From sequence record NC_052659.1: a stretch of DNA of 64,000 nucleotides; one strand, written 5' to 3'. Positions 1 through 64,000 of the stretch are shown in pieces. The notes beneath the pieces are model-generated. The model did no database searches and was not told the origin of the DNA. It saw only the letters and a list, made by a program, of their open reading frames with translations. This DNA comes from Escherichia phage nieznany. Numbering within the stretch: position 1 is the first letter of the stretch; the number at the start of each line of letters is the position of its first letter. The translations under genes and the position numbers were made by a program.

Positions 1-243
1 GTGACCAAAGATCCAATTAATTTGCCTCCTAATGTGGTAGCTTGTTGTGGGAGTGGTTCAGGGGAAGTGGAGCCTGTATCCCGTTGGGAATTAACTAAAG
101 CTGTTTCAAAACGAAACGGTGAAGTTTTGAATATTGATATCGAGCAAATATGGACTTCTCCAGCAGCTAAATGGAATGATCCGAATGGTTGGGACTTGTT
201 CTTCTGGGATAATGAAACTGATGATGAGGTATTTTTAAAATGA
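1..243 (+). CDS. hypothetical protein (possibly 5' truncated at window edge)
   Basis: ORF begins at base 1 with GTG; no recognisable motif. Confidence 0.25.
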   Translation: MTKDPINLPPNVVACCGSGSGEVEPVSRWELTKAVSKRNGEVLNIDIEQIWTSPAAKWNDPNGWDLFFWDNETDDEVFLK

Positions 244-426
244 AATACTTGTTGGTTGTGTTTGAAAATATTTGTTTTGCAATAGGGTTGTTTGTTGTAA
301 TTTTTGTATTGACAAGCGTAATCAACGGCAGTAAAGTGAGTTTATACCGAGATGGAGAGCAACTTTATTGCTTCTCTGGAGATTTCAAACACAGATGTAT
401 TAATAGCCAAAACGAGGAAAGCAAAT

Positions 427-864
427 ATGAAAAAACTAGCCCTGATTTTAATTGGTTGTATCTTTTTAACAGCTTGCGAGGATGAGACAAATCCTGCACA
501 ATACCAACAACCTCCTCAACAATACGCTCAACAAGGATCTGACGGAGATACAACTATTATCAACAATGGTGGCGGTTCTAGTAGTAGCGGTGTTGGTGAG
601 TTTGCTACAGGTATGTTGTTAGGGCATATGATGAGTGGCGGTAGTAATCGTAGCAGTGGGGATTATAACGATAACAGAACGATTATTAATAAGCATTATA
701 ATACACCTAAACCGAAAACTAATTTTTATGGTAAGCCTAAACAAGAGATAAAAACTTATGAAAAGCCGAGACAAACTTTTAAAACAAATAGTAGCTATAC
801 AACTCGTAAATCTTACAATAGCCCTTTAAGTAAAAAGAGTTCATCTCGTAGCAAGCGACGTTAA
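427..864 (+). CDS. putative lipoprotein, Gly/Ser-rich
   Basis: Internal ATG at 427 preceded by AGGAAA; N-terminus MKKLALILIGCIFLTAC = signal peptide with lipobox Cys; track start 352 rejected. Confidence 0.5.
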   Translation: MKKLALILIGCIFLTACEDETNPAQYQQPPQQYAQQGSDGDTTIINNGGGSSSSGVGEFATGMLLGHMMSGGSNRSSGDYNDNRTIINKHYNTPKPKTNFYGKPKQEIKTYEKPRQTFKTNSSYTTRKSYNSPLSKKSSSRSKRR

Positions 865-878
865 TAAGGAGAAAAACA

Positions 879-1472
879 ATGACAATTTCTATTCGTACTT
901 CCATTACAGGTGTTAAAAGTTTGCCTAATGCTTTGCAAATCACACGTGCTTTGAGGGATACGTTCTCTGCTGTGGATGAGCATAAGATGCTCGATAATCT
1001 CTCAAATTGGCCCTATTTTCATTATTTTAAAAATGAAGACGACGAGTTTATAGACGCTGTTTCTTACGGTTATGATTTCGGTAAGGAGGTTTCTCCTGAA
1101 GAATTTGTAGTTATGGTGTTCCCAAACGGTTTGCCTACTCGCAGTAAACGTAAAAAAGGACCAAAAAACAAGAAACGTGCTACTAATAAAGCTACCATTT
1201 TCTTTACTGATGGCACACAATATACGATTAAAGATTTTGAAGAGGTATCTTATACAGCAGGTGGGAATCTTTCTTTCTACACCATCAAAAAACAAAACTC
1301 TACGTTCAGCCATGTTTCTAACATGATTGAAATGTTAGTAGAAGATATTGAAAGCGTAGCTGTGTTAGGTATGCATAAAAGCTTTTTAATTACAAATATT
1401 TCAGATTTCAGTGCACGTTTATCTGGTCCTGATTTTGAAACCACGACCACGCATTTCACTTTTAAGGTGTAA
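879..1472 (+). CDS. hypothetical protein
   Basis: ORF with RBS AAGGAG upstream of ATG. Confidence 0.45.
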   Translation: MTISIRTSITGVKSLPNALQITRALRDTFSAVDEHKMLDNLSNWPYFHYFKNEDDEFIDAVSYGYDFGKEVSPEEFVVMVFPNGLPTRSKRKKGPKNKKRATNKATIFFTDGTQYTIKDFEEVSYTAGGNLSFYTIKKQNSTFSHVSNMIEMLVEDIESVAVLGMHKSFLITNISDFSARLSGPDFETTTTHFTFKV

Positions 1473-1475
1473 GTT

Positions 1476-2066
1476 ATGTATACCGAGAGAGACTTGCAAC
1501 TCTTGTGGTGGGAAGTGATGCAGGAAATAAAAGAAGATTTTCCTGTTTACTACAACATGTTACGTGAAGCAGGATATAAAGCTTGTGTTAGAAACAAAGT
1601 GAATAACTCTTTCGGTTGGTGCAACTACCGAGATAAAATTGTTGTTGTAAATTGGCACTTGCATAAGAACTCTACAAGAGATATGATCGTGGATACAATG
1701 AAGCACGAAATTGCTCATGCTATTGATGGTTGTATGGGTAAGTTTAGTAGACACGGTGCTCATTGGCAAAAACTGGCAGCAGAGTTAGGGGCTAATCCTA
1801 AAGCCACTTCCAAAGAGCCGTTGAACCACGAATATAAATATGTTCTTGTTCTGGTAGATAGGTTTGCGACAAGATGTGTTAGAGGTTATAATCGTAAACC
1901 TAATCGCATGTACCCAGGTAAGCAACCTAATATGTGGTTGAAATCAGATAAAGAAGGGACCGAAGGAAAATTATGGTTGTATAAATGGGACGATTGGGTT
2001 AAAGTAGCTAAAGAGTACGGTGTTTCACCATATATAAGAGATGCAGAAGAGGAGAATGAAGAATGA
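1476..2066 (+). CDS. putative SprT-like zinc metalloprotease
   Basis: HEIAH (HExxH) motif followed by a downstream His, as in SprT-like domains. Confidence 0.4.
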   Translation: MYTERDLQLLWWEVMQEIKEDFPVYYNMLREAGYKACVRNKVNNSFGWCNYRDKIVVVNWHLHKNSTRDMIVDTMKHEIAHAIDGCMGKFSRHGAHWQKLAAELGANPKATSKEPLNHEYKYVLVLVDRFATRCVRGYNRKPNRMYPGKQPNMWLKSDKEGTEGKLWLYKWDDWVKVAKEYGVSPYIRDAEEENEE

Positions 2067-3175
2067 CAAGTCCATTTTTAAAAGCAGCTACTGGCGGTCA
2101 GAAGAAGCCTGAAATGAGCGTATTTGCTGCAACAACAGATGCAAGTAAATCTGTATTCGCTCCAAGCGTGTTAGATGCCAGTCCTGTTTATGCACCAGCG
2201 GCACCGCAAGAAGTTCCAGTTTTGCCTTCTATGACCCGACAAGAGATCGAAGAGATTGGGGCAGAGGCAGGAACAACCTTGCGTTCCTTGAATGCCGAGG
2301 TATTAAAACATCAACGTAGTAATCAAGGCGATCAGATGAGTGAACGACTCACAGCTTTGATTAAACAGGCAAAACAACTTGATCCAAACTCTATTAAACA
2401 AAGCAAGGGTATTACTAAACTCATTAAAAAAGTTATGGGTATGAAAGAAGATCTGTTTGGGGAGTTTGATAATGTTAATAACCGTATTGAAGAGTTGGTA
2501 AAAAACCTTCAAATGGATATTCGCAAAGAAGAAGATTCCTTGGTATATCTTGAAAAGCTACATCAAGCTATTGGACAATATGCTGCAAGTTTGAACCGAG
2601 ATATGCAGCTTCTAACAGCAACCTATGAAAAAGAAGAACAAGCTTTGGCTGCTCTTCCAGAAGATGCAGTAGAACAGCGACAAGTGATCCGAGATACTTT
2701 GGATCTTCTGGAGATTCGTATTGCAGATTTAAAAGCATTGCGCCTACTGTGTGTCCAAATGGGACCGCGTGTACAAGGTATGCAAAAAGTTTCTGCAAGC
2801 TTAATGCGATCTGCGCGTAACATAGTAAATAATGTTATTCCTGCTTACTCTGCTAACTTCTCAATGTATATCGAGAGCTTACGTCAAATGAAAGCAGCAG
2901 AGACGCAGAATAACGTTCTTGATGAATTTAACCTGGCAATTAAACTGGGTAGCGATCTTGCCACACAGAATCAGATCGAAGCAGCAGCACTGGCTAACCG
3001 TCAAGTGTTGGATATTGAAACTCTGCGTCACGATCAGGAAAACTTGGTTAAGATGTTGGAAGAAACTAACCGCATCAATACGGAAGCCCGTGCTGCTCGT
3101 GTTGATTATATTAATGAAGTTCAATCTTTGGAAGACGGGATGGTAGCTGCTGTGAAACGAGGGCTTGGTAAATGA
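2063..3175 (+). CDS. alpha-helical coiled-coil protein, possibly TelA-like (toxic anion resistance family)
   Basis: 370 aa, predicted helical with coiled-coil character; sits upstream of vWA and TerD genes; family assignment is inference only. Confidence 0.35.
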   Translation: MTSPFLKAATGGQKKPEMSVFAATTDASKSVFAPSVLDASPVYAPAAPQEVPVLPSMTRQEIEEIGAEAGTTLRSLNAEVLKHQRSNQGDQMSERLTALIKQAKQLDPNSIKQSKGITKLIKKVMGMKEDLFGEFDNVNNRIEELVKNLQMDIRKEEDSLVYLEKLHQAIGQYAASLNRDMQLLTATYEKEEQALAALPEDAVEQRQVIRDTLDLLEIRIADLKALRLLCVQMGPRVQGMQKVSASLMRSARNIVNNVIPAYSANFSMYIESLRQMKAAETQNNVLDEFNLAIKLGSDLATQNQIEAAALANRQVLDIETLRHDQENLVKMLEETNRINTEARAARVDYINEVQSLEDGMVAAVKRGLGK

Positions 3176-3372
3176 GAATCCGTATCTATATAATTGATGA
3201 GGACATTGGTGTCCGTTATGATGACGAAAAACGATTCGCGCCGATGGGAGGCATATATCCCCCAAGTGTTCTAGCAGTTTGTCGTGATTGTTATATTTAT
3301 GAAGGTTGTCGTAACTTCCGTAAATTCGAACTCCTTGCAGATATTGACTTCAATGAGGAGGAGGAGGAGTAA
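3172..3372 (+). CDS. hypothetical protein
   Basis: ORF overlapping upstream stop by 4 nt (translational coupling); acidic C-terminus. Confidence 0.3.
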   Translation: MRIRIYIIDEDIGVRYDDEKRFAPMGGIYPPSVLAVCRDCYIYEGCRNFRKFELLADIDFNEEEEE

Positions 3373-3545
3373 TGAAAATATTACGAGTGAATATTGAAAC
3401 TGCTTGGTGTGGATGCAATGAGGTTGTGGATATCGAAATTGAAGATGATATGTCTCAAGAGGATATAGAAGATCTTGCACACGAAACCTTTCAGGACTAT
3501 TGTAATTACGGGTTCCATATTTTAGAGGAGGAAGAGGATGTTTAA
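3372..3545 (+). CDS. hypothetical small acidic protein (57 aa)
   Basis: ATG at 3372 preceded by GAGGAGGAGG; below the 60-aa cutoff of the ORF track. Confidence 0.25.
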   Translation: MKILRVNIETAWCGCNEVVDIEIEDDMSQEDIEDLAHETFQDYCNYGFHILEEEEDV

Positions 3546-3741
3546 CTACGATAACGACCCTAATATTATCCAGTTAACCCGACAAGAACTGATCACAATC
3601 ATTGAAGATGCTTTTATTGATGGCTGGAATACACAAGACAATGATTGGGGTGGACCCGAAGCTTTTCTGGAACATCATAAAGCTTATGGAGAATTTTGTG
3701 AAACCACTGTAGCTCTTGATAATCTGAAGGAGGGTTTGTAA
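3538..3741 (+). CDS. hypothetical protein
   Basis: ORF in tight early-gene array. Confidence 0.35.
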   Translation: MFNYDNDPNIIQLTRQELITIIEDAFIDGWNTQDNDWGGPEAFLEHHKAYGEFCETTVALDNLKEGL

Positions 3742-4304
3742 TGGGTTGTTTTAGCTTTTTGTGCAAAGAATCGGGCAAAGCTGCCCTTTCTACTTCTTTC
3801 GACGGATCACCTTGTTATCTCTTTCTTTTGAAGGACGGTGTTGTTATTGAAGAGATGTATGGCAACTATGATAGTTATGGTTGTGTTTTCTCTGGAAAGG
3901 AGGATGAAAATGGCGTTCGTGAACGGTTCGAATGGGCTATGGATTGGGGTAAGGTTTGTGATTTAATGCATTCCTCGAATCCAAGGGATGGTATCGCTAT
4001 GGTGCTGGAAGAGTATTTTACAGGTGAAATCCCTACAGAACAATCTGACGGAGATCCTAACCAAGGTTGGGGTGATGGCGAAGAAGATCCAGATTGTTTT
4101 TTCAGCACAGAAAAGAATAAGTTTAAACGTGTTGACAACCCTTATCACAAAGTGCATAATACTCTCATTGAAACAGAAGATGACAAGATGGAAATTGAAG
4201 AAGATGATCCTCTTGTAACACTTCCTATAAGTGAGTTACAAAAGATCACTAAGGAAGCTTACGATTTGGGCTTCAAAATTGGTAGAGGAGGTATGCGTGT
4301 TTAG
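3741..4304 (+). CDS. hypothetical protein
   Basis: ORF, RBS GGAGGG upstream. Confidence 0.4.
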   Translation: MGCFSFLCKESGKAALSTSFDGSPCYLFLLKDGVVIEEMYGNYDSYGCVFSGKEDENGVRERFEWAMDWGKVCDLMHSSNPRDGIAMVLEEYFTGEIPTEQSDGDPNQGWGDGEEDPDCFFSTEKNKFKRVDNPYHKVHNTLIETEDDKMEIEEDDPLVTLPISELQKITKEAYDLGFKIGRGGMRV

Positions 4305-4575
4305 ATTCAATATTCAAGAAGAAAAAAGTCAGGATTTACCTATTGCTTTCGAAGATCTTGACGTAGGGGCCACATTCATGTATTATGATGCCTATGAAGA
4401 CGCAGGGTTGGATACCTACCGTAACTTGGTGTTCATTAAAAATTCCACAAACAGTGCGATTTGTATTAATGGATCACTAGCACAACGAGGCTATACTCAT
4501 TGCATCCCACCAGATACAAATATGGTGGAAGTAGATTTAGAAGTTACCAATATTACACTTAAGAAGGAGAAATAA
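4297..4575 (+). CDS. small protein, paralog A of duplicated Ter-associated ORF
   Basis: GTG start 6 nt after GAGGAGG; paralogous to 5597..5866 (shared DLDVG.TF, ITLK); directly precedes vWA gene. Confidence 0.45.
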   Translation: MFRFNIQEEKSQDLPIAFEDLDVGATFMYYDAYEDAGLDTYRNLVFIKNSTNSAICINGSLAQRGYTHCIPPDTNMVEVDLEVTNITLKKEK

Positions 4576-4576
4576 T

Positions 4577-5371
4577 ATGTCCGAGAAAATCAGCCTGAAA
4601 AAACGTCAAGAAAACCTTGCTTTCTCTCTGAAAAAGAATAAGAACCTGAATGAAGGTAAGATTGTTCTTCGTGTAGCATGTGCTCTAGATATTTCTGGTA
4701 GTATGCATGGTCTATATTCTAGTGGGGTAGTGAGTGATTTTGTAGGTAAACTGCTTCCTTTTGGTATGCTGTTCGACGATAATCAACAAATTGATATGTG
4801 GGCCTTCAATACGAGTTCCCAAGAGCTTACTCCAGCAACAGCAGACGTTTACGATGACTATGTTGGTAAATGTATGCGTAATGTTCGTATCGGAGGTGGA
4901 ACAAATTACGCCCCTGTAATGGCAGATATCTACGATGAGTATTTTGGCACTGTTACCAAATATATTACCACTAAACAAGTGGTACAAGAGGAGGCTCCAA
5001 AGAAAGGCTTCTTTAATCGTCTGCTTGGTAAAACTGAAACAGTGTCTGTAGAGCGTGAAAAAGTTGTAGCTGTATCTGAACCAGGTGCTGACGTTACCCC
5101 TGGTGTTGTATTCTTCCAGACGGATGGTGAGAATGGTGATCCTAGTGCTGTTCGTCGTCTTATTGAAGAGAATAAGAATAAACCTATTTATTGGTTCATG
5201 GTTGGCGTTGGTAATGAGAAGTTTGGCTTCCTGAAAGAACTGGCAAATGCTTATGATAATGTTGGTTTTATTGGCATTAAAGATTTAGACTTGACAGATT
5301 CAGAGCTTTATGACAAACTCTTATCTGAAGAGTTCGGAGAGTGGGTTGTTAAAGTAGGTGCTAAAAAATGA
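4577..5371 (+). CDS. von Willebrand factor A domain protein with TerD-like N-terminal leader (TerY/TerF-like)
   Basis: MIDAS-like DISGS motif, GGGTNY and TDGENGD motifs; N-terminus SEKISLKK resembles TerD N-terminus. Confidence 0.55.
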   Translation: MSEKISLKKRQENLAFSLKKNKNLNEGKIVLRVACALDISGSMHGLYSSGVVSDFVGKLLPFGMLFDDNQQIDMWAFNTSSQELTPATADVYDDYVGKCMRNVRIGGGTNYAPVMADIYDEYFGTVTKYITTKQVVQEEAPKKGFFNRLLGKTETVSVEREKVVAVSEPGADVTPGVVFFQTDGENGDPSAVRRLIEENKNKPIYWFMVGVGNEKFGFLKELANAYDNVGFIGIKDLDLTDSELYDKLLSEEFGEWVVKVGAKK

Positions 5372-5616
5372 TCGACGAGCTTGCCTCTCAAGTCGTAGAA
5401 AATTATTGGCGCGAGAGAGAAGCTTTCATTATGCGCAGTCTCAAAGAGTATTTCATTGGGACTGTGCGAATGGAAGATATTGTAAGTAGAGTAGAGATTC
5501 ATGTATGGCCCGATTATGAAGAATGGGTTGACAAAGAAAATGAAAATGCTATAATTCTTCGTATATACAAACCGGAGATAACATTAGGAGGAAGAAGTGT
5601 TAAACTTCGAAATTGA
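5368..5616 (+). CDS. hypothetical protein
   Basis: ORF overlapping neighbours by a few nt. Confidence 0.35.
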   Translation: MIDELASQVVENYWREREAFIMRSLKEYFIGTVRMEDIVSRVEIHVWPDYEEWVDKENENAIILRIYKPEITLGGRSVKLRN

Positions 5617-5866
5617 TGAGCAAAAAGTAAATAAACGATGCCTTACCATTAAAGATTTGGATGTAGGAGATACTTTCGTCTATGAAAATGCATTTGACGA
5701 AAATGGTTTAGACCTTAGTGAAATCATTGTTTATTTAAAAGTAGATGATGGGGAAAATGATTATTCTGCTGTAGAACTAAACCATCATGCACAATTAGTA
5801 TCAATCCAAAACACATCTAAGCTTTTGGAAGTAGAATTGACTGTAACTGGTATTACACTTAAATAA
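5597..5866 (+). CDS. small protein, paralog B of duplicated Ter-associated ORF
   Basis: GTG start after AGGAGG; paralog of 4297..4575; directly precedes TerD gene. Confidence 0.45.
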   Translation: MLNFEIDEQKVNKRCLTIKDLDVGDTFVYENAFDENGLDLSEIIVYLKVDDGENDYSAVELNHHAQLVSIQNTSKLLEVELTVTGITLK

Positions 5867-5881
5867 TAGAGGAGACAAAAG

Positions 5882-6484
5882 ATGACTGATAAAATTTCCC
5901 TGAAAAAAGGCTCTAGCGAAAAAATTTCCCTGAAGAAAGTTGCTCCGGCTCTGAAAGAACTGCGCCTGGAATTCTCTTGGAAATCTGATTCTAAACTGGA
6001 TCTGGATGTAAGTGCACTGGTTTGTCGTCACAATGCCGCTGGCAATCCTGAAATGCTGTCTGCACGTCATCTGGTTTGCTATGCTAACAAGTTTGATCCT
6101 GAACGTTCTACCTTCGCTGGTGACGATGTTCGTGATGGGACTGGCAGCATGGAGCAGATTGATATTACTCTGGCTAAAATCTCTCCTGATGCACAAGAGA
6201 TTGCCTTTGTTCTGACCATTGATGATGATACAGGTCTGAAACGTTTTGGTCATGCTTCTGAAGGTATGCTTAAAATCTTCGACTCCGAGCGTAATGTGGA
6301 AATTCTGGATTTTGACTTCCTGGCTCCTGAAGTAGCTGGCAACACAATCTGCCACGTGGCTTCCCTGGTTCGTGAAGATGGAGAATGGAAGCTGAAAGCA
6401 TATGGTGTAGGTAAAGCTGGTCTGGATATTTGCGATGTGGTGATGGCCTTCGGTGGTAAAAAAGAATGGTATGAATGTCCATAA
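5882..6484 (+). CDS. TerD-domain protein (tellurite resistance TerD/TerE/TerZ family)
   Basis: N-terminal repeated KISLKKG/KISLKKV, central LTIDDDTG acidic patch, C-terminal GEWK.KAYGVGKAGLD, about 200 aa: pattern of TerD family. Confidence 0.7.
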   Translation: MTDKISLKKGSSEKISLKKVAPALKELRLEFSWKSDSKLDLDVSALVCRHNAAGNPEMLSARHLVCYANKFDPERSTFAGDDVRDGTGSMEQIDITLAKISPDAQEIAFVLTIDDDTGLKRFGHASEGMLKIFDSERNVEILDFDFLAPEVAGNTICHVASLVREDGEWKLKAYGVGKAGLDICDVVMAFGGKKEWYECP

Positions 6485-6502
6485 TAATTAACAAATGATT
6501 TT

Positions 6503-6523
6503 GAGGGGGAGAAGTCCCCCCTC
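6503..6523 (+). terminator. GC-rich hairpin after TerD gene (weak intrinsic terminator)
   Basis: GAGGGGGAG..TCCCCCCTC stem; no clear T-run. Confidence 0.3.
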
Positions 6524-6524
6524 T

Positions 6525-6553
6525 TGCAATAAAGCCTCTATCGTGTTATACTA
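6525..6553 (+). promoter_or_regulatory. sigma70-like promoter (TTGCAA-17-TATACT)
   Basis: -35 TTGCAA 6525..6530, 17-nt spacer, -10 TATACT 6548..6553; RBS AGGAGG and TTG start at 6585 follow. Confidence 0.5.
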
Positions 6554-6584
6554 GAAGTTCGTTAACTTAAAAAGGAGGCAAAAT

Positions 6585-7106
6585 TTGCTGATAAAAAACT
6601 TTGTAACAGTTGCGTTACTATCCTTAACTGCTTTTACATTTACACCTGTTGTGGCGAAAGCCGAAGCTGCAAACGTAAAAACCGCTAAAGTAGTTCACAA
6701 ATGTACAAAGCAATATAATGATAAAATTCTATTAGCTTGTGCAATTTACGCAGAAGGTCGCGGTCTGGGTAAAAAAGGAATGAATGCCGTTGGGAATGTG
6801 GTAATCAACAGAAGAAATGATGCCTACTTCCCTAACACAGTCAAGGGAGTCTTGTTCCAGAAAGGGCAATTCTCATATGCGAAAACTTTTAACGTGACAG
6901 AGAAAGATAAGTGGCAGGAAGCAAAAGCAATAGCGGAGCGTTTACTTTATTTAGAGAAACATTTTCCTGAATTGCGGTCTGTTTTAGATGTTACTAAAGG
7001 TGCTCTATACTTCAAGAAACGGAATATAAGGACACACTGGGAGCGTGATATGCGTCTTGTTTATCGAGATAAAGTGCATGGTTTCTATCTACCAAAGGGG
7101 AGTTAA
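6585..7106 (+). CDS. SleB/CwlJ-like cell wall hydrolase with N-terminal signal sequence (endolysin candidate)
   Basis: AIYAEGRG...GMNAVGNVVINRR...VLFQKGQFSYA matches Hydrolase_2 signature; hydrophobic N-terminus. Confidence 0.55.
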   Translation: MLIKNFVTVALLSLTAFTFTPVVAKAEAANVKTAKVVHKCTKQYNDKILLACAIYAEGRGLGKKGMNAVGNVVINRRNDAYFPNTVKGVLFQKGQFSYAKTFNVTEKDKWQEAKAIAERLLYLEKHFPELRSVLDVTKGALYFKKRNIRTHWERDMRLVYRDKVHGFYLPKGS

Positions 7107-7107
7107 A

Positions 7108-7392
7108 ATGCAAGAAGATAATACTGTTGTTGTAGCAAGTTACCTGGTTGTCGGTCTTACCGAAGAGGACGTATACTACACCCGTAAACATTTGGAAGCA
7201 TACGCTACTTTGTTTATGGAAGATGAAAAGGATGTAGATAAATATAGCATTGATATGATCAACGACAGTATTTATCCTTGTATGGTTCTTAAAGTAGATG
7301 CTGTGCTGTGGGAGCGTTTTGCAAGGACTCATGATGCTGTAGAATGCTCCGCAGTAATGTCTCAAAACAACATTTTAGGGGAGATTCACTGA
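7108..7392 (+). CDS. hypothetical protein
   Basis: ATG at 7108 after AGGGGAG; track start 7045 rejected. Confidence 0.4.
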   Translation: MQEDNTVVVASYLVVGLTEEDVYYTRKHLEAYATLFMEDEKDVDKYSIDMINDSIYPCMVLKVDAVLWERFARTHDAVECSAVMSQNNILGEIH

Positions 7393-7622
7393 TGGGAGAA
7401 GTCATTGAAGTAAATTTTCGCACTAAACAAAAAGTGCAAAAATATGTTGTTATTAAAAACATTTGCGTTGTCTGCTTCAATACTGTAATATACGATTCAC
7501 GACGCGGAGAAAACGAAAATGAACCTTACATTGAAATTTCTAAGAACAAAGGTCAATGTATTTGTAAGAACTGTGCAGTAGCTATTAAGGAGGTTGTAAA
7601 TGAAAACGCTTGGGACCAATGA
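7392..7622 (+). CDS. putative zinc-ribbon protein
   Basis: ATGA overlap with upstream stop; two CxxC pairs (CVVC, CKNC). Confidence 0.35.
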   Translation: MGEVIEVNFRTKQKVQKYVVIKNICVVCFNTVIYDSRRGENENEPYIEISKNKGQCICKNCAVAIKEVVNENAWDQ

Positions 7623-7791
7623 AACTGGCGAGATCTCTCTTCAAGAAGTGACAAACGACAAGCTGATTAAACTACGGGATGTAGCTCGTGACCATCTCCA
7701 AGAATCTTTTAAAGAATATATGGAAGCACGAGATCGTGTCATCCAAATCCAACAAGAAATGATTAAACGTGGGATTGTAGCTGACAGTTAA
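7600..7791 (+). CDS. hypothetical protein
   Basis: ATG after AAGGAGG. Confidence 0.35.
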   Translation: MKTLGTNETGEISLQEVTNDKLIKLRDVARDHLQESFKEYMEARDRVIQIQQEMIKRGIVADS

Positions 7792-7807
7792 TATAACGGA
7801 GGGGAGA

Positions 7808-8371
7808 ATGATTTATTATATTACTCCCTATCTGACAGGAAATATCGGCAAGGCTATCAATGAAGCTATTGCCGTTCTTCCAGATGATAGTTGGGTGTGC
7901 TTAAGAGATACCGATACAATGTTCCTCCTGCCTGATCAACCATCTATGCTTGAAGAGCTTATTATGTCAAACCCGCCTTTTGATGTAATAGGTGCAACTT
8001 GTAACAGGTTAGGTAGTGGTTATCAGCTTTTCTCTAACCAAATTAACGATGATCCAAATATTCTAAACCATATAGAATATGCTAAGATTGCAAGAGAATA
8101 TCATAAAGTGAGTGTTGAAGAAGTTCCTTTCGGAACACCTCTGGCAGGTTTCTTTTTGCTTTTTAGAAAATCATTGTGGAATGAAATTCCTTTCGAAGAA
8201 AAATCTATCCAATTCGACCTAATTTTCTCTCGCACTTTACATGAAAAAGGAAAAAGGTTAGGATTGATGCGGGGAATGTATCTGTTTCACATTTACAGAT
8301 TAGGTCAAACAAATCCTCAACGGTCTATACATCATTTATTACACTGTCACGATCACAGTAAAACTATCTAG
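7808..8371 (+). CDS. hypothetical protein, possible GT-A-like glycosyltransferase
   Basis: DTD acidic motif; adjacency to other putative glycosyltransferases; weak. Confidence 0.3.
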   Translation: MIYYITPYLTGNIGKAINEAIAVLPDDSWVCLRDTDTMFLLPDQPSMLEELIMSNPPFDVIGATCNRLGSGYQLFSNQINDDPNILNHIEYAKIAREYHKVSVEEVPFGTPLAGFFLLFRKSLWNEIPFEEKSIQFDLIFSRTLHEKGKRLGLMRGMYLFHIYRLGQTNPQRSIHHLLHCHDHSKTI

Positions 8372-8379
8372 GAGAGAAA

Positions 8380-9063
8380 ATGGAAAATATTAAAATCGGA
8401 GTGGGTGTTATCACTGTAGGTGTCCGTCCACTTAAAGACTATCTTGTAACAGATCCACATGCAGATTTTCGAGTATTCAACGATCCAGATCGTAAAGGTG
8501 TAGCTTACGCCAGGAATGAACTTATGCACCAGTTTTATGAAGAAGGTTATGATTATTGGTTTATTTTTGACGACGATTGCTACCCAATCATGGAGGGATG
8601 GGAAACATATTTTGTAGATCAAGCTGTCTCTGGAGGATGGGATTTCTTTGGTATGCCGGAGTATTTCAAAGATAAAGTTGTTGGGAGTAAAGGAGAAGTT
8701 ATTCTCTGGGAACTTGCAATGTGTCAATTTGCAATGTATTCTCGTGCCGTTGTTGAGAAGATGGGTTATTTCCGCCCTTACACTCACGGCTATGGTTTTG
8801 AAGATGCTGAATGGGTACACCGTTTGAAAGCTGCTGGTTTGAATCAGGGCATTCAGGCAATACCTTGTCCACTTCATATCATGGCTTATATCCACCCAGA
8901 CGATGTTTTTGGAAACAATCCTATGCCTTTTGCTAATCTGACAAAAGAAGAGAAAGAAGCTGCTATTGGCATTAACTGGGAAGAATATAAAGCGTCTTTA
9001 GAAGATATTAAAAATGGGAAAATCCGAATTTCTTATGAGGAGGCACTGGCACATGTCAAATAA
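8380..9063 (+). CDS. hypothetical protein, possible GT-A-like glycosyltransferase (DxD)
   Basis: FIFDDDCYP motif resembles DxD of GT-A fold enzymes; weak. Confidence 0.3.
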   Translation: MENIKIGVGVITVGVRPLKDYLVTDPHADFRVFNDPDRKGVAYARNELMHQFYEEGYDYWFIFDDDCYPIMEGWETYFVDQAVSGGWDFFGMPEYFKDKVVGSKGEVILWELAMCQFAMYSRAVVEKMGYFRPYTHGYGFEDAEWVHRLKAAGLNQGIQAIPCPLHIMAYIHPDDVFGNNPMPFANLTKEEKEAAIGINWEEYKASLEDIKNGKIRISYEEALAHVK

Positions 9064-10000
9064 AAAATGGACTAAACTGAAAATTGATGCAAAACCTCAC
9101 AGTGGTTGTGATTATCATCGTATTGTTATACCATTTAACAACAATAATCTTCAACCTAAGAAAGATGTTGTTGTGTTTAACCGTATTCACTCTAAAGGTG
9201 CAGAATATGTTTTGTCCCTGAAACGTCAAGGTGTTAAGATTGTTGTAGATTTAGATGATTTCTACCAACTTAATCCAGAACATTATTTAGCAAGTCTATA
9301 CGAGTCAAACACCCATTCTATTGTAGCTATGGTTAAGCTTGCTGATGTGGTCATTGTGACTACGGAATACTTGGCATATAAGATCCGTCACTTAAATAGG
9401 AATGTTGTTGTGATCCGAAATGCACTTCCTTTTGATAGCGGACAATTCACTTTGTCAAATGATCGTTCATCCGGTACCCCTGTCGTATGGGCTGGCGGTG
9501 CTAGTCACGAACCCGACTTACGACTAGTCTCTAATACTTTCGACGATGACCTTCTTACTATTGCGGGATATGAGGCATCACAGAGCATCACGGGACAAGA
9601 GTGGATTAAGATTCGCAGAAATTTACCAAATGCCAAATATAAAGCCGCTGTAAAAGATTTAGATAATTACATGAGTGTTTACGAGGGTCATGCTATTGCT
9701 ATAGCTCCTCTGGTAGATAACGATTTTAATAATTGTAAAAGTAATCTCAAAATCTTGGAAGCTGGGGCAAAAGGTATTCCAATTGTTTGTTCTAAGGTAT
9801 TACCTTATTTTAACCCTGTAGATGCTCGCGCTGTTGCTTACGCAGAGAATAAAGCAGAATGGCATTACGAAATTGTTAAGCTTCTTCGCAATCCGAACTA
9901 TCGGGAAGATCGTGGCTTGTTCTTAGCGGAACATGTTCGAACACATTATAATCTGGCAGATGCAAACGAATTGCGACGCCAGGTTATTGAAAGTTTGTAG
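9053..10000 (+). CDS. putative GT-B fold glycosyltransferase (paralog 1)
   Basis: ATG 9053 after GAGGAGG; C-terminal NNCKSNLKILEAGAKGIPIVCS resembles GT1/GT4 motif; paralog of 10008..10952. Confidence 0.45.
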   Translation: MSNKKWTKLKIDAKPHSGCDYHRIVIPFNNNNLQPKKDVVVFNRIHSKGAEYVLSLKRQGVKIVVDLDDFYQLNPEHYLASLYESNTHSIVAMVKLADVVIVTTEYLAYKIRHLNRNVVVIRNALPFDSGQFTLSNDRSSGTPVVWAGGASHEPDLRLVSNTFDDDLLTIAGYEASQSITGQEWIKIRRNLPNAKYKAAVKDLDNYMSVYEGHAIAIAPLVDNDFNNCKSNLKILEAGAKGIPIVCSKVLPYFNPVDARAVAYAENKAEWHYEIVKLLRNPNYREDRGLFLAEHVRTHYNLADANELRRQVIESL

Positions 10001-10007
10001 GTGAAGT

Positions 10008-10952
10008 ATGGGACAAATAATTCTTGACAATCGTAACGGAATCAATTATAGTGTCTGCGATTTCCATAGGGTAGTGCTGCCTTACTCAAGGCAGTTCTCT
10101 TCACAACCTAAATACAACGTTTTCGTTTTTAACGGAGTGCCAACAAAAGGTAAAGAGGGCTTTTTAGCCCTTAAAAACCTGGGCTTTAAAATGGTTATGG
10201 ATTTGGATGACTCTTTAGTTATTCCAAAAGGACACATGTTAGAAGGTATTTTTGAATCAGGTATTCGTGAACATTTAAAATGGTTTTTAGAGCACAGTGA
10301 TCTTGTTACAACTACGACACCTGCCTTGCAAGTTGAACTTTCACAATACAATGATAATGTGCACATAATCCCTAATGGACTTCCTTACGATGAAGGTCAA
10401 TTTGTGTTGACCCGTGATCGCTACTCCAAAACTCCATTAGTCTGGGCTGGAAGTGAAACACATAAACAAGATTTGGCTATCTTGCCCGATTTTGGTAAAG
10501 ATCTTACAATATGTGGTTTTCGTAGGGATTCTGAAGTTTTAAGTAGTCGTGAATGGTCTTTAATCAGGGAAAATGTAGCACCAACTTGTGTTTATGAAGG
10601 TGTAAGACCATATGCCAACTACATGGAATCTTACGATGGTCATCAAATCAGTCTTGCACCATTGATCGATAACGTGTTTAATAATGCAAAAAGCAATCTT
10701 AAAATTCTTGAGGCAGGTGCTAAGGGTTTACCTTTAATCTGCTCTCCTCGTGAGAATTATCATACACAAGAGTTTAAAGATTTGTTATTCTTTGCTGAAA
10801 CACCTTCCGAGTGGAAAGATATTACGGAATACTTATTAAGTGCTCCCGATGTTTGCATGGAGAAAGGATTAGCATTAGCTAAGTATGTCAGGACTCATTA
10901 TCACATTGATGTGTTGAATGAGCGTCGTAGACTTTTATTTGAGGAGCTATAA
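10008..10952 (+). CDS. putative GT-B fold glycosyltransferase (paralog 2)
   Basis: Shares CD(Y/F)HR, DLDD, PLVWAG, NNAKSNLKILEAGAKGLPLICS with 9053..10000. Confidence 0.45.
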   Translation: MGQIILDNRNGINYSVCDFHRVVLPYSRQFSSQPKYNVFVFNGVPTKGKEGFLALKNLGFKMVMDLDDSLVIPKGHMLEGIFESGIREHLKWFLEHSDLVTTTTPALQVELSQYNDNVHIIPNGLPYDEGQFVLTRDRYSKTPLVWAGSETHKQDLAILPDFGKDLTICGFRRDSEVLSSREWSLIRENVAPTCVYEGVRPYANYMESYDGHQISLAPLIDNVFNNAKSNLKILEAGAKGLPLICSPRENYHTQEFKDLLFFAETPSEWKDITEYLLSAPDVCMEKGLALAKYVRTHYHIDVLNERRRLLFEEL

Positions 10953-11230
10953 TGATTAACACTTTTGATTTTGAATACACCACTCGTAACGGGAAAGCCT
11001 TGGTTGTGGAGGTGGATTACTATTATGAAGAACCTAATCCACTTTCTCGTGAAAGCGATTGGGATTACCACGGAGGGCTTTTAATTGACGGTATTCGTTT
11101 TTATGAAGGATCTACAGAAGTTTTTGAAAAAGATTTAAATGTAACTGTAGCAGAAATTGCTTTCCAATTTAGAAAGCACATGGAAGAACTAGAAGCAGAA
11201 TATATGATGGAGACTAACGAACCATTTTAA
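10952..11230 (+). CDS. hypothetical protein
   Basis: ATGA overlap with upstream gene. Confidence 0.4.
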   Translation: MINTFDFEYTTRNGKALVVEVDYYYEEPNPLSRESDWDYHGGLLIDGIRFYEGSTEVFEKDLNVTVAEIAFQFRKHMEELEAEYMMETNEPF

Positions 11231-11242
11231 CAGGAGAACAAA

Positions 11243-13021
11243 GTGTCGCACATTATAACTAAATATGGATTTGATGTTGATCTTAGCAAGGAAGGGCATA
11301 CAGGTTGTCCGCGCTGCATGAAAAATGGCAAGGATCGCTCTCGTAATAACCTGATGGTTTATGGATTAGATTCTAATGGAGAGCATAAAGGTGCTAAGTG
11401 CTTTGCGTGTGAATACACTATTCCTAGCGTAGAATGGTTACGAGAAAATGGTGAAGTTTTAGAAGAAGAGGAGGAGATTGTGGGTTCGGAATTTAATAAA
11501 CAGATTCATCGTAAAATTGTTCAAGAAACATCAACCAACCCACGTGGTTATCGAGGCATTAAAGAAAAAGTTTCATCTTTCTATGGTGTTCGTTATGAAT
11601 ACCGTCAGGAAGGGGATCAGATGGTAGTAGAAAGTTGTTTATATCCAACTACTATCGGTAAAGAATTGGTTGGTTTTAAGCGTCGTATTCATCCTAAAGA
11701 TTTCAGTAAACCTATTGGTCAAGTAGGTAAAGATGTAGATCTTTTTGGACAAATTCGTTTTGCAGACCGTTCTCATACTGTGGTAATTACAGGTGGTGAA
11801 CACGATGCTCTGGCAGCTTATCAAATGCTGTCTGAAAACTTGGACAACAAATATGAACTTCCAGCAGTAGTTAGTGGCACAACTGGTGAAACCAGTATGT
11901 ATAAACAAGTTCAGGCACAATACCCTTTCTTTGAAAAATTTAAGAAGATTATTGTTTGCATGGATAATGACAAAGCAGGTAATGAGGCATTTGAAAATAT
12001 TGTTAAGGTGCTGCCTCGTAACAAAGTCTACCGTATGCAGATGGATCTTAAGGATGCCAATCAGTATCTGGAAGAAGGTCGTGCAAAAGATTTCGTAAAA
12101 GCTTTTTGGAGTGCTCGTCTATACACCCCAGCAGGTGTTTATGCTTCTAATGTCTTGTATGAAGCTGCATTAGAATGCTTGGAATCCAAGATGATTACCT
12201 TGCCTCCTTTTATGCGTGTTGCTGCAAATATGCTGGGTGGTGGTTTAGTAGAGGAAGAGATTACAGTCATCCTGGCAAAGACCAGTATCGGTAAAACTTT
12301 GATGGTGAACGAGATCACCAAACATATTATTGTTGCGCACCCAGAACATACCCTAGGTATTCTGTCCTTGGAAGCAACTTATAAGAAATATTCTCGTAAC
12401 CTGTTGTCCTCGTTCCTGCATATTCCTCTACACAGGAAAACACCGGAAGAGAAATTTCAAATCTTGGAAGAGAATAAAGAAAAAATCCTAGATTTTTACG
12501 AAAGAGAAGATGGATCACCACGTTTTTATGTGTGTGATGATCGTGGAGCAGATGTGGAGTCTATCAAAGAAAAAGTTTTGGAGATGATCATCTATTTTGG
12601 AGTAACAATTCTTGTTATCGACCCTTATTCTGATTTGCTTTCTGGTATGGATGTTCAAGCCCAGGAAGAGTTAGCAACATGGTTGAAGCGCATCATGAAA
12701 GAGTATGCTATAACTATTATCGTCATCTCACACGTTAAGAAATCGGCTAATGGTGGCAATGAACACTTAACAGAGGACGATGCAATGGGTAGTAGTTTCT
12801 TGGCTAAAGGTGCTGGTATTACCTTGGCTTTGGAACGAGATAAAGCCGCTGAAGACCCTGTAGAACGCAATACGACTCATTGCTTTATCCTAAAAAACCG
12901 TGAGTTCTCGGAAACTGGTCCGGCAGGGCAGTTTTACTATGACATTAGAACTGCAACTCTGCATGACAAAGAGCAGTATTTCAACAATCCTGCTAATTTG
13001 CCTACGGATAGCAACTACTAA
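11243..13021 (+). CDS. bifunctional DNA primase/helicase (T7 gp4-like)
   Basis: N-terminal Zn finger CPRC...CFAC, TOPRIM-like region, Walker A SIGKT and Walker B ILVIDPY of DnaB-like helicase. Confidence 0.85.
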   Translation: MSHIITKYGFDVDLSKEGHTGCPRCMKNGKDRSRNNLMVYGLDSNGEHKGAKCFACEYTIPSVEWLRENGEVLEEEEEIVGSEFNKQIHRKIVQETSTNPRGYRGIKEKVSSFYGVRYEYRQEGDQMVVESCLYPTTIGKELVGFKRRIHPKDFSKPIGQVGKDVDLFGQIRFADRSHTVVITGGEHDALAAYQMLSENLDNKYELPAVVSGTTGETSMYKQVQAQYPFFEKFKKIIVCMDNDKAGNEAFENIVKVLPRNKVYRMQMDLKDANQYLEEGRAKDFVKAFWSARLYTPAGVYASNVLYEAALECLESKMITLPPFMRVAANMLGGGLVEEEITVILAKTSIGKTLMVNEITKHIIVAHPEHTLGILSLEATYKKYSRNLLSSFLHIPLHRKTPEEKFQILEENKEKILDFYEREDGSPRFYVCDDRGADVESIKEKVLEMIIYFGVTILVIDPYSDLLSGMDVQAQEELATWLKRIMKEYAITIIVISHVKKSANGGNEHLTEDDAMGSSFLAKGAGITLALERDKAAEDPVERNTTHCFILKNREFSETGPAGQFYYDIRTATLHDKEQYFNNPANLPTDSNY

Positions 13022-13040
13022 GGGCTTCGGCCCTTTTATT
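13021..13040 (+). terminator. rho-independent terminator
   Basis: AGGGC-TTCG-GCCCT hairpin followed by TTTTATT. Confidence 0.6.
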
Positions 13041-13051
13041 AAAAATACCTG

Positions 13052-13080
13052 TTGACAACTTTGCGGAAGGGACTTATACT
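13052..13080 (+). promoter_or_regulatory. sigma70-like promoter (TTGACA-17-TATACT)
   Basis: Consensus -35 TTGACA 13052..13057, 17-nt spacer, -10 TATACT 13075..13080; strong RBS and ATG 13114 downstream. Confidence 0.6.
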
Positions 13081-13113
13081 TGTCTCATCAACCAAACAAG
13101 AGGAGAAGTAAAA

Positions 13114-13545
13114 ATGCGTATGACAATCGATCTGAATGCAAAAGTTAAAGCTGCTGGTGCTCTGGGTGCTGGTGTTATTAAACACAAACAAGCGTTGGCA
13201 TTTGCCATCCCACATATGATTGTTGAGGATCATCCTGAAGAGTTTGCTGTAAAAGTTGTTGAGAACAATGTCTCTGTTATTGAACATCTTCCAACTGGAC
13301 GTTCTTACCGTGTTGTTTCTTCTAAAGGTTTCCGTTTCGATGTAAGCCCTTCTTTCACAAAAGGTGCTGGTCGTAGTAAAGTGGGTATTCTTTCTTACAA
13401 ATATTATATCGATAAAGTTGCAGATGGTGTTGCATTCTGTCGTGTAAGTGAAGGTAAAGTAGATATCATCTTTAAAAATACCAAAAACATGGTTATTTCT
13501 GACGATGGTAAAGTTGACCTCACTATTGAGTTCGCTAACAACTAA
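13114..13545 (+). CDS. hypothetical protein (likely highly expressed)
   Basis: Behind near-consensus promoter and strong RBS; no recognisable motif. Confidence 0.5.
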   Translation: MRMTIDLNAKVKAAGALGAGVIKHKQALAFAIPHMIVEDHPEEFAVKVVENNVSVIEHLPTGRSYRVVSSKGFRFDVSPSFTKGAGRSKVGILSYKYYIDKVADGVAFCRVSEGKVDIIFKNTKNMVISDDGKVDLTIEFANN

Positions 13546-13554
13546 GGAGGACTA

Positions 13555-14349
13555 TTGAGCAAGTTGAACACACTTGATCAATATTACACTAACCCCGCTT
13601 ATGCGGGGTTCTTATGTGATAAGATCAAAGAAATTTTTGGAGAGGAAGCTAACTACGTAGAACCATCTGCGGGAGAAGGAGCTTTCTCTTCTTGTTTTAA
13701 AAACATAACTTCTTTTGATATTGATCCTAAGTTTGAAGATTGTATTGAGGCAGATTTTTTAGCTCAATCTGTAGAGTCTGTTGGTAGTGTAACTGCTTTT
13801 GTCGGTAATCCTCCGTTTGGAAAAAATGCTAGTCTTGCCATTAAGTTCTTTAACCATTGTGCTGAAATGTTGGATAACGAAGGTGGTATTTGTTTTATCT
13901 TGCCTCGCACATTTCAAAAAATCTTTTTTGCACACAAACTAAATCCCCACATGCATCTTCTTTACGAAGAAGAATGTCCAAAAGGATCTTTTATTCTTCA
14001 TGGAGAACCTTGGGATGTTCCTTGTGTATTCCAGATATGGACTAAACGCAACGAGAAGCGTTCTCCCGTTGTTTTAGGAGAAAATCGACTATTCGTATTA
14101 GGCAACAGTAAAGACTACGACATAGCCGTTAGGAGAGCGGGAGCAAGTGCAGGTAAAGTGTTATCAGAAGAAGATTCTTTATCTGAAGCATCTACCTATT
14201 TTTTAAAAGCCTTGACTTCTGATCTTAAAACGCGTATCATTGAGGCTTACCCGTTACTTAAAGCTGAAGCTAGTAAAACTGCGGGAGTAAGAAGTTTAAG
14301 TTTAAAAGAACTTCAGTGGGTTCTGGAGAACATTAGAAAGGAGGAATAG
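13555..14349 (+). CDS. putative DNA N6-adenine (or N4-cytosine) methyltransferase
   Basis: SAM-binding EPSAGEGAF followed by catalytic NPPF motif; TTG start after AAGGAGG. Confidence 0.55.
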   Translation: MSKLNTLDQYYTNPAYAGFLCDKIKEIFGEEANYVEPSAGEGAFSSCFKNITSFDIDPKFEDCIEADFLAQSVESVGSVTAFVGNPPFGKNASLAIKFFNHCAEMLDNEGGICFILPRTFQKIFFAHKLNPHMHLLYEEECPKGSFILHGEPWDVPCVFQIWTKRNEKRSPVVLGENRLFVLGNSKDYDIAVRRAGASAGKVLSEEDSLSEASTYFLKALTSDLKTRIIEAYPLLKAEASKTAGVRSLSLKELQWVLENIRKEE

Positions 14350-17300
14350 TGAGTAAGTTTACATGGGATATTGAAGCAAACGGATTGTTGAATAATGACA
14401 CTATTGATTATTTAGCTAGTCCTTATCGTCTCAAAGACACATTTCAAATGCACTGTATTGTCTTAGAGAACCATGAAACAGGAGAAATAGTAGCTTTCCA
14501 CGATGGCCCTAAATACATTTTTGATGGTCGTCCTTATGAAGAGTCAGATGATAAATATACATATGTTCTTAAAGAATATGTGGCGCAAGATTACACACAT
14601 TTTCAACTAAAAGATTTCCCAGATTTTATTAATCATGAAGGTTATTTTAAAGACAAGCCTGAATATTTGGTTGAAATGGCTGTGGCACACAACGGTATCA
14701 ACTATGACTGGTTGGCTACAAAACTGTTTTATGGATTAGATTACAGTGTTAAATATAACACGTGGGGTAAAAGCAAGGTAAAACTTATTGACTCCTTAAT
14801 TTTGAGTAAAGTGTTAAACCCAGATCGAAAGATTGAGGGCAAATCAGGACATAGTTTGGCAGCACTTTCTCGAAAGGCAGGTGGGGATGTAAAAATAGAT
14901 TTCCGTAAAGAGATTCCAGAAGAAGATCGATTTAAGACTTTTGCTGCGGATATGCTTTATTACTGTATCTATGACAACAAAGCCAATACGAGCGTATATA
15001 ATTACCTTATGGAAGAGTGGGGTGATTATGATAAATGGGAAGGTCCATTTGAACTTGAACAACGTGTAGCAGACATTATTACACGCCAGGAACACCGTGG
15101 GTTTGCTTTTAACATGAAGCAAGCAGAAGAGAACCTTGCTTTTTTAGATGCAGAAATGGAGCGTCTTCGTTTACTCGTTGAGCCTATTTTGCCACCTAAA
15201 CCAGCAACAAAAGGTTATCTTAAGGCTTTTATTCCACCTAAGTTGCAAATTAAAAAGAACTTAGAGCCAACTAACCATATGATCAATTTTGCTAAGAAAC
15301 ATGATGGTCATTTGGAAGAGAGGGATGGAGATTGGTGGTTAGTGATGTTGGGGAAAGAGTGGAAACTGCCAGTTGCAGCAGATGAGCCTTTGTGTGATCC
15401 TAATATCCCTGCAACATTGAACGATACAACCCATATTAAAAACTGGCTTGTAGGATTAGGTTGGGTACCATCGGAATATAAAGATAAAGATTTGACTCTT
15501 AAATCTGGCACCAAGATTAAAAAGAGTGAGGAAGAACTTCAGAAAGGTATTCGAGCTTACGTTGAGCAAACTCTATCTTCTAATTTTTGTCAAGACCGTT
15601 GTGATCATCTGGAGTGCACACCGGAAACCTTGGAAAGGAAGATTCAAGAGCGTATAGCAAAAGGTAAAGGTCGAGGTCTTAAAGTATTGACTAACCCATG
15701 TTTTACCAAAGGTCAGGAAAAAGAAATCTGTCCTAACCTGCAAGCTTTGGGTGAGAAATTTCCTTATGCTACACAGATTGTAGAATACTTAACGTATAAA
15801 CACCGTAGGAACTCTATTTTAGGTGGTGGTGCCGATTGGGAAGAAGACGAAGAAGATCAAGAATACAACAAAGGTTTCTTGGCAGCAGTTCGTGCAGATG
15901 GACGTATACCTACGCCAGCGGCTACATGCGATGCAGCAACCTCTCGTATGAAGCATAGGTCTGTAGCCAATATTCCTCGTGTTACCTCTTTGTTTGGATG
16001 GCAGATGCGTAACCTGTTTGGTGTAGAGGTTCCTAAATACTTCCAGATTGGTTATGACTTTGATTCATTAGAGGCGAAGATTGAGTCGCATTATACGTGG
16101 AGATATGATAATCCTGATCATGCTTACTGTAATGCACTTCTGTTAGAAAAACCAAACGATGTGCATACTATGATGGCAAAACATATTACTGATATTATTG
16201 GACGTAAGTTTGAACGTGGTCCTGCTAAGAGCGTTAAATACGGTTGTGTACCTGTAGATAATACGGAAGTGTTAACAAGAACGGGTTGGAAGAAACGTAA
16301 AGATCTTTTTGTAGGGGATGAAGTTTTATCTTATAATACTCACACCGCTCTTTACGAATATACCCCTATTCTTAAGCTGTGGGACTATAACGATGCAGAA
16401 GTTGTCTCTCTCGGTAACAAGTGGTTCAAAGTAGAAGTTACTAACGATCATATGTGGATTAACGCACAGAGAAAAACTATGCGATCAGATGGTAACAATG
16501 TTAAGTATATGCAAGTGGAGCGTAGATCTACAGAGGATTTAAACTCGGAGTCAAACATAATTGCAGCAGGGCGATCTGGTGTGGTGTCTACTCTAACAGT
16601 GGAAGAAGGTCGTTTCTTAGGCTGGCTTCTTTCGGATGGCTACTATAAGTGGTCTGGCAAAGCCAGAAATAAAGTAATGGGTATTACAGTCACGGTAGAT
16701 CAAGATGAGAAAAAATTCTTAGAAGAAGCACGTGAGGCTGTGGGAGATATCTTCACATTTGACGAGTATGTATCTGGAACGATGCATTCATTACGTCCTA
16801 ATAAGAGTCAGTTTAGGGAATTTTTGACTAAATGTGGCGTTGAAGTGGGTCAAAATAAGCACGAAGTGGACTGGTCTACATTAATTGCTAATCAAGGTCA
16901 AGCTGTGTTGGAAGCATTCTTAGAGGCATTCTGGATGGCAGATGGTCATAAGCGTCCAAACGGCAGTCTTGTTATCCGTCAAAAGAAAGGTAAGATTAGC
17001 GACGCTGTTTCTTTGGCTATCAATATGACAGGTAATATTGCGTATGGTTCTGTTCAAAAAGATGGCATGTTAACGTTGGCAATCAATAACGGACAAACTA
17101 TTTCAGGACAGAGGTTGACAAAAGCTTTTTCACGAGTAACAGATGTATTCTGTATCTCAACCAAGAATGAATCTTTTGTTATGCGTCAGAATGGTTTTAT
17201 CACGTTGACAGGTAACTGCACGTACGGCGCTCAAGCAGACAAGGTTGCTAAAACAATTGGTAGCGATAAATACACAGGGCAACTGGTGTTCGATGCTTTC

Positions 17301-17918
17301 TGGGAAGCTGCATTCCCACTGGCGCGTCTTAAAGAACGTTTAAACGATTTCTGGGTTAAGACTGGTAAACAGTATGTTTTGGGTATTGACGGTCGTAAGG
17401 TTCCTACTCGTTCTGCTCACGCGATTCTTAACTCTCTGTTCCAAAGTGGTGGGGTTATCTGTGCTAAACGTGCAATGGTTATTTATGACGACATGATCGA
17501 AGAAGAAGGGCTAAGTGTTGACTTCTTTAAAGATGACTGGAAGAATAAAGACTTCGTGCAACAAATGATTGCATATCACGATGAAGCCCAGCTTGAAGTT
17601 TCTCGTAACCTTGTAGAATTTAAATGGTTTTCACCTGAATCATTAGGTTGGAAGAAAGTAGACGATCCTGAAGAACAAAAGAAAATTGATAAAGAATGCC
17701 TTGCTAAAGTTGAAGAATGGAAGCATAATAAGGAAAAAGAGACAGGGCAAATTTGGGCTAACATTCATGAATCTCCCAAAGGTGGATGGTTTACAGCCTA
17801 TAGTCGGGCAGGTGAACTTGCTGCTTTAGCTGTTACTAAGGCTGGAGAATTTTACAATCTTAATGTTCAGCTTACTGCCGGATATGATGTGGGTAACTCC
17901 TGGGCGAGCTGCCATTAG
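14349..17918 (+). CDS. family A DNA polymerase with 3'-5' exonuclease domain, interrupted by an intein
   Basis: Exo I DIEANGL; motif A GYDFDSLEAK; motif B RGPAKSVKYG|intein|CTYGAQADK (compare T7 RDNAKTFIYGFLYGAG); motif C YHDE. Confidence 0.9.
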   Translation: MSKFTWDIEANGLLNNDTIDYLASPYRLKDTFQMHCIVLENHETGEIVAFHDGPKYIFDGRPYEESDDKYTYVLKEYVAQDYTHFQLKDFPDFINHEGYFKDKPEYLVEMAVAHNGINYDWLATKLFYGLDYSVKYNTWGKSKVKLIDSLILSKVLNPDRKIEGKSGHSLAALSRKAGGDVKIDFRKEIPEEDRFKTFAADMLYYCIYDNKANTSVYNYLMEEWGDYDKWEGPFELEQRVADIITRQEHRGFAFNMKQAEENLAFLDAEMERLRLLVEPILPPKPATKGYLKAFIPPKLQIKKNLEPTNHMINFAKKHDGHLEERDGDWWLVMLGKEWKLPVAADEPLCDPNIPATLNDTTHIKNWLVGLGWVPSEYKDKDLTLKSGTKIKKSEEELQKGIRAYVEQTLSSNFCQDRCDHLECTPETLERKIQERIAKGKGRGLKVLTNPCFTKGQEKEICPNLQALGEKFPYATQIVEYLTYKHRRNSILGGGADWEEDEEDQEYNKGFLAAVRADGRIPTPAATCDAATSRMKHRSVANIPRVTSLFGWQMRNLFGVEVPKYFQIGYDFDSLEAKIESHYTWRYDNPDHAYCNALLLEKPNDVHTMMAKHITDIIGRKFERGPAKSVKYGCVPVDNTEVLTRTGWKKRKDLFVGDEVLSYNTHTALYEYTPILKLWDYNDAEVVSLGNKWFKVEVTNDHMWINAQRKTMRSDGNNVKYMQVERRSTEDLNSESNIIAAGRSGVVSTLTVEEGRFLGWLLSDGYYKWSGKARNKVMGITVTVDQDEKKFLEEAREAVGDIFTFDEYVSGTMHSLRPNKSQFREFLTKCGVEVGQNKHEVDWSTLIANQGQAVLEAFLEAFWMADGHKRPNGSLVIRQKKGKISDAVSLAINMTGNIAYGSVQKDGMLTLAINNGQTISGQRLTKAFSRVTDVFCISTKNESFVMRQNGFITLTGNCTYGAQADKVAKTIGSDKYTGQLVFDAFWEAAFPLARLKERLNDFWVKTGKQYVLGIDGRKVPTRSAHAILNSLFQSGGVICAKRAMVIYDDMIEEEGLSVDFFKDDWKNKDFVQQMIAYHDEAQLEVSRNLVEFKWFSPESLGWKKVDDPEEQKKIDKECLAKVEEWKHNKEKETGQIWANIHESPKGGWFTAYSRAGELAALAVTKAGEFYNLNVQLTAGYDVGNSWASCH
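16245..17216 (+). mobile_element. intein (324 aa) with LAGLIDADG homing endonuclease, inserted in polymerase motif B
   Basis: Starts with Cys after KYG; ends ...FITLTGN before Cys+1; LAGLIDADG-like LGWLLSDGYY and LEAFWMADGH; excision restores motif B. Confidence 0.7.
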
Positions 17919-17947
17919 TCTAACATGTTGTTTATTAAGGAGGTTTT

Positions 17948-18526
17948 ATGGTTTATGATCATGGTGTTTTTGATGGAGATATTACCGTAAGATCTCCTGA
18001 AGGAGTTATGCATCCTGCTTATATGAAATGGATGGCTATGTTGGGGAGGTGTTACTCCCCTTGCCAGCAGGTAAGAGATGTTGCCTACCACGGTGTTACG
18101 GTTTGTGATGATTGGAAGTTATTCTCTAACTTCTATTCTTGGTTACAAACTTGGGACAACTGGGAAAAATTAGAACTTGACAAGGATCTTATAGGAGGGG
18201 GCGTTTACTCCCCTGCTTCTTGCTTGATGATTTCTGGAAACCTTAATAAGTTCTTAGCTTATAGGAAGAAGACGGGGCAAATGGTAGGTTGTAATTACGA
18301 AAAGGATCGCAAGAAATATAAGGCCCATATAAAAGTAGACGGTCGTATTATAACACTCGGACGTTTTGATACTGAACTTGAGGCACATCTTTGTTGGTTG
18401 AAAGCTAAAGCAGAACAACTCACAAAGTTTTTTGAAATAGAAGACAAGAGAGTTGTTCCTTATCTTAAAGCATTGTATAATGAAATGCTTGAGCACGTAG
18501 AACAACACAAAGAGTGGACACGATAG
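17948..18526 (+). CDS. AP2-domain DNA-binding protein, putative homing-endonuclease-like
   Basis: C-terminal YKAHIKVDGRIITLGRFDTELEAHLCW matches AP2 domain; N-terminal Y..W..M..RC motif common in phage HNH-AP2 proteins; no clear HNH catalytic motif seen. Confidence 0.5.
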   Translation: MVYDHGVFDGDITVRSPEGVMHPAYMKWMAMLGRCYSPCQQVRDVAYHGVTVCDDWKLFSNFYSWLQTWDNWEKLELDKDLIGGGVYSPASCLMISGNLNKFLAYRKKTGQMVGCNYEKDRKKYKAHIKVDGRIITLGRFDTELEAHLCWLKAKAEQLTKFFEIEDKRVVPYLKALYNEMLEHVEQHKEWTR

Positions 18527-18729
18527 GAGGAGATATGAGTTACGATTTAGATTACTTTGGACAGCCTTACCTGCCAGACGAATTCGCAGATGAGGCGGAG
18601 GGTCGTGAATGGGATGATGGGGATATCCGTTGTTGGTCTTGTGGTAAAGATATGTCCTATGAACAACATATGCACAATGATGGTTTCTGCATACATTGTT
18701 ATAATGAAATTGATCTGGAGGAAGATTAA
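18514..18729 (+). CDS. small zinc-ribbon protein
   Basis: CWSCG...CIHC pairs. Confidence 0.35.
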   Translation: MDTIGGDMSYDLDYFGQPYLPDEFADEAEGREWDDGDIRCWSCGKDMSYEQHMHNDGFCIHCYNEIDLEED

Positions 18730-18896
18730 TGGGAAATGGTATCATGATTTGCTATAAAATTGTGCGTATTGTCGGAGACGAAGTTACCACTCGGTATTTT
18801 ATGATAGAGTCTCAAGCCGATGAGGTTTACAATGACTGGCTTGAAAAAGGTGGATACGATTTTGTATCTAAAGAAACTTTCCGTTTAGAAGTATAA
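18729..18896 (+). CDS. hypothetical small protein (55 aa)
   Basis: TAATG overlap with upstream stop; below ORF-track cutoff. Confidence 0.2.
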   Translation: MGNGIMICYKIVRIVGDEVTTRYFMIESQADEVYNDWLEKGGYDFVSKETFRLEV

Positions 18897-18906
18897 GGAG
18901 AAAACA

Positions 18907-19125
18907 ATGCGTAAATTAGTGAGCTTTAATGTTTCAATTCTTGTTGATGAACAAAATGAAGATGTTATTAAAGGTCTTGCAAATAAGATTGCAGGTGGAA
19001 TGACGGAAGCTGAAGTGTGGGAAGAATGTGCTCGACTTTATGAGGAAGGTGTTATTGAGGTCTTGGGGGATGAGATTAATATGGACGATGTTGTAAAAGT
19101 AACTGTGGAGCGTATCAATGACTAA
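18907..19125 (+). CDS. hypothetical protein
   Basis: RBS AAGGAG upstream. Confidence 0.4.
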   Translation: MRKLVSFNVSILVDEQNEDVIKGLANKIAGGMTEAEVWEECARLYEEGVIEVLGDEINMDDVVKVTVERIND

Positions 19126-19711
19126 ATCAAAACAAATCAATATTGCCAAAGAAATTCTTACCGTATTAAAGATCGCTGATCCTAATTCTGTCTTGGCTGG
19201 CGGTGCTGTTCGTGATTGGCGTATTCTTGATATTGCTGGACGTGATCTGGATTTCTATACATCCCTTCCTGCACATCGGACTGAAGAACAAATACAAGGA
19301 TTAATTGCATCTGCTTTAATGGGAACCAATATTCGTAAACTAGGAAACAAAGAGGCTTCTGACAATTATGAAGGTGTTACTGGTCTTAAACACGTTTTTG
19401 AGTTTGAACGTGATGGTCAGCTTTGCAACCTTATGATTATGGAACCAAGCGTAATGACAACCTTTCTAAATGAGTTCGATCTGTCCATCTGCCAGGCTGC
19501 ATTTGATGGGAAGGACTGTTATTATTCTAAAGATTTTGAAACAACCTTGGAAACAGGGATCTGCTTCTTGCACAAAGATGTTAGAGAAGATGCCAAACAT
19601 GTTATTAAAATTGCTACACGTTTCCCATATCTTCGTTTTGTGAAAGAGGTTAAGGTTCCACGTCCACCTCAAGTAGATACCAGATTGGAAGAAGATGATA
19701 TTCCTTGGTAA
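19118..19711 (+). CDS. nucleotidyltransferase-fold protein, possible tRNA nucleotidyltransferase (CCA-adding) head domain
   Basis: LAGGAVRDW...DIAGRDLD resembles GG.VRD...D.D of Pol-beta-like tRNA nucleotidyltransferases. Confidence 0.4.
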   Translation: MTKSKQINIAKEILTVLKIADPNSVLAGGAVRDWRILDIAGRDLDFYTSLPAHRTEEQIQGLIASALMGTNIRKLGNKEASDNYEGVTGLKHVFEFERDGQLCNLMIMEPSVMTTFLNEFDLSICQAAFDGKDCYYSKDFETTLETGICFLHKDVREDAKHVIKIATRFPYLRFVKEVKVPRPPQVDTRLEEDDIPW

Positions 19712-19718
19712 TTAAAGC

Positions 19719-19748
19719 TTGACAATATTAAACATTTTATGATAGGAT
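19719..19748 (+). promoter_or_regulatory. sigma70-like promoter (TTGACA-18-TAGGAT)
   Basis: TTGACA 19719..19724 and TAGGAT 19743..19748; same ATG-TAGGAT-type -10 context as the minus-strand tRNA promoters; ATG 19757 only 8 nt downstream. Confidence 0.35.
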
Positions 19749-19756
19749 AGCATTCA

Positions 19757-20149
19757 ATGACTGAACGTTCTAAGATAGCTGTTGAAACTGTTTATGGAAA
19801 CTATACCAGTTTGACACTAGTTGAGAAAAATGTTGTAGGTCTTGACAACTCTTTTTATTTTCAAATTTTGGTTATTCAAGGTGGAAACAAGAAGCTAACT
19901 GCTCGTGTCGAAACATCTGAAATAATTGAAACCACTGTTACAAACAAAGAATTCATTTCACTGCAAGATACAATCCGAAACGTTATAGACGAAGAAGGCA
20001 AAGCTGCCACAATTAAACTCGGAGGTTTCCCAGTGCAAATAGTTCATTTTCCTAATGGTGAAATTGGAGTTGGAATAGGTAAAGGTAAATACCTGTTAGA
20101 GCAAGATGATATGGAAAGACTCCGCTCTTTCTGTGCAAAATTAATGTAA
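19757..20149 (+). CDS. hypothetical protein
   Basis: ORF; possibly leaderless given promoter position. Confidence 0.4.
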   Translation: MTERSKIAVETVYGNYTSLTLVEKNVVGLDNSFYFQILVIQGGNKKLTARVETSEIIETTVTNKEFISLQDTIRNVIDEEGKAATIKLGGFPVQIVHFPNGEIGVGIGKGKYLLEQDDMERLRSFCAKLM

Positions 20150-20165
20150 TGTAGAGGAGATAATA

Positions 20166-21098
20166 ATGTCCGTAATTAATACTGAAACTGATCGTAAAGG
20201 CAAAACCGTAACTTATGCAACTGGTATCGTAGACTACGTCAAACTGGATAAATTCGCTGAACCTAAAACTTTTCATTGGGAAGGAAAAACGATTGTTTCA
20301 ACTCACCGAGCCTCTCTTGTTCTGAAAGAGAAAGGTGCTAAACCAGATGAGAAAGGTGTTTGGATTTCTCTTGGTGACATTGAACTGAAAGAAGGTTATG
20401 AAAACCTGCAAGTCAAAGAAGGTGATAATTGGATCACTATTGAAAAAGGTGTAGAAGTAAGTATTGATATTGATCGCGTTGATAATAAAGGCGGTAAAAC
20501 TTACTACAATACTAAAAAATCTCGTATTACAGTATTGTCTACCGATGGTGTTCAGAAGTCTAACAAATCTTCTGGCAATAAAGGTTCCAACGATGCTGCT
20601 CCTAAGCAGTCCTATAAAAAACGTGATACTGTAGGTCTGGAAACTGGTCACGCAGTAAATGGTGCACTGGAACTGATTCGTAATGGTGTTAAAGGCGATG
20701 CTTTCGATATCGCTGGGGTTGTTCAATCTGCAACTGTCACGCTGAAATCTGAAATTGCTGAATCTCGTGGCGTTGATATTAATGATTATGATCTTGGGGC
20801 ATCTGTTGGTCACGCTATTCTCAATGCTTGTAAAGACCATACCATTAAGACTGTCTCTGTAGAAGATCTGATTGATTCTGCTCGTAAAGTTCTGGCTCTG
20901 TCTGATAAAGTTGCTGCTGCCATTCGTGGTTCCGCAGAACAGCCTAAGAAAGAAGAGAAGAAAGAAGTTAAGAAACCTGAACCACAACCAGAACCAACTC
21001 CAAGTAATCAAGAAGAACCTCCAATGGACTTCGACGATGATATTCCATTTGCCCCTATTGGACTGCAATATGGTCGAAACTTCCTGCATTGCTTCTAA
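20166..21098 (+). CDS. ssb: single-stranded DNA-binding protein
   Basis: OB-fold-like N-terminus, Gly/Ser/Pro-rich linker, acidic C-terminal tail MDFDDDIPF matching the bacterial SSB tail. Confidence 0.8.
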   Translation: MSVINTETDRKGKTVTYATGIVDYVKLDKFAEPKTFHWEGKTIVSTHRASLVLKEKGAKPDEKGVWISLGDIELKEGYENLQVKEGDNWITIEKGVEVSIDIDRVDNKGGKTYYNTKKSRITVLSTDGVQKSNKSSGNKGSNDAAPKQSYKKRDTVGLETGHAVNGALELIRNGVKGDAFDIAGVVQSATVTLKSEIAESRGVDINDYDLGASVGHAILNACKDHTIKTVSVEDLIDSARKVLALSDKVAAAIRGSAEQPKKEEKKEVKKPEPQPEPTPSNQEEPPMDFDDDIPFAPIGLQYGRNFLHCF

Positions 21099-21564
21099 GG
21101 TTTGTTTCAAGTGTGGGGTGTTAAAGCCCCTCACTGAATTTTACAAACATAAAGCTATGGCTGACGGTCACGTCAATAAATGCAAGGAATGTAATAAGAA
21201 AGATGTTAAACAGAATCGTAAAGATAAATCTGAATATTACAAAGAGTATGATAAAAACAGAGATCAGACCCCAGAGCGCAAAGCTTTGAAAGAGGCTTAC
21301 GCAAAAGGGAAAGGTAAAAATAAGGCCAATGAAGCTAAGAAACGTTACATCGAAAAGAATCCGAAAAAACGTTCTGCTCATATAGCTGTAGGTAACGCAC
21401 TCCGAGATGGAAAGTTAGTAAAACAACCTTGCCAAGTGTGTGGGTCTGTTGATGTTCATGCTCATCATTGTGATTATGATAAACCGTTAGATGTTCTATG
21501 GCTGTGTCCTCTACACCATGAGGCTTGGCATCAAGAACATGGTGAAGGATTGAACGCTGAATAA
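21070..21564 (+). CDS. HNH homing endonuclease
   Basis: CFKCG...CKEC zinc-finger-like N-terminus and HNH core VHAHHCDYDKPLDVLWLCPLHHEAWH; ATG 21070 overlaps SSB 3' end; alternative ATG 21037. Confidence 0.75.
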   Translation: MVETSCIASKVCFKCGVLKPLTEFYKHKAMADGHVNKCKECNKKDVKQNRKDKSEYYKEYDKNRDQTPERKALKEAYAKGKGKNKANEAKKRYIEKNPKKRSAHIAVGNALRDGKLVKQPCQVCGSVDVHAHHCDYDKPLDVLWLCPLHHEAWHQEHGEGLNAE

Positions 21565-21600
21565 AAGAAAAGGGAACCTTTACGGGTTCCCTTTTTTATT
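21563..21600. terminator. bidirectional rho-independent terminator
   Basis: GGGAACC..GGTTCCC hairpin flanked by A-run upstream and TTTTTT downstream; between convergent genes. Confidence 0.65.
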
Positions 21601-24274
21601 AGTCGTAATATTTCAAACCTGTAATGAACTTCGATCCCCAATCCGCACTTGCGGCGGTGAACGTCAACATCCAAGTTGTAGCTGTACCAGTGAAGACCTC
21701 TCGTTGCACAGTACCATCAGTGTGGTAAATGTCCACGCCAGTATGTCCATTCTTAGGAATAGTGAAGGTAACAGCACTGGTAGTGTCTCGTGCATAAGAA
21801 CAAACAAATGGTGTCCCCGCCCAAACTGGATTTGTCATATCACCCATCTCAAGCTGTGGAACCCAAGCAATAAGACCTGCCGTACCATCTCCTGCGAAAG
21901 TGTCTGATCCACTTGCATTCAAAGCTATAATCTCATAGGTTATAGATGCTTGTTTGGCAACTGTCACTTTGTGTAGAATTACACGATACCAACCATTCCC
22001 CATATCGATTATGTTTGCATCTGCACCTGTAAATGTTCCAGCTACAAGATCATAAGTCCCTTCGTTAATCTCATCTCCTGAAGTCAATTTGAGTTTCACT
22101 TTAGTGATCCCGTCTGGCTTCAAGAATACGGATGCCGCCCAGTGCTTACCTGCTGTAATATCAGAAGCTGTATTCACTGCTGATAAAATATGTTGTCCTG
22201 AAGTTGTAGAAGGTGTTAACTTGTAAGTGTTAGCCGTAGTTCCAACCGGAGAGTTGATTGTTGATGCTGTGACTGTCAAGTTCGTCTTCAACCACGGGGA
22301 AGCTGTTGTCAAGTTATTGTTGATAAAGATATGTGTACGGTTGGCTGCTACAACACGTCTACCTTGTGGAGTTGTACCAACATATTCTAAAGGTGCTACG
22401 GGAGCAGAACTCTCTGTAGGTACAAGGATATCTCCAGAAGCCCTGGCATAACGGTTACTCCTGTTGACCTTTACATCCGTTGGAATAGTTTCTTGCGTCA
22501 AATCATAGTCCATCACAATCACCACAGCATTCACTGCGAGATAAGAACTATCTTCGGCAGTTACCACACCTTGATAAGTTGCTCTACAACCGATACGACA
22601 ATCCCCATCAGCAACCGCTGTAATAACGCCTGTAACGGGGTCAACTGTTGCTACCGTAGGGTCATTAGAGAAATACTCAACAACCATACCAGGTAAGCTT
22701 GCTGCTCCTGTTGGCGTTATTTCTGCTACCATTGTTTGTGTTGTTCCTACATCCATCGCAGATAAGCTAGGGGTGTAAACGCTCAATGTTGAAGCATATC
22801 CTCCAGAGGTATCTGATAAAGTTGTTCCTTCAGCGTTTAAGGCTGTCATACCTGCATCAAAACCACCTTCTGCATGGAAAGTCATTAAACCAGTAGATGA
22901 TATTGTCATGTTTGCAGGGGCAGAAGAAGTGTATTTAATATTGAAAAGTTTACCTCCTTCTGGGCTAACAGAATGTGTCAACTGTTTAGTTCCACCTACA
23001 ATACAAATTCCTAAAGAATCTGTAGTTAAGTCAGTTGCCAGAATATCACCCGTAATCACGGAGCTTGCTATTGGTGTGAATTTATTATAGTTTAGACCGC
23101 TATTGAACAGATACGAGGCTTTCCCATCTTTCCAAATACCGGAATAATACATATCTCCATTATAAACGAAAAAGGTTCCTTGATAACCTAATTGGTTAGT
23201 AACATCCATATTCAGCGTATGAACGCTTGTGAGCTTGTTTATATCCCAGGAACCCACTCCTTCAGGTTTAACTGGTTTTCCCACTTGAAGTGGATCTCCG
23301 CTCGCAGAATCATACCCCAAACCTAAGTTTGCAGTGTAGTTCTTACCAATAGCCCACAAGGAATTATTGATCCCAACGAAAAAAGAGTGGCGGCTTGGTG
23401 GAAATTTCCATGTTGAGAAACCTGCTGCAAAGGTATTCAGTTTAGTATAGGTTGTTTCTGTATTAGATCTAACATATAAGTAGTTTACTGCACCCGTGCC
23501 ACCGGAGGTATCTCCTACAACTATTGTCTGGGAAACTGTATTGATGTAATCTTTGACATACACTGTTTCAGTAGCGGATATCTTGGCATTGACAAAAGCT
23601 GTTGTTGTGTTATTATTACCTGCTAAACCTTTACTAGCTCCACAAACACGCAAGGTTCCCACATTGTTGACATAAGAGCATTGGTTGTAACCTGCATCAA
23701 AAGCAACTGCTGCACTTGTTATCTGACGAGGAGTAGAAACTTCGTTAGTAGTACTTGCACCTAAACTGCCTACTGTGTTTTGACCAGATCCGTAAAGAAC
23801 ACCACTATTCATTAACCAGAGAGTGTTGTTATATCCTCCCTTAACCTCTTTAAGATTGGCTAAAGAGATAGTCCCTGTTATTACAGATGGAAAGCTGGTC
23901 CAAGTAGTTACACATGCGTCCGTACCACCTGCTGCTATAGATCCTACCAATCCTGCTGTCAATCCTGAATATTGCCATCCCCCACTGTTAGTTTTAATAA
24001 CAAAACAACGATCTGCGGTAAACACATCCGCTACTACAGTAGAAGCTAAGTGGAAATTATTGAATCGTGCACTACGAGTTCCATCTGCAATCTCACCAAA
24101 AAGGTTTGCGCCTTGAGTAAACAATCTACCATCATTAAGCAAAATTGCTAAACTGCTGTTAGAATTACCAGCATTATCTGGGTAATCTAAAGTGATTACT
24201 TTTTTAACAATACCTGCTGGCAGAGGAACGACACCAGTGCTGGTCATAATAGTAAATATTGGAATTGGAAACAT
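21599..24274 (-). CDS. tail fiber / receptor-binding protein (with Ig-like domain)
   Basis: 891 aa, Gly/Thr/Ser/Asn-rich beta-rich sequence, position at distal end of tail module. Confidence 0.45.
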   Translation of the reverse strand: MFPIPIFTIMTSTGVVPLPAGIVKKVITLDYPDNAGNSNSSLAILLNDGRLFTQGANLFGEIADGTRSARFNNFHLASTVVADVFTADRCFVIKTNSGGWQYSGLTAGLVGSIAAGGTDACVTTWTSFPSVITGTISLANLKEVKGGYNNTLWLMNSGVLYGSGQNTVGSLGASTTNEVSTPRQITSAAVAFDAGYNQCSYVNNVGTLRVCGASKGLAGNNNTTTAFVNAKISATETVYVKDYINTVSQTIVVGDTSGGTGAVNYLYVRSNTETTYTKLNTFAAGFSTWKFPPSRHSFFVGINNSLWAIGKNYTANLGLGYDSASGDPLQVGKPVKPEGVGSWDINKLTSVHTLNMDVTNQLGYQGTFFVYNGDMYYSGIWKDGKASYLFNSGLNYNKFTPIASSVITGDILATDLTTDSLGICIVGGTKQLTHSVSPEGGKLFNIKYTSSAPANMTISSTGLMTFHAEGGFDAGMTALNAEGTTLSDTSGGYASTLSVYTPSLSAMDVGTTQTMVAEITPTGAASLPGMVVEYFSNDPTVATVDPVTGVITAVADGDCRIGCRATYQGVVTAEDSSYLAVNAVVIVMDYDLTQETIPTDVKVNRSNRYARASGDILVPTESSAPVAPLEYVGTTPQGRRVVAANRTHIFINNNLTTASPWLKTNLTVTASTINSPVGTTANTYKLTPSTTSGQHILSAVNTASDITAGKHWAASVFLKPDGITKVKLKLTSGDEINEGTYDLVAGTFTGADANIIDMGNGWYRVILHKVTVAKQASITYEIIALNASGSDTFAGDGTAGLIAWVPQLEMGDMTNPVWAGTPFVCSYARDTTSAVTFTIPKNGHTGVDIYHTDGTVQREVFTGTATTWMLTFTAASADWGSKFITGLKYYD

Positions 24275-24285
24275 TTAAACCCTCC

Positions 24286-24311
24286 ATAAAAAGAAAGCCC
24301 CTTTCGGGGCT
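24286..24311 (-). terminator. rho-independent terminator (minus strand)
   Basis: AGCCCC-TTTC-GGGGCT hairpin with A-run on plus side (U-run on minus transcript). Confidence 0.5.
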
Positions 24312-24315
24312 TCTG

Positions 24316-26340
24316 TTATCGTGTTACAACAACCATGTCCACGATATCACCCACACCAGGATACGTTAATTGCAAAATTGTTACTGCGTTAGCAGTAGTT
24401 GCTATTTCTGTATCATTTAGTGCTCCATAAGACGCATCTAGTGTAACCGTGTGTCCCGTTGTATCTTGAATCAAATAAATCATTGCTGAAAACGCTTTAG
24501 GTTTTGTAGAGCCAGTGACACCAGGCCATGCTCCAACTGTCAGAGCGTCAGTTACTGTAACAACATACATATTGGAAGTTCCAGAAGGAGTCCAAGATGC
24601 TCCAGAGTTGGCAGTAGTTGTTTCAAGTTCCATGAAACCTGCTGTAACTTTAGTTGGTGTTATAGCTTCCGTAGGATCTGATCCTGATATTTCGATCCAG
24701 TTTCCATCAGAACGACCATACGTCAAGCCGTCTTGAGGGGCTTCTGGTATACTAGGAAGAGTTCCTATAAGTGTCCACGTAGAAGAATCTGTTTTCTTAA
24801 ACACTGCTCCAGTGGTAGTATTGAAGGCGTAATCATTGATAACACCGTCTCCTGCGACTGGATTAGTTGTTGCTACAAACCATTGTGCGCCGTCCTTACC
24901 GTTGGTCCCATTAGTACCATTGGTTCCGTTTGCTCCTGGATCACCTTTCTCACCTTTATCTCCCTTCTCGCCTTTGTCACCTTTAATACTCCCCATGTCA
25001 ACAAAAGATGCGGAATTGGTGTCTTGATCATAAGTATAGATGTAAAGATTACTGGTGTCTTCAGTTAAATAAGCATCGCCATAGTTATTATAAACGGGGA
25101 GAGCTTCTCCATTTGCAACATGACCTTTAGCTGTAATAGATCTACCACCCAAACTACCCACATTGAGCCACGTTTGATTGTCGTCGATCCACACGTAAAG
25201 GTCATTTTTTACAATGTAGGCATCACCAACCTCCGCTACAGACGGTAGTTCTGAAACATCTGACAATTCGCCATTTACAGAAAGACCTGCACCAACCGGA
25301 CCTTGGATACCTTGAACACCCTGTTCACCTTGTGGACCAGGATCTCCCTTATCTCCTTTGTCCCCCTTCTCTCCTTTTAAGGAAGCAACAAAATCTACTT
25401 CTGTCCCTTCATTACCAGCATCCAGCCAACTTTGATATGCAGATTTCCCTTCGTCTCCATCTGTTCCATCTAGACCGTCTTTACCTGCCTCACCTTGTGG
25501 ACCTTGAGGACCAACAATATTACCCATGTTGACCCAAGCTGTCCCATTAGAGACATAAAGATTGCCATTGATAGAATAAGCTTGGCTTACGTTTTCAGAG
25601 TTAGGTTGTGGTAAGTTACTTGTAGAAGGCAAATCCCCACGATAATCAAAACCGTTGGCGTTAACACCAGGTGCTCCCTGTGGCCCTGTAGGACCAACAT
25701 CGCCTTTATCGCCTTTTATAGAGGTAAGAAAATCATAAACAGACCCTGTATTACCATCTGCCAACCATACCTCGTAAGCTGATTTACCTTCTGGCCCAAG
25801 AGAAGAAATAAGTTTCCAAACAGAACCATCCCAAGCGTAAATCACATCACCTACAATATAACCATCCCCTGCAACGTTACCTGTAGATGGTAGTTCACTA
25901 GTGCTTGCTAATGATCCTTTAATATTAAGTTGAGCACCAGTATCCCCTTTCAAAGAGGCAAGCCATTGTGCTTCTGTTCCAACAAAACCATTATCAAGTG
26001 CGATCTGATAAGCCGATTTACCAGCTTCAGGTATTGTTTCCGACAGATCATCAATCTGTTGCTGCACTGCCGTAAACTTGGCATTGATAATTGCTATATC
26101 ATCAGCGGTCCCAACACTTTGCCATGCAAGGGAAGAAATACCACCTGTGGTGGCTGGCGTAGAGTTTGCTGGAACTACTTTAGGAAAAGTTCCTTTCCAT
26201 TGGTAATAATTCCCTTCTGCTGCTAACAGCAAAACTTCACGGGAATTACGTAATGTAAAACCTGCCTCAAAGCTGCGACGTTTTCGATAAGTAGCTTCTA
26301 CCAGATCGGCTATCGCACTATTAGGTCTTGTTAAATTCAT
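24316..26340 (-). CDS. tail fiber protein with collagen-like Gly-X-Y repeats
   Basis: GPQGPQGEAGKDGLDGTDG and KGDKGEKGDKGEKGDPGANGTNGTNGTNGKDG tracts; three copies of a ~30-aa GKSAY..WL..GN.G...F..SLKGD.G repeat. Confidence 0.6.
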   Translation of the reverse strand: MNLTRPNSAIADLVEATYRKRRSFEAGFTLRNSREVLLLAAEGNYYQWKGTFPKVVPANSTPATTGGISSLAWQSVGTADDIAIINAKFTAVQQQIDDLSETIPEAGKSAYQIALDNGFVGTEAQWLASLKGDTGAQLNIKGSLASTSELPSTGNVAGDGYIVGDVIYAWDGSVWKLISSLGPEGKSAYEVWLADGNTGSVYDFLTSIKGDKGDVGPTGPQGAPGVNANGFDYRGDLPSTSNLPQPNSENVSQAYSINGNLYVSNGTAWVNMGNIVGPQGPQGEAGKDGLDGTDGDEGKSAYQSWLDAGNEGTEVDFVASLKGEKGDKGDKGDPGPQGEQGVQGIQGPVGAGLSVNGELSDVSELPSVAEVGDAYIVKNDLYVWIDDNQTWLNVGSLGGRSITAKGHVANGEALPVYNNYGDAYLTEDTSNLYIYTYDQDTNSASFVDMGSIKGDKGEKGDKGEKGDPGANGTNGTNGTNGKDGAQWFVATTNPVAGDGVINDYAFNTTTGAVFKKTDSSTWTLIGTLPSIPEAPQDGLTYGRSDGNWIEISGSDPTEAITPTKVTAGFMELETTTANSGASWTPSGTSNMYVVTVTDALTVGAWPGVTGSTKPKAFSAMIYLIQDTTGHTVTLDASYGALNDTEIATTANAVTILQLTYPGVGDIVDMVVVTR

Positions 26341-26402
26341 TTATCTCTCCTATCATTAGACCATTCTATTGGAAGAAGAGGGGGGAATCCCCCTCTATTC
26401 CA

Positions 26403-29400
26403 TTAGGTTGTTGGCACATCTACTACTGGCGTTGGGCGAATAACCGCAGTATTACCTACAGAAACATTACTGGAATCATTAGGTATGGTTTTAATTCTAA
26501 CTCCAGCACTTGTAGGCGTTACAATTGGATCTGCAATGTCTATTTTAACTGGGTTAGTCCACGTATCATTATCTTGATAAGGTGCACGAGTAATAACTGT
26601 GTCCAAATCTGCTCCACCTACGCCAGCACCAGGAATACGGATACGTGTCCCTGCTGATAGAGGGTAATGATACAACCAAGAAGCATTTGTTGCTGTCCCG
26701 TTAGGAGTCAAGTTCTGTGTCAGGAAGGTATCTCCTGCCTGTGTAGCTCGAATACCGAAAGCTGGGATATCTGGAATATATGCCCCACTTGTTGTTACAA
26801 GGAAGAACGTATTATCCGCCTTGACTATCATATCACCTTTGTCAAACTCTTTCCCTGTTGGGAAATGCATTCCATCAATGTTTCGACTAGGATTAGGCTC
26901 TAAGTAATAAACTTTGCCCGTTGTCCCTACAATAGCTCCAATACCACCTGCGATATTGGTATACATATTAGCTTCAACATTACAGTTGACACGATGAATA
27001 TCCGAGTAACGGCAACGGCTCCACTGTGGACGACCAGTAACCATCGTCTTGCCATCTGGGTAACAGTTTACGTTAACCATTTCAAGAACAGATTTTTCTC
27101 TACGGAAGAATCCATCATAAAATGTCCCTGGACCAGATTCAGGTTGACCAACACAATCGAAGATATTACAGGTGATGTTAGACATTGAAAGCCAAGAAGC
27201 TATACCGAACAACTGCAATGCAGCGCAACGAATATTTTCAAAGCTAACTCTGTTTTCATAACCTGGCCCAGCGGAAACTCCTGCAAAAACACGCCCAGTT
27301 TTGGTGTGAATGTTACGAACAGAATAGTTAAAGCATGGGTTTGAAGGTCTACCCTGTGCCGGAACTACCGGATTACCCTCTTCGTCCAGAACTGCGTTAG
27401 TTCCCCACTCCAAATAAATCATACGGATATTACTTGCAAGTGTGCTACCGTCTGTTTTAGGTTCTCCATAAACACCGTCAATCGTAAAATCTTTACTTCC
27501 ATACATTACAACTGCGCCAGTTGCCAAACCTGTTCCAACAGATACGGTTTGATCTGGATCGCCATGAATGTTTTCGATAGAAATATTACGACCAACTTCT
27601 ACGTGGACAATCTGACGGCAACGTTTTGCAAAAACGTTACGAATTGTAATATTCTTGCAATATTGATCATCAGAGATTCCGTAACCATATGGTCCTTTAC
27701 CAGCTACACCGATACCGATACCCCAGTTGGACAGAGGAATAGGAGCGTTAGTCCCATCGATATTAGACAGGTAAATATTCTCAATCACACAACCATCGTC
27801 ATAATGTTTATTGATGACGTTCAGTTCTATTGCATCACCTTGCATGTCCATGAAGGTAAGGTTACGGAAGACACCGCGTGTTACTGGCTCCCCTGTCCCT
27901 TGTTGAAGGATGCCATATAACCCGTTTTTAAAAGTACAATTATCAATTTCAAAAGTACCTGATATTGGGTTGCCTTGGAATACCAAGCTACCAACTTGAC
28001 CTGCGCGAGGAGCACCGTCCCACAAACAATCGAACATGCGCACAGCACCACCCCAATACATAACACGAGAGTTACGGAAAGTTGTGCCTTCTACTGTAGC
28101 ATTCTGCACACGATAGTCGCGTTGACCACGGAACACACCCCCACGCAAAGTGATACCTTGAATATCAAAAGAGCTTGTCGTGAAAGTCATATCGCAACCG
28201 TAAGCATCGAGAATCTTACTTTTCGAAGCTTTTGCTGCTAACAGTGCCGCCTGGAAAGCTGCTTCTGGTGTGGTATAGGTGGTTGTATTGTTAGCAAATT
28301 CTGACAAGTAGACAACATCGAATAAATCATTGTATGTTCCACCGCGAGGGGTTAACAGTCCTTCTGTATTAGTTAGAACCCATGCGTTTGGACCTAATCC
28401 ACCGCTTGTCTCCAATGTGTCAGAGGCCAAAATACTTTTTGGTAAACTCCCCGCCCAACGATAACGACCAGCACCACGTCCAATCGTCTGATTTTTAGCT
28501 GTCAGAGTTACATTATTACCAAAGCTTGTAGGCAAATGAACAAACTGTCCACGTTCAACAGCCAGTGCAGAAAGATCTACAGATCCCCCAGAGTAAGTCA
28601 TTACTCCAGAAACAGACAGGGATGTTAAAGTTCCTGTAATGTTAGGAGGTAGTGTGTAGGAAGACTGTGCTACCGGATCATATAGGGCTTTAATACCTGT
28701 TAAAGACTGTCCTGCTGTAGCATAAGCTACCTCATCATCTAACAAACCATACTTACGAGCAATGGTTTGCAGCGGAACTTTATCCATGCTTTCTGTCAGT
28801 TCTTCAGTTTTTGTTTCTAAACTGACAAGACGGTTCTCTAAGTTAGGATCTGTATCTGCGGAAGCTACAATTTTACCAATGTAAGCAAAAAGCTTGTTTG
28901 GTAATCCTGTTGCAGGATCATGCCCCAAAGGTTCAGATAAAATGATTTTACTATCTTCTATGCGGAAAGCTTCTCCCAAAACCTGAATAACACCATTGAT
29001 CGTAACAATAGCACTATCAAAGATGTAGGGTGGACTGATTACTGTTTCATAACCAGTTGCACCAGAATATACCCAAGGGGTGACTTCTGTTGCCAATTGT
29101 TCTGTCTTCAGTCCCCACAATACCCAGTTGTTATCTCCTACTGGAGTCCCTTGCATAGGGATTGGGTTAACCAATGTAGCGTTAGGAGCATAGTAATAAC
29201 CGCTCAATACCCCATTCTGGAAATAACGAAGTTGGTTAAAAACTGTTTCGTTTGTGCCTTGCGCCCAATCTAATGGGCTTTTAAAGAAAAAGTTGTCAAC
29301 AAGGGCTTTTCTCAGGGTTGGTATCAACCCTGATTCTGTTTCAATACTCTCTGTAGCACTTCCATTAATAACATCATGGAGTTGGTTAGATGAGAAAATA

Positions 29401-29456
29401 ACCAGGTCTACGCCCTGTTCGAGAGACGTTGCTGGATATGTTGGGAATGTTGCCAT
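26403..29456 (-). CDS. large tail fiber / tailspike-like protein
   Basis: 1017 aa, beta-rich Asn/Gly/Thr-rich sequence; position among fiber genes. Confidence 0.4.
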   Translation of the reverse strand: MATFPTYPATSLEQGVDLVIFSSNQLHDVINGSATESIETESGLIPTLRKALVDNFFFKSPLDWAQGTNETVFNQLRYFQNGVLSGYYYAPNATLVNPIPMQGTPVGDNNWVLWGLKTEQLATEVTPWVYSGATGYETVISPPYIFDSAIVTINGVIQVLGEAFRIEDSKIILSEPLGHDPATGLPNKLFAYIGKIVASADTDPNLENRLVSLETKTEELTESMDKVPLQTIARKYGLLDDEVAYATAGQSLTGIKALYDPVAQSSYTLPPNITGTLTSLSVSGVMTYSGGSVDLSALAVERGQFVHLPTSFGNNVTLTAKNQTIGRGAGRYRWAGSLPKSILASDTLETSGGLGPNAWVLTNTEGLLTPRGGTYNDLFDVVYLSEFANNTTTYTTPEAAFQAALLAAKASKSKILDAYGCDMTFTTSSFDIQGITLRGGVFRGQRDYRVQNATVEGTTFRNSRVMYWGGAVRMFDCLWDGAPRAGQVGSLVFQGNPISGTFEIDNCTFKNGLYGILQQGTGEPVTRGVFRNLTFMDMQGDAIELNVINKHYDDGCVIENIYLSNIDGTNAPIPLSNWGIGIGVAGKGPYGYGISDDQYCKNITIRNVFAKRCRQIVHVEVGRNISIENIHGDPDQTVSVGTGLATGAVVMYGSKDFTIDGVYGEPKTDGSTLASNIRMIYLEWGTNAVLDEEGNPVVPAQGRPSNPCFNYSVRNIHTKTGRVFAGVSAGPGYENRVSFENIRCAALQLFGIASWLSMSNITCNIFDCVGQPESGPGTFYDGFFRREKSVLEMVNVNCYPDGKTMVTGRPQWSRCRYSDIHRVNCNVEANMYTNIAGGIGAIVGTTGKVYYLEPNPSRNIDGMHFPTGKEFDKGDMIVKADNTFFLVTTSGAYIPDIPAFGIRATQAGDTFLTQNLTPNGTATNASWLYHYPLSAGTRIRIPGAGVGGADLDTVITRAPYQDNDTWTNPVKIDIADPIVTPTSAGVRIKTIPNDSSNVSVGNTAVIRPTPVVDVPTT

Positions 29457-29459
29457 TAA

Positions 29460-29795
29460 TTACCCCTTATTCTGTGTACGTTTAACTATGTCATCTAGCA
29501 TCATTTGGATAGTCGCATTCTTGAGATCCATAATCTTTTCAATTTTTTGCTCAAGGGTGTTGTTATTTGCCATTAATGTAGAGTTAATTTGATTTAGCAT
29601 CTGGGTAAGTTCGGCTTTAGTTGCGTAAGTTGATTCAACAAAGACCAACTTCTTCTCTAGCTCTCGACTTTTCTCCTCCATTTCCTCAAGATCAGAGCCG
29701 AATTTATCCATTTTTTGTTTGAAAAAGAACCAGATGACTCCGATTAAAGGGATAATTGCATCCTTGGCAAGTCCCCATGCTTCTTGAAATTCCAT
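29460..29795 (-). CDS. hypothetical protein with N-terminal TM helix and coiled coil
   Basis: Hydrophobic AIIPLIGVIWFFF then heptad-like charged region. Confidence 0.35.
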   Translation of the reverse strand: MEFQEAWGLAKDAIIPLIGVIWFFFKQKMDKFGSDLEEMEEKSRELEKKLVFVESTYATKAELTQMLNQINSTLMANNNTLEQKIEKIMDLKNATIQMMLDDIVKRTQNKG

Positions 29796-29805
29796 ACTGT
29801 ATCCC

Positions 29806-30345
29806 TTACTGAGTAGGTCTATCAGGCCACTGAATGTTGTTCAAGTCTTTCAGATCTAATAGAACTAAAGATGCTCGGTATAACTTAACAGCTTTTAACC
29901 ATTTTTCTTGTTCCTCTGACAAACCTTGCAACTCCTGCAAATCTGTCAAAGCACCTATTTGGTTTCCAGCCCACGTCAATTCTGTCTCTAGTGTAGTATC
30001 CACGTCTTCTTGTGTCCAAGTATTGTGTTTTTCAAAAGTTGTTCCGTTATATCTCCATTGTCTTGGATATTCGGTCATACCTTTTGGAACACTATCTGTA
30101 ACAACAACACGCATATTGTGGGGGAATAATCCTACCGCATCTTCCCCTACACCTAAAACTAAATTATCAGTATTCAAACTAACAAAATATGCATCAGGAT
30201 ACTTAGCATCCAACTCTTTCGACAAATCGTACCAATCCCTGCCAGACGAATCTCTTAAAAATCCTACCCCTAAACCAATTAAAAAGAGCGTATCTTCATT
30301 AGGTTCTGGAGTATATAGTTCAAAACCATCGTAAACAATGTTCAT
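29806..30345 (-). CDS. hypothetical protein (possible tail fiber assembly protein)
   Basis: Position immediately downstream of fiber gene; no motif. Confidence 0.3.
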   Translation of the reverse strand: MNIVYDGFELYTPEPNEDTLFLIGLGVGFLRDSSGRDWYDLSKELDAKYPDAYFVSLNTDNLVLGVGEDAVGLFPHNMRVVVTDSVPKGMTEYPRQWRYNGTTFEKHNTWTQEDVDTTLETELTWAGNQIGALTDLQELQGLSEEQEKWLKAVKLYRASLVLLDLKDLNNIQWPDRPTQ

Positions 30346-30360
30346 TATTTATTCTCCTAC

Positions 30361-31392
30361 TTAGTAGCTTACTGTTACCCATCCACCATTTACATAGTAC
30401 TGCAATGGCCCAGACCAATAAGAAGCACCACGAAGTTCTTTCTTATTACCGAAAGCCCAACCAGTCATAACGTGACCAGCATAGTAAGGGGATTCTGATA
30501 CACCTAACTGAATACGTCCATTAATACGAACTGCCGTTACACGTGCATTCACTTGACTTTGAAGGGAGTTTATTTGATTTTGTAAGCTGTTTTGCAAATT
30601 ATCAATACGAGAATTTAAATTGCTATTAACATTATTCAAATTGTTTTGAACACTGTTAATGTTTGTTTGTAATGTATTTTGAAGAGAGCTTAAACGAGAG
30701 TTCAAATAATCTAAGCGGACCAAAGCATTTCCATTTGAAGTGTCTTGTCCATTGTTTGATCTTGGATTATCGATTAGAACATAACCCGCATCATATAAAC
30801 GAACGCCAGCAGCTACACTACCTGTGCTAGGATTTCTACGATAAATGTAAAGCTGACCACCGCTTTGATACTCAGCAGAAATCTCACCATTTGTTTGTCC
30901 TGCAAAGTTTTTGAAGAATAGAGTTGCAGGATCTGTTGTGGAAGTGCCATTAACATAGATATCTCCGCCGTAAATAGCACCACCTGCGTCACGTTTTACC
31001 AATACATTTGGTGTTACTATGGAACTAGTAGCATCTGTAATATTTGCCGACAAGTGATTATGACTGTTATCTAGAACTTGAATAGATAAAGTAACTTCTT
31101 TATCACCATTCCAAGTAGCCTCACCAGTAGCATCACCTGCCATTGTAATCTTAGTTCCAACTAAAGGTAAGTAAGTATTAGGTAAAGTTGGAAGAAAGTC
31201 ATCTACCAAATAGCGAATCCATAAACCGATATTATTAAGAATCCAGTTCATTTCTTCGCAAGTCATGATTTGACCATAATCCATACCAACTGTGCGGATG
31301 GTTTCTTTAGGTCTAATTTTGTTTGTGTTTAAAGTTCCTGGGAGCGTTACAGTTTGTGTAGCCCAGTCAGGATAATATATTGGCTTCGCCAT
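30361..31392 (-). CDS. tail fiber protein with Asn/Gln-rich coiled-coil repeats
   Basis: NINSVQNNLNNVNSNLNSRIDNLQNSLQNQINSLQSQVNA heptad-like repeats. Confidence 0.4.
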   Translation of the reverse strand: MAKPIYYPDWATQTVTLPGTLNTNKIRPKETIRTVGMDYGQIMTCEEMNWILNNIGLWIRYLVDDFLPTLPNTYLPLVGTKITMAGDATGEATWNGDKEVTLSIQVLDNSHNHLSANITDATSSIVTPNVLVKRDAGGAIYGGDIYVNGTSTTDPATLFFKNFAGQTNGEISAEYQSGGQLYIYRRNPSTGSVAAGVRLYDAGYVLIDNPRSNNGQDTSNGNALVRLDYLNSRLSSLQNTLQTNINSVQNNLNNVNSNLNSRIDNLQNSLQNQINSLQSQVNARVTAVRINGRIQLGVSESPYYAGHVMTGWAFGNKKELRGASYWSGPLQYYVNGGWVTVSY

Positions 31393-31401
31393 TTAAACTC
31401 C

Positions 31402-32031
31402 TTAATCTATTTGCTTGAGAAGCGTACACATGCGTCCTGTTTCATCCCCAGTAGATTCCATATACAGGGAACCTAAACCACCAATACCATGAGGCGGTTT
31501 GGTAGCATAATAAGAACTAAAACCAAAAGCTGATCCTGCTTTTGCTCCAAGACGGTAGCTACTAATGATAGGGAAAACACTTAGCAACTGTTCTAAAGCT
31601 TGATCAGATTGAAGACACAGGTTGTAGAAAAACACATCAAAGGTTTTATTCAAACCTACGTAAGTATTAAGCGTTTCACGCTCTGTTCCTGTGAAACGGG
31701 CGAAGATATCAATTATGTCACCACGAGTCCCCGATGAGGCTACGCGGTAAGCCCTGATTTTTAATATTGTTCTATACTCTTCATCATCAGAGCCATTACG
31801 TTCGATCCCCATTTCTTCTCCTAAGATATCTAGGTATTTGCCTGTGGCTGTGGAGATCAAGCGGTGTTTAGCAAGATAGATCATTGCCTGATCTATCTTT
31901 TGCTTTTCACTGGATACGATGTAGAGGAGCTTGACAATGTTAGGAGAAGATTTAAAATCTTCAATCAGAAGGTTTTTAACGTCTTCATTGATACTGGCCC
32001 AAGTTGTTACATGGTCAACACTCACTGCCAT
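31402..32031 (-). CDS. putative baseplate/tail protein
   Basis: Position downstream of baseplate J-like gene. Confidence 0.3.
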   Translation of the reverse strand: MAVSVDHVTTWASINEDVKNLLIEDFKSSPNIVKLLYIVSSEKQKIDQAMIYLAKHRLISTATGKYLDILGEEMGIERNGSDDEEYRTILKIRAYRVASSGTRGDIIDIFARFTGTERETLNTYVGLNKTFDVFFYNLCLQSDQALEQLLSVFPIISSYRLGAKAGSAFGFSSYYATKPPHGIGGLGSLYMESTGDETGRMCTLLKQID

Positions 32032-32033
32032 TT

Positions 32034-33521
32034 TTACACTCCATACTCGTAAGAAATGTTATCAAGGTCAAAAGAAGGGACAACATTATAAGCAGGAACT
32101 ATATTATTCTCTGTATATTTACTGTCATCCTCAGTATTAAGTTTAACATAAACACGAAGAGAAGTCAAGCGTCCAAAAGCAAGTGCTGCATAAATAACAC
32201 CTTTGATTTGATCGTTCGTTACTGAAGAACCTAATTCAAAGTAAGCTTGCAGGTTTTGTAAAGCTTCTACGATGTTTTGTTTTTCTGTTCCACTTAAAGT
32301 TGTTCCGTTGACAGTTTGATAAACAAGTTTTACAGAATACATAGCAGAAGCACCAGGGGAGAAGCGAATAATTTCTTGTCCTCCATCTTCTGTTGTAACT
32401 GTTATGTTAGTTGTTCCGTGTGTCAAAGTGTTGATTGGTTTGGTTTTATAGATAACATTTGCAATTTCTTCAGCACTCCCTCCATAAACTATAGTCTGGA
32501 AAGTCATAGCTGGAGCATGTTCTTGATCATGTAACGTAGGGTTATCATAAATCTTCACCTTAGTAACACCATCTGTAAGTAACAGAGCTTTCACAATAGC
32601 TGCTCGTGTCCCTGCGTTAGCTTCGTCAACGTTGTCATTGAAACGAGAGCGGAATTCTGCGTCTGTCTCAACATCTCGACCAGGGGAAAATGAATAGAAG
32701 TTACCACTATCAAGATAACCTGTAAAGGTAGAAGATATCCCTGTAATAGACTCCACACCAACAGGATTGTATCCTTTCTCTGCTGCAACTACCGGAATCT
32801 CACTCCACTTGGTTCCAACCGGAACACTAGCATAAAATTTAATAGGAGTTACCAGCCCCACTGGAGTATCACTGGTTAAAGAAGTAAAACCAATTGATAA
32901 GTTACCTGAATCAGAAAATACAAGACTACGATCAGCTTCTGTTAAATTCGCCTTGATAAAAGTTTCAAGATCGGTTATAAATGTAGAAGAACCAGGTGCA
33001 AGTGTTTTACTGTTTAGTCCTCCATCCACCGCACTTTGTGCATAAAAAGTAATATTTGGAACACCTGTAGCAGTTGCATTAGCACGAGAGATTTGATAAG
33101 CTGCAATCTTAGCATTCAACATAGTTGGTGTGCTAACATAGTAGTTCATATCACTATCAGAGTTGAAGTAAATATCCGTGCCTAACTCATAAGTCCAAGC
33201 TGCTTTGTTATTACTCTTAACATAGGCATAACCTGTACTTGCTGCTGCCCCTGCTCGATAGAAACCGCGTTTAGAAAAGATTTCGTCAAGATAAATACCT
33301 TCTGCACCATCCAGTGTTTGAGTATTATAAACACCTTGCATACCTTCCCACAATGTGTAATCTGTGTACGCAATTATTCTAAACAGTTGTCCGATCACAG
33401 TATCTTCCGAAGTGGCTGCATCTGCACCAAATGTGTTTTTTACTGCTGTCATATAATTGTTTAGAACATCGTCAAAAGTCGGGATTACAAATCCCGCATC
33501 TGTCAAACCATATTCGTCCAT
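32034..33521 (-). CDS. baseplate J-like protein
   Basis: Size, position and N-terminal character resemble baseplate J/gp6-family wedge proteins (inference). Confidence 0.4.
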   Translation of the reverse strand: MDEYGLTDAGFVIPTFDDVLNNYMTAVKNTFGADAATSEDTVIGQLFRIIAYTDYTLWEGMQGVYNTQTLDGAEGIYLDEIFSKRGFYRAGAAASTGYAYVKSNNKAAWTYELGTDIYFNSDSDMNYYVSTPTMLNAKIAAYQISRANATATGVPNITFYAQSAVDGGLNSKTLAPGSSTFITDLETFIKANLTEADRSLVFSDSGNLSIGFTSLTSDTPVGLVTPIKFYASVPVGTKWSEIPVVAAEKGYNPVGVESITGISSTFTGYLDSGNFYSFSPGRDVETDAEFRSRFNDNVDEANAGTRAAIVKALLLTDGVTKVKIYDNPTLHDQEHAPAMTFQTIVYGGSAEEIANVIYKTKPINTLTHGTTNITVTTEDGGQEIIRFSPGASAMYSVKLVYQTVNGTTLSGTEKQNIVEALQNLQAYFELGSSVTNDQIKGVIYAALAFGRLTSLRVYVKLNTEDDSKYTENNIVPAYNVVPSFDLDNISYEYGV

Positions 33522-33763
33522 TAGTCATCCTCTTTGGTAGATTGTGATCTGCCCCAACGTAAATCAATAAGATTTTTCATGAGGCGAGAAGGGGTTATCA
33601 TGAAAACAAAAGCCCAACCCATCCATTCAGGAATTTCTTTTTCTATTCCTAAAAAGATAAACATGCCTGTCATAACCGACATGCCTACAGCGTTCCAGAC
33701 TTTAGTAGAACTGACTTTATTATCAGGATATGTACAGAACATACCTATTAAAAATTTTCTCAT
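33521..33763 (-). CDS. small two-TM membrane protein, holin-like
   Basis: Two hydrophobic segments and charged C-terminus RWGRSQSTKEDD. Confidence 0.3.
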   Translation of the reverse strand: MRKFLIGMFCTYPDNKVSSTKVWNAVGMSVMTGMFIFLGIEKEIPEWMGWAFVFMITPSRLMKNLIDLRWGRSQSTKEDD

Positions 33764-34068
33764 AGTGCGTTCTCATTACTTTTTAAATCACGAGATACAA
33801 CTAATTCCCCAAGGTCTACAGAACCCGCTGAATGCACAAATACAGCAGCACTAAGACTAATGGCAGTAGTACCTGGGGCAATATCAGCAGGTAGGGAATA
33901 CGCCCTTTGCGTCTCCTTATCATAGATAACCTTATACCCACCCAAATCCACACCAACTGAGAAGTAAACAACCTCAGATTGTTTAACTCCAAAGTGACGG
34001 GCTACTGCTTGTTTATTGGTTAAGATTCCGGTTGAACCTTTACCACCTTGTGAGAACATTTCGTTCAT
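33760..34068 (-). CDS. hypothetical structural protein
   Basis: ORF in baseplate module. Confidence 0.35.
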   Translation of the reverse strand: MNEMFSQGGKGSTGILTNKQAVARHFGVKQSEVVYFSVGVDLGGYKVIYDKETQRAYSLPADIAPGTTAISLSAAVFVHSAGSVDLGELVVSRDLKSNENAL

Positions 34069-34088
34069 AACGACCTCTTTGTTTTTCT

Positions 34089-34116
34089 AAAAAACCCCTC
34101 CGAAGAGGGGTGCTTA
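34089..34116 (-). terminator. rho-independent terminator (minus strand)
   Basis: CCCCTC-CGAA-GAGGGG hairpin with A-run on plus side. Confidence 0.45.
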
Positions 34117-34141
34117 TTAATACTAACAATAGTCGATGTTT

Positions 34142-34423
34142 TCAACAGTCAATACTAGTTGCTGCGTAAGGAGGCGCTAATTTTGTGGGAACGTGACGCT
34201 GTTCGAAAGCAACGCACGCAGCGGCATACAGTGCATCTATTGCAGGCAACGGAAACATCGACAGTGCACAGGCGTCACGAAACTCGTTCAGATCAGGCTT
34301 ATTCCCATAGACTTTAACGGCAATATTTGGTTTAAGGTAAAAACCAGCACTCCACCCATCACCCCGTACTTCAAGAATGGCAACGCCAACCGCTGTAAAT
34401 TTTTCAAATTTCATCTTAAACAT
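34142..34423 (-). CDS. hypothetical protein
   Basis: ORF. Confidence 0.35.
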   Translation of the reverse strand: MFKMKFEKFTAVGVAILEVRGDGWSAGFYLKPNIAVKVYGNKPDLNEFRDACALSMFPLPAIDALYAAACVAFEQRHVPTKLAPPYAATSIDC

Positions 34424-34614
34424 TCTCCATAGATTCGTTGTTATGAGCAGAATTTTCTCGGTCTAACTCTGCCTGTAATGCATTCATCGCTACAGTAAAG
34501 GCAGGAACTTCCTGCCCAGTTAAATTAACTCTCAGCATAAACTGCATGATATTTTGAATAGTTTGCTTATCCATGATTATTCCTATTAAGTTGGGCCAAT
34601 AAGACCGTGTGTGA

Positions 34615-35973
34615 TTAGAGCATCAGATAATTTTTTACATATCTGGCCAATTCTACCAGCGTCATTGTTTCGGTATTTTTGACCGTGCCATCCGCTGTTC
34701 CACCTAGCTGGAAAATTCCAGTTTGTCTGACTGAAAGAACTTTAGTGCTGTTTATAGATATGTTCATATTTCTGAAGTTAAATGCACCTGTCGCATCTTC
34801 GTAACCAATCCACTTCGTTACTCCGGCGACCGGACCCCAGTAAATCCTATGGTCTATATCTAAGTTTATTGCATTACTTTCTTGAAATCTCGCACCAAGA
34901 GTGTTCAGACCATATGTGAAGTTGATTCCAGTTCCGTCAGCCCGTGGACCAAGTTTTATTCCTCCATAACGATGAAGGTTAGACACTGACCCTTCGATTT
35001 TCAGCTGTTGAGTATCTTCCAAATAAGCATTTTTCCAATCTCCGGAAGGGAGCACACCACCCCTTCTAAGCCTCATGCCTATCCACCAGCCAGACTCTCC
35101 TACTGGACGGTTTGAGCCATCTCCAACGTCAATTCCAATACCACAAGCTGAACCACCGTCCGCAGTAGTAACGATAAGACCTCGATAAGGCCCCTCCCCT
35201 GTGGGAAGGTTTTCCGGATGAGGCTGAGATGAGAATGAATTCACCAGATTTAATTCACATCCGACTAACTGAGAAGAGCGCACTCCAGAGCCATCATTAC
35301 CATTCCCTGCCTGACCCCAAAGACCCCAAACCCTCCCGTTTCGTCCTATAGCTTTACCAGAACCATGTACGCCTATAGCGTCAACTGATTTTCCAGAGGT
35401 TAATACATCACCAGCCGAAGATCTTACATAGCCCGAGACACCAATCCCAAAGGCTGACGCCTCCGGTTCAAGGGTTATCGTTCCCTGCATAGCAACATCA
35501 AACCATTTTGTGCCCCCCTCTTCCCTTTTCATCTTGGAGGTTTTTTCTGCCCAGATTAATGGGTAAGGGTTTTCGGCTCCGGCTCCGGGTAAACCGCGCT
35601 TTAATTTGAACCCACCAGAATAGTTCCTAAACGAAGGATATATATTAAACGTTGCATCAACAGTATTGGGCCAATACCCTTCTGGGACAAGGTAGGTAAG
35701 GCCCGTGTTGTTCGCGGCAGTAATAGCTACCGTATTGGATTCGGAATCCCCTTTGGCTCCGCCAGCGAACCCACCCCACGTAATTGGTTTTGGAATATCA
35801 CCAATAAGACCAGCCCCACCTGAATCTTTCAACTGGGTGGCTAAAACCACCCCAGTGTCAGTAAGAAAGTTGGAAACTGTGCTTTTAACAGTCTTATCAG
35901 GTTGATCTAAAACCAGGTAATCTGAACCATTAACTTTTGATGTTTCGGGTAAATTAGTAATTGTAGTTGACAT
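34615..35973 (-). CDS. tail/baseplate structural protein
   Basis: 452 aa Gly-rich beta-rich ORF in tail module. Confidence 0.4.
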   Translation of the reverse strand: MSTTITNLPETSKVNGSDYLVLDQPDKTVKSTVSNFLTDTGVVLATQLKDSGGAGLIGDIPKPITWGGFAGGAKGDSESNTVAITAANNTGLTYLVPEGYWPNTVDATFNIYPSFRNYSGGFKLKRGLPGAGAENPYPLIWAEKTSKMKREEGGTKWFDVAMQGTITLEPEASAFGIGVSGYVRSSAGDVLTSGKSVDAIGVHGSGKAIGRNGRVWGLWGQAGNGNDGSGVRSSQLVGCELNLVNSFSSQPHPENLPTGEGPYRGLIVTTADGGSACGIGIDVGDGSNRPVGESGWWIGMRLRRGGVLPSGDWKNAYLEDTQQLKIEGSVSNLHRYGGIKLGPRADGTGINFTYGLNTLGARFQESNAINLDIDHRIYWGPVAGVTKWIGYEDATGAFNFRNMNISINSTKVLSVRQTGIFQLGGTADGTVKNTETMTLVELARYVKNYLML

Positions 35974-35981
35974 TTTTACTC

Positions 35982-38135
35982 CTATATATAAAATTTTTGT
36001 GTTGTTACTAAATCTTCTCCAGATTTAGTGGCTAATGTAATTCCACTTATGGTGGCAATCTCAACATTTACCTGTTTAAGAGTGATATCCTGTAAATAAA
36101 CGTTCAAAGGCACGTTACCCATATAGAAAACTTGGGATTGAGAATTAACTACTGTGATAGAATCATGCATTATTTGAGGATAGGCCCATATATATTGTGT
36201 AAGTCCGTCAAACTTATTGGCGTTCAACACTATGTTACCTATAATCATCTTCCAAAGATATGTGCGGTAGTTTGATTTAGGATCAAAGCCATACAAAGGT
36301 GCAAGAGTAGCATCTGGAACAAAACCTGAAAGGTAGTGAATATCAGAATATTCAAAACCTAATTTTTCATGTGGTATAGTAATTGCATCAAATGCTTTCA
36401 TCATCTTACCTTCCAGAAGCCAGTCATAACACTCTGAACAGTAAAAATCAAAAGCTTCAGGAATGTAGTAATCAGACGGGAAGTTAACTTTCTCCATCAA
36501 ACCGTTGCCGATAATTGATGGCAAGAACGGAAGCAATGTTACCTTGGCTCCTGGGTAAGTTGCTCTAGTATCTGTTGCAAACTTTGTAACTCTTAATCCT
36601 AGTTTACGAGACAAAAATGCATAGTATTCGTCAAACGGCGTTCCTGTTTTATAATTATCTATTGTTCCTGCATCTTGTGCAAATAAACCTGTTTCTGTGT
36701 TGAATGCCAGTTTGGTAGTGTAATCATATATGCAAGGCATTTTACTTGCTGTATTATACCACCACCAAGGCTCACCAATTTGAATGACAACTGGAATATT
36801 ATTAGCTTGCGAAATAGATGCTATTTTATTAATAACATTTTGCAAATATTCCATACCTTCGTCAATAGTTGGAGACAACACATAACTAGGAGGTTTATAC
36901 CCTGTTGCTGCAAGAGCATCGTTCCAATCATGCTGAACCCATTCTACAGGACAAACTGTGCTCATCAATTCAAAACTTAAAGAGTTCATTATTGTGTAGC
37001 CCTTCTCGTTTGCTATAGAATGGAAGCTGTTAAGCCAAGCTTCTGTAGCCGGATTCAGGAAAACAGATTTATTTAAAGCCCAAGATGTTCCATTCCATGA
37101 GAACTCATAATAGTGAGACATTCCGTTATAATGGTTAATCATCCCACGATAACCTAGTGCATATGTATTATAAATAACTCTCTCTGGAGTCAGGTTATAC
37201 ATATCATCATAAGATGTGCACATGCGAATATCATGTTCAGGCTGGACAAGGTTGCTGACTTTCATCATACTGTAACCAGAGGTAGGTTCAAGAAGAGTGA
37301 AAGTAAACCAAGCCTCTTGACTGTCAATAGGTACAACCTCTTCTATTTCTTCGTACCTTGCTGTAATCAAAGAGAAGAAAATATTATCTACAGCACTCAT
37401 ATCCAAAGGAATATCATTATTAGGGCCAGAAAAGATATTACCAAAATCTAACTTGATTGTAGCTGTTTTACCATCTTCTGAAATATCTAAAGCGTAGAAT
37501 CCTAAACTGACATAATGAACACTTTTATCCAGGAGAGTTACAGTCAAAGTCGGCACCAAAGGTTCTTCTTTAAAACCTGGCATGTTTTGACTAATTTCCA
37601 TTTTAAACCAAAGTTTCTCTGAACTTAAATCTGTGTGGGGTAAATACCCAACACCTTTATGGTCATATTTGTCAACTGTGCTCCAGATAACCCCTGCCAA
37701 ACCTGCTGTTGTTCTGTTTACAAATCTTGCAGTAAAAGAGTCTCCATGAGATACAATAGAACAACTTTCCGTTGCTTGAGAATCTATTGTCCAATACATA
37801 GGAGAGAACATTTTAACGTCTTTTGTAGTCCAAGTTATTGGAGTAGTATTTTCTTGGATAGTAGTTATAATACAATTGATGGTTGTTTCAACCATCATAT
37901 TATTTTGACTAATCCCTGAAACTTGGAGGGAGAAGTTAAGATCTATTGAGTTCTTTGGTCGTTCAAATACTTCAACCACAATAGTAGCAGAATCAGCATC
38001 ATCAGGGAACACAAGTGTTCCCGATTTTGCAATATAATCTCTACCAGCGACTGCTGTTCCGTCAACAGTCGTGTAGTTAAATGAACTCGCATTTACTCTC
38101 TTGTCTCGCGTGACAGTAAATATAGCTTGTTTCAT
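35982..38135 (-). CDS. tail/baseplate structural protein
   Basis: 717 aa ORF in tail module. Confidence 0.4.
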   Translation of the reverse strand: MKQAIFTVTRDKRVNASSFNYTTVDGTAVAGRDYIAKSGTLVFPDDADSATIVVEVFERPKNSIDLNFSLQVSGISQNNMMVETTINCIITTIQENTTPITWTTKDVKMFSPMYWTIDSQATESCSIVSHGDSFTARFVNRTTAGLAGVIWSTVDKYDHKGVGYLPHTDLSSEKLWFKMEISQNMPGFKEEPLVPTLTVTLLDKSVHYVSLGFYALDISEDGKTATIKLDFGNIFSGPNNDIPLDMSAVDNIFFSLITARYEEIEEVVPIDSQEAWFTFTLLEPTSGYSMMKVSNLVQPEHDIRMCTSYDDMYNLTPERVIYNTYALGYRGMINHYNGMSHYYEFSWNGTSWALNKSVFLNPATEAWLNSFHSIANEKGYTIMNSLSFELMSTVCPVEWVQHDWNDALAATGYKPPSYVLSPTIDEGMEYLQNVINKIASISQANNIPVVIQIGEPWWWYNTASKMPCIYDYTTKLAFNTETGLFAQDAGTIDNYKTGTPFDEYYAFLSRKLGLRVTKFATDTRATYPGAKVTLLPFLPSIIGNGLMEKVNFPSDYYIPEAFDFYCSECYDWLLEGKMMKAFDAITIPHEKLGFEYSDIHYLSGFVPDATLAPLYGFDPKSNYRTYLWKMIIGNIVLNANKFDGLTQYIWAYPQIMHDSITVVNSQSQVFYMGNVPLNVYLQDITLKQVNVEIATISGITLATKSGEDLVTTQKFYI

Positions 38136-38143
38136 TTTACCCC

Positions 38144-41020
38144 TTACTCGGTAACGTCCACACTAATGTTTGCCATTGTCAAAACAGTAAGTGCAGGAAT
38201 ATTGCTCGAATCCAAAACAGGTAATGCATTTTGGGGATTAAGTTTTTTGTATAAAGCATACAACCCAAAACCACGTAACAACTCTCCAGCGTGGAAGCCA
38301 AAGAAGACTCCGTTATCACTGTCTGGTCTAGGAGCAGCACTCCAACAACCATTCATAACGTGATTAGGACCAAGAACAATATAGTTTTCCTGAATAAGTT
38401 CAAAACAGCGGTCTGCTACTATTTTAATGTTAGGAATTTCTGAATCATATCCAGCCATCCCCATTATAGCACATCCCGCCATAAAGAGCGCAGACATGTG
38501 ACTTGTAAAGTCATCTACAGGCGCAGCCACTTCTCCGTTGGGATAAAATATTGTTGGTGTTCTTCCTTCGTTGTTATCTTGGAACCACTTCAGGTAGTTG
38601 ATCCAGTTTTTACAAACTGTTAAAAGTTTTTCAGGAACTTCGGCTCCTCGTCGCTTTAGTTCGTATACCGTATGACACGCACAGAAGAATGCTCGTGCTT
38701 CATAACCATCCCAAGCTTTATCGTTCCAATGATACATTGTGAACTCATTTTTGTTTCCATATTTATGAGCATCCCAACGATCCCAAACATAAGCTTGTGC
38801 CATTGGCCCAGGCATTACAGGGGCAAACTTATTATAAAACCACATTTGTGAATCATATAAAAAGTCTATACTGTTGTTCATACGAACCCAGTCAATATCT
38901 CTCCCTTTAAAACAATATAAGGATGGGTATTGATAACCTGGGTAAGGAATACCACGCCAACCGTCATATAATGCTGTGTTAGGATCACTAATATTGGAAA
39001 ATGGAATGATTCCTGGAGTATAATTCAAACTGTCAAGTTTGTAGTCCAGTATTGTACAATCTCCAAGTTTTGCTGTATAAGGATTTTCAGATGAAACTGT
39101 AACCCTGAAATACATTGTGTAATCATCGCCAGCGGCTGAAGAATACAAAGATGGGATATCGTTAACGCAATAAAAGTCGATTGCCCCTGTCAAGCCATTT
39201 GCAGGTTCAGAATCCAATGCAATATTGATCTGATCAACAGCAGTCAGGTTTATTGACGAAGGTTTTGCCTCTGTGTCTTCGTGATTAGGTTGCCAAGTAC
39301 TTAATTTGAAATCGGCAGGACTTAAAGCTTTAGTAACCCATGCAGAATTTGTTTTTTCTAACATGGCCCACCATCTCCAACCTGCGGAATCCGTAATAGT
39401 GATGTTAAAATCATCTGCGTATGAACGATACGTAATAGATTTTAAATTGGCTGTTTTAGTTGGTGTTAACCAAAACCCAACAGTAAAACCACCATCTGAA
39501 TCCATATTAGCAGAAACTATCTGATCACTATTTGTCCCAGCAATACCAGTTGCATATTTATATTGTATCACAGTATTGCTTCCCCAGTCAACAATAATTC
39601 TGGGTTCAGCAATAATATATACACCACCTCCAGGAGGTTCGGTGCGCATAAAACTAGATAAAGGTATATCCATCTTAGTCATATTAGCTGCACCAAGAGG
39701 TAAGCCACAACGATATGTCACTGTGTCTGTTTCACTCTTAGTCTTGCTTAATTCTAACTCTGGACGGAAAAGAACACCTTCCCCTGCATCATCTACACCT
39801 TGAAACTCAATACGCAGTTTTGAATTCTGATCCACTCTGAACCAAACTGCCTGTTGTTCTAGAGTTGTTTGTGCTGAAACATCTTGGCGAATTACTGTGT
39901 ATCCTAATTCGTCACGAGAATATTTAGGTATTGCTGTAGATGGGTATGAGTAATCATACGAGATACCATCTGTAAAAGGAATTATTGCTGTCGTAGATCT
40001 ACGGAAGAATTTATCAAACATATCGATGTTTGAGTAGTCTTGACACAACAATAAAGAAGATTGCCAGCAAAGCCAGTATTTTCTCTCTCCTGTGATCTGA
40101 TACATCAAGTAGTTTGCATCACACCACCACGTTTCAGCATCGGAAGCATTATCTTGATAGCCTAACTCTACCGGAACGTTCACAGGACGGTTATGCCACA
40201 TCTCATTACGCTTAAGCAGATATCCACCGTGTTCTACAGGATTGCATGTAGCGTAGTTGAATTTATAGTCCCCGTTCACAGAAGCATTTTTAAGTTGCAC
40301 TGTTCCATATTCTGCGAAGCTGTGACCTGTAGATAAAATGTTACCATCCCAATCAACTTTACGTCCTAGACGATCTATAATCCATTCAACGTCCCACTGA
40401 TCTCCATATTCTTTCCAGTTGGTTGAACCATCTGGGTTAGTTGCATACACTGTTGCGTTAACAGAGTTCCAACCAAGATTACCATTGAAAGCAAACCAAG
40501 CTTTATCTAAGTATTCTCCCCAGTGTGGCGCACCTTTAGGAATAATAGTCCTTCCGTTAATCCAAGTCATCATGCTACCTTTGAACCCACCGTGCGTAGG
40601 ATACCCATCATCTGTGAGAGGGTAATGTGCTAAACGTGGTTCTTTACCATTGATGATCCAGTTGGGACGATATTTAGCCGGAGGATCAGGAATAGGTTGG
40701 CCCCCGAAGAAGTGATCTATATAGGCTTGCCAATACTTCTCGGCAGATTCAAGATATTTTTTATCCCCTGTAGCCAAATATGCATAAGCAAAACCAGTGA
40801 TAAGCACAGATTGACCTTCGGTAGTAGCGTCACCGTTTGGTTGCCCTTCCTGCGCTGTCCAGTTAATAAAGTGTCTGTTGTTCGCCAATACGTTTTGTGG
40901 GTTGATAATGTAATGCTGAACCGTAGGATCTATGGTAAGCCCAGTATTTCTTTCCAAAAACTGAACCAACCCTTCAATCAACTGAAACGTGTTGTCAATA
41001 TTGTGCTTAACTCTTGACAT
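38144..41020 (-). CDS. large tail/baseplate structural protein (possible enzymatic tailspike)
   Basis: 958 aa, Trp/Tyr-rich, in tail module; function inferred from position only. Confidence 0.35.
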   Translation of the reverse strand: MSRVKHNIDNTFQLIEGLVQFLERNTGLTIDPTVQHYIINPQNVLANNRHFINWTAQEGQPNGDATTEGQSVLITGFAYAYLATGDKKYLESAEKYWQAYIDHFFGGQPIPDPPAKYRPNWIINGKEPRLAHYPLTDDGYPTHGGFKGSMMTWINGRTIIPKGAPHWGEYLDKAWFAFNGNLGWNSVNATVYATNPDGSTNWKEYGDQWDVEWIIDRLGRKVDWDGNILSTGHSFAEYGTVQLKNASVNGDYKFNYATCNPVEHGGYLLKRNEMWHNRPVNVPVELGYQDNASDAETWWCDANYLMYQITGERKYWLCWQSSLLLCQDYSNIDMFDKFFRRSTTAIIPFTDGISYDYSYPSTAIPKYSRDELGYTVIRQDVSAQTTLEQQAVWFRVDQNSKLRIEFQGVDDAGEGVLFRPELELSKTKSETDTVTYRCGLPLGAANMTKMDIPLSSFMRTEPPGGGVYIIAEPRIIVDWGSNTVIQYKYATGIAGTNSDQIVSANMDSDGGFTVGFWLTPTKTANLKSITYRSYADDFNITITDSAGWRWWAMLEKTNSAWVTKALSPADFKLSTWQPNHEDTEAKPSSINLTAVDQINIALDSEPANGLTGAIDFYCVNDIPSLYSSAAGDDYTMYFRVTVSSENPYTAKLGDCTILDYKLDSLNYTPGIIPFSNISDPNTALYDGWRGIPYPGYQYPSLYCFKGRDIDWVRMNNSIDFLYDSQMWFYNKFAPVMPGPMAQAYVWDRWDAHKYGNKNEFTMYHWNDKAWDGYEARAFFCACHTVYELKRRGAEVPEKLLTVCKNWINYLKWFQDNNEGRTPTIFYPNGEVAAPVDDFTSHMSALFMAGCAIMGMAGYDSEIPNIKIVADRCFELIQENYIVLGPNHVMNGCWSAAPRPDSDNGVFFGFHAGELLRGFGLYALYKKLNPQNALPVLDSSNIPALTVLTMANISVDVTE

Positions 41021-41493
41021 TAAATAACTCCTGCTAAAACTAAGCTACCTGTCCAAGTTGCACCATTATCATAACTGATAAACTCAAAAGTGTCTGTTGC
41101 ACCTTGACGATAACTCAAAACTGGGGGACGACCAAAACTCCATTTTACAGAAGAAGGCCATACGACTTTATTTGCACCACTTCCTTGACGCAAAGCTAAA
41201 GTAAAGTTTAAAACTGCATTTGTTGCTACTGGAATATTAGTAAAACTAATTGTGCACGTTGCAGAAGATAAAGTTGCAGAAAAATATTCTGCTGAACTAA
41301 TATCTAATGCCAAGGTGCTGGTTACTGTTCCCCGTGCATTCAGACGGTTTCTAGTTACCCCTGCACCACTCAACAGCACTTTCAAAGAAGTTTTCTTTGT
41401 TATTCCAGCCTGATCTGTTACAAAGAAATCTGTATCAGACACAGAGGTTGTTTGTGTAAGATCAGAAATTTTGATCGTAGTTAAATCTGCCAT
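41020..41493 (-). CDS. hypothetical tail protein
   Basis: ORF, translationally coupled to neighbours. Confidence 0.35.
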   Translation of the reverse strand: MADLTTIKISDLTQTTSVSDTDFFVTDQAGITKKTSLKVLLSGAGVTRNRLNARGTVTSTLALDISSAEYFSATLSSATCTISFTNIPVATNAVLNFTLALRQGSGANKVVWPSSVKWSFGRPPVLSYRQGATDTFEFISYDNGATWTGSLVLAGVI

Positions 41494-42119
41494 TACTCTT
41501 CTACTCCTGTCATAGCTGTTATACCGAAATTATTGTTTGTAGTTAATGCATCACCTTTTTCGTTAACCATGATTCTTTCCACTGCTGACTCTGTAGACCA
41601 TTCATTCCACCAAGTAGAGTAGGTATCACGTGGCAAACCAACAAAGTTGATAAAGCGATAAAGTCTATTCGAATTCTCAACAATACTGTAAGCTTCACAA
41701 ATGATCGCTGCATTGTCTTCACCAGCTTCAGGGTAAATAAACTCTTCAGAAGGTTGAGTATTGAATATAGATGTTACTGTATCTGCTCCTACTGTGACCA
41801 TAACTGTCATTGAGTAATAACGTTGATCCATGTCATAAGCAGATTTATAACTGTTTATTGTATCTATGTAAACGTTTTTGGCAATCTCTGCTAAAAATAT
41901 TCTGTCTACAATATCTTTCTTTCTAGCAACACCAATAATCTCTTGTAAGTAAGGAACACCGAAGTTAGTATTTAAAAACCACTCCCCACGATACGTGTTC
42001 AGAGTTATCCCAAGAGTTTGTGCTGCAATTTCTGTTCTGGTTGTAGTGAGGACCAAATCCCCATCATCCATGATGAGGTCGTTGTTTGGTCCAAGTTTTA
42101 AGTCAAAAGGGATTCCCAT
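41493..42119 (-). CDS. putative baseplate protein
   Basis: ORF in baseplate module. Confidence 0.35.
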   Translation of the reverse strand: MGIPFDLKLGPNNDLIMDDGDLVLTTTRTEIAAQTLGITLNTYRGEWFLNTNFGVPYLQEIIGVARKKDIVDRIFLAEIAKNVYIDTINSYKSAYDMDQRYYSMTVMVTVGADTVTSIFNTQPSEEFIYPEAGEDNAAIICEAYSIVENSNRLYRFINFVGLPRDTYSTWWNEWSTESAVERIMVNEKGDALTTNNNFGITAMTGVEE

Positions 42120-42120
42120 G

Positions 42121-42855
42121 TTAGGCTCCTGTTGGTTTTAAGGACTCGGCACTTGAGCTACCGCTCTGAATGTTACGAACCGTGTGCGTGTGAGTATGGA
42201 ATCCGATGCCATTACCATCTGTCATCAAACCGTTCTGATCTATTTTAAGACCATTGATATCTGCCACGCCGCCTTTGAAAGTTAAATTACCACCTTTTAG
42301 ATCCAAAGTCCCTGTGCCATCTGTAATAGTAATACCGGAGGTAGTAATATCTATTTTCATCCCTTGACTATTCCATATTGAAATATTACCTGTAGGGTCG
42401 AAAGAAGCGTACGTGTTTTTGTTATTAGAAATAACTACCTTTTCAGAATCTACAGCTTCTGTTGAATCTGTTCCTGTAGCTATTTTGGGAATAAAACAAA
42501 TAGGGTATAATCCACAAGGCTGCATAAAAGTGGATGATGAAGAGGTTTCTCCACTAGTTTGCAGTGCATTAGAAGGATCTCTTTCAGAAAATATAACAGT
42601 TCCTAAATCGCCAGCTTTAATAGGGAATGAGATTCTTCCTGTCCCACCCCCATTAACCATAAAAGGAACATCTTCAAAAGTAGGGTAATCTATTTCATCT
42701 TCACTAGATCGTGTGTTTTTAACAATAGATTCTAAAGTGACAGTTTTAGCACCATAATTAACGCCAGTCACACGGACTGGCAGGGCTGTATGGACTTCTG
42801 CTAATTGTTCTGTCATTAAGCCACGCATTGCTGTGACAAAATTTAATGCATCCAT
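42121..42855 (-). CDS. putative baseplate spike/assembly protein (gpV-like)
   Basis: Gly-rich C-terminal repeats and position after hub-like gene. Confidence 0.35.
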   Translation of the reverse strand: MDALNFVTAMRGLMTEQLAEVHTALPVRVTGVNYGAKTVTLESIVKNTRSSEDEIDYPTFEDVPFMVNGGGTGRISFPIKAGDLGTVIFSERDPSNALQTSGETSSSSTFMQPCGLYPICFIPKIATGTDSTEAVDSEKVVISNNKNTYASFDPTGNISIWNSQGMKIDITTSGITITDGTGTLDLKGGNLTFKGGVADINGLKIDQNGLMTDGNGIGFHTHTHTVRNIQSGSSSAESLKPTGA

Positions 42856-43865
42856 TATTTCTCCTTAGTCATTATTTCAGACACGGATACACACTCCACT
42901 TCAGTAACCCACTCTTTACCCTCTTTATCACCATTGTGAGAAACAGAAACAACTTTAAATGGACCATCATAATCTCGGCTTTTTAACCAGATTGTTTTTT
43001 CTGGTAATATTGCACCATTCATTTGGCATTTGAATTTAACACCATCTGTAGGTTTCTTTGCCTTCTTAGATGACTTGGTAACTTTTTTAGTAGGTTTTAT
43101 ATCGTTGTGGAATGGTTCTGGACTTCCTATCAGACCAGTTTCAGGGCTAATGTAGGCGCTACGTGCACTAGACATTTGTGAACGAGGAGTGACATAAACA
43201 GATCCATCTTGTATTGACACATTGTGATCAATACTTTTACAAATATGTTCTAGGTAATGTGAAGTGTTTCCACACATAGCTGTTGCTGAGGATAAGGTTT
43301 GATCATTATCTACGTGTATATTACCTTCTGTAGTTCCTAAATCCTTTACCAAATCTGTCACAACACGTTTGATTTTAGTTCCTTTTGGATAACTGCGGCT
43401 TGTTCTTGCTTCTGCAATGTTAATACCGCCATCCAAACAGTGTAAAGTGGTTTTCCTGTCTACCGAGTCAAAAGTATCACTAACCCACTGGATAGTTCCT
43501 TTGAAGACCATAACCAACTCTTCACCTTCGTATCCTACCGCTAAAGCAACAGCCAAGTTATTTCGGATACCACGGTTTATATAGTTAACAGTATCATCCG
43601 AAAGGTTATAAACTACAATCTCTGCTTGGTTAGGATCTTTGTTATTATCTTTCTTAATACTGAAGGTTATTTGATGGTCTTGCAACAAATACAAATTAGA
43701 AGAGGATTTTTCTGTTGTTCCTAACTTGGTATCCAAATCTACTGTAGATTTAAATGCCGAGTTCTTAGTTCTCTTCTGTATTGTGTTTGTGGCAGAACCA
43801 ATTAATAGTTTGTATGCCCTGTTTAAATTAGGGGCAGGAGCTTTTGTATACTCTCTTTCTGCCAT
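42855..43865 (-). CDS. putative baseplate hub / tail protein
   Basis: Position between tape measure-proximal genes and spike. Confidence 0.3.
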   Translation of the reverse strand: MAEREYTKAPAPNLNRAYKLLIGSATNTIQKRTKNSAFKSTVDLDTKLGTTEKSSSNLYLLQDHQITFSIKKDNNKDPNQAEIVVYNLSDDTVNYINRGIRNNLAVALAVGYEGEELVMVFKGTIQWVSDTFDSVDRKTTLHCLDGGINIAEARTSRSYPKGTKIKRVVTDLVKDLGTTEGNIHVDNDQTLSSATAMCGNTSHYLEHICKSIDHNVSIQDGSVYVTPRSQMSSARSAYISPETGLIGSPEPFHNDIKPTKKVTKSSKKAKKPTDGVKFKCQMNGAILPEKTIWLKSRDYDGPFKVVSVSHNGDKEGKEWVTEVECVSVSEIMTKEK

Positions 43866-43874
43866 ATTATCTCC

Positions 43875-44288
43875 TTACGCCTGATTAGGTTTGTTATCAA
43901 TATAAACCAATACAAAACGTTTATCTCGACCTGTAGTTGTATACCCAGGACGACCATTAATCTTAACTGTATCTACTATATACAATTGACCATCTGGCAC
44001 ACTTTCAAGATATTTATAAGGTTTAAGAAGATCTAAACCATTTGTAACTTTGAAACTTATACTTGGATCATCTCCAGATAATCCAATCTGACATTGCCAA
44101 GACTCGTCCCTAGTGTTCCACCTTAAACGAATGTCATAATCAACCCCATCCAATGTAACTGTATATGTTTGATCAGGATACTCTTCAGTTTTCAGATACC
44201 ATGCAAAATAAGTAGAATGGTCCTCTAGATAAACTGCACTGTAGCCTGTATTACTTGTAGACCTTGTTGTTTTAGAATAAGTTGTCAC
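43875..44288 (-). CDS. hypothetical tail protein
   Basis: ORF. Confidence 0.35.
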   Translation of the reverse strand: MTTYSKTTRSTSNTGYSAVYLEDHSTYFAWYLKTEEYPDQTYTVTLDGVDYDIRLRWNTRDESWQCQIGLSGDDPSISFKVTNGLDLLKPYKYLESVPDGQLYIVDTVKINGRPGYTTTGRDKRFVLVYIDNKPNQA

Positions 44289-44290
44289 TA

Positions 44291-44992
44291 TTAACCTCCG
44301 TTGTTTGTTGGGGTATTAGTAGCTTCAGCAGTTCTTACTGTAATATCTGACTTAGGACCATTCGAAGCAACTTGACCTTTCACATCACCACCAGTCGATT
44401 TATTTGGTGCTGTTTTTACAGCAATAGCATTAGTAGTGGCCTTAGAAACGAGACGGATTTGTTCAAACTCTAAATCAAATTGCATAGCAAATTCAGATTT
44501 ATAATCATAAGAGTAGCCTTTGAGAATAACATTTTCAAAAGTCCTATGTTCTGTCAAAAGAACTATTGGTTGTCTTGACTCAAATATTTGATCTAAATAT
44601 TCTATTGCTTGAGAAATCCTTGCCCCATTTACACCTGCACTGTATAATTGATCTCGCATAAGCCGAATTGGTGTTTCGGTAATTATACCTGAAAGTTTAA
44701 ATCTGTTGTTTTTTATTTGAACGTGGTCACTTACATCCGATCCTGATTCTACTGGAAAACTTGTAACATCTGCCTCACGAGTTACACCTACTTCAGGGAC
44801 CGAATCGAAAGTAATTGCTTTAAAGTTTTGAATGTATTGATCACTTGAACTATTATAAACACTTGCTAAAATGCAGAAACCATTATCACCCTTTACAGTA
44901 GATGCCGAGGTATTTTTATTCTCGGTAGAGTTGATTTCCTGTTCTGCCTTATAGACGGCTCTCACCGACTGTTGTGGAGTCATTGCTGCCAT
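44291..44992 (-). CDS. hypothetical tail protein
   Basis: ORF immediately downstream of tape measure gene. Confidence 0.35.
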   Translation of the reverse strand: MAAMTPQQSVRAVYKAEQEINSTENKNTSASTVKGDNGFCILASVYNSSSDQYIQNFKAITFDSVPEVGVTREADVTSFPVESGSDVSDHVQIKNNRFKLSGIITETPIRLMRDQLYSAGVNGARISQAIEYLDQIFESRQPIVLLTEHRTFENVILKGYSYDYKSEFAMQFDLEFEQIRLVSKATTNAIAVKTAPNKSTGGDVKGQVASNGPKSDITVRTAEATNTPTNNGG

Positions 44993-45089
44993 GATAACCT
45001 CGTAGTAATGATAATGCCAAAAGGAAGATGCAAGATCTTCCCATATTGATTATTGTAACACATATAGAAACTTCGTGTCAAGGGAAACG

Positions 45090-45118
45090 AAAAAACCCCG
45101 CCGAAGCGAGGTATTTTA
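45090..45118. terminator. hairpin terminator downstream of tape measure gene
   Basis: CCCCGC-CGAA-GCGAGG hairpin with A-run upstream and T-rich run downstream on plus. Confidence 0.4.
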
Positions 45119-47107
45119 TTAACCACCAGTGTTAGATTGTCCACTTAGAGTTGAAAGAGACAAACGTTGGAAAATGCTATTTCCGCTATTTTGAATTCTT
45201 GCATCAAGAATATTTCCAAACTCTGAAGAAGGGCTGATCGTAACTTTGATAAGATCACTTGGTATTGCTACCGTATTCTCAACAACAGGTTGATTACGAG
45301 CCAAACTTACGTTAGGTGTATAAGCTGATTCACGTAAATCTTCAAGAGGATTACCAAATCCAAAAGCACGTGTCCTTGTTTGTTCTCCTCTCCACATACG
45401 ACCAATATCTTGTGTATCAATACCTGTTAAATTGTACAACCAATCTGCTACAGGATTGCTGTCTCCACTTTGCGTTGCCTCGTATGCTTTTTGTGCTATA
45501 GGTTTATTAGGATCTGTGTTGTCTCCGAATGTATCTGGGAATGTTTCTTTAAGCCAATTGGTAAAAGATCCGAAACCATCTCCCAATTCTTTAGCAAAAC
45601 CTCCTAATTGAACTGTTGTCTTACCGAGTTCTTCACCTAAATCTTTGGCAAACTGGTCTAGCACTTTAACGTTATCCAACCAAGAATCATCTTTAGGTAA
45701 GGCTTTCACAAAACCCTCTAAGAAGTGGTTCTGCATACCTTGACCTACAAGCTGAACTGTTGCAGCAAAACGAGTAAACTCTTTAGAAGCATCTATTTGT
45801 TCTTGAGTTAATGTTGCACCTGTTCTTTGAAGCATTTTCAATACTTCATTATACCCTTCGCCGTTTTTACTAAACATACGTTGGTAGTGCATAAGGTCAT
45901 CACCAAGGTTTTCAAGAAGTCGCCCGATTTGAGCAGAGTTCATACCTCGACGCTCACCTTCATTAACAGTAGCCTGAATAAAAGCTAAAGGATCGTTCTG
46001 TAAAGGTTTAAGCTGTTCTGGATTCCATCCAAACAAGTTCATAATGTCATTTATGCCATTATCACCGCCTTTCCACTTCCCTTCTTTCTCATTCCATTTT
46101 GAGGCTAAAACTGTATTACCAAGACGTTCACGAACGTCTTTAATATTATCTATTGACTTAATAATATTTGCAGAGTCTACACCGTTCTGTTCACCCCAAG
46201 CTGTCATTGCCAAAATAGCGTTGGCGTTTGTCTGAACGTTTTCAGCACCACGACTTACAAGTTTAATTCTTTCGTTAGTATTCATCAACGTGTTACCAAC
46301 TACAGAACCACCTGCAAACAGCCCAGCACCTATTAAAGAGGATGCAATCATGCGTGGATTAAGACCTGCTGCACCTTCTTTTAATTGTCCATATCGACGA
46401 TCACGATCACGTTTTTGTTGAGCTAATTCACGCTTACGGTTGCGTTCTATATCTCTAAGTTCACGATTTCGCATACGTATACGCATTTTAGCTTCTGCTT
46501 CTAGCTCTCTACGAATACGGCGACGACCGCGAACCTCGTCTTCTATTTCGGCATTCTTTTCACGATGAGATCTGCGTAAGGCATCTAACTGGTGAGCAAG
46601 AGCTTGGTTCATACGTTGAAGAGTTATTTCACCCTTTTTGTATTGCTCTACAGCTTTACCCATAACGTCCCTAGCTTCTTGCATAGCACCAGGACTGGCT
46701 TTACTAAATGCTCTTGCTCTGTAGTTAAAGTTCTGCAAACGAAGATTACCTAAATCTTCCCTACGTGCTGCTGCTTTAGCTTCGCGTTCAGCAGCTTTAC
46801 GAGCTTTTTCTTCTTCTCTTCCTTGCGGGGTTTTAGGAGTTCTAGGTCTACCAGATCCTCCTACAGGAGCACCCGCTCCAGCGTGAGTAGGTGCTCGCAT
46901 AGGTTTTTGACTTTGAGTTTGAGCTTTCTTAAGTTCACGCTCAATCTCTTTCATTTGTTGTCTAAACTTGGTCATGTTCATAGTGGGTTGCATTTTATTT
47001 GCAAACTTCTGAACACTCAACACGGCATCTTTTGCTTCCTTGAGACTGTTCTTGTCCACCTTAAACGTAACCACGTTACTAATTTTGGAGGCGTTAATTT
47101 CTAACAA
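45119..47107 (-). CDS. tail tape measure protein
   Basis: 662 aa, long charged coiled-coil segments (Arg/Glu/Lys-rich), downstream of tube and chaperone genes. Confidence 0.6.
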   Translation of the reverse strand: MLEINASKISNVVTFKVDKNSLKEAKDAVLSVQKFANKMQPTMNMTKFRQQMKEIERELKKAQTQSQKPMRAPTHAGAGAPVGGSGRPRTPKTPQGREEEKARKAAEREAKAAARREDLGNLRLQNFNYRARAFSKASPGAMQEARDVMGKAVEQYKKGEITLQRMNQALAHQLDALRRSHREKNAEIEDEVRGRRRIRRELEAEAKMRIRMRNRELRDIERNRKRELAQQKRDRDRRYGQLKEGAAGLNPRMIASSLIGAGLFAGGSVVGNTLMNTNERIKLVSRGAENVQTNANAILAMTAWGEQNGVDSANIIKSIDNIKDVRERLGNTVLASKWNEKEGKWKGGDNGINDIMNLFGWNPEQLKPLQNDPLAFIQATVNEGERRGMNSAQIGRLLENLGDDLMHYQRMFSKNGEGYNEVLKMLQRTGATLTQEQIDASKEFTRFAATVQLVGQGMQNHFLEGFVKALPKDDSWLDNVKVLDQFAKDLGEELGKTTVQLGGFAKELGDGFGSFTNWLKETFPDTFGDNTDPNKPIAQKAYEATQSGDSNPVADWLYNLTGIDTQDIGRMWRGEQTRTRAFGFGNPLEDLRESAYTPNVSLARNQPVVENTVAIPSDLIKVTISPSSEFGNILDARIQNSGNSIFQRLSLSTLSGQSNTGG

Positions 47108-47127
47108 AGTATGTTCCTCGTGTTGGA

Positions 47128-47346
47128 TTAAACAAGTTTCTTAAACAAATCTGACATTTTATTTGTCTGGTTTTGATGTTTTCTCTTTATTGAAGTGTCT
47201 TTAACATACATGGCTTCAACATACTCTTCGTATGTTAAATACTCATATAGTTTTAAAAGATAATCTACACCGTAGTTATCCAATGTTTTCAGTGTTTCCG
47301 AGGTATCTTTAACGACTTTGCAAAGAATAACCTCATACCACTTCAA
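47128..47346 (-). CDS. possible tail assembly chaperone (downstream segment)
   Basis: Small ORF between chaperone-position gene and tape measure. Confidence 0.3.
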   Translation of the reverse strand: MKWYEVILCKVVKDTSETLKTLDNYGVDYLLKLYEYLTYEEYVEAMYVKDTSIKRKHQNQTNKMSDLFKKLV

Positions 47347-47393
47347 AGTAAGGGTTTTCGTTGCTGTGTCGATAGCATGTTCAATCGCAGGTG

Positions 47394-47876
47394 TTAATTT
47401 GCTGCTAAACTCGTCATCGCCTGAAGCTGTGTGAACAGTTTTCCGAAACCTCGTTTGAAAAAAGGGCCGTAGTTTACCTCCAGAACTTTAGCAGTAAGAT
47501 CTAACACTAGTTCTGGGTGAGCCATAAATAATTCATCAAAATTTTCTGCAACGTTATAACCGTCTTGAGTATAAACCTCATCTAAAATTTTACGCAAAAA
47601 GACCGTTAAATTCTTTTCTTCCAAACCTGCAAAAAGTTGGATCAGTGCCATAGCAATACGTGACTCAAGGTCTTCGTCTGCGGACATTGTTGCTGTGCTA
47701 TACATAGTCATAGGAACAACCAGAACACTACCCAATTCTGGAATCCTGTCAAACACTTTAGATGGACTCCACTTCATAATACGGAAAGTAACAGATCTGT
47801 TTCCATCTAACGGAATCTCAACTACTTCTTCTGGTCGAGCATATTTTTGAATTGTGTTATCTTGTTCTTGTGACAT
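47394..47876 (-). CDS. putative tail assembly chaperone
   Basis: Position between tail tube and tape measure. Confidence 0.35.
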   Translation of the reverse strand: MSQEQDNTIQKYARPEEVVEIPLDGNRSVTFRIMKWSPSKVFDRIPELGSVLVVPMTMYSTATMSADEDLESRIAMALIQLFAGLEEKNLTVFLRKILDEVYTQDGYNVAENFDELFMAHPELVLDLTAKVLEVNYGPFFKRGFGKLFTQLQAMTSLAAN

Positions 47877-47894
47877 ATTTTCCTCTCTAATGAT

Positions 47895-47920
47895 AAAAAG
47901 GGCATTTCTGCCCTTTATTT
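47895..47920. terminator. bidirectional hairpin terminator after tail tube gene
   Basis: AGGGCA-TTTC-TGCCCT hairpin flanked by A-run and T-run. Confidence 0.5.
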
Positions 47921-47921
47921 A

Positions 47922-48401
47922 TTATTGAATTGTCAGAGCAGAGATTGAGTTAAGGGTGCTCAAACCTACACCAACTTCATTACGCAGAAGACTTGCATCT
48001 TTAAGACCAATAACCCATTGGTTCTCTGTAATCATTTCGCCAATAGTATCTTCAGGCTGACTTTGAATCCATCCAATCGTGCTAATGTAATAGCCACGTG
48101 GGTCTTCCAAGTAAACACTGAACGCTACTTGACGAGTAGAATACATTGTTTGTGCATATGTTGCAAGCACTTCGTTAGCTGGAGATGTGCGTTGCAAAGA
48201 CATTGTGAGTGTTCCCAAACGGTTACGACTCAAAGCTAGTGAAACGTCGCCATCAGTCCCTGAATAAGGGTTGATAATATCGTTAGATTTAGCAATAACG
48301 ATTTTAGTATCAGCCGCAAAACCCCACGGTTCCCAACCACCTAATGAAAGGATAACTTGAGATGGGTCGTAGGCCATTACGCCAGTAAGCATTTTATCCA
48401 T
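47922..48401 (-). CDS. tail tube protein
   Basis: 159 aa ORF immediately downstream of sheath gene. Confidence 0.5.
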   Translation of the reverse strand: MDKMLTGVMAYDPSQVILSLGGWEPWGFAADTKIVIAKSNDIINPYSGTDGDVSLALSRNRLGTLTMSLQRTSPANEVLATYAQTMYSTRQVAFSVYLEDPRGYYISTIGWIQSQPEDTIGEMITENQWVIGLKDASLLRNEVGVGLSTLNSISALTIQ

Positions 48402-48447
48402 TATAGATCCTCTTTATTTTGATAACGGGGGCTTAACCCCCGCCATA

Positions 48448-49821
48448 TTAGTTTGCAGTACGGTTAGTCAGGACGTTGACCTGAACTTTAACGTAATGGA
48501 AGAAGCCAGCGTAAACATATTCAATCTTCATCCCATCGACCAGACGAGCATTGATTTGCGCATCAGTCATATCGGCACGAGAAGGAATATAAACAATAGG
48601 TTTCAGATCGACACGCAAACCAGTCTCTTCAGAAGTAACAACTTCATTAGCGATGGAACCGTTGAGGATACCTACTTGGATCGGGTTAGCCAGAACAGCT
48701 TGTCGAATCAAAGCCAGACCGTTTGAAGTAGCACGAACACCACCACCCAGCATAGACTGTTGTTTAAACAGTGTAAACAGTGATTCTTCTGTGCGAGCTT
48801 TAAACCACAAAGCATGAACAACATAGTCAACAAAGAAACCGCTAACCATCAATCCATCACGATAGAACAGAGTTCCATGCTCTTTACGATAGATGTTACC
48901 GTTCTGTTGAACAATATTGTTTTCCGAAGTCTGATCCAGTTTCTCGATCTCTACACCTACCAGTGTTTTACCGTGAAGAGTAGTTAAACCAGGTTGACGA
49001 GAACAGATTGCACCAACAACTGCTGCTTCTGGGAATACAGAATCTGCATCGGTCATCCACAAAGCAAAGCAAGTGTTATTATAACCGAGGTCATTCAGTC
49101 GTTCCAGAACGTTATCTTCTGCTTTCGTTTTAATTCCAGGTTCAGAGCTAGAGAAGAAGTAAACTTTATCATTCTCTTCTACCCATGCAGCCAAAGCTAG
49201 AACATCTTCTGTTTCATGGGAATCTGAAAGGGTCCAGAACCAGCTACTATCAATATCATGCAGAGCAGCGATATCTTCCGTAATAGCATTAGCATAGACA
49301 GTTTCTTGAGTGAAACCTGTGCTGTCAATAGAACCAAACTTACCTTCTACTGGAGTGAAAGTCATTGCAGCGCCGTTGTTAGCTACTGTAAACAGTGGGC
49401 CATAAACAAGATCTGCATTGATCATTTCAGTCAGACCAACTACAATCTCTTGTGCAGTTGCAGTGTCATCAGCAATGAATTTAAATTCTTTTTTCTTGGT
49501 ACCATTTTTGATGGTAATTGTGTAAGTTGCACTATCTTCTACGATTGGAGTTAGAGTAAAGTTTGTAACTTCACGCTTACCAACCATGACTTGATCTGGT
49601 GGGAACAAACCGTTAAACAGTTTGACTGCCATAATATACGCTGGATCATTTAATCCATAACCTGCTTCCAAAAGTGCATCGGAAGAAGAGTAATATTGAA
49701 TCGCTTCGCCAGTTACGTTCTGACCTGTAAGGATCAGGGGAATATCGAACTGGGTTTCACGAATTGATGTAGCACCATACAGTAAAGTTACGGTTGCTAC
49801 CTTTTCACGAAAAGTTGCCAT
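48448..49821 (-). CDS. tail sheath protein
   Basis: 457 aa, position upstream of tube gene (contractile-tail order). Confidence 0.55.
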   Translation of the reverse strand: MATFREKVATVTLLYGATSIRETQFDIPLILTGQNVTGEAIQYYSSSDALLEAGYGLNDPAYIMAVKLFNGLFPPDQVMVGKREVTNFTLTPIVEDSATYTITIKNGTKKKEFKFIADDTATAQEIVVGLTEMINADLVYGPLFTVANNGAAMTFTPVEGKFGSIDSTGFTQETVYANAITEDIAALHDIDSSWFWTLSDSHETEDVLALAAWVEENDKVYFFSSSEPGIKTKAEDNVLERLNDLGYNNTCFALWMTDADSVFPEAAVVGAICSRQPGLTTLHGKTLVGVEIEKLDQTSENNIVQQNGNIYRKEHGTLFYRDGLMVSGFFVDYVVHALWFKARTEESLFTLFKQQSMLGGGVRATSNGLALIRQAVLANPIQVGILNGSIANEVVTSEETGLRVDLKPIVYIPSRADMTDAQINARLVDGMKIEYVYAGFFHYVKVQVNVLTNRTAN

Positions 49822-49855
49822 TTATGCTCCTGTTAGAAACTTAATTCCAATGAGT

Positions 49856-50515
49856 TTATTCGGTAGGGTTGTTAAATAATGATCCATTTTGATTGACTGA
49901 CGAGTATTCGCCTGGAACCAAAGTAATTGCATAAACCCTGTTTAGAATTAAATCTAAAGGGATAGGATCATTGTAACTATCTCTGAATGAACGGATGTGC
50001 ATGTTGATTGCTTCTATTGGTGTAGTAGCAATATCTTCAATACTCATACGAGTGTTGAACGTCATAACCATACGCGCTCTTAATTCAGTCTTATCTCCGT
50101 CTACAATTGTATTGGCTTGAGCTATATTGGAGGCTCCTAAAAAACCAAGACCTTTAGAATAGAGATGTTTGTATTTTAATTCCTCTGCACCACGGAGAGC
50201 AGCCAGAACATAGCTCATCAAAGTGGTAGGTCTTCCACGATAGGCTACAAGTTCAATCTCGTAGGTATTATCCATCTCGTAGGAATACATATCATTTTGA
50301 ATAGAGCTTCGGTAAGACCAACCTCCAGAATCGCTGGAAGTGATAATACGTAGTGCTAGGTAAGGAGTATCCGGTTTAATGAATGGCTTATCCATAACAT
50401 AGACTGGCAACCCCACTAATTCTTGAAGGAAGCCACCTATATTTAAGTAGATGGCATTTTCGTATGCTTCTATTTGTTGGTAAATATTAGCCAAAGTTTC
50501 CTCCTTCTGTTCCAT
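49856..50515 (-). CDS. putative head-tail joining / tail completion protein
   Basis: Position between capsid and sheath genes. Confidence 0.35.
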   Translation of the reverse strand: MEQKEETLANIYQQIEAYENAIYLNIGGFLQELVGLPVYVMDKPFIKPDTPYLALRIITSSDSGGWSYRSSIQNDMYSYEMDNTYEIELVAYRGRPTTLMSYVLAALRGAEELKYKHLYSKGLGFLGASNIAQANTIVDGDKTELRARMVMTFNTRMSIEDIATTPIEAINMHIRSFRDSYNDPIPLDLILNRVYAITLVPGEYSSVNQNGSLFNNPTE

Positions 50516-50936
50516 AAGACCAGGAGTTGTTTTGATCGTCTAATATTGCAACACAGTGATGATGGACTAAGAAAGATGTTCTGGTCCAATCTTTAAGGGA
50601 ATAAACAGAATACCATTTACCATCTATCAGTATTTGATCTGATAACTGTTCTGTTCCTTGTTGTAACCCCTTCATTTCTGTTTTAGTCCAGAAACTATAT
50701 TGAGCCTTAGATCTGTAACCTTCAGGTAGTGCATTCAGTGTTTTACCAGATATCGGTTGTAAGCTTGCCGCTTCAATGGTAAATGGTTCATATTCTACAC
50801 TACTTTCTAAGTTAGCAATAACTGAACCAACTGCCTCTTTGTAGACTCGTCTACGACCTTGGTATTCAGTTAGATCAAGGAGAGTAAATTGATCTAGTAA
50901 CACTTGTATCTCCTTTTTAGTATACATCAAAAACAA
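50487..50936 (-). CDS. putative head-tail connector protein
   Basis: Position. Confidence 0.35.
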   Translation of the reverse strand: MFLMYTKKEIQVLLDQFTLLDLTEYQGRRRVYKEAVGSVIANLESSVEYEPFTIEAASLQPISGKTLNALPEGYRSKAQYSFWTKTEMKGLQQGTEQLSDQILIDGKWYSVYSLKDWTRTSFLVHHHCVAILDDQNNSWSYGTEGGNFG

Positions 50937-50948
50937 AGTTTATGCAAG

Positions 50949-51437
50949 TTATTTTTTAGACTTGCTTTTTGTGATTTTTGTTTCGATTGCATTTATCATG
51001 TGTGCCGTATCTATTAAGATATGATTAGAATAGTTGCCTTTATCTTGTCGTATCTTAATTGTCACAGGAGATAAAGGACGATAACGTTGCATTGCAATCG
51101 CTTGAGCTATTCCTTCTCTAGAGGCTCTCGCTATAGGCTCAAAAACAGCTAACCCGACATTATTCAGTAAGTAATTTGCAAACACCTGCTTCATCTTTTT
51201 AGCGATATTGTTCTGTGAGATAACAGCACCATCTGTTATAAAAGGGCGAGCAGGTATGTTATTTGTTTCATTACCATATTGTTGAATAGCTGCTATTGCA
51301 GGAATAGTGAGATCTGATTCAGGATGCCTTTTGTTTGTTAAAAAACCAGCCTCGATTTGAACTTGTTCAAGGTCCATCATCTTTTTGATAATGGTTTCCC
51401 AATCTGTATCGTCACCTGGTAAGATCTCACTTTCCAT
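50949..51437 (-). CDS. putative head-tail connector protein
   Basis: Position. Confidence 0.35.
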   Translation of the reverse strand: MESEILPGDDTDWETIIKKMMDLEQVQIEAGFLTNKRHPESDLTIPAIAAIQQYGNETNNIPARPFITDGAVISQNNIAKKMKQVFANYLLNNVGLAVFEPIARASREGIAQAIAMQRYRPLSPVTIKIRQDKGNYSNHILIDTAHMINAIETKITKSKSKK

Positions 51438-51985
51438 TATTTGTCCCTACGATAAAAAGAAACAGGTCCGTAATTTCGCAAATAATTAACGTTGCGTGTA
51501 TTACGATCAACACTTGCAACATTACCAAGACCATTCACAGAGTTAGGATCGCTGTTTACTCGATCAATCTCACGAGCATCCACACCACCAATAAGAACTT
51601 TACTGGTTGCTCCTCGTCCTGCCGTGCACCCAGGAATGACCATAAGACCATTTAAATAGTTATGATAAATATCTTCCCACGGAGATTTATAAGTGACTTG
51701 ACCGTTGTTAAATTTAACTTCAACTTCGACTTCACCCATCTTTTCTCTGCGGGACATAGCTCCTCCTGTTTGAGTATTGTTGTTAAGAACATCGTTGTTC
51801 CATAAATACTCTAAAACAGAAATCAAGCTGTTCCACAATACTGCACACTTATCCTTATCTTCATTCCCTATAATATCAATCCAAGTTTGGATGATCTGAA
51901 TCAGCATTGCGTCTGGCAATACTTCTTGAGAAGGGTTATAAACAAGGATTCGGATCAGTGGTGCCAACTCTACCGCATTCAGCAT
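51437..51985 (-). CDS. putative head completion protein
   Basis: Position. Confidence 0.35.
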   Translation of the reverse strand: MLNAVELAPLIRILVYNPSQEVLPDAMLIQIIQTWIDIIGNEDKDKCAVLWNSLISVLEYLWNNDVLNNNTQTGGAMSRREKMGEVEVEVKFNNGQVTYKSPWEDIYHNYLNGLMVIPGCTAGRGATSKVLIGGVDAREIDRVNSDPNSVNGLGNVASVDRNTRNVNYLRNYGPVSFYRRDK

Positions 51986-51994
51986 AAGCCCACC

Positions 51995-52393
51995 TTATTT
52001 TTTACGAAGGGAACGTTTTTTAGCTGGAGTGTCTACCGCTTCTACTTTTAAAACTTCTTCTTTGATTTTTACAGGCGAATAGTCTTCATAACTTACAAGA
52101 TAGTAACCCATGTGTTCTTCACTTGCAAAAGGATGCACAAGAATACCTGTTTCTTCTCTCAAACGCGTGAGGAAGTGAATGAAGTTTCCACCTAATGCAA
52201 TACGACCATCTTTCAGATAGAAAGACATTGGTGGCGCAGATACTAATGTTTTATCAGCATCAATCAGTGGTGAAAGCGATTCGAAATCACGAATCATTTC
52301 GTGATAACTAAAGTAACGTTTCAATTCTGGGTTTGACATATCAATCTCCTCATTGTAAACTCTTATTGTAAACAGAAAAGGCTCGCCCATCAC
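51995..52393 (-). CDS. hypothetical head protein
   Basis: ORF after major capsid gene; ATG at 52390 behind AGAGG more likely than GTG 52393. Confidence 0.4.
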   Translation of the reverse strand: MMGEPFLFTIRVYNEEIDMSNPELKRYFSYHEMIRDFESLSPLIDADKTLVSAPPMSFYLKDGRIALGGNFIHFLTRLREETGILVHPFASEEHMGYYLVSYEDYSPVKIKEEVLKVEAVDTPAKKRSLRKK

Positions 52394-52423
52394 GGACGAG
52401 CCTCTAATATTAACAGAGTTCTA

Positions 52424-53425
52424 TTAAGCCGTAGTCAGTTTAACTACCAGTTCTGGACGGGTGTTAACTGCGAGCAGCGAGAATTCAGACTGAAGCTGAA
52501 TAGTGCGGTGCTGGCTGATCATGAAGGTATACAGTTCACGAGCCTGGGTGTTAGCCAGTTCTGGAGTATCCGCAGGAGCGTAGTGTGCCTGGAACATACC
52601 TTCGATACCCATAGGCAGAACATATGCTTCACCAGCAGGGATGTTACCGTGGATATCTTCAATGTAAGTTACACCGTTCCATTCGAACACCTGAACATCC
52701 ATGTTACCGCTAAGGCGGTCACGCAGAAGGTTAGGAGTTCCCTGGAAATACTGATATGCCTGGCGAACAAATGGAGAGTTAACCAGAGATGCGAAAAACT
52801 CACGAGAACACAGAGCTACGATACGGGTAGCGGTAGAGCCATCTTGTTTAGTATCGATGATGTAAGCACGAGCTTCTTGTTCGATAGTGGCTGCTGGAGA
52901 AACAGTGGTAGAAGCAAAGTCTACAGCAACAGATTTCTGGGTAGCACCCCATTCGGTATACCAGTTGTATGCAGAGTTAGCTGCACCACCTACGCCGTTA
53001 TAGGCACGACCCATAACTGCTTCTGCAAAGATTTTCTCTTTGGTTTTTGCTACGTCACGCAGAATCTGGGACATATAGCGGTTAACAACTTCAGCGTCTG
53101 TGCGCAGAGAGTCATTGATTCCTGCCATTGCAAAGCTACGGAAAGATTGAATATCTTGAGCTTTGATGTTTTTATCCAGAGGGAAGAACGGAATGCGGAA
53201 CGCTTTCAGTTCTGGATTTTTCATGGTCAGGAAGTTACGCTCACCACCACGCTCACGAGCGGAGATCAGAGCATCTTCAGCTTTTTCTTTACCGATTTCA
53301 ATAGCGGTAGTTGAATGATAGTCAACACTGAACAGATTCAGGCTGGCAATCAGTGTATCAGGGGAATCCTGAAGTTCGATCATAGGGCTGAAATCTACAA
53401 CCTGATCTAAAATTACTGCTGGCAT
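52424..53425 (-). CDS. major capsid protein
   Basis: 333 aa, position after scaffold/decoration genes, followed by a hairpin. Confidence 0.6.
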   Translation of the reverse strand: MPAVILDQVVDFSPMIELQDSPDTLIASLNLFSVDYHSTTAIEIGKEKAEDALISARERGGERNFLTMKNPELKAFRIPFFPLDKNIKAQDIQSFRSFAMAGINDSLRTDAEVVNRYMSQILRDVAKTKEKIFAEAVMGRAYNGVGGAANSAYNWYTEWGATQKSVAVDFASTTVSPAATIEQEARAYIIDTKQDGSTATRIVALCSREFFASLVNSPFVRQAYQYFQGTPNLLRDRLSGNMDVQVFEWNGVTYIEDIHGNIPAGEAYVLPMGIEGMFQAHYAPADTPELANTQARELYTFMISQHRTIQLQSEFSLLAVNTRPELVVKLTTA

Positions 53426-53446
53426 TATATTAATCTCCTATTAAAA

Positions 53447-53845
53447 TTAAGAAGTGAAAACGACTTTTTCGGTCAGTTTCAGATCATGTGTTTCCAGTGC
53501 TGCTACGCCAGCGTCATCTACCAGGGAGCCATCTTTGTAGTATACTGCAAAGCGGTTCAGAGTAAGATCACGTACGCCAACAACTGCGGTGAAAGTGTCA
53601 CCTACTGCTACATCGTCAATACCGAACAGAGCATCAGTCCAAAGCAGAACTTTAGCAGCATCGGCAGCTTCAGCTTTAGCAGCTTCAGTGTTGTCAGCTT
53701 TCAGGATAGAACCAATTTTCATGGTTGCTGTTTTAACCAGGTTAACTTCACGTACACAGTGTCCAAGGTCAGAGCTAAACACTCCACCCAGAACCAGGTG
53801 TCCGAATTCCTGGCGAGAGTTAGATAAAGTAATTCCTTTAGCCAT
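53447..53845 (-). CDS. putative head decoration protein
   Basis: 132 aa Ala/Gly/Val-rich ORF immediately upstream of major capsid gene. Confidence 0.3.
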   Translation of the reverse strand: MAKGITLSNSRQEFGHLVLGGVFSSDLGHCVREVNLVKTATMKIGSILKADNTEAAKAEAADAAKVLLWTDALFGIDDVAVGDTFTAVVGVRDLTLNRFAVYYKDGSLVDDAGVAALETHDLKLTEKVVFTS

Positions 53846-53864
53846 TTAATTTAATCTCCTAAGA

Positions 53865-54980
53865 TTATTGTTTCTGGGCTTTTTTAAGTTCAGCAGCTTT
53901 CTGACTAATCAGTTCAGAAGAAGATTTAGCTACAGGTTGAGTATTGATCACATCAACACCACGTTCTGTTCCAAATTCTTTCTTAACTGCGTCCACTTCT
54001 GCACGTGCTTTTTCGAATGCTTTGACGATAGTTTCAGCGATATCTTTATTGTCTACCAGATATTTAACGAGAGCTTCAACTTTGTCTTCTTCTACGAAAG
54101 AATAGGATTTAACAACAGTTGTATATTCTTCTTCGATACGAGCTTGTTCAGCTTTACGAAGTTCTTCTGCTTCCTGTTCTGCCTTAGCGATTTTTTCCTG
54201 TGCTTCAAGTTCTGCGGCTGCACGTGCATCTGCTGCTGCTTTTTCTACAGCTTCAGCGATCTGTGCTTTCATCAGTTCTTGGAATTCAGCAGATTTCAGG
54301 AATTCTTCTTTGTTGATATTTTCCAAAGGGGTTTCTCCTTTATTGATTCCAGTTGTGTTTGCAGATTTATCACCTGCGGGGTTAGCCTCTGCATCCACAG
54401 AGTTTGTATTAGCTTTAGCGTGAGCTTTCACTAAATAATCTTTAACTTGACTTTGTTTCAAGGAACTCTTAACGAGATTACTCAAAGCATCGTCTAAAAC
54501 GTCCTCAAAGAAATCAATGGAGATCATTACATCACCATCAACAACTTGATAATCAGTAACACGAACAACAGGTTTAGCAACCTCTTCAACTTCAACATTC
54601 AGTCCGTCAACTTTAAAGCCAACAGAGAACATACCGTTATCTGAACAGAAAATTGCAACGTTCGCATCGAAGTCAGCATCAATAACGTAAACCCAATCCC
54701 AACCAGCTTCAAATTTTTCACGCACTTTTTCAGAAATGCGATCCATCACTTGTTGAATATAGCTTTTACGTAACTCTGTAACATCTTCTCCCATTTTAGT
54801 GAGAGCTTCTAACTTTTCAAAAGTTATGTCTGGAGATCCGTCTGACTTAAATAAAAGGGGGGTATTATAACCAGATGCCGCTCCACCTTGAAAATCAAAA
54901 GTGTAAGCAATATGAGCACCTAGTGACTCTTCCGTAGCTTTTCCAGAAAAGTCTACGTTAGTTAAATATGTATTTGCCAC
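53865..54980 (-). CDS. putative scaffolding protein (possibly with protease function)
   Basis: C-terminal charged coiled coil KAEQEAEELRKAEQARIEEE; position between portal and capsid. Confidence 0.35.
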   Translation of the reverse strand: MANTYLTNVDFSGKATEESLGAHIAYTFDFQGGAASGYNTPLLFKSDGSPDITFEKLEALTKMGEDVTELRKSYIQQVMDRISEKVREKFEAGWDWVYVIDADFDANVAIFCSDNGMFSVGFKVDGLNVEVEEVAKPVVRVTDYQVVDGDVMISIDFFEDVLDDALSNLVKSSLKQSQVKDYLVKAHAKANTNSVDAEANPAGDKSANTTGINKGETPLENINKEEFLKSAEFQELMKAQIAEAVEKAAADARAAAELEAQEKIAKAEQEAEELRKAEQARIEEEYTTVVKSYSFVEEDKVEALVKYLVDNKDIAETIVKAFEKARAEVDAVKKEFGTERGVDVINTQPVAKSSSELISQKAAELKKAQKQ

Positions 54981-54982
54981 GA

Positions 54983-55462
54983 TTAGTCCTTCTTGACTTT
55001 AACGCCCATTGCGCCTATACTCAAACCTTTAAGAACGCCGTCTTTACGAGCTTGATATAATTCAGGGTCGTTGAATTGGATTTTAACGAGGGGAGTTCCT
55101 TCCACAACGAGTTCGTCACCAATGTAACAATCGACTTCATTTACCCAAGCTTTAATTGGAGAAAACTTATCGGTGTTCTTCATGTGACCAAGATTACCAC
55201 TAATGTTGGTAATATTCTCATTGAAGTTGTCAACCATCTTCCTGATTTCCAAATCAGACATGCGCTCTCCGTGGAGATCGTCTTCTTCAGGTGGACAATA
55301 CAAGACCTCAATAACCTGCATCTTTTCTTCATCAAATTTATTTTGTTTGACTAGAGTTTCAGGTTTTTGAGATGGTATAGAATCTTGTTGGGATTCAGAA
55401 TTCTCTTTAAAACCAGCGAAGGTTTTGAAGAGTTCCCACAGTGTATCTTTATTGAGTTCCAT
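54983..55462 (-). CDS. hypothetical head morphogenesis protein
   Basis: Position downstream of portal. Confidence 0.3.
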   Translation of the reverse strand: MELNKDTLWELFKTFAGFKENSESQQDSIPSQKPETLVKQNKFDEEKMQVIEVLYCPPEEDDLHGERMSDLEIRKMVDNFNENITNISGNLGHMKNTDKFSPIKAWVNEVDCYIGDELVVEGTPLVKIQFNDPELYQARKDGVLKGLSIGAMGVKVKKD

Positions 55463-55498
55463 TTGAAACCTCTTAAAAACAGATATCCCATAAATCTT

Positions 55499-55527
55499 AG
55501 TCTACAGGATATTTGTTGTTTTGTCAA
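55499..55527 (-). promoter_or_regulatory. sigma70-like promoter (TTGACA-17-TAGACT), minus strand
   Basis: Plus-strand TGTCAA at 55522..55527 within CTATTGACAA motif shared with tRNA promoters; weak -10. Confidence 0.3.
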
Positions 55528-55555
55528 TAGAAAAATTAAAAAATATTAAATATTT

Positions 55556-57121
55556 TTAATTCGACAGGTTTTGTGCTGAAGGATCTAAAGCAGAAACAGT
55601 ATCAGATGTTCCAGTTCCCGCTGTAGCTAAACCGTCTCCTGATCGTGAAGTTTTGTCAGGCATATAGTTATCCATGAATTCAAAGAATTTCTCTTTATTG
55701 GCAACAATATCGTCAGGGATGCGATATTCAAAACCAATTTTTTCAAGGAACTCGTTAATAACTTCTGGGGTTAAAGGTATTGCACCAGAGGCTACCAACT
55801 GCTGAATAGCTTTAGCATTTACTTCAATATCAGGATCACCCATTTCACCACTGACAAACTTAGGCATATCTTCATCAGAAAGGAAGATATTGTTTAGTCG
55901 TAGTGTTTGAGGGATCAGTTGAGAGTTTATAGCTTCTACAACAATATCTACATCTCGCTCAATAAAATGAGACAATAGTGTTTGTTTGTTGTCAGAAAGC
56001 GCAAAACTTCCTGCATCACCATCACCCATAATCAACACACCCGCACCAAAGCGGTTATAAATATCTAGCTTGCGTTGTTTGATTAGTGCTTGAGTGTCAA
56101 ACTGTTTACCCGTGCCATCAACACCTTGGAATACAAGATCGTATTGACGCATCACTGTGCCTTCATAAACGTCTGAAGGCAATACCATGTAGGCTTGCTC
56201 ACCAGAGTGCAGGTTAGCGATGTTGGCTTGGAGAACTCGAAGAGATTGTGCTTCATCCCCAGCAGGATCTAAAGATGCCCTGTTTAGAATGTCACTTGGA
56301 ACCTTAAGAACTGGCATACCACCTAAATCTTTAGATACCCCAATAACCTCAAATTCCTGAATAAGAGATTTTTCACGCCAGCTACGATATACAGCTAAAA
56401 GCGGACTAACTCCTAGTGGGTTATTCTCTGTAATGTTGCTACCAACAAATAGAACTTTACTGAAAGGAATTTCTTTAATACCAGTTTCTAAAGTTGTATT
56501 ACCTGGAGCTAACATCGTATTGGTGATATTCTGGTTAACAGATAGAATAGAACGTCCGTCTGCCGAATATGTAAAAGGTTGAGCCATGTGAAGAGTGTCT
56601 TGTGGTCTAAAAGCCAGTTTGGTTAATCGCCAATACCCAAAGTAAGGACTTTTAGGATCTTCATCCAACTCATAAACTTTCTCTGCGAATGCAAAACCAT
56701 ATTGCTTATATGTCAAAAGTGATCTAACATATTGACGTAGAGGGGCTTGCATATTGCGCAACATGTAATCAATAAACTTAGCAGCTTTTCTTGACTTTGC
56801 CGAGTTTACATTGTATTTTATCTTGAAATCAAAGAATGCTCTATCTACAAAGATATATGTAGCGTCAAGAGCAGTAGCTACATCAGGGTCTTCACCCATC
56901 TCTTTAAAAGTGCGAATACATTCTGGGAAACGAGTCTCATAAGGTTGCATGAAATTCGTAAATGCTTTGATTGAGTTTAATCCGATCGTTCCTATTTCAG
57001 GTGACAGGAGTAACGTTTTCTCTTTCTCTGCCTCTTTTGTTGGAGAGAGAGCAGCTTTATTTGCAGCACCTTTGTCCCAGTATTCTGACTTTTTAGTGTA
57101 CGTTCTTTTTCCTGTTGACAC
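55556..57121 (-). CDS. portal protein
   Basis: 521 aa ORF immediately downstream of large terminase. Confidence 0.5.
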   Translation of the reverse strand: MSTGKRTYTKKSEYWDKGAANKAALSPTKEAEKEKTLLLSPEIGTIGLNSIKAFTNFMQPYETRFPECIRTFKEMGEDPDVATALDATYIFVDRAFFDFKIKYNVNSAKSRKAAKFIDYMLRNMQAPLRQYVRSLLTYKQYGFAFAEKVYELDEDPKSPYFGYWRLTKLAFRPQDTLHMAQPFTYSADGRSILSVNQNITNTMLAPGNTTLETGIKEIPFSKVLFVGSNITENNPLGVSPLLAVYRSWREKSLIQEFEVIGVSKDLGGMPVLKVPSDILNRASLDPAGDEAQSLRVLQANIANLHSGEQAYMVLPSDVYEGTVMRQYDLVFQGVDGTGKQFDTQALIKQRKLDIYNRFGAGVLIMGDGDAGSFALSDNKQTLLSHFIERDVDIVVEAINSQLIPQTLRLNNIFLSDEDMPKFVSGEMGDPDIEVNAKAIQQLVASGAIPLTPEVINEFLEKIGFEYRIPDDIVANKEKFFEFMDNYMPDKTSRSGDGLATAGTGTSDTVSALDPSAQNLSN

Positions 57122-57190
57122 TTGTTCCTCCAGTCAGGTATAAAATCGTTAAGGCAAGGCTGTATTATATACAACCTCACCTATCTAGTT

Positions 57191-57219
57191 ATAATACACT
57201 TTAAAGTGACTTTTGTCAA
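57191..57219 (-). promoter_or_regulatory. sigma70-like promoter (TTGACA-17-TATTAT), minus strand
   Basis: Plus TGTCAA 57214..57219 and ATAATA 57191..57196 give consensus-like -35/-10 in the terminase-portal gap. Confidence 0.5.
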
Positions 57220-57222
57220 CAA

Positions 57223-59298
57223 TTATCTTTTACGGACACTATACGGTTGGTGAAATCCGCTGTTCATTCTACTGTATCCTGTAGGAGCATTTGTTGTTGT
57301 AGGGATAGCTACTGCTTTGAAAGTATTCTCTTTTGACAGAGTATTAAAACAAGAGGCAGCAGCATCGGGAATGTCATCTTTAATAGTGGCTGTAGATCTT
57401 TCACCATTGAAAGATTCCAATTCTTTATAAAAGTGGGTTAAAGTTTCCACATTAGGGAAAGAATCTTCAACAATATAAACAAAGCCGTTTTGACACGCAC
57501 TACTAAAAGGCATAAAACGCTGAAGCTTTTTCTTGTTACCTGGCATAGCATCTGGTTTAACAACAAAACCCTCTAGAATAAGTTTCTTTGCAGACTCTGT
57601 GTATTCTATTGTCCCAGCACCAGATGGGTCTTTAGGAAGCACTACTGTAACTTCTGGTCCATCAATCTTACATTGATTTAGAATCAGGTTATCCCTTTCC
57701 CCAGGTAGTCTTCGAAACCTTCCGAAAATTTTACTTTTCTCATCCACAGCATCATAATCATAGTCGCCAAAGATGTAGATATTACCATCTTGGTCTTTAC
57801 CCATTTTGACAGATGTTGTATAGTCTGGATAACGGTAAGTTTCTGTAGGAACTGAAACAGCTTTATCCCATGCTCGCATTAGTTTAAGATTGTTAGGAAC
57901 ATCTTTATAAGATATTTTATGTAACCATTCACGTTGAAAGAAAGATTCTTTCTGGATACGTGCAAACCAACAACCGTCCAGAAGCTGTGCTCTTTTTATC
58001 GCTGTTTGTGATTTAAGCTGTGCTAAGTAATTAGGGTTAAGCCTAATGAGTTCTGGGTTATCAAATATTGTCCCACCAATAAATACGAAAGTTTGTGGTT
58101 CAATAACAACTGTCTCCCCTGTATTAGGGTTTTCCATGAAACAGTTTTCTGGGTATTTTTCTTTCAGTTCTTCAGGTGTGTCAGCAAAAACAGGTTCATC
58201 GTTAACAATGATGAAATATTTTTGTTTACCACACATATCTTCTCTAGGATAACCACCCTCATCAAGATAAGGTAACACCCAATTCAAAACCCAACTATCT
58301 GCGTCAGGGTTACATGTGCACAACATGAAACTTGTTTCTGACTCTGAACGCATACGTCCCAGAAGATAGAGCATTTCATATTGTGTGAAGTGGGTTAACT
58401 CGTCAAAACCTACCATTGAATACTGTGTACCCTGATGGTTTGTTTCTGCTGTTACGTTATCATTTTCCAAATGGTCAAATTTGAGGGTTCCACCACCAGT
58501 GGCTTCAAAAATGATATCCATTGTACTTTCTTTTACGTGTGGTTGTAAAGGAAGATACAAACGTTTTGCTTCTGTAAACAGACCACCTGGTTTACGGTGA
58601 GCAGTGGTGTTCTTACGGAAAAGTATTCCACCAAACAAAGGGTCTTTGTAGGCGTATTTTAAAGCTTTCAGCAATAGCAGACGAGACTTGCCGCTATTCC
58701 CAGTAACGAAGCAGTGATCGCCACGTCTAAAGACAATATAGCTGCTTGGAGTCTCAAAACAATATTTCTTATCATCTGTTGAAATAACCTCGTGTATTTT
58801 TAAGTAAGTGCTCTTTTTACCAGGTATGTTAAAAGGAACACGTTTACCGAATGGATTTTCTACATAACCTTGCAGGGGTTTTCCTATTTGCTGTAATGCA
58901 ATAAGATCTCCTACAAGAATCTCGAAATGTTTCTTTGATTTCTTTTTCTTATAGAATACAAAACGGTGTTCCATACTAAGTTCTTGGAATAATCCTACAC
59001 CATTTGTTATTCTGTATAGGTTATCTCCATTTAAATCGTATTCTACAAAATAAGGTGTTACCAATTCTAAACGCTTATTCTTAGGATTGTATTGGTAAAT
59101 ATCCTCTCCCGAATATTCACTAATCTGCCTCCAACCATCTTTTGTAAGATATTCCGTTTCAGCAGAAACACATCCAGCGGCACCACCATAAATCATAACT
59201 TCTGGCATTAAATCCATTGCAAGAGTCTGTTTACCTGGTTGAGCCTTTACTTCAATATCTACTCCAGCTAAACTACCTGCTGCCTTTTTCTTTGCCAC
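57223..59298 (-). CDS. terminase large subunit, interrupted by a mini-intein in the Walker A P-loop
   Basis: Extein junction IYGGAAG|intein|SGKSRLLLLKA reconstitutes Walker A GGAAGSGKS; size and position upstream of portal. Confidence 0.8.
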   Translation of the reverse strand: MAKKKAAGSLAGVDIEVKAQPGKQTLAMDLMPEVMIYGGAAGCVSAETEYLTKDGWRQISEYSGEDIYQYNPKNKRLELVTPYFVEYDLNGDNLYRITNGVGLFQELSMEHRFVFYKKKKSKKHFEILVGDLIALQQIGKPLQGYVENPFGKRVPFNIPGKKSTYLKIHEVISTDDKKYCFETPSSYIVFRRGDHCFVTGNSGKSRLLLLKALKYAYKDPLFGGILFRKNTTAHRKPGGLFTEAKRLYLPLQPHVKESTMDIIFEATGGGTLKFDHLENDNVTAETNHQGTQYSMVGFDELTHFTQYEMLYLLGRMRSESETSFMLCTCNPDADSWVLNWVLPYLDEGGYPREDMCGKQKYFIIVNDEPVFADTPEELKEKYPENCFMENPNTGETVVIEPQTFVFIGGTIFDNPELIRLNPNYLAQLKSQTAIKRAQLLDGCWFARIQKESFFQREWLHKISYKDVPNNLKLMRAWDKAVSVPTETYRYPDYTTSVKMGKDQDGNIYIFGDYDYDAVDEKSKIFGRFRRLPGERDNLILNQCKIDGPEVTVVLPKDPSGAGTIEYTESAKKLILEGFVVKPDAMPGNKKKLQRFMPFSSACQNGFVYIVEDSFPNVETLTHFYKELESFNGERSTATIKDDIPDAAASCFNTLSKENTFKAVAIPTTTNAPTGYSRMNSGFHQPYSVRKR
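58696..59172 (-). mobile_element. mini-intein (159 aa) in terminase P-loop
   Basis: Cys1 codon TGT at 59170..59172, terminal Asn at 58696..58698, Ser+1; N- and C-terminal blocks homologous to the polymerase intein; no endonuclease domain. Confidence 0.65.
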
Positions 59299-59307
59299 AT
59301 TTCCTCC

Positions 59308-59652
59308 TTATTCAGCAATAATACCTTTTTCTTGCAGTGTTTTAATATATGTTTGTAAACCTAGAACCTTTCGTCTATCTTGCTCCCAAAGAGCATTGTT
59401 TTGAGTTTGGTTGTTAACAACTTCAGATCTACTAACCCCTTTTGCAATTTGATTTTTAGTGTATGGCACAGGTGTCGATACTTTATCCATCAAGTCCGAA
59501 TCTGGACCTTTAACCTTTTCTATGGCTACAGCCTTACACTCATCAATAAGAACTGGGGAAACTTTTGTTGATGATGAACAACCCGTCATCATTAGGGGCA
59601 AAGCAAGACATACTGCCAGAATTAGTTTTTGCATAATTCGTTGTATCCTCAT
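59308..59652 (-). CDS. o-spanin (Rz1-like outer-membrane lipoprotein)
   Basis: Signal peptide with lipobox LMMTGC; overlaps 3' end of i-spanin in another frame; alternative ATG at 59634. Confidence 0.5.
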   Translation of the reverse strand: MRIQRIMQKLILAVCLALPLMMTGCSSSTKVSPVLIDECKAVAIEKVKGPDSDLMDKVSTPVPYTKNQIAKGVSRSEVVNNQTQNNALWEQDRRKVLGLQTYIKTLQEKGIIAE

Positions 59653-59935
59653 TGATCGTTTGTTTCTTCTTCTCTAAATCTGCTTTTAATTGTGCATTGT
59701 TTTTAGACAAGTTGTTTATTTGAGTATTTAATAATGCTCTTTCTTCATCTGCTCTTTTTTGAAGAACATCAAAATCTTGTTTTGCTTTTGCTTGGGCTGC
59801 TTGATATACTTGCGTTTGATAGGCAACACCATCTTTGTAGCCAGACTCACGTATCTTGTTATAAGCAAACATTCCGGCAAGAATAAGAACAACAATTAAA
59901 ACAAAACTTAATACAGTTTTAGTCTTTAGATTCAT
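59543..59935 (-). CDS. i-spanin (Rz-like)
   Basis: N-terminal TM helix then periplasmic coiled coil; overlapped by o-spanin. Confidence 0.5.
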   Translation of the reverse strand: MNLKTKTVLSFVLIVVLILAGMFAYNKIRESGYKDGVAYQTQVYQAAQAKAKQDFDVLQKRADEERALLNTQINNLSKNNAQLKADLEKKKQTINEDTTNYAKTNSGSMSCFAPNDDGLFIINKSFPSSY

Positions 59936-60134
59936 TATCTTCTACTTCCTCATAAAATTTTATTTTAGGAAGAGAAGGGGCGTTGTTAACTATCTTCTTC
60001 ACTTCCATTGGTTGAGCCTCCGCTAGGATCTCTTCCCAAGTCTTCTCTGTCATCATAAAGTTCTTCCTCCAAGTTCCAAGCCCGTGTGTAATCATTCTTT
60101 TTATCTTTATGATAAGAAGAACGGTTAAAATCAT
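59919..60134 (-). CDS. hypothetical small protein
   Basis: ORF adjacent to spanins; start uncertain. Confidence 0.25.
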   Translation of the reverse strand: MILTVLLIIKIKRMITHGLGTWRKNFMMTEKTWEEILAEAQPMEVKKIVNNAPSLPKIKFYEEVEDNESKD

Positions 60135-60210
60135 TTTTAACTACAAAATTGCGCATATTTTATCCTCCTCATATCTGATCTTATCACAAAATGATATATA
60201 ATTGCAAGCA

Positions 60211-60248
60211 TTAAAAATAAAAAAGCCCCTAACCTTTCGGAGAGGGGT
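60211..60248 (-). terminator. rho-independent terminator (minus strand)
   Basis: GC-rich hairpin (CCCCT..AGGGG) with long A-run on plus side giving U-run on minus transcript. Confidence 0.5.
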
Positions 60249-60296
60249 GTTAAAAATAACAAGGAGGAGGGGCAAAGCCCCAAGAGAGGAGAGGGA

Positions 60297-60593
60297 TTAG
60301 ATTACGATCTTTTTAGGAACGTCATCTGTATTCTGCACGGCAGGGGTTTCTTCTTCCATAGCTTCATAATGTTCTTCTAACCATTCTTCTACTTGCTCTT
60401 TAATAGCTTTAGCTGCTTGGAAGCGGAGAGGTTTTGCTGCATCCTTATCATTAACAAGTTCAACAATATACCGCATAGCTTCTAAATAATGCTCTGCAAA
60501 TAATTCTTTTACACTTGCTTGCGCCGCATCCATTGCGTAAATCTGTTGCATTTCGGCTGTTGGTCTTCCACGACCACGTTTTAGTTTAGGCAT
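60297..60593 (-). CDS. small DNA-binding-like protein (possible terminase small subunit)
   Basis: N-terminal KRGRGRP AT-hook-like motif, helical acidic remainder; function is inference. Confidence 0.3.
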   Translation of the reverse strand: MPKLKRGRGRPTAEMQQIYAMDAAQASVKELFAEHYLEAMRYIVELVNDKDAAKPLRFQAAKAIKEQVEEWLEEHYEAMEEETPAVQNTDDVPKKIVI

Positions 60594-60613
60594 AATAAAA
60601 TCCTCCTAAACTT

Positions 60614-60642
60614 TATCTTAACATATAAAAAATAATAAGTCA
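60614..60642 (-). promoter_or_regulatory. sigma70-like promoter (TTGACT-17-TAAGAT), minus strand
   Basis: Plus AGTCAA 60637..60642 and ATCTTA 60614..60619; RBS and start 60593 immediately downstream. Confidence 0.3.
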
Positions 60643-60661
60643 AGTTTTATTCAATAGATAG

Positions 60662-60685
60662 CAAAAAGCCTCCAATAAGGAGGCT
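60662..60685 (-). terminator. rho-independent terminator downstream of tRNA cluster (minus strand)
   Basis: GCCTCC-AATAA-GGAGGC hairpin with A-run on plus side. Confidence 0.45.
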
Positions 60686-60800
60686 AATAAATACTGTTAA
60701 TTTGAAATGCTTTATTATAATTGTGCGTTAAGGAGTCGCACCCCTCCATCTTAGAAGGAACCAGGCAAGGTCTTCAAAGATACCGCTGGCAAGCGATATT

Positions 60801-60879
60801 TGGAGGCGGGAATTGGATTTGAACCAATGATCTCCAGCATATGAAACTGGCGAGGACGACCAGACTCCTCTATCCCGCT
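60801..60879 (-). tRNA. tRNA-Met or tRNA-Ile2 (anticodon CAT), CCA encoded
   Basis: Manual cloverleaf: acceptor AGCGGGA/TCCCGCC (1-72 mismatch), anticodon loop TTCATAT, T-arm ATTGG-TTCAAAT-CCAAT, discriminator U. Confidence 0.6.
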
Positions 60880-60885
60880 ATTAGG

Positions 60886-60955
60886 TATCCCGTGCTGGAT
60901 TCGAACCAGCATCACAATAAGCTGTGGAACTCTTATCCTGTAAGTCTAACGGGAA
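60886..60955 (-). tRNA. tRNA-like gene with non-canonical anticodon region (anticodon undetermined)
   Basis: Canonical T-arm GCTGG-TTCGAAT-CCAGC and 6-bp acceptor stem, but no D-arm and only a 5-bp stem with 10-nt loop where the anticodon arm should be. Confidence 0.35.
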
Positions 60956-60957
60956 AC

Positions 60958-61031
60958 TGGTTGTTTCGACAAGAATCGAACTTGTGTCTCACGATTATCA
61001 GTCGTGGGTTCTACCATTGAACTACGAAACA
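60958..61031 (-). tRNA. tRNA-Ile (anticodon GAT), CCA encoded
   Basis: Acceptor CGAAACA/TGTTTCG, D-arm GTTC-AATGGTA-GAAC, anticodon loop CTGATAA, T-loop TTCGATT. Confidence 0.8.
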
Positions 61032-61037
61032 TTAAAT

Positions 61038-61114
61038 TGGTCGGAATTGCAGGATTCGAACCTGCGACCCTACGCTCCCAAAGCGTATGCTCTACCAAAC
61101 TGAGCTAAATTCCG
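61038..61114 (-). tRNA. tRNA-Pro (anticodon TGG), CCA encoded
   Basis: Acceptor AATTCCG/CGGAATT, D-arm GCTC..GAGC, anticodon loop TTTGGGA, T-loop TTCGAAT. Confidence 0.8.
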
Positions 61115-61207
61115 TCATAACATTCTAAAGGTACACCGCAAAAGAAAGTGTTCGGCGGCTCCTCGTTTTTAACTTCACACTTGAGGTAGTGACTCACCTT
61201 TGTTATA

Positions 61208-61283
61208 TGGCTGGTCTGTCTGGATTTGAACCAAACCTACGACAGTCAAAGTGTCGTGTGCTACCGGACTACACTACAAACCA
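61208..61283 (-). tRNA. tRNA-Gln (anticodon TTG), CCA encoded
   Basis: Acceptor TGGTTTG/CAGACCA, anticodon stem CGACA/TGTCG, loop CTTTGAC, T-loop TTCAAAT. Confidence 0.7.
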
Positions 61284-61381
61284 ATAAATCATTTAATGAA
61301 GGGCAACCAGAAGAGGTGTGAGAGAAGGAGAAAACCATGAGTAAAAGAGAAAGTTTTCTGGCAACCCTTTATTAAATAATT

Positions 61382-61455
61382 TGGAGCGTTCTACGAGGAT
61401 CGAACTCGTGCCGCCGACTTGGAAGGACGGAATGCTACCGCTACACCAAGAACGC
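61382..61455 (-). tRNA. tRNA-Gly (anticodon TCC), CCA encoded
   Basis: Acceptor GCGTTCT/AGAACGC, anticodon loop CTTCCAA, discriminator U as typical of bacterial tRNA-Gly. Confidence 0.7.
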
Positions 61456-61466
61456 CCTACATCTTT

Positions 61467-61496
61467 ACTATACTACATTTTACTATTGGTTGTCAA
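61467..61496 (-). promoter_or_regulatory. sigma70-like promoter for tRNA sub-cluster 1 (TTGACA-18-TATAGT), minus strand
   Basis: Plus TGTCAA 61491..61496 within CTATTGACAA motif; -10 about 6 nt upstream of tRNA-Gly 5' end. Confidence 0.45.
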
Positions 61497-61771
61497 TAGT
61501 TTTATTGAGTGGGACAGTGACGAGTATCCCGTTGGGTGACTAGCCCTACGTTCGGTAAGCTAACTTAAAATAATACAAAACCAAAGTCAAATATTATTCT
61601 TCGTTGCTGTCGATGGGAGAGCCGCTTCTTCTTTTGCCCCATCCAACCCTACTCCGGTCAAGTTTCAGGTAACTCTTTTTGTGTGATCAACACAATACTA
61701 AGAACACTGTCTTTCGAACAGACCTTGTGCACAGGATACGACGATCAATCACAGTGCTCTTAATGTTGTGT

Positions 61772-61846
61772 TGGTGCTCCCACTCTGAATCGAACAGAGA
61801 TCCACGGATTACAAAACCGTTGTAATAGCCATTATACTATAGGAGC
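61772..61846 (-). tRNA. tRNA-Thr (anticodon TGT), CCA encoded
   Basis: Acceptor GCTCCTA/TGGGAGC, anticodon loop TTTGTAA, T-arm CTCTG-TTCGATT-CAGAG. Confidence 0.65.
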
Positions 61847-61852
61847 AAAGCT

Positions 61853-61929
61853 GGGACTCGGCAGGATTCGATACCTGCAATTCCAGAAGCCTCTTGGCGA
61901 CTGGGGGTTTACCTTAACTCTACAAGTCC
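61853..61929 (-). tRNA. tRNA-like gene with non-canonical T-loop and anticodon region (anticodon undetermined)
   Basis: 7-bp acceptor stem GGACTTG/CGAGTCC, T-stem GCAGG/CCTGC with 8-nt loop TATCGAAT, no clean 5-7-5 anticodon arm. Confidence 0.3.
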
Positions 61930-61936
61930 ATAATTC

Positions 61937-62023
61937 TGGCGATGAGTATAGGATTTGAACCTATATCGTTCTTTCGAACACGGATTAACAGTCCGCCGCT
62001 TAAACCATTCAGCCAACTCATCT
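61937..62023 (-). tRNA. tRNA with Asn anticodon (GTT) on a long-variable-arm scaffold, CCA encoded
   Basis: Perfect acceptor ACTCATC/GATGAGT, discriminator G, anticodon arm GCGGA-CTGTTAA-TCCGT, plus a 15-nt extra arm GTTCGAAAGAACGAT. Confidence 0.55.
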
Positions 62024-62028
62024 TAATT

Positions 62029-62116
62029 TGGTGGTGAGTGATGGAGTCGAACCACCCGAATCGCAATGATAACAGATTTACAGTCTGCCCCGCTACCCCT
62101 ACGGAATTAACTCACC
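62029..62116 (-). tRNA. tRNA-Tyr (anticodon GTA), type II, CCA encoded
   Basis: Acceptor ACTCACC/GGTGAGT, anticodon arm GCAGA-CTGTAAA-TCTGT, long variable arm, T-loop TTCGACT. Confidence 0.7.
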
Positions 62117-62245
62117 TAAATACTAATATTTAAATTCTTTTTAAAATAGCCAGTGTTCACACCACTAACTATGAGTTATCGGTAAGATGGTGGGGCCATC
62201 TGCCGAAAGTTTACTCTATTAAAGTAAGCCATATTAAAAAGAACT

Positions 62246-62331
62246 TGGCGGTAGATGTAGGACTCGAACCTACACGCCGTTTCCGACTACAGTTTAGCAA
62301 ACTGTCGTGGCTACCATTTCACCAATCTACC
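62246..62331 (-). tRNA. tRNA-Ser (anticodon GCT), type II, CCA encoded
   Basis: Acceptor ATCTACC/GGTAGAT, 3-bp D-stem GTG/CAC, anticodon arm ACAGT-TTGCTAA-ACTGT, 15-nt variable arm, discriminator G. Confidence 0.75.
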
Positions 62332-62336
62332 TAATC

Positions 62337-62427
62337 TGGCGGAAGGAGGGAGAGTCGAACTCCCAAGGCTCTTTCAAGCTCGGCGGTTTTCAAGACCGTT
62401 TTCGTCGCCACGTCGATTTGCCCTTCC
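62337..62427 (-). tRNA. tRNA-Ser (anticodon TGA), type II, CCA encoded
   Basis: Acceptor GGAAGGG/TCCTTCC, anticodon loop CTTGAAA, long variable arm, T-arm GGGAG-TTCGACT-CTCCC; D-region atypical. Confidence 0.6.
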
Positions 62428-62436
62428 ATACTTATA

Positions 62437-62465
62437 ATCTAACATAAAATAATGTTTGTTGTCAA
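62437..62465 (-). promoter_or_regulatory. sigma70-like promoter for tRNA sub-cluster 2 (TTGACA-17/18-TTAGAT), minus strand
   Basis: Plus TGTCAA 62460..62465 within CTATTGACAA motif; ends a few nt upstream of tRNA-Ser(TGA) 5' end. Confidence 0.4.
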
Positions 62466-62661
62466 TAGTTTTTTAAAACATTTTACCATGAATGGTGACT
62501 CCACCAACCCCCGTTCTCCACGAACGGTGCTCTTCGAGCATTTATGTCTTCTAATATAACCGTGGCCTTTGTTTATAATGTCTGACATACTTGCCTCATT
62601 CTCTGCCACCATGATCAGTAGTGGGTTCAAATCACTTGAGCTAATTCATGTTAAAATGTTC

Positions 62662-62736
62662 TGGTGTCTTTACAAGGAATCGAACCTTGACTAAGAGTTT
62701 AGAAGACTCCTGTGCTATCCATTACACCATAAAGAC
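62662..62736 (-). tRNA. tRNA-Arg (anticodon TCT), CCA encoded
   Basis: Acceptor TAAAGAC/GTCTTTA, D-arm GTGT..GCAC, anticodon loop CTTCTAA, T-arm CAAGG-TTCGATT-CCTTG. Confidence 0.75.
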
Positions 62737-62738
62737 GT

Positions 62739-62813
62739 TGGTGGCCCTGGCTGGTTTCGATCCAGCTACCTATCGGTTATGAGCCGACAGCTCTCCCATT
62801 GAGCTACAGGGCC
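62739..62813 (-). tRNA. tRNA-Met, elongator-type (anticodon CAT), CCA encoded
   Basis: Perfect acceptor CAGGGCC/GGCCCTG, D-arm GCTC-AATGGGA-GAGC, anticodon loop CTCATAA, atypical T-loop ATCGAAA. Confidence 0.65.
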
Positions 62814-63022
62814 ATAAATGTGGTAACAGAGACGCTGACGATTGTAGAGAACCGCTACATTCTCTAAGACCAAGCCCAACTTTCAGCGTAAAAGTTCTTG
62901 AGCCGAGACTGTTCCTTTTCCTCTTTGGTAGCTAACCTCTGAAGAAGTAGTCTCTAACACTACCGCAGTGCAAGCCCCTCTTAACAAAAGTCAACGACAC
63001 TGTTACCACACTTGATGAACGT

Positions 63023-63052
63023 ATCCTAACATATGAAGGATACGTTTGTCAA
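63023..63052 (-). promoter_or_regulatory. sigma70-like promoter for tRNA sub-cluster 3 (TTGACA-18-TAGGAT), minus strand
   Basis: Plus TGTCAA 63047..63052 within CTATTGACAA motif; -10 TAGGAT in the same ATG-TAGGAT context as plus-strand promoter at 19719. Confidence 0.4.
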
Positions 63053-63059
63053 TAGTTAT

Positions 63060-63308
63060 TTAAGCATATTCTGCTACTTCTTCACTATCTTTCTTTTCCA
63101 GAAGAGCAACAACCAAAGCTTCTGCGTTAAAAGTATTAATTTCAAGATCCATCTCTCGCATCAGAGCCAAGAAATCAATAACTTTAACATCTTTAGTGAT
63201 TACAATAGAAGTTGTACCATTGTTTTCAGATGTGTATTTTTCTGGATGGAAAAGAAAAACTGCATTGCCGTTACCATCTTCAAACACGTGTTTTTCTAAT
63301 AGAGACAT
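63060..63308 (-). CDS. hypothetical protein
   Basis: ORF with RBS AGGAGG before ATG 63308. Confidence 0.35.
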   Translation of the reverse strand: MSLLEKHVFEDGNGNAVFLFHPEKYTSENNGTTSIVITKDVKVIDFLALMREMDLEINTFNAEALVVALLEKKDSEEVAEYA

Positions 63309-63316
63309 TGTTCCTC

Positions 63317-63568
63317 CTAATCTGTTAGTTGTTCGTCCTCTACCAAGTTTGACACGAGAACGTCTGTTATATATTGATGCTGATAAACCCTTTCGGGACT
63401 ATCATCAAAAGCCAAACCTGTGCAAATAGAACAGAGGTCTGATTCCTTGATGACTCCATTTTTATCACGTCTGGAGTGGTTTGTCAAATGCCTATTACAA
63501 GCACGGCACCTAAAATAAAAGCTATTTTGCATATATCCTTCGAACCCCAAATGGGGAGTGATCGGCAT
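63317..63568 (-). CDS. putative zinc-ribbon protein
   Basis: CRACNRHL...CSICTG Cys pairs. Confidence 0.35.
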   Translation of the reverse strand: MPITPHLGFEGYMQNSFYFRCRACNRHLTNHSRRDKNGVIKESDLCSICTGLAFDDSPERVYQHQYITDVLVSNLVEDEQLTD

Positions 63569-63605
63569 CTCCTCACTTCTAGTTTAGCACGAAGGATATC
63601 TTAAG

Positions 63606-63791
63606 TCAACTAGGAATAATTTTATCCCTTTTGGTTTCATAACCAGTCCAATCTAAATCCTCCCAGCCTTCATCATCGTCTAACACATTGTCATCATCAT
63701 AAGATGCAATGTTATAAATAGAACGTGGATTACAAGACATACAATCTTTAATAGGCACATGATGCCATTTGCACGGATTCTCACTAATCAT
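63606..63791 (-). CDS. hypothetical small protein
   Basis: ORF with RBS GGAGG before ATG 63791. Confidence 0.3.
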   Translation of the reverse strand: MISENPCKWHHVPIKDCMSCNPRSIYNIASYDDDNVLDDDEGWEDLDWTGYETKRDKIIPS

Positions 63792-63799
63792 TGCACACC

Positions 63800-64000
63800 T
63801 CCATTCTTGTTAAGATATTTCGTACTGTACTTCATACTAATCTATAGATCAAGTATTATTTATAATAATTTATTATTTTATTTTTAATTGATAGAAGTTG
63901 ATCTGTACGTACCAGTTCTGATACACTGTACCTGTTTGTTAGATCTAATAATTATTTATTATTAATATTTAATAATTATTAATCTAGTACGGAGTACAGT
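63800..64000. repeat. AT-rich region with short direct and inverted repeats (GTAC- and AGATC-containing)
   Basis: Repeated ACTGTAC/GTACAGT and (T)AGATC motifs in ATTATT-rich sequence; no ORF. Confidence 0.4.

What the first reader, a model, noticed from the sequence alone, without database searches (positions are those of the whole stretch)
7808..10952. Array of four putative glycosyltransferases including a tandem GT-B paralog pair
9053..10000 and 10008..10952 are paralogs with a GT1/GT4-like C-terminal motif (SNLKILEAGAKG.P...CS), preceded by two ORFs with DxD-like acidic motifs. Four glycosyltransferases in a row in a phage early region suggest DNA hypermodification (a methyltransferase is also encoded at 13555..14349), virion glycosylation or host surface-glycan modification.
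Basis: partly seen in the sequence, partly recalled or inferred. Interest (0 to 1): 0.6.

Follow-up and report, generated by a model that had tools for sequence, protein, structure and literature searches.

The report
Four-gene phage glycosyltransferase cassette
Four adjacent, well-conserved sugar-transferring enzymes in a phAPEC8-like coliphage are real, but they probably decorate something other than the phage DNA (perhaps the virus particle), and their core gene pair turns out to be widespread in phages.

Summary
The window is a Phapecoctavirus (phAPEC8-like coliphage). Positions 7808-10952 encode four tightly packed, co-directional glycosyltransferases (GTs). GT1 is a minimal GT-A, GT2 is a GT-A with an invariant DDD motif, and GT3/GT4 are GT-B paralogs (42% identity). 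All are under strong purifying selection. RefSeq already annotates them as "glycosyltransferase x4".

- Virion DNA of near-identical phages is cut by HincII.
- The sister genus, which carries the same four genes, is exceptionally sensitive to restriction-modification systems.
- No ThyA-type hydroxymethylase, TET-like dioxygenase or C5-methyltransferase was found.

New findings:
- GT2→GT3-type genes form a mobile pair present in hundreds of viral contigs and prophages.
- The pair usually sits next to terminase and head genes.
- GT4 is a lineage-specific duplicate.
- GT2 is related to a glycosyltransferase in the virion-glycosylation locus of cluster-F mycobacteriophages.
- The same phages encode RmlABCD (dTDP-L-rhamnose synthesis).

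Best guess (about 0.4): the cassette builds a rhamnose-containing oligosaccharide on virion proteins. Modification of host envelope glycans and other acceptors remain open. The acceptor is inferred, not shown.

The parts
7808..8371 (+). GT1: 187-aa minimal GT-A glycosyltransferase with an invariant D34-x-D36 motif. It is an optional member of the cassette in other phages.
8380..9063 (+). GT2: 227-aa acidic (pI 4.9) glycosyltransferase, assigned to the GT-A class by sequence family only. It has invariant R45, D64-D65-D66 and E141-D142. It is the upstream half of the conserved GT2→GT-B gene pair.
   Evidence: phrog_2456 at 7e-79 and phrog_1579 at 6e-13. A profile search finds 963 cluster representatives. 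Of 65 sampled relatives, 36 hit Glycos_transf_2, 27 hit Glyco_transf_7C, 11 hit TAGT weakly, and all 65 hit phrog_1579. It aligns to the N-terminal domain of mycobacteriophage Rita gp101 at E = 1e-13 with a shared FDDDCYPI motif. It lies directly upstream of the GT-B in most of the 53 of 105 loci that have it. No structure was predicted.
9053..10000 (+). GT3: 315-aa basic (pI 8.5) GT-B glycosyltransferase. It is the ancestral copy, orthologous to the single GT-B of the prophage cassettes.
   Evidence: phrog_7162 at 7e-149. It is 51% identical to the Serratia prophage GT-B, compared with 39% for GT4. Nearly all of the 23 bacterial-genome homologs score better with GT3 than with GT4. dN/dS = 0.035. 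Fold is inferred from its 42% identity to the modelled GT4.
10008..10952 (+). GT4: 314-aa acidic (pI 5.6) GT-B glycosyltransferase. It is a lineage-specific tandem duplicate of GT3 that retains the family's conserved residues.
10952..11230 (+). 92-aa ORF of unknown function, translationally coupled (ATGA overlap) to GT4. Its membership of the module is uncertain.
   Evidence: phrog_4240 at 6e-33 with unknown function, and no Pfam hit. It has no homolog next to the cassette in the temperate phages.

Best explanation
The four genes are a glycan-assembly cassette: two GT-A enzymes (GT1, GT2) and two paralogous GT4-like GT-B enzymes (GT3, GT4). They appear to be co-transcribed with the replication genes. 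The evolutionary core is a GT2→GT3-type gene pair that moves between unrelated phages as a self-contained module. GT1 is an optional add-on, and GT4 is a duplicate specific to the phAPEC8/phi92 group.

Proposed mechanism. Using dTDP-L-rhamnose made by the phage's own RmlABCD enzymes, plus host UDP-sugars, the enzymes act in the cytoplasm one after another. Together they build a short oligosaccharide of up to about 3-4 residues, likely containing rhamnose, on a non-DNA acceptor. The most likely acceptor is one or more virion proteins, as in the virion-glycosylation systems of mycobacteriophages, giving the particle a glycan coat.

What is shown:
- GT identity and folds for GT1 and GT4.
- Paralogy of GT3 and GT4.
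- Purifying selection on all four genes.
- Mobility and gene order of the cassette.
- Presence of RmlABCD in the same phages.
- No sign of a known DNA-glycosylation route in the genes scanned.

What is inferred: the donor sugars, the order of action, and above all the acceptor.
For: GT identity and folds.

Selection: dN/dS 0.035-0.10.

Mobility of the cassette:
- A Serratia prophage has GT1-GT2-GT-B in the same order (40%, 36% and 51% identity), between the lysis genes and HNH-TerS-TerL.
- Lambdoid/P22-like contigs L008 and L009, four Pseudomonas prophages and a Chitinophaga prophage place the pair next to terminase and portal genes.
- In 105 loci, 53 have a GT2-type gene, mostly directly upstream of the GT-B.
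- In an abundant environmental lineage the GT-B is followed by an XkdF-like prohead protease, HNH and terminase.
- Nothing but the GTs is shared between these phages and Phapecoctavirus.

Link to virion glycosylation:
- GT2 is homologous to Rita gp101, and 346 Mycobacterium phage records match, those listed being cluster-F types.
- That gene occupies the locus of Che8 108-110, next to an HNH gene at the genome end.
- Che8 and Rita virions are reported to be glycosylated (Freeman 2023, as cited in PMC11256854 and PMC12363180).

Bacterial relative: a 38%-identical GT2 homolog lies in a multi-GT glycan locus that also has a CgeB-like GT-B.

Donor: RmlA-D score above the equivalog cutoffs in a close relative. 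RmlD hits have almost the same per-host record counts as the GT hits (Escherichia 105 in both).

Against DNA as acceptor: HincII cuts the DNA (PMC10269720), the sister genus is RM-hypersensitive (PMC8594841), there is no ThyA, TET or C5-MT, and ThyA lies near the GT-B in only 2 of 105 loci.
Against: - No direct evidence exists that these virions are glycosylated.
- No homolog of Che8 gp110, the enzyme reported as essential for capsid glycosylation, was detected. GT1 also shows no relation to Che8 gp109.
- Capsid, decoration, tube and sheath proteins show no Ser/Thr-rich C-terminal extensions.
- In this window the cassette lies in the replication block, next to primase/helicase, not in the late module.
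- The cassette moves between phages with unrelated capsids and brings no acceptor protein with it. That fits a universal acceptor (host molecule or DNA) at least as well.
- Rhamnose use is inferred only from co-occurrence within one phage subfamily.
Confidence: 0.4

Rival explanations
1. Host envelope glycan modification. The soluble GTs act at the cytoplasmic face of the inner membrane on lipid-linked intermediates (lipid A-core, Und-PP-linked ECA or O-units). They add rhamnose or other sugars, so that the surface glycans used as receptors are altered. The benefit would be superinfection exclusion, less loss of progeny on debris, or lysogenic conversion in the temperate carriers.
For: - GT4's best structural neighbours include enzymes that act on lipid-linked or membrane acceptors: PglH, PglA, PimA, PimB, WaaG, WaaB and TarM.
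- GT3 and its prophage ortholog are basic (pI 8.3-8.5), which fits binding to an anionic membrane.
- The cassette moves between phages of Escherichia, Serratia and Pseudomonas without a phage-encoded acceptor.
- In temperate phages it sits at typical moron positions, between Q and lysis or between lysis and terminase.
- These phages use ECA/surface glycan and LPS core as receptors (PMC8594841).
- A bacterial GT2 homolog lies in a glycan-biosynthesis locus.
Against: - There are no membrane components: no flippase, no GtrA/GtrC-type proteins and no hydrophobic segments.
- The cassette is not next to integrase or att sites as classical seroconversion modules are.
- The positions appear to be late-transcribed, which argues against expression in lysogens.
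- In a strictly lytic 150-kb phage, remodelling the surface within one latent period would change little of the existing envelope.
Confidence: 0.22
2. DNA glycosylation. The GTs attach sugars to a modified base in phage DNA to evade nucleases, as in T-even phages, RB69/DLP3 or TET-associated systems.
For: - The array lies among replication genes, next to primase/helicase and DNA polymerase.
- The phage encodes its own sugar-nucleotide pathway and several GT-B enzymes, as RB69 and DLP3 do, and their validated DNA GTs share GT4's structural neighbours (PMC13326640).
- GT2 has weak matches to TAGT (E = 1e-3) and to the T-even beta-glucosyl-HMC-alpha-GT PHROG (5e-6), and carries an R…DDD…ED motif.
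- A divergent ThyX-like gene of unknown specificity is present.
- In one environmental lineage a ParB-N6/N4 methylase is a frequent neighbour.
Against: - HincII cuts the DNA of Phapecoctavirus and Justusliebigvirus isolates, while T-even DNA in the same study resisted it (PMC10269720).
- Bas60-62, which have the same GTs, are exceptionally RM-sensitive (PMC8594841).
- No ThyA/gp42 homolog is present in 150 kb of the relative, in the window or in the temperate contigs.
- No TET/2OG-dioxygenase or C5-MT was found in the scanned ORFs.
- ThyA lies near the GT-B in only 2 of 105 loci, compared with about 28% (ThyS) and 10% (5mYOX) reported for DNA-modifying GT-B pathways (bioRxiv 10.1101/2023.12.21.572611).
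- GT2 has a net charge of -14.
- The cassette occurs in small temperate phages, where no nucleotide-modification genes were seen in the portions examined.
Confidence: 0.12
3. Another soluble acceptor. The cassette would glycosylate a small molecule, RNA, or a host or phage non-structural protein. Examples are a rhamnosylated metabolite, possibly linked to the adjacent Ter/PRTase 'nucleoside-like metabolite' module, or a host factor modified for takeover or anti-defence.
For: - In this phage group the cassette lies a few kb downstream of a Ter-type cluster: TerC, TelA, TerD, vWA-TerF and a ComF-like PRTase.
- A self-contained mobile cassette fits a universal cellular target.
Against: - The cassette occurs in many phages without any Ter genes.
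- Three to four distinct GTs suggest an oligosaccharide rather than a simple glycoside.
- The recurrent association is with packaging and head genes, not with metabolic genes.
- No specific candidate acceptor was identified.
Confidence: 0.2

Closest known systems
Mycobacteriophage virion-glycosylation cassettes (Che8 gp108-110; Rita gp101/gp103; Corndog, Myrna)
   Same: These are clusters of several soluble phage GTs with no membrane partners. GT2 is homologous to the N-terminal domain of Rita gp101 (E = 1e-13, shared FDDDCYPI motif), and all sampled GT2-family members hit the same PHROG (phrog_1579). In temperate-phage versions of the cassette the position (GTs - HNH - terminase) mirrors Che8 and Rita, where the GTs precede the HNH gene at the genome end.
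   Different: No homolog of Che8 gp110, the reported essential enzyme, was found, and GT1 shows no detectable relation to Che8 gp109 or gp110. The GT-B partner (phrog_7162) is absent from the Che8 and Rita loci examined. The host is Gram-negative. The phage carries its own dTDP-rhamnose pathway. In this window the cassette lies in the replication block. Glycosylation of these virions has never been shown.
Phage DNA polyglycosylation systems (T-even alpha/beta-GT on 5hmC; RB69/DLP3 polyarabinosyl-5hoC; TET/5mYOX-associated GTs)
   Same: The phage encodes a sugar-nucleotide pathway plus several GTs. The GT-B enzymes have the same structural neighbours (6kih, BshA, PimA). The location is among DNA-metabolism genes. 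GT2 has a GT-A R…DDD…ED motif.
   Different: The defining base-activating enzyme (a ThyA homolog or a 5mYOX with a C5-MT) is missing. The DNA is cut by HincII, and the sister genus is RM-hypersensitive. Pfam TAGT is below threshold (19.2 versus 27.5 bits). There is no sequence similarity to T4 AGT or BGT.
CgeB-like / Glyco_trans_1_2 (PF13524) and CAZy GT4-type GT-B enzymes
   Different: GT3 is below the Pfam cutoff. Only the second Glu of the classical GT4 E-x7-E motif is kept (A227...E235). The family has its own conserved N-terminal CD(Y/F)HR and DLDD motifs, which hints at a His/Asp base and an inverting mechanism. That last point is inference only.
Gtr-type O-antigen conversion modules of temperate phages (GtrABC)
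   Same: Phage-borne GTs that alter glycans. One of the 65 GT2-family members weakly hits the GtrB-like PHROG.
   Different: There are no GtrA flippase or GtrC membrane proteins, no hydrophobic segments, and the cassette is not next to integrase or att sites. It is present in a strictly lytic myovirus.

Membership tests
GT-B fold glycosyltransferases (GT4-like / Pfam Glyco_trans_1_2) | Two Rossmann-like domains with an inter-domain cleft | tested here: met
GT-B fold glycosyltransferases (GT4-like / Pfam Glyco_trans_1_2) | Score at or above the Pfam gathering threshold | tested here: inconclusive
   GT4 scores 25.2 bits against a cutoff of 25 for PF13524. GT3 scores 19.2 (PF13524) and 21.4 (PF13692), both below cutoff. 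Many homologs carry precomputed PF13524.
GT-B fold glycosyltransferases (GT4-like / Pfam Glyco_trans_1_2) | E-x7-E motif of retaining GT4 enzymes | tested here: not met
   Only E235 is conserved. The position 8 residues upstream is A227, while K228 and K232 are invariant. The motif definition comes from established knowledge of GT4.
GT-A fold glycosyltransferases with a DxD motif | Single Rossmann-like GT-A fold | tested here: met
GT-A fold glycosyltransferases with a DxD motif | Conserved DxD metal/nucleotide-sugar motif | tested here: met
   GT1 D34 and D36 are invariant in 22 sequences. GT2 D64, D65 and D66 are invariant in 14 sequences, and D66 is invariant in 65.
T-even / RB69-type DNA glycosylation system | ThyA-family enzyme that makes 5hm- or 5ho-pyrimidine nucleotides | tested here: not met
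   tblastn with T4 gp42 and E. coli ThyA gave no hit at E <= 0.1 in 150 kb of NC_052654, in the window, or in L007-L009 and L011. The two probes detect each other at 5e-11. Only a divergent ThyX is present (Thy1, 5e-8).
T-even / RB69-type DNA glycosylation system | Virion DNA resistant to restriction enzymes | tested here: not met
   From the literature, not from an experiment here. HincII RFLP was obtained for ESCO5/13/25/37/REC and ESCO8/9/32, and only the T-even phages resisted (PMC10269720). Bas60-62 are exceptionally RM-susceptible (PMC8594841).
TET/5mYOX-associated glycosyltransferases (Pfam TAGT) | Pfam TAGT at gathering score, with neighbouring C5-MT and 5mYOX genes | tested here: not met
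   TAGT scores 19.2 bits against a cutoff of 27.5 and covers only residues 33-68. No dioxygenase or C5-MT domain was found in the 30 ORFs scanned, which were mostly unannotated ORFs of 130-370 aa plus the three annotated 'DNA methyltransferases'. Smaller ORFs and genes with other annotations were not scanned.
Mycobacteriophage virion-glycosylation cassette | Homolog of the essential GT (Che8 gp110 / Corndog gp38) | tested here: not met
   BLASTP of GT1-4 against Che8 gp110 and Rita gp103 gave nothing below E = 0.28. hhalign of the GT1 profile against gp110 gave probability 0.2%.
Mycobacteriophage virion-glycosylation cassette | Homology to another GT of the same locus | tested here: met
   GT2 against Rita gp101 residues 21-234 gives E = 1e-13. 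346 Mycobacterium phage records match by tblastn. phrog_1579 is hit by 65 of 65 family members.
Mycobacteriophage virion-glycosylation cassette | Glycans covalently attached to capsid or tail proteins | not testable with these tools
   This needs glycoprotein staining or MS of purified virions. The sequence check for Ser/Thr-rich C-termini was uninformative.
GtrABC O-antigen conversion | Membrane flippase and membrane GT partners, adjacent to integrase or att | tested here: not met
   The maximum 19-residue Kyte-Doolittle hydropathy is 0.76-1.65 for GT1-4. The neighbours are replication, lysis or packaging genes.

The most novel reading that the evidence does not exclude
The cassette may glycosylate DNA by a route independent of the known ThyA and TET/5mYOX chemistry. 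One possibility is sparse or sequence-specific marks, or a base hydroxylated by the divergent ThyX-like enzyme. Either could leave HincII and the tested RM systems unaffected. That would be a new class of phage DNA glycosylation, carried by a mobile GT2→GT-B pair found in hundreds of viral contigs. The best explanation itself is also a notable reading: at a probability of about 0.4 it would be the first virion-glycosylation system in phages of Gram-negative bacteria, in a genus used in therapy cocktails.
Probability: 0.06. Interest if true: 0.85.

Novelty: new variant of a known kind. Interest (0 to 1): 0.45.

Why it matters
Phapecoctavirus and phi92-like phages are broad-host-range coliphages that are frequently proposed for therapy. 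If their particles carry a rhamnose-containing glycan coat, that would affect antibody recognition, clearance and mucus interactions, as reported for mycobacteriophages. It would also show that virion glycosylation is not confined to actinobacteriophages.

Independently of the acceptor, the GT2→GT-B pair is an uncharacterised, widespread, mobile phage module, with more than 567 relatives in IMG/VR. One experiment on an easily grown coliphage could therefore assign a function to hundreds of phage genes.

The result also corrects a tempting over-interpretation. Several GTs plus a sugar-nucleotide pathway next to replication genes do not by themselves indicate DNA hypermodification.

Tried and rejected
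1. DNA hypermodification. I searched for ThyA/gp42, scanned 30 ORFs, mostly unannotated ones of 130-370 aa, for TET, 2OG-dioxygenase or C5-MT domains, and read the restriction-digest and RM literature. All of this argues against it.
3. Homology of GT1 or GT2 to Che8 gp108-110 by BLAST and hhalign. Only a weak GT2-gp108 signal (E = 0.003-0.012) and the solid GT2-Rita gp101 link were found. GT1 is unrelated.
4. Ser/Thr-rich C-terminal acceptor tails on capsid, decoration, tube or sheath proteins. None were seen.
5. A co-transferred acceptor protein shared by cassette-bearing phages. None was found.
6. Solved-structure relatives of GT2 by sequence or profile. Only spurious hits came back.
7. NCBIfam naming of the GTs gave nothing.
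8. The afdb50 fold library was unavailable. The phi92 genome paper, Freeman 2023 and the Cell Reports version of Pyle 2024 were not held.
9. The promoter/terminator scan showed nothing above shuffled expectation.
10. A functional link to the upstream Ter/PRTase cluster was considered unlikely, because the cassette occurs widely without Ter genes.


Full report
**What the window is.** A 5-kb stretch around the finding is 99.6% identical to Escherichia phages vB_EcoM-Ro121lw and phAPEC8_ev052, and 99.4% identical to ESCO13. The window is therefore a Phapecoctavirus (subfamily Stephanstirmvirinae), a roughly 150-kb lytic coliphage. RefSeq records of this genus already annotate "glycosyltransferase (x4)" at this position.

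**Checking the observation.**
- The four ORFs are present on the + strand at 7808-8371, 8380-9063, 9053-10000 and 10008-10952.
- They are packed with 8-nt and 7-nt gaps and one 11-nt overlap. A 92-aa ORF follows with an ATGA overlap.
- RefSeq annotates a ribosome-binding site before each gene. No +-strand terminator-like site lies inside the array.
- GT3 and GT4 are paralogs: 42% identity over 303 residues, E = 2e-78. GT1 and GT2 are unrelated in sequence.
- The acidic motifs are conserved: D34-x-D36 in GT1 and D64-D65-D66 in GT2.
- PHROG glycosyltransferase families match at E = 7e-79 to 7e-149. Pfam is marginal or silent and NCBIfam is silent.
- dN/dS is 0.035-0.10 for all four genes against a relative with about 80% amino-acid identity, with dS near saturation.

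**Distribution and anatomy of the module.**
- All four genes are conserved across Phapecoctavirus and the phi92-like Justusliebigvirus, including phi92 gp163-166 and the BASEL phages PaulScherrer and JohannJBalmer. Identities are 66-76%.
- The hit counts are accounted for by Phapecoctavirus and Justusliebigvirus records. I infer from this that Vequintavirus lacks the genes.
- A Serratia prophage carries GT1-GT2-GT-B in the same order between its lysis genes and HNH-TerS-TerL. Identities are 40%, 36% and 51%.
- Lambdoid/P22-like contigs carry GT2 plus GT-B between the Q antiterminator and lysis genes, or between terminase and portal.
- Four Pseudomonas prophages have the order Ig-like protein - GT2 - GT-B - metallopeptidase - TerS - TerL - portal.
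- A Chitinophaga prophage has primase - GT-B - hexapeptide acyltransferase - GT2-like - TerS - TerL.
- Nearly all bacterial-genome homologs score better with GT3 than with GT4. Two GT-B copies occur only in Stephanstirmvirinae-like loci. GT3 is therefore the ancestral copy and GT4 a lineage-specific duplicate.
- IMG/VR holds more than 567 relatives of the GT-B.
- In 105 loci analysed with local HMMs, 53 have a GT2-type gene, mostly directly upstream on the same strand. Fourteen have a GT1-type gene.
- In the most abundant environmental lineage the GT-B is followed by an XkdF-like prohead protease, an HNH nuclease, a ParB-N6/N4 methylase and terminase.
- Two of 65 sampled GT2 relatives also match the GT-B PHROG, which suggests natural fusions of the two.
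- Apart from the GTs, nothing is shared between Phapecoctavirus and the temperate carriers.
- The cassette is thus a self-contained mobile module whose core is the GT2→GT-B pair.

**The donor.**
- A close relative encodes RmlB, RmlA, RmlC and RmlD, all above the NCBIfam equivalog cutoffs. They lie about 70 kb from the GTs and outside this window.
- RmlD homologs have almost the same per-host record counts as the GT hits (Escherichia 105 in both).
- Olsen et al. 2020 (PMC7552041) had noted this pathway and speculated about rhamnosylated DNA.
- That at least one GT uses dTDP-L-rhamnose is an inference from co-occurrence only.

**Is the acceptor DNA?** Several independent lines argue against it.
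1. In a study using HincII RFLP, only three T-even phages resisted the enzyme. The Phapecoctavirus isolates ESCO5/13/25/37/REC and the Justusliebigvirus isolates ESCO8/9/32 were typed by their digests (PMC10269720). ESCO13 and ESCO25 are 99.0-99.4% identical to this window.
2. Maffei et al. 2021 found the phi92-like Bas60-62, which carry all four GTs, "exceptionally susceptible" to RM systems "despite a putative dTDP glycosylation machinery" (PMC8594841).
3. All described phage DNA glycosylation routes start from a ThyA-family hydroxymethylase or hydroxylase, or from a TET-like 5mYOX with a C5-methyltransferase (PMC13326640; bioRxiv 10.1101/2023.12.21.572611). tblastn with T4 gp42 and E. coli ThyA found nothing in 150 kb of the relative's genome, in the window or in the temperate contigs. 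Pfam scans of 30 ORFs, mostly unannotated ones of 130-370 aa plus the three annotated "DNA methyltransferases", found no dioxygenase or C5-MT. One RefSeq "DNA methyltransferase" is in fact an XkdF-like protease. A divergent ThyX-like protein next to an NT5C-like nucleotidase is the only thymidylate-synthase-type gene.
4. A ThyA homolog lies within reach of the GT-B in only 2 of 105 loci. That compares with about 28% (ThyS) and 10% (5mYOX) reported for DNA-modifying GT-B pathways.

Caveats to this conclusion:
- The DNA-modifying GT-A class has an R…DDD…ED motif that GT2 also has.
- GT2 shows weak TAGT and T-even βα-GT matches.
- Fold and motifs therefore cannot exclude DNA, and sparse or site-specific marks would escape HincII and RM tests. 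I put the DNA reading at about 0.12.

**What is the acceptor, then?** The best lead is the link to mycobacteriophage virion glycosylation.
- GT2 aligns to the N-terminal domain of Rita gp101 (E = 1e-13). It matches 346 Mycobacterium phage records, those listed being cluster-F types. Every sampled GT2-family member hits the same PHROG.
- That gene occupies the GT locus at the right genome end, followed by an HNH gene. Che8 and Rita are reported to carry glycans on capsid and tail-tube proteins (Freeman et al. 2023, as cited in PMC11256854, PMC12363180 and PMC12619734).
- The arrangement GTs - HNH - terminase recurs in the Serratia prophage and in the environmental lineage. Proximity to head and packaging genes is the dominant context outside Stephanstirmvirinae.
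- A bacterial GT2 homolog (38% identity) lies in a multi-GT glycan locus with a CgeB-like GT-B, a UDP-galactopyranose mutase and GT92 enzymes. That fits enzymes that extend glycans.
- None of the four GTs has a hydrophobic segment. GT2 is very acidic, while GT3 and its prophage ortholog are basic.

Evidence against the virion reading:
- There is no homolog of Che8 gp110.
- No Ser/Thr-rich C-termini were seen on structural proteins.
- The cassette lies in the replication block in this phage.
- The cassette moves without an accompanying acceptor.

I therefore commit to virion-protein glycosylation at about 0.4. The rivals are host envelope glycan modification at about 0.22 and another soluble acceptor at about 0.2.

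**Comparison with known systems and novelty.** At the annotation level the four GTs are already known, and the dTDP-rhamnose link has been remarked on in two papers. As far as the searchable literature shows, the following are not described:
- that the core is a mobile GT2→GT-B pair found widely in phages;
- that it usually sits next to the packaging and head genes;
- that GT4 is a recent duplicate;
- that the module is related to the mycobacteriophage glycosylation locus;
- that a DNA role is disfavoured.

I rate it a new variant of a known kind (phage glycosylation cassettes) and of moderate interest. The function remains to be shown by simple experiments on easily grown phages.

Noticed in passing
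window 4577-6484 (and upstream to about position 1); L001/L002: A Ter-type cluster lies just upstream of the GTs. It has a vWA-TerF-like gene (4577-5371, E = 2e-37) and TerD (5882-6484, E = 3e-28). In the relative it also has TerC, TelA, a ComF-like PRTase, a hydrolase, a phosphatase and a SprT-like protein. This resembles the Ter-associated 'nucleoside-like metabolite' module described by Anantharaman, Iyer and Aravind (recalled from memory). Its role in a lytic phage is unexplained.
   Followed up: partly
window 6585-7106: A SleB-like cell-wall hydrolase (Pfam Hydrolase_2, E = 2e-17) has an apparent N-terminal signal peptide. RefSeq annotates it as an endolysin. It sits among early/replication-side genes rather than in a lysis cassette.
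   Followed up: no
window 14349-17918: The family-A DNA polymerase ORF is 1189 aa here, against 865 aa in ESCO13. The Pfam DNA_pol_A match stops near residue 634. The extra roughly 324 aa begin ...KYG/CVPVDN... and end ...TGN/CTYG..., which looks like an intein or homing-endonuclease insertion that varies between isolates.
   Followed up: partly
window 13555-14349: A 264-aa protein has an N6-adenine-methyltransferase-like NPPF motif (VGNPPFGKN). It hits phrog_799 DNA methyltransferase at 1e-10 but has only a weak Pfam Eco57I hit (E = 0.017). The same gene appears truncated or re-annotated (160 aa) in NC_052654.
   Followed up: partly
L003 9938-10417 (NC_052654 gp072), outside the finding: The RefSeq product name 'DNA methyltransferase' appears wrong. 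The protein matches the XkdF-like phage serine protease (Peptidase_S78_2, 1e-11) and lies between the portal and head genes.
   Followed up: yes
GenBank MG065650, MG065689, MG065645, MG065656: Records named 'Campylobacter phage' B15, A110a, A145 and C3 are 98-99% identical to E. coli Phapecoctavirus or Justusliebigvirus genomes. Mislabelling of host or contamination is likely.
   Followed up: no
L003 32053-33669 (NC_052654 gp235/gp234), outside the window: A divergent, unusually long (332 aa) ThyX-like protein (Thy1, 5e-8, partial match) lies next to an NT5C-like deoxyribonucleotidase. It is the only thymidylate-synthase-type gene found, and its specificity is unknown.
   Followed up: partly
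L004 35630-36172 and 4137-4952 (NC_052654), outside the window: A NADAR-domain protein (3e-35) and an annotated Sir2-like protein are encoded in the relative's early region. They may be NAD/ADP-ribose-related counter-defence genes.
   Followed up: no
L040-L042 (IMG/VR contigs, GT4 about 75% identity): In these Stephanstirmvirinae-like contigs GT1 appears to abut the GT-B pair directly, with no GT2 detected. GT2 may therefore be dispensable in some lineages, although elsewhere it is the most constant partner of the GT-B.
   Followed up: partly
L018 8645-9271 (Pseudomonas prophage): A 208-aa protein with a Big_2 Ig-like domain lies immediately upstream of the GT2-GT-B pair. Ig-like domains are typical of virion surface proteins, so it is a conceivable acceptor or partner. 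It is not conserved in the other cassettes examined.
   Followed up: no

What the first reader, a model, noticed from the sequence alone, without database searches (positions are those of the whole stretch)
16245..17216. Intein with LAGLIDADG homing endonuclease inserted in motif B of the family A DNA polymerase
The polymerase reads ...RGPAKSVKYG then Cys, 324 aa, ...FITLTGN, then CTYGAQADKVAKTIG. Removing the insert joins KYG to CTYG and recreates the conserved pol A motif B (compare T7 RDNAKTFIYGFLYGAG). The insert begins with a nucleophilic Cys, ends with Asn before Cys+1, and contains two LAGLIDADG-like blocks. Insertion in an essential catalytic motif is the classic intein signature; the terminal His-Asn is replaced by Gly-Asn.
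Basis: partly seen in the sequence, partly recalled or inferred. Interest (0 to 1): 0.75.

Follow-up and report, generated by a model that had tools for sequence, protein, structure and literature searches.

The report
Mobile intein inside phage DNA polymerase
A 324-residue self-splicing, self-spreading insert (an intein with a homing endonuclease) interrupts the nucleotide-binding helix of this E. coli phage's DNA polymerase. It is a real but unannotated member of a known kind, notable for a very recent jump between phage genera and for combining the usual first-residue cysteine with the cysteine triad of 'class 3' inteins.

Summary
Window 16245-17216 (972 nt) is an in-frame 324-aa insert, Cys1...Thr-Gly-Asn|Cys+1, in the family A polymerase ORF 14349-17918.

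Sister phages (ESCO13, phAPEC8 and others) carry the same gene exactly 972 nt shorter. The spliced sequence aligns without a gap to T7 DNA polymerase, which places the insert between T7 G527 and F528 in the O-helix (motif B).

An AlphaFold model matches intein-homing endonucleases (TliVMA, PI-SceI, PI-PkoII). Both LAGLIDADG aspartates are present.

The element is recently mobile. A 1,220-nt cassette (228 nt of 5' extein, the intein, and 20 nt of 3' extein) is 99.9% identical in phiWec187, a phage of another genus whose polymerase is otherwise about 77% identical.

- Empty alleles have Ile, not Cys, at +1, so homing leaves an I->C scar.
- The intein belongs to a very large polymerase-borne family (6,629 cluster representatives). 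In the 147 best in-frame members, Cys1 almost always co-occurs with the class-3 Trp/Cys/Thr triad and a penultimate Gly.

The closest tested relative is the mycobacteriophage Bethlehem RDF intein, which splices fast and depends on that Gly.

Verdict: a genuine, active intein and a new member of a known kind. The initiating nucleophile is unresolved.

The parts
14349..16244 (+). N-extein of the family A DNA polymerase: 3'-5' exonuclease region, motif A (DFDSLE, 16056-16073) and the first half of motif B (RGPAKSVKYG, 16215-16244)
   Evidence: Aligns to T7 DNA polymerase residues 440-527.
16245..17216 (+). Intein, 324 aa, from Cys1 (TGT) to Asn324 (AAC)
   Evidence: The 972 nt are precisely absent from ESCO13 and phAPEC8 alleles.
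16245..16289 (+). Block A (CVPVDNTEVLTRTGW) with the nucleophile Cys1
   Evidence: Cys1 is present in 146 of 147 family representatives; the exception is a truncated fragment.
16428..16469 (+). Block B (KVEVTNDHMWINAQ): Thr66 (B:7), His69 (B:10), Trp71 (B:12)
   Evidence: Aligned to S62/H65/W67 of the Bethlehem class 3 prototype by BLASTP and by hhalign. Counts in the family: T 147/147, H 147/147, W 146/147.
16611..16646 (+). First LAGLIDADG motif (RFLGWLLSDGYY); presumptive catalytic Asp131 at 16635-16637
16914..16949 (+). Second LAGLIDADG motif (AFLEAFWMADGH); presumptive catalytic Asp233 at 16941-16943
   Evidence: A-D-G is invariant in alignment A1.
17136..17189 (+). Block F (VTDVFCISTKNESFVMRQ) with Cys303 (17151-17153) at position F:4, where class 1 inteins usually have Asp
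   Evidence: The distance from Cys303 to Asn324 is 21 residues, the same as C320 to N341 in the Bethlehem class 3 intein.
17193..17216 (+). Block G (GFITLTGN): Thr322 (G:5), Gly323 (G:6, in place of His), Asn324 (G:7)
17217..17918 (+). C-extein. Begins with Cys+1 (TGC; Ile/ATC in empty alleles), then TYGAQ (rest of motif B), motif C (YHDEAQ, 17574-17591) and the stop codon
16017..17236 (+). Co-converted cassette shared with phiWec187: 228 nt of 5' extein, the intein and 20 nt of 3' extein. 1,219 of 1,220 nt are identical; the one mismatch is at 17122
   Evidence: Background identity between the two polymerase genes is about 77%. The same tract is the most divergent part of the gene when each phage is compared with the intein-free allele of its own genus.

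Best explanation
The insert is a functional, recently mobile intein with an in-frame LAGLIDADG homing endonuclease. It lies in the O-helix (motif B) of the phage's family A DNA polymerase, between the residues equivalent to T7 G527 and F528.

Protein level (inferred): the 1189-aa precursor cannot be an active polymerase because the dNTP-binding helix is split. The HINT domain therefore excises itself and ligates ...KSVKYG to CTYGAQ.... The most likely chemistry is the class 1 route:
1. N-S acyl shift at Cys1, assisted by Thr66 and His69.
2. Transfer of the N-extein to Cys+1.
3. Cyclisation of Asn324 without a penultimate His.
4. S-N shift that restores the peptide bond.
The invariant Cys303 occupies the place of the usual block F Asp.

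DNA level: the endonuclease cuts intein-free polA alleles during co-infection. Repair then copies the intein together with flanking extein sequence. The co-conversion footprint of such repair is shown here. This repair also installs the Cys+1 codon in place of the native Ile codon.
For: Shown:
- Exact boundaries Cys1...Asn324|Cys+1.
- Precise 972-nt presence/absence polymorphism among phages whose polymerase genes are otherwise about 95% identical.
- The spliced product aligns without a gap to T7 DNA polymerase across the junction, E 5e-17. It also restores a contiguous Pfam DNA_pol_A match above the gathering score.
- The AF2 model (pLDDT 80.8, pTM 0.82) matches the TliVMA, PI-SceI, PI-PfuI and PI-PkoII intein-endonucleases, E 9e-15 to 2e-7.
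- The splicing-domain profile hits solved inteins: Spl DnaX 5.6e-7, AceL NrdHF 6e-5.
- Across 147 divergent family members the invariant residues are the catalytic ones: C1, T B:7, H B:10, W B:12, C F:4, N G:7.
- A 1,220-nt cassette is 99.9% identical between two genera against about 77% background, with co-conversion tracts.
- The distribution is sporadic: 10 of 126 related phage records carry it.
- The family HMM aligns end to end (72.7 bits) with the Bethlehem RDF intein, which also has C1, Cys at F:4 and T-G-N. That intein splices completely in E. coli, has a toxic (hence active) endonuclease, and is slowed by Gly->His (Kelley 2016, PMC5050341).

Inferred:
- The carrier phages nepoznato and ukendt are plaque-forming isolates on E. 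coli K-12, so the polymerase must mature.
Against: - No experiment on this intein exists.
- Curated intein models do not reach significance: Pfam Hint E 0.09, LAGLIDADG_3 E 2e-3 and below its cut-off, and no NCBIfam intein model.
- A profile of blocks F-G alone finds no solved intein by sequence.
- The canonical penultimate His and the block F Asp are both missing.
- The complete class-3 WCT triad is present in register, so the nucleophile that opens the N-terminal junction cannot be assigned from sequence.
- Endonuclease activity is inferred from motif integrity and from the transfer footprint. It has not been assayed.
Confidence: 0.87

Rival explanations
1. The element is an intein as described, but the chemistry is class-3-like or a relay. 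Cys303 (F:4) would be an obligate branch nucleophile. It would either attack the N-terminal junction directly or receive the N-extein from the Cys1 thioester before passing it to Cys+1. Trp71 and Thr322 would play the roles they have in class 3 inteins.
For: - Trp71, Cys303 and Thr322 fall exactly on B:12, F:4 and G:5, using the numbering of Tori 2010 (PMC2807308).
- BLASTP aligns T66/H69/W71 with S62/H65/W67 of the experimentally defined Bethlehem class 3 intein.
- The Cys-to-Asn spacing is 21 residues in both inteins.
- Profile-profile alignment of this family against 84 class 3 inteins gives probability 98%, E 8e-14. Cys aligns with Cys in local mode; in forced global mode T-G-N also aligns with T-H-N.
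- Conservation in the family: all 147 scored members have Cys at F:4 (that was the criterion for scoring them), the four Gln-terminal variants have it too, and no in-frame member lacks it; W 146/147; T 139/147.
- Among mini-inteins, the best structural hit is the class 3 AceL NrdHF intein.
Against: - Cys1 is conserved in 146/147 members and Thr B:7 in 147/147. Class 3 inteins have Ala, Gly or Pro at position 1 and Asp or Ser at B:7. B:7 is also dispensable in the class 3 prototype. That pattern argues that the class 1 first step is under selection in this family.
- The nearest tested relative, the Bethlehem RDF intein, is treated as class 1 and scores far higher against the family HMM than the class 3 prototype does (72.7 against 25.7 bits).
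- The canonical class 3 structures (Msm and Mch DnaB) are not among the profile hits.
- About half of the family has Cys+1, which is rare in class 3.
Confidence: 0.22
2. The intein still splices but its endonuclease is dead. The element would then be inherited only vertically or moved by general recombination.
For: - Many family members have lost half of the endonuclease. Examples are the 245-261-aa forms with a single LAGLIDADG motif: P0006, P0007 and the phi92/PaulScherrer intein.
- No cleavage assay exists.
Against: - Both LAGLIDADG motifs and both acidic residues are intact.
- The intein is 971/972 nt identical in two genera whose exteins are 75-79% identical.
- Co-conversion tracts abut both splice sites.
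- The endonuclease of the related Bethlehem RDF intein is toxic in E. coli.
Confidence: 0.08
3. The insert is a lineage-specific domain that stays in the mature polymerase, or a splicing-dead relic.
For: Only the absence of direct splicing data and the weak scores against curated intein HMMs.
Against: - It splits the O-helix between the equivalents of T7 Y526/G527 and F528/Y530.
- The fold is HINT plus LAGLIDADG.
- All catalytic positions are under strong conservation.
- The carrier phages are viable isolates.
Confidence: 0.02
4. The interruption is removed at the RNA level, as a group I intron carrying a homing endonuclease gene, rather than at the protein level.
For: A related Vibrio phage has a group I intron at the same motif B position.
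Against: - The reading frame is continuous through both junctions.
- No Rfam family matches window 13000-20000.
- The insert encodes a HINT domain whose terminal residues are exactly those needed for protein splicing.
Confidence: 0.01

Closest known systems
Mycobacteriophage Bethlehem RDF (gp51; gp52 in AY500153) intein, studied by Kelley et al. 2016 (PMC5050341)
   Same: - End-to-end match to the family HMM (72.7 bits).
- Cys1, T..H in block B, Cys at F:4 (EVWCLRV), C-terminal L-T-G-N, and an in-frame LAGLIDADG endonuclease of similar size (317 against 324 aa).
- Shown to splice completely in E. coli, and to depend on the penultimate Gly.
   Different: - The host protein is a phosphoesterase/RDF, not a polymerase.
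- It has Val rather than Trp at B:12 and Ser at +1.
- It comes from an actinobacteriophage.
- The role of its F:4 Cys is not mentioned in the passages of that paper I read.
The 245-aa intein of phi92, ESCO5 and PaulScherrer (Stephanstirmvirinae) polymerases, annotated 'intein-containing DNA polymerase precursor' in MZ501100 (BASEL collection) and in SD2
   Same: - Same phage subfamily and same polymerase gene.
- Same intein family: 263 bits against the family HMM and 32% identity to the window intein.
- Same C1/T-H-W/C/T-G-N|C signature.
   Different: - It is inserted about 50 codons upstream, at ...KIESHY|CWRY just after motif A.
- It has only one LAGLIDADG motif.
- No phage record carries both inteins.
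- At that site the window reads HYTWRY, with no intein.
Class 3 inteins (prototype: mycobacteriophage Bethlehem 'DnaB' intein, found here in gp11; Tori et al. 2010)
   Same: Trp B:12, Cys F:4 and Thr G:5 are in register, the Cys-to-Asn spacing is the same, the origin is phage, and the endonuclease is LAGLIDADG.
   Different: - This intein has Cys1, whereas class 3 has Ala, Gly or Pro.
- It has Thr at B:7, whereas class 3 has Asp or Ser.
- It has Gly at G:6, whereas class 3 has His.
- It has Cys+1, whereas class 3 has Ser or Thr.
- Hoffmann et al. 2020 define class 3 as having no N-terminal Cys, which excludes this group.
Solved intein-homing endonucleases: PI-SceI, TliVMA/PhoVMA, PI-PfuI, PI-PkoII
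   Same: Two-domain HINT plus LAGLIDADG architecture. Foldseek E 9e-15 to 2e-7, TM about 0.6. phmmer hit to the PI-PkoII endonuclease domain.
   Different: - Sequence identity is only 8-16%.
- Those proteins have the canonical His-Asn terminus.
- Their hosts are archaeal or yeast proteins (VMA, RIR1, family B polymerase).
Group I intron in motif B of Vibrio phage VnaP polA, with a free-standing HINT-LAGLIDADG gene downstream
   Same: The same O-helix coding site is the target. The neighbouring free-standing protein is a homologue of this intein family.
   Different: - Removal is at the RNA level (Rfam RF00028, 85 bits).
- The HINT-like protein lacks Cys1, the block B Thr and His, the F:4 Cys and the terminal Asn, so it cannot splice.

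Membership tests
Intein (HINT protein-splicing domain) | In-frame insertion whose removal restores a conserved host protein, shown by the existence of an empty allele | tested here: met
   Alleles exactly 972 nt shorter occur in ESCO13 and phAPEC8. The spliced sequence aligns without a gap to T7 polymerase. The Pfam DNA_pol_A match becomes contiguous.
Intein (HINT protein-splicing domain) | Junction residues: Cys/Ser at position 1, C-terminal Asn (or Gln/Asp), Cys/Ser/Thr at +1 | tested here: met
   Cys1, Asn324 and Cys+1. Conserved across the family.
Intein (HINT protein-splicing domain) | Block B T-x-x-H | tested here: met
   T66-N-D-H69. Both residues are present in 147/147 family members.
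Intein (HINT protein-splicing domain) | HINT fold | tested here: met
   AF2 model at pLDDT 80.8. Foldseek hits to solved inteins. Profile hits to Spl DnaX, AceL NrdHF, NrdJ-1, gp41-1 and Mtu RecA inteins.
Intein (HINT protein-splicing domain) | Penultimate His (block G:6) | tested here: not met
   Gly323. This feature is frequent but not defining. Inteins without it splice (Chen, Benner & Perler 2000, seen only as a reference-list entry; Kelley 2016). 145 of 147 relatives have Gly.
Intein (HINT protein-splicing domain) | Protein splicing actually occurs | not testable with these tools
   Inferred from the viability of the carrier phages and from the tested Bethlehem RDF relative.
LAGLIDADG homing endonuclease (intein-borne, monomeric, two-motif) | Two LAGLIDADG helices, each ending in an acidic residue | tested here: met
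   LLSD131G and MAD233G. PI-PkoII alignment E 1.2e-3. Foldseek hits to I-DmoI and I-SceI. Pfam LAGLIDADG_3 is below its cut-off at 18.6 against 22.5 bits.
LAGLIDADG homing endonuclease (intein-borne, monomeric, two-motif) | Homing: site-specific spread with co-conversion of flanks | tested here: met
   A 1,220-nt cassette is 99.9% identical between genera, with 228-nt and 20-nt extein tracts. Cleavage itself was not tested.
Class 1 inteins | N-terminal Cys/Ser/Thr that forms the linear (thio)ester | tested here: inconclusive
   Cys1 is present and near-invariant, with Thr B:7 and His B:10. Its use as the nucleophile cannot be shown by sequence.
Class 3 inteins | WCT triplet: Trp B:12, Cys F:4, Thr G:5 | tested here: met
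   W71, C303 and T322 are in register with W67, C320 and T339 of the prototype.
Class 3 inteins | No N-terminal nucleophile (operational definition of Tori 2010 and Hoffmann 2020) | tested here: not met
   Cys1 is present. The class 3 set gathered here has Ala, Gly or Pro at position 1 in 82 of 85 sequences.
Class 3 inteins | Obligate block F Cys nucleophile and block F branched intermediate | not testable with these tools
   Needs C303A and C1A mutants and a thiol-lability assay.
Family A DNA polymerase (host protein) | Motifs A, B and C in order, with homology to T7 and Pol I | tested here: met
   The T7 alignment, E 5e-17, covers DxSxLE, RxxxKxxxYGxxYG and HDE. Pfam PF00476 scores 50.9 bits for the spliced form.

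The most novel reading that the evidence does not exclude
This intein represents a very large phage polymerase-borne family: 6,629 cluster representatives at E<=1e-3. In the 147 best in-frame members, a class 1 N-terminal Cys (with Thr B:7) almost always co-occurs with the complete class 3 Trp/Cys/Thr triad and a penultimate Gly.

If Cys303 is catalytic, as a relay or a redundant nucleophile, the family would be the natural 'two-nucleophile' state. [quoted passage not shown] Its apparent absence led Beyer et al. 2020 (PMC7664689) to argue that class 3 could not have diverged from class 1.
Probability: 0.2. Interest if true: 0.65.

Novelty: new member of a known kind. Interest (0 to 1): 0.4.

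Why it matters
1. Annotation. All ten public records that carry this element call the gene 'DNA polymerase I' or 'hypothetical protein', or carry no annotation there. The mature polymerase is 865 aa, not 1189 aa. These records include phages of a group considered for therapy.

2. Mobility. The 1.2-kb cassette shared by Phapecoctavirus and Justusliebigvirus is a clean natural example of intein homing with co-conversion between phage genera. It also rewrites a catalytic-helix residue (Ile to Cys).

3. Surveys. Motif B of polA is used as a marker in virome studies. At least three kinds of selfish element target this site, counting two intein insertion points and a group I intron. These can break ORF- or amplicon-based surveys.

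4. Mechanism and tools. The family offers thousands of natural variants with Cys1, WCT and Gly-Asn. Its closest tested relative, the Bethlehem RDF intein, splices fast. Simple point mutants could settle whether block F Cys chemistry exists outside 'nucleophile-less' inteins.

Tried and rejected
- Curated HMM libraries were nearly blind to the insert. Pfam gave Hint E 0.09 and LAGLIDADG_3 below its cut-off, and NCBIfam gave no intein model. I therefore did not use them as evidence either way.
- A profile of blocks F-G alone against PDB sequences found nothing meaningful. The F:4 assignment rests instead on the profile-profile alignment and on the spacing.
- I could not read Tori & Perler 2011 (PMC3133030) or Brace 2010 (PMC2923505); neither is held. 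The supplement of Tori 2010 that lists the three WCT inteins with Ser1 or Cys1 is also not held. Whether such inteins were shown to use the class 3 route is therefore left open. My recollection that they were is unverified.
- I looked for the Bethlehem 'DnaB' intein in the annotated DnaB-like gene gp62. That gene is too short. The intein is in gp11, and I identified it from the published primer-encoded flanks VSQDQ|P...N|TKNTF.
- A group I intron reading of the window insert was rejected: the frame is continuous and there is no Rfam hit.
- A claim that the family is phylogenetically nested in or sister to class 3 was not made. I had no class 1 profile of comparable depth as a control. The class 3 profile also matches the class 1 gp41-1 intein well (E 2.7e-12).
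They serve only as rough controls.
Full report
**Source of the window.** The polymerase gene is 99.2% identical to that of Escherichia phage nepoznato (Phapecoctavirus, Stephanstirmvirinae) and 98.6% identical to that of phage ukendt. The ORF 14349..17918 (+) encodes 1189 aa. It lies between a DNA adenine methyltransferase gene and small ORFs, as it does in nepoznato, where it is annotated simply 'DNA polymerase I'.

**Observation.** The finding's coordinates are exact.
- TGT (Cys) at 16245 follows ...RGPAKSVKYG.
- AAC (Asn) at 17214-17216 ends ...GFITLTGN.
- TGC (Cys) at 17217 opens CTYGAQADKVAKTIG.
- The insert is 972 nt = 324 aa.
- It contains two LAGLIDADG blocks: RFLGWLLSDGYY (aa 123-134) and AFLEAFWMADGH (aa 224-235).
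- The penultimate residue is Gly.

**The insert is a discrete element.**
- Of 126 phage records that match the gene, only 10 cover it in one piece.
- Most of the others (ESCO13, phAPEC8, tuntematon, SF1-1 and more) match in two pieces covering 72-73% of the query. Their gene is 2598 nt, which is exactly 3570 minus 972.
- The alignment shows the gap at the predicted boundaries.
- The empty allele reads KYG|ITYGAQ, with ATC (Ile) where the occupied allele has TGC (Cys). The +1 nucleophile therefore arrives with the element, and the spliced polymerase will carry an Ile->Cys change.

**The insert lies in motif B.**
- The extein-only sequence aligns to T7 DNA polymerase (1skr, 2ajq; E 5e-17) without a gap at the junction: rgpaKsvkYG|CtYGA against R518-D-N-A-K522-T-F-I-Y526-G527|F528-L-Y530-G-A.
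- By established knowledge of family A polymerases (not tested here), this is the O-helix. T7 Y526 corresponds to E. coli Pol I F762, and T7 Y530 to Y766.
- Pfam DNA_pol_A scores 30.9 bits for the precursor, below the 34.3-bit cut-off, and the match stops at the insert.
- For the spliced sequence it scores 50.9 bits and is contiguous over residues 503-764.
- A precursor with a 37-kDa domain inside this helix is very unlikely to polymerise; this is an inference.

**The insert is an intein with a homing endonuclease.**
- Curated HMMs are almost blind to it, which probably explains the missing annotation.
- phmmer finds the endonuclease domain of PI-PkoII at E 1.2e-3.
- An AlphaFold2 model built on eight homologues has pLDDT 80.8 and pTM 0.82.
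- Foldseek matches that model to TliVMA (E 9e-15, TM 0.66), PI-SceI, PhoVMA, PI-PfuI and PI-PkoII. It then matches mini-inteins and I-DmoI or I-SceI for the two halves.
- A profile of the splicing domain alone hits the Spl DnaX (5.6e-7), AceL NrdHF (6e-5), NrdJ-1, gp41-1 and Mtu RecA inteins and BIL domains.

**The element is recently mobile.**
- phiWec187, a Justusliebigvirus, carries the same intein with 971 of 972 nt identical. Its N- and C-exteins are only 75.5% and 78.6% identical to the window.
- The sliding comparison shows the two genes identical from 16017 to 17236, with one mismatch at 17122, against about 77% elsewhere in the gene.
- Over the same tract (16028-16232 and 17217-17231), each phage becomes unusually different from the intein-free allele of its own genus. 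Identity falls to 57-88% against mostly 90-100% in the flanking gene (lowest 80% in one upstream stretch).
- This is the footprint expected from double-strand-break repair homing: 228 nt of co-conversion on the 5' side and about 20 nt on the 3' side. The donor appears to have been a third lineage.
- Both LAGLIDADG aspartates (D131, D233) are intact.

**The family.**
- An exhaustive profile search finds 6,629 cluster representatives at E<=1e-3 and 345 at E<=1e-30.
- Of the best roughly 170 proteins, 147 are in-frame inserts. Nearly all sit in polymerase motif B (R...K...Y[AG]|C.YG.G), at several adjacent micro-sites.
- Their signature is strikingly uniform:

| Position | Residue | Count |
|---|---|---|
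| 1 | Cys | 146/147 (the exception is a truncated fragment) |
| B:7 | Thr | 147/147 |
| B:10 | His | 147/147 |
| B:12 | Trp | 146/147 |
| F:4 | Cys | 147/147 (a selection criterion; no in-frame member lacks it) |
| G:5 | Thr | 139/147 |
| G:6 | Gly | 145/147 |
| G:7 | Asn | 147/147 (a selection criterion; four further members end in Gln) |
| +1 | Cys / Thr / Ser | 70 / 45 / 32 |

- Other Stephanstirmvirinae (phi92, ESCO5, PaulScherrer, SD2 and others) carry a different 245-aa member of the same family at another site, ...KIESHY|C...ITGN|CWRY, just after motif A.
- That intein is annotated as such only in the BASEL phage PaulScherrer and in SD2.
- No record has both inteins.

**Relation to the mechanistic classes.**
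- In the numbering of Tori et al. 2010 (PMC2807308), block G:5 is the antepenultimate residue. Trp71, Cys303 and Thr322 are therefore the class 3 'WCT' triplet.
- I recovered the experimentally defined class 3 prototype from mycobacteriophage Bethlehem gp11. Residues P1, S62, H65, W67, C320, T339, H340 and N341 all match the paper.
- BLASTP aligns T66/H69/W71 with S62/H65/W67.
- The Cys-to-Asn distance is 21 residues in both, which puts T322 on T339 and G323 on H340.
- hhalign of this family against 84 class 3 inteins gives probability 98%, E 8e-14. Cys aligns with Cys in local mode, and T-G-N aligns with T-H-N in global mode.
- Class 3 inteins differ in having Ala, Gly or Pro at position 1, Asp or Ser at B:7, His at G:6 and Ser or Thr at +1. 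Hoffmann et al. 2020 define the class by the absence of an N-terminal Cys.
- The family HMM matches end to end (72.7 bits) the other Bethlehem intein, in the RDF/phosphoesterase. That intein has C1, T..H, EVWCLRV and HLTGN|S. The class 3 prototype scores 25.7 bits.
- Kelley et al. 2016 treated the RDF intein as class 1. They showed that it splices to completion in E. coli, that its endonuclease is toxic, and that Gly316->His slows splicing to hours.

**Conclusion on mechanism.**
- The conserved Cys1/Thr B:7/His B:10 set argues that splicing starts with the class 1 acyl shift. I estimate this at about 0.55-0.6 of the total.
- Cys303 then replaces the usual Asp in coordinating the steps.
- A class-3-like or relay role for Cys303 remains open, at about 0.2.
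- The penultimate Gly is a family trait and very likely beneficial, not a lesion.

**Comparison and novelty.**
- Inteins with LAGLIDADG endonucleases in phage replication genes are well known.
- A sister intein in the same gene of the same phage subfamily is already annotated.
- WCT inteins beginning with Cys or Ser were noted in 2010.
- This is therefore a new, unannotated member of a known kind.
- What is worth keeping is the clean inter-genus homing footprint, the Ile->Cys scar in the O-helix, and the size and uniformity of the Cys1+WCT+Gly family. That family makes the class 1 to class 3 question directly testable.

**Limits.**
- No splicing or cleavage experiment exists for this element.
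- Tori & Perler 2011 could not be read.
- The phylogenetic position relative to class 3 was not resolved, because I had no class 1 profile as a control.

Noticed in passing
window 17948-18526 (+): A 192-aa ORF lies immediately downstream of the polymerase stop codon. It is absent from nepoznato at this position. It occurs sporadically, at 82-87% identity, in SF1-1, UP17, iGC_PHA_EC001 and others, where it is annotated 'HNH endonuclease' in some records. It is probably a free-standing homing endonuclease gene next to the invaded polymerase. Pfam gives no significant hit.
   Followed up: partly
window 16089-16100 (polymerase residues SHY|TWRY; junction at 16094|16095): This is the insertion site of the other Stephanstirmvirinae polymerase intein (HY|C...N|CWRY in phi92 and PaulScherrer). 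The window and phiWec187 read HYTWRYDNPDHAY here, whereas ESCO13 reads HYCWRYEPEPHEY. The change lies inside the tract co-converted with the motif B intein, so acquiring one intein rewrote the homing site of the other. No phage record carries both inteins.
   Followed up: partly
L008 (Vibrio phage VnaP, ON212104) 2151-2371, 2745-2965 and 3474-4544: The VnaP polymerase is annotated as fragments 'II/III/IV'. Rfam finds two group I introns, at 85 and 61 bits. The first interrupts motif B (...GKGITYG / YGAAAPKIA), at essentially the position used by the inteins. Directly downstream lies a free-standing 356-aa HINT-LAGLIDADG gene. It is homologous to this intein family but lacks Cys1, the block B Thr and His, the F:4 Cys and the terminal Asn. 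The layout resembles intron plus free-standing endonuclease 'collaborative homing'.
   Followed up: partly
P0004, P0005, P0008, P0010, P0012-P0018 (e.g. Vibrio phage 249E41-1 VP249E411_P0099): These are a clade of free-standing proteins of about 350 aa that keep the whole intein architecture, including Trp B:12. Their splicing residues are degenerate: G..Q.W in block B, Asp or Ser at F:4, and a C-terminus of ...ITCSS. They look like homing endonucleases derived from inteins, or the reverse.
   Followed up: partly
phage records MG065639, MG065645, MG065656, MG065689 ('Campylobacter phage A150/A145/C3/A110a'): These unannotated records, labelled as Campylobacter jejuni phages, are about 146-kb genomes. 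Their polymerase gene is 86% identical to the window over 85% of the query, like that of the Justusliebigvirus phiWec187, and in the three listed the intein is 99.7% identical at protein level. The host label looks doubtful.
   Followed up: no
L004 (phage PaulScherrer, MZ501100) 2504-3238: The annotated 'intein' mat_peptide starts at Val and ends at Cys (VPMD...ITGNC). It is shifted by one residue from the chemically required Cys1...Asn (locus 2501-3235). The spliced product is the same because Cys flanks both ends.
   Followed up: yes
family members P0006, P0007, P0040, P0065, P0073-P0079 and others; P0108, P0110, P0125, P0131: Many family members are 243-261 aa long with only the second LAGLIDADG motif, so they have half an endonuclease. 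Four representatives end in Ser-Gly-Gln instead of Thr-Gly-Asn, giving a C-terminal Gln variant. Insertion points vary by one to a few residues within motif B.
   Followed up: no
L005 (mycobacteriophage Bethlehem, AY500153) gp52, and L007 gp11: The published 'MP-Be DnaB' class 3 intein lies in gp11, a 903-aa 'hypothetical protein' next to the portal gene. From its position and from the Bethlehem TerL intein in Kelley et al. 2016, gp11 is probably the large terminase; I did not test this. It is not in the annotated DnaB-like helicase gp62. The RDF intein of the same phage carries Cys at block F:4 and T-G-N although it is treated as class 1.
   Followed up: partly

What the first reader, a model, noticed from the sequence alone, without database searches (positions are those of the whole stretch)
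20166..21564. HNH homing endonuclease gene overlapping the 3' end of the SSB gene, and an AP2-domain gene after the polymerase
The HNH ORF (core VHAHHCDYDKPLDVLWLCPLHHEAWH) starts inside the last ~30 nt of ssb in another frame. An AP2-domain protein (17948..18526) sits directly after the polymerase gene, which itself carries an intein endonuclease. Three selfish endonuclease-type elements are thus packed around the core replication genes.
Basis: partly seen in the sequence, partly recalled or inferred. Interest (0 to 1): 0.5.

Follow-up and report, generated by a model that had tools for sequence, protein, structure and literature searches.

The report
Homing endonuclease that rewrites SSB's tail
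The small nuclease gene after the phage's single-strand-binding protein gene is a mobile selfish element of a large family that inserts exactly after the last codon of replication proteins ending in the acidic "DDIPF" tail, and here it adds 15 conserved amino acids onto that tail.

Summary
The window is a Phapecoctavirus (phAPEC8/rV5-like) genome. Compared with phAPEC8, the replication module carries three extra segments: a 324-aa intein in PolA (16245-17216), an AP2-like ORF after pol (17948-18526) and an HNH cassette after ssb (21051-21560). Each is present or absent independently in relatives that are 95-99% identical, so the selfish-element reading holds.

The HNH belongs to a large family (at least 997 protein clusters). 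In about 70 of the 80 closest viral loci it lies directly behind a gene whose product ends in the acidic tip (...DDIPF). The bodies of those upstream proteins fall into 12 unrelated clusters.

The cassette sits exactly between the Phe codon and the stop codon. Three independent +/- pairs show this: Phapecoctavirus ssb, Guelphvirus ssb and Seunavirus primase/helicase. The host protein therefore gains either one residue (usually Asn) or a 14-17-aa extension (APIGLQYG..[IL][YH].[LIF]).

The "last 30 nt of ssb" that overlap the HNH start are therefore cassette DNA. The extension is conserved as a peptide (synonymous sites near saturation, few replacements). It also persists where the HNH has been lost. 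Cleavage, homing and the extension's function are untested. I rate this a new variant of a known kind, of moderate-to-good interest.

The parts
20166..21050 (+). Native part of the SSB gene (295 codons), ending ...EEPPMDFDDDIPF
21051..21098 (+). Cassette-borne in-frame extension of SSB, APIGLQYGRNFLHCF plus stop; contains the HNH start codon
   Evidence: Absent from phAPEC8, SF1-1 and UP17; present in ZCKP1, PsgM04F and DE16. The same kind of extension is appended to unrelated SSBs and to a primase/helicase. In the first 8 codons pN is 0-0.36 against pS 0.5-1.1 in comparisons between lineages.
21070..21564 (+). HNH (beta-beta-alpha-metal) endonuclease ORF, 164 aa, +1 frame relative to ssb, 29-nt overlap
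   Evidence: phrog_2340 'endonuclease' E 1.5e-48. At least 997 homologous clusters. All family-invariant Cys/His residues are present. AF2 pLDDT 95, with a zinc ribbon, a helical region and a C-terminal beta-beta-alpha unit. The top Foldseek hits are beta-beta-alpha-Me nucleases, but with weak E-values.
21051..21560 (+). The whole HNH cassette (about 510 nt), which replaces about 30 nt of the HNH-free allele including the ssb stop codon
   Evidence: Alignment A1. Window-versus-phAPEC8 blastn gap at 21050-21560.
21568..21595 (.). Hairpin terminator shared by the convergent ssb/HNH unit and the tail gene; lies outside the cassette
   Evidence: Terminator-like site. Conserved in HNH-free phAPEC8, where it is annotated as a terminator.
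17948..18526 (+). AP2-like ORF (192 aa) inserted between the polymerase gene and the next small ORF; the insertion spans about 17941-18522
   Evidence: Present or absent among close relatives. phrog_953 'HNH endonuclease' E 8e-67, covering profile positions 198-399 of 420 only. The family profile hits plant AP2/ERF domains at E 8e-4, and 9 of 25 relatives hit Pfam AP2. 100% identical to nieznany_206.
17901..17918 (+). Last codons of polA, recoded synonymously in AP2-plus alleles (GCG AGC TGC CAT TAG against GCA TCC TGT CAT TGA)
   Evidence: Alignment A2: the window, SF1-1 and UP17 share one version; phAPEC8 and ZCKP1 share the other.
16245..17216 (+). Intein (324 aa) with a LAGLIDADG-type endonuclease domain, inserted in polymerase motif KYG|(I>C)TYGAQ
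   Evidence: Protein alignment with the 865-aa polymerases. Cys1, C-terminal Asn and +1 Cys, with motifs FLGWLLSDG and FLEAFWMADG. Pfam LAGLIDADG_3 E 0.0023, below the curated cut-off. PI-PkoII E 0.0012.
14349..17918 (+). Family A DNA polymerase gene that hosts the intein

Best explanation
The ORF at 21070-21564 is a free-standing HNH homing endonuclease gene. It belongs to a large phage family whose homing site is the DNA that encodes the acidic C-terminal tip (...D-D-I/V/T-P-F-stop) of replication proteins, mostly SSBs and occasionally a primase/helicase.

**Inferred mechanism.**
1. In a mixed infection the enzyme nicks or cuts a cassette-free allele at or near the Phe-stop junction.
2. Repair copies the cassette from the cassette-bearing genome. 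The tip-coding bases serve as the left homology arm.
3. The insertion splits the site, so the carrier genome is immune.

**Effect on the host gene.** Because the cassette begins right after the Phe codon, the host reading frame runs into it. Most cassettes begin AAY-stop and so add one Asn. Many of these bring their own promoter-like sequences and a hairpin. The lineage in this window instead begins with 15 sense codons (APIGLQYGRNFLHCF). It has no promoter of its own, and its weakly SD-preceded ATG lies inside that extension. It is therefore probably co-transcribed with ssb and translated at a low level by coupling to ssb.

**The extension.** It is a conserved peptide that travels with the cassette and stays behind when the nuclease gene decays.

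**The other two elements.** The intein in polA and the AP2-like ORF after polA are two further, independent mobile elements of the same general kind.

**Shown here:** the anatomy, the insertion boundaries, the sporadic distribution, the target association and the peptide-level conservation. **Inferred:** cleavage, homing, immunity and the mode of expression.
For: **1. Presence or absence at identical flanks.** 112 phage records match the region and most lack the HNH. Of 150 records that match the ssb 3' end, only 10 (8 phages) continue past the Phe codon. Three of those phages have an intact HNH and five have it deleted.

**2. Exact junctions.**
- phAPEC8 reads ...ATCCCATTC|TAA...; the window reads ...ATTCCATTT|GCCCCT....
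- Guelphvirus: CEB_EC3a and Rtp end ...DDIPF* or ...SDIPF*; ACG-M12 and phiEB49 end ...DDIPF+APIGLQYGMSNIYVL*, followed by a homologous HNH.
- Seunavirus primase/helicase: EC152 ends ...DFDNDTPF*; GAP31 ends ...DTPF+APIGLQYANHAIYAL*, followed by an HNH.

**3. Target association.**
- In the 80 closest IMG/VR loci, about 70 HNH genes are preceded within 100 nt by an ORF ending in an acidic ...PF tip.
- The HNHs form one blastp cluster. The upstream protein bodies form 12 clusters with no detectable similarity between them. The window's HNH is closer (60%) to copies behind unrelated SSBs than to copies behind rV5-type SSBs (56%).

**4. Control.** ORFs ending DDIPFN* are followed by this HNH family in 77 of 108 cases. 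ORFs ending DDDIPF* are followed by it in 2 of 104 (Fisher p = 3e-29).

**5. DNA-level fixation at the junction.** In the DDIPFN* set, Pro is CCT in 90 of 97 and Phe is TTT in 96 of 97. The native set uses mixed codons.

**6. The nuclease looks intact.** Every family-invariant residue is present: C12, C15, C38, C41, C121, C124, H132, H133, Y136, P139, W144, C146, H150, H154. The AF2 model is confident (pLDDT 95) and has a C-terminal beta-beta-alpha unit. The best structural neighbours are Hpy99I, Cap5 HNH, T5 SciA and Gme HNH.

**7. Decay stages of a homing cycle.** DE16 keeps the 5' 50 nt and the 3' ~17 nt of the HNH gene. L009, L010 and L014 keep only the extension. In L011 the HNH body is replaced by another ORF.

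**8. Expression context.** No sigma-70-like site lies between ssb and the HNH, and a shared terminator follows.
Against: - No cleavage, nicking or homing data exist for any member that I could find.
- The 80 loci are the closest relatives of one query, so the target preference may not hold for the whole family. One of the two more distant members I examined (SKA49) sits behind a protein ending ...GMPF, not behind a clear SSB.
- About half of the extension-bearing tips have no HNH. Some of these could be natural alleles rather than scars.
- The cleavage site could lie away from the insertion point, as it does for T4 SegG.
Confidence: 0.8

Rival explanations
1. The HNH protein is not selfish. 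It is a functional accessory nuclease of the replication/recombination module that works with SSB, and the gene order ssb-HNH is vertically inherited and lost now and then.
For: The gene sits in replication/recombination modules such as ERF-SSB-HNH in temperate phages. Its expression appears coupled to ssb. HNH proteins with housekeeping roles in phages are known, for example in cos packaging (cited in PMC6316719).
Against: - Only about 3 of the phages behind ~150 related isolate records carry an intact copy.
- Two HNH variants about 67% identical to each other occupy the same site between flanks that are 96-99% identical.
- The same nuclease family follows 12 unrelated protein bodies and also a primase/helicase.
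- Internal-deletion scars exist.
- Junction DNA is fixed across unrelated hosts.
Confidence: 0.07
2. The extended SSB tail (IPF plus about 15 aa) is an older, natural SSB variant with its own function. This HNH lineage merely homes to the end of such extended genes, so the extension is target rather than cargo.
For: - 12 of 21 extension-bearing tips have no HNH.
- In Justusliebigvirus the extension appears fixed without any HNH.
- About 28 of roughly 120 rV5-type SSB clusters carry it.
- It is under purifying selection.
Against: - In three independent lineages the closest cassette-free alleles end at Phe-stop, and the extension and HNH appear together.
- The extension-only Phapecoctavirus alleles retain both ends of the HNH ORF, so they are deletion derivatives.
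- The same extension is found on a primase/helicase.
- Its distribution across the SSB tree is patchy.
Confidence: 0.1
3. The overlap and the extension are artefacts: a sequencing or assembly frameshift at the end of ssb, or a chance read-through of no consequence.
For: The extension is predicted to be disordered (pLDDT below 50), and no proteomic evidence was available.
Against: The same 15 codons occur in independently sequenced genomes from several phage families, differing by synonymous changes. There are 6 synonymous and 0 replacement differences between the window and Justusliebigvirus over the 15 codons, and pN is much lower than pS overall. The boundaries are reproducible to the nucleotide.
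Confidence: 0.02

Closest known systems
Free-standing homing endonuclease genes of T-even phages, especially SegG (GIY-YIG) next to gene 32 (the T4 SSB), and MobE/F-type HNH genes. Basis: my knowledge and the review PMC2988022 listed.
   Same: - A stand-alone nuclease gene beside a conserved replication gene.
- Sporadic distribution among close relatives.
- Sequence differences at the neighbouring gene's end in carrier genomes.
- The expected outcome is marker exclusion and co-conversion in mixed infection.
   Different: - A different nuclease family from SegG.
- The insertion is not intergenic. It lies exactly between the last sense codon and the stop codon, so the host protein is altered.
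- The apparent target is a short motif shared by non-homologous proteins (the acidic ...PF tip), not one orthologous gene. This lets the element move between unrelated phage families.
Inteins and group I introns that carry homing endonucleases, such as the LAGLIDADG intein in this window's own polymerase.
   Same: The insertion is in frame at a highly conserved, functionally critical coding site. The insertion splits the recognition site, which gives immunity.
   Different: There is no splicing at the RNA or protein level. The added residues apparently stay on the host protein, unless an unknown protease removes them. The nuclease is translated separately, in another frame.
beta-beta-alpha-Me (HNH) nucleases with zinc-ribbon DNA-binding modules: Hpy99I, T4 endonuclease VII-like 'endonuclease' PHROGs, Gme HNH nickase, T5 SciA.
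   Same: A CxxC...C..[CH] zinc site and an HH...H motif in a predicted beta-beta-alpha unit. These are the top structural neighbours and the weak PHROG neighbours.
   Different: No significant sequence or structural match to any solved protein. The architecture is its own: an N-terminal four-Cys ribbon, then about 75 residues of helices (expanded to about 165 in some relatives), then the nuclease unit.
HNH-AP2 homing endonucleases of phages (PHROG 953/374/99 'HNH endonuclease'; AP2/ERF-type DNA-binding domain).
   Same: The ORF at 17948-18526 matches the C-terminal half of phrog_953. It has an AP2-like segment at the family level and behaves as an insertion next to polA.
   Different: It lacks the first ~197 profile positions and any catalytic His. 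Its conserved ELDKD...N motif may be a degenerate or non-canonical His-Me finger.

Membership tests
Free-standing homing endonuclease gene (HEG) | Sporadic presence or absence at the same locus among closely related genomes | tested here: met
   Eight of the phages behind ~150 matching records carry the cassette or its scar. The flanks are 95-99% identical.
Free-standing homing endonuclease gene (HEG) | Horizontal spread: nuclease phylogeny is incongruent with the host gene or genome | tested here: met
   One HNH cluster sits behind 12 unrelated protein bodies. The same cassette type occurs in Stephanstirmvirinae, Drexlerviridae, Vequintavirinae and temperate ERF-SSB phages.
Free-standing homing endonuclease gene (HEG) | The carrier allele differs from the empty allele at the presumed target, giving immunity | tested here: met
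   The Phe-stop junction is split by the insertion. Junction codons are fixed in carrier alleles. Whether this actually confers resistance is not testable here.
Free-standing homing endonuclease gene (HEG) | The enzyme cleaves or nicks the cassette-free allele, and the cassette is over-transmitted in crosses | not testable with these tools
   This needs biochemistry and phage crosses. No report was found.
HNH / beta-beta-alpha-Me nuclease superfamily | Conserved His/Asn/His-type catalytic motif with zinc-binding Cys pairs | tested here: met
   C121, C124, H132, H133, C146, H150 and H154 are invariant across 48 homologues and all are present in the window protein.
HNH / beta-beta-alpha-Me nuclease superfamily | Significant match to a curated HNH profile or to a solved HNH structure | tested here: inconclusive
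Bacterial-type SSB (OB fold plus acidic C-terminal tip) | OB-fold ssDNA-binding domain | tested here: met
Bacterial-type SSB (OB fold plus acidic C-terminal tip) | The acidic tip DDDIPF lies at the very C-terminus, with a free Phe carboxylate | tested here: not met
   The tip sequence EPPMDFDDDIPF is present and matches E. coli-type tails, but it is followed by 15 more residues in this allele. Relatives without the cassette do meet this feature.
AP2-domain homing endonuclease (HNH-AP2) | AP2/ERF-type DNA-binding domain | tested here: inconclusive
   The window protein alone gives no Pfam AP2 hit even at E 10. The family profile hits WRI1/ERF AP2 domains at E 8e-4, and 9 of 25 relatives hit PF00847, best E 3e-6.
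AP2-domain homing endonuclease (HNH-AP2) | HNH catalytic His residues | tested here: not met
   The invariant motif is E76-L-D78-K79-D80...Y87..C92...N100, with no conserved His. Only positions 198-399 of the 420-position phrog_953 profile are covered.
Intein with LAGLIDADG homing endonuclease | N-terminal Cys/Ser, C-terminal Asn, and a +1 Cys/Ser/Thr in the extein | tested here: met
   KYG|C...TLTGN|CTYGAQ. The intein-free allele has Ile at +1. The penultimate residue is Gly rather than the usual His.
Intein with LAGLIDADG homing endonuclease | Recognisable LAGLIDADG endonuclease domain | tested here: inconclusive
   Two motifs are visible by eye. Pfam LAGLIDADG_3 gives E 0.0023, below the curated cut-off. 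The intein endonuclease PI-PkoII gives E 0.0012.

The most novel reading that the evidence does not exclude
The 14-17-aa leader (consensus [AS][PS][ILV]GLQY....[IL][YH].[LIF]) is functional cargo. On this reading the homing endonuclease cassette carries a portable peptide module and grafts it onto the acidic ...PF tips of replisome proteins, both SSB and primase/helicase.

In E. coli SSB, and by analogy in T7 gp2.5 and gp4, partner binding uses the terminal Phe and its free carboxylate. Capping the tip should therefore change which partners, or which host surveillance systems, the protein engages. Alternatively the leader could be a pro-peptide that is removed to restore the tip.

Either way, a selfish element would be editing the interaction interface of its host's core replication proteins, and the edit would outlive the element.
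Probability: 0.3. Interest if true: 0.8.

Novelty: new variant of a known kind. Interest (0 to 1): 0.6.

Why it matters
Free-standing homing endonucleases in phage replication modules are well known, and the intein and the AP2-like ORF here are ordinary examples.

The unusual point is the target logic. A nuclease family appears to use a roughly 15-20-nt coding motif that is conserved for protein-interaction reasons across non-homologous SSBs and helicases. That would explain how one element family can move between unrelated phage families.

The second unusual point is the precise in-frame insertion, which changes the most conserved residues' context in SSB. This gives a directly testable system:
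- defined empty and filled alleles in cultivable coliphages;
- a small nuclease that is predicted with high confidence;
- natural 'scar' alleles for asking what a capped SSB tip does to replication, recombination and recognition by SSB-sensing defence systems.

There are also two practical points. Annotators mislabel this gene as 'baseplate wedge protein gp25'. SSB C-termini ending in IPFN or IPFAPIGLQY are useful markers of present or past invasion by this element.

Tried and rejected
- **Profile and sequence searches.** Pfam, NCBIfam and PDB searches with the HNH, the SSB body and the AP2-like ORF gave no usable hits.
- **Pattern scan of the bacterial/archaeal genome collection.** The IPF-xxx-GLQYG pattern returned 49 hits, of which 48 were chance matches inside unrelated ORFs. 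Only a Sodalis contig (presumably a prophage) was real. The extension therefore appears to be a phage feature.
- **SSB-HNH fusion by programmed frameshift.** I considered this because the HNH frame is open for 66 codons upstream of the ATG. There is no slippery site, relatives place the HNH in different frames relative to ssb, and the open stretch lies in a Lys/Glu/Pro-rich low-complexity region. I dropped the idea.
- **Conservation of the extension as a by-product of the HNH start region or the HNH frame.** I rejected this as the main cause for three reasons. Third codon positions vary freely. ACG-M12 has no ATG at that position. HNH-less lineages keep the peptide.
- **Own promoter for the HNH.** I found no sigma-70-like site, although many other cassettes of the family have TTGAC-N17-TAnnnT right at the ssb stop (read by eye).
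- **Literature.** No paper was found that links an HNH family to ssb 3' ends or to DDDIPF. Papers on SSB-sensing defences (DARNA, Retron-Eco8) point to the OB fold and ssDNA binding rather than the C-terminal tail, so they give no direct support for a defence-evasion role.
- **The 97-aa ORF that replaces the HNH in L011.** It has no Pfam match.
Full report
**What the window is.** The region matches 112 phage records at 80-99% identity, nearly all of them Phapecoctavirus (phAPEC8/rV5-like myoviruses, Stephanstirmvirinae). The AP2-like protein is 100% identical to a protein of Escherichia phage nieznany. The plus-strand gene order is: primase/helicase (11243-13021), a small ORF, a methyltransferase-like ORF, family A polymerase (14349-17918), the AP2-like ORF (17948-18526), three small ORFs, a nucleotidyltransferase, an unknown ORF, the SSB-like ORF (20166-21098) and the HNH ORF (to 21564). 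A hairpin terminator follows, and then convergent tail genes.

**Check of the observation.**
- The HNH reading frame is mechanically open from 20872. The ATG at 21070 gives a 164-aa product whose N-terminus (MVETSCIASKVCFKCG) matches gene calls for close homologues.
- It lies in the +1 frame and overlaps the last 29 nt of the ssb ORF.
- A blastn of the whole window against a composite of the phAPEC8 genome leaves five unmatched window segments. Three are the intein (16245-17219), the AP2-like ORF (17941-18522) and the HNH segment (21050-21560). Two lie in the tail-fibre region.

**The three elements are independently mobile.**
- phAPEC8 has none of them.
- SF1-1 and UP17 have only the AP2-like ORF.
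- ZCKP1 has the HNH and lacks the AP2-like ORF.
- nepoznato has a 1189-aa polymerase and a different HNH variant, about 67% identical at the protein level, at the same place.
- DE16 has a deleted HNH.

The intein runs from Cys633 to Asn956 and is followed by Cys, where intein-free polymerases have Ile. It interrupts the conserved KYG-ITYGAQ motif and holds two LAGLIDADG-like motifs. It matches Pfam LAGLIDADG_3 weakly (E 0.0023) and the intein endonuclease PI-PkoII (E 0.0012). ZCKP1 carries a homologous but shorter intein about 50 residues upstream, before CWRYEPE.

The AP2-like ORF replaces a short hairpin-containing spacer. In AP2-plus genomes the last five polymerase codons are recoded synonymously, including a Ser TCC-to-AGC switch. 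That pattern is what one expects at a homing site. The same ORF family sits directly after the polymerase gene in the sister genus Justusliebigvirus.

The AP2 assignment holds only at the family level: the profile hits WRI1/ERF at E 8e-4, and 9 of 25 relatives hit Pfam AP2. The family's invariant ELDKD...YSP..C...N motif has no histidine, so nuclease activity is doubtful.

**What the HNH cassette did to ssb.**
- HNH-free alleles read ...GAT GAT ATC CCA TTC TAA, followed by about 30 nt and the terminator. Their SSB ends ...EEPPMDFDDDIPF (295 aa).
- In the window and in ZCKP1 the sequence after the Phe codon is replaced by GCC CCT ATT GGA CTG CAA TAT GGT CGA AAC TTC CTG CAT TGC TTC TAA. The HNH ATG lies inside CAA-TAT-GGT.
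- SSB therefore becomes 310 aa and ends DDDIPF-APIGLQYGRNFLHCF.
- Of 150 isolate records that match the ssb 3' end, all but 10 lose homology at exactly the Phe codon. The 10 are eight phages. Three have an intact HNH (ZCKP1, Mt1B1_P17, PsgM04F). Five keep the extension plus only the two ends of the HNH ORF (DE16, 536P1, DIJ07P2, Ec-G1, ECO340P2).

**The same event in other phages.**
- Guelphvirus (Drexlerviridae): the HNH-free phage CEB_EC3a ends its 143-aa canonical SSB at ...EDDIPF-stop, and so does Rtp, of the neighbouring genus Rtpvirus, at ...DSDIPF-stop. ACG-M12 and phiEB49 end ...EDDIPF-APIGLQYGMSNIYVL, followed by a homologous HNH.
- Seunavirus (Vequintavirinae): the primase/helicase of EC152 ends ...DFDNDTPF-stop. 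In GAP31, whose flanks are 98.8% identical, it ends ...DFDNDTPF-APIGLQYANHAIYAL, followed by the HNH.
- Temperate ERF-SSB phages carry ASVGLQYGRHRIYAL or GYVGLQYGKHRIYAL with the HNH.

The extension therefore arrives with the nuclease gene. The insertion point is always between the Phe codon and the stop codon.

**The family's target.** The HNH has at least 997 homologous protein clusters and matches in 395 phage records.
- In the 80 closest IMG/VR loci, about 70 have an ORF ending in an acidic ...PF tip within 100 nt upstream of the HNH.
- With the last 30 residues removed, those upstream proteins fall into 12 blastp clusters with no similarity between clusters. The HNHs form a single cluster. 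The window's HNH is more similar to copies behind unrelated SSBs (60%) than to copies behind rV5-type SSBs (56%).
- Junction types among 76 scored loci: 20 have the native Phe-stop, 50 have one extra residue (Asn 39, Ser 5, Lys 3, Asp 2, Arg 1) and 6 have longer extensions.
- As a control, ORFs ending DDIPFN-stop are followed by this HNH family in 77 of 108 usable loci. ORFs ending DDDIPF-TAA are followed by it in 2 of 104 (p = 3e-29).
- In the DDIPFN set the Pro and Phe codons are almost fixed (CCT 90 of 97, TTT 96 of 97), while the native set uses all codons. The last bases of the host gene therefore behave as part of the mobile DNA or of its co-conversion tract.

Taken together, the tip-coding sequence is the only thing these host genes share. 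It is the most plausible recognition site and left homology arm.

**Is the extension more than read-through?**
- Among sequences found through HNH or SSB homology rather than through the extension itself, synonymous sites in the first eight codons are near saturation between lineages (pS 0.5-1.1). Replacement differences are few (pN 0-0.36).
- Between the window and Justusliebigvirus, which has no HNH and hence no overlapping frame, the 15 codons differ at six positions, all synonymous.
- In the rV5-type SSB family, 82 clusters end at IPF and about 28 carry a 14-17-aa extension with a common pattern ([AS][PS][ILV]GL[QP]Y....[ILM][HYSN][ACS][LIMF]). These are scattered among clades from 99% to 32% identity.
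- Of 21 extension-bearing tips found by pattern, 9 are followed by the HNH. In 12 the stop codon is followed by a terminator or by another ORF.
- The acidic tip itself stays conserved in front of the extension.

I conclude that the peptide is under selection. I cannot say for what. Possibilities I could not test are:
- a leader shaped to be harmless to tip function;
- a pro-peptide that is removed;
- a cap that changes partner choice;
- a handle for the nuclease itself.

Binding of the E. coli SSB tip to its partners uses the terminal Phe and its carboxylate. This is established knowledge of the SSB-Ct interaction (see also PMC5872125). An internal tip should therefore behave differently.

**The nuclease itself.**
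- All residues invariant in 48 homologues are present.
- The AF2 model is confident (pLDDT 95). It has a four-Cys ribbon (residues 9-38), five helices (39-112) and a beta-beta-alpha unit (130-157).
- No promoter-like site separates ssb from the HNH, and the ATG has only a weak GGA upstream. Expression is therefore probably by read-through transcription and coupling to ssb translation. That is inference.

**Verdict.** The base phenomenon, homing elements clustered in a phage replication module, is ordinary. The HNH element is a new variant of the free-standing homing endonuclease theme, in its tip-directed target choice and in its in-frame, conserved modification of SSB and helicase C-termini. 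I found no description of either feature in the searchable literature. No activity has been shown.

Noticed in passing
window 16245-17216; L002 (ZCKP1) polymerase 1632-4964: Homologous inteins occupy two different sites of the same polymerase in different Phapecoctavirus genomes. In the window the site is KYG|CTYGAQ. In ZCKP1 it is about 50 residues upstream, before CWRYEPE, and the intein there is shorter (245 aa). The window's intein has Gly-Asn rather than His-Asn at its C-terminus.
   Followed up: partly
window 17901-17918: The last five codons of polA are recoded synonymously in all AP2-plus genomes (GCG AGC/AGT TGC CAT TAG) relative to AP2-minus genomes (GCA/GCG TCC TGT CAT/CAC TGA/TAG). 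This looks like an immunised homing site for the AP2-like ORF.
   Followed up: partly
L407 and L408 (Justusliebigvirus PHB05, ECGD1); L010, L014: In the sister genus Justusliebigvirus the SSB is 315 aa with the same 15-aa extension, no HNH follows (terminator, then a methyltransferase), and the AP2-like ORF sits after the polymerase. The extension appears fixed there, long after any nuclease was lost.
   Followed up: partly
L015-L094, junctions listed: Many cassettes of the one-residue type carry a promoter-like TTGAC-N17-TAnnnT whose -35 box overlaps the SSB stop (AAT/AGT/GAT-TGA-C). Others carry TATAAT soon after AATTAG. They also have a hairpin of the form GTCCC...GGGAC and a second, out-of-frame copy of CCCTTTTAATT just downstream of the stop. 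These were read by eye only.
   Followed up: no
L011, L110, L115 (about 54-kb temperate-phage contigs): The SSB extension and the first ~9 codons of the HNH (ME.AESTHY) are kept, but the rest of the HNH is replaced by an unrelated 97-aa ORF with no Pfam match.
   Followed up: partly
P0037, P0065, P0067, P0079, P0101, P0105, P0116: Some family members are about 250 aa because the helical middle region is expanded by repeats rich in WEE/ENPEKW motifs. This region may be a variable DNA-recognition module.
   Followed up: no
L006 (nepoznato) 5525-5956; also AV125, phiWec188/190: A second HNH variant occupies the same site in Phapecoctavirus. It keeps the native SSB end (DDNIPF-stop, with an Asp-to-Asn change in the tip). 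Its start appears to be a TTG overlapping the stop (TTGA). Only its C-terminal 60% resembles the window's gene at the DNA level (84%).
   Followed up: partly
L410 (Escherichia phage SKA49) 583-1926: A more distant family member follows a 288-aa protein ending ...GGTGMPF-stop in a Chaseviridae phage and precedes a PolA fragment. RefSeq calls it 'baseplate wedge protein', a recurrent mis-annotation of this family.
   Followed up: no
window 29809-30604 and 33759-35823 (minus-strand tail genes): Two further segments have no blastn match in phAPEC8. They lie in tail-fibre or tail-protein genes and probably reflect exchange of receptor-binding domains.
   Followed up: no
window about 3545-3573: phAPEC8 has about 220 nt here that the window lacks. 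This is a small indel in the early region, with the direction opposite to the three insertions.
   Followed up: no
window 11243-13021: The window's own primase/helicase ends ...PTDSNY and has no acidic ...PF tip. The Seunavirus homologue ends ...DFDNDTPF and has been invaded by the same cassette type in GAP31.
   Followed up: partly
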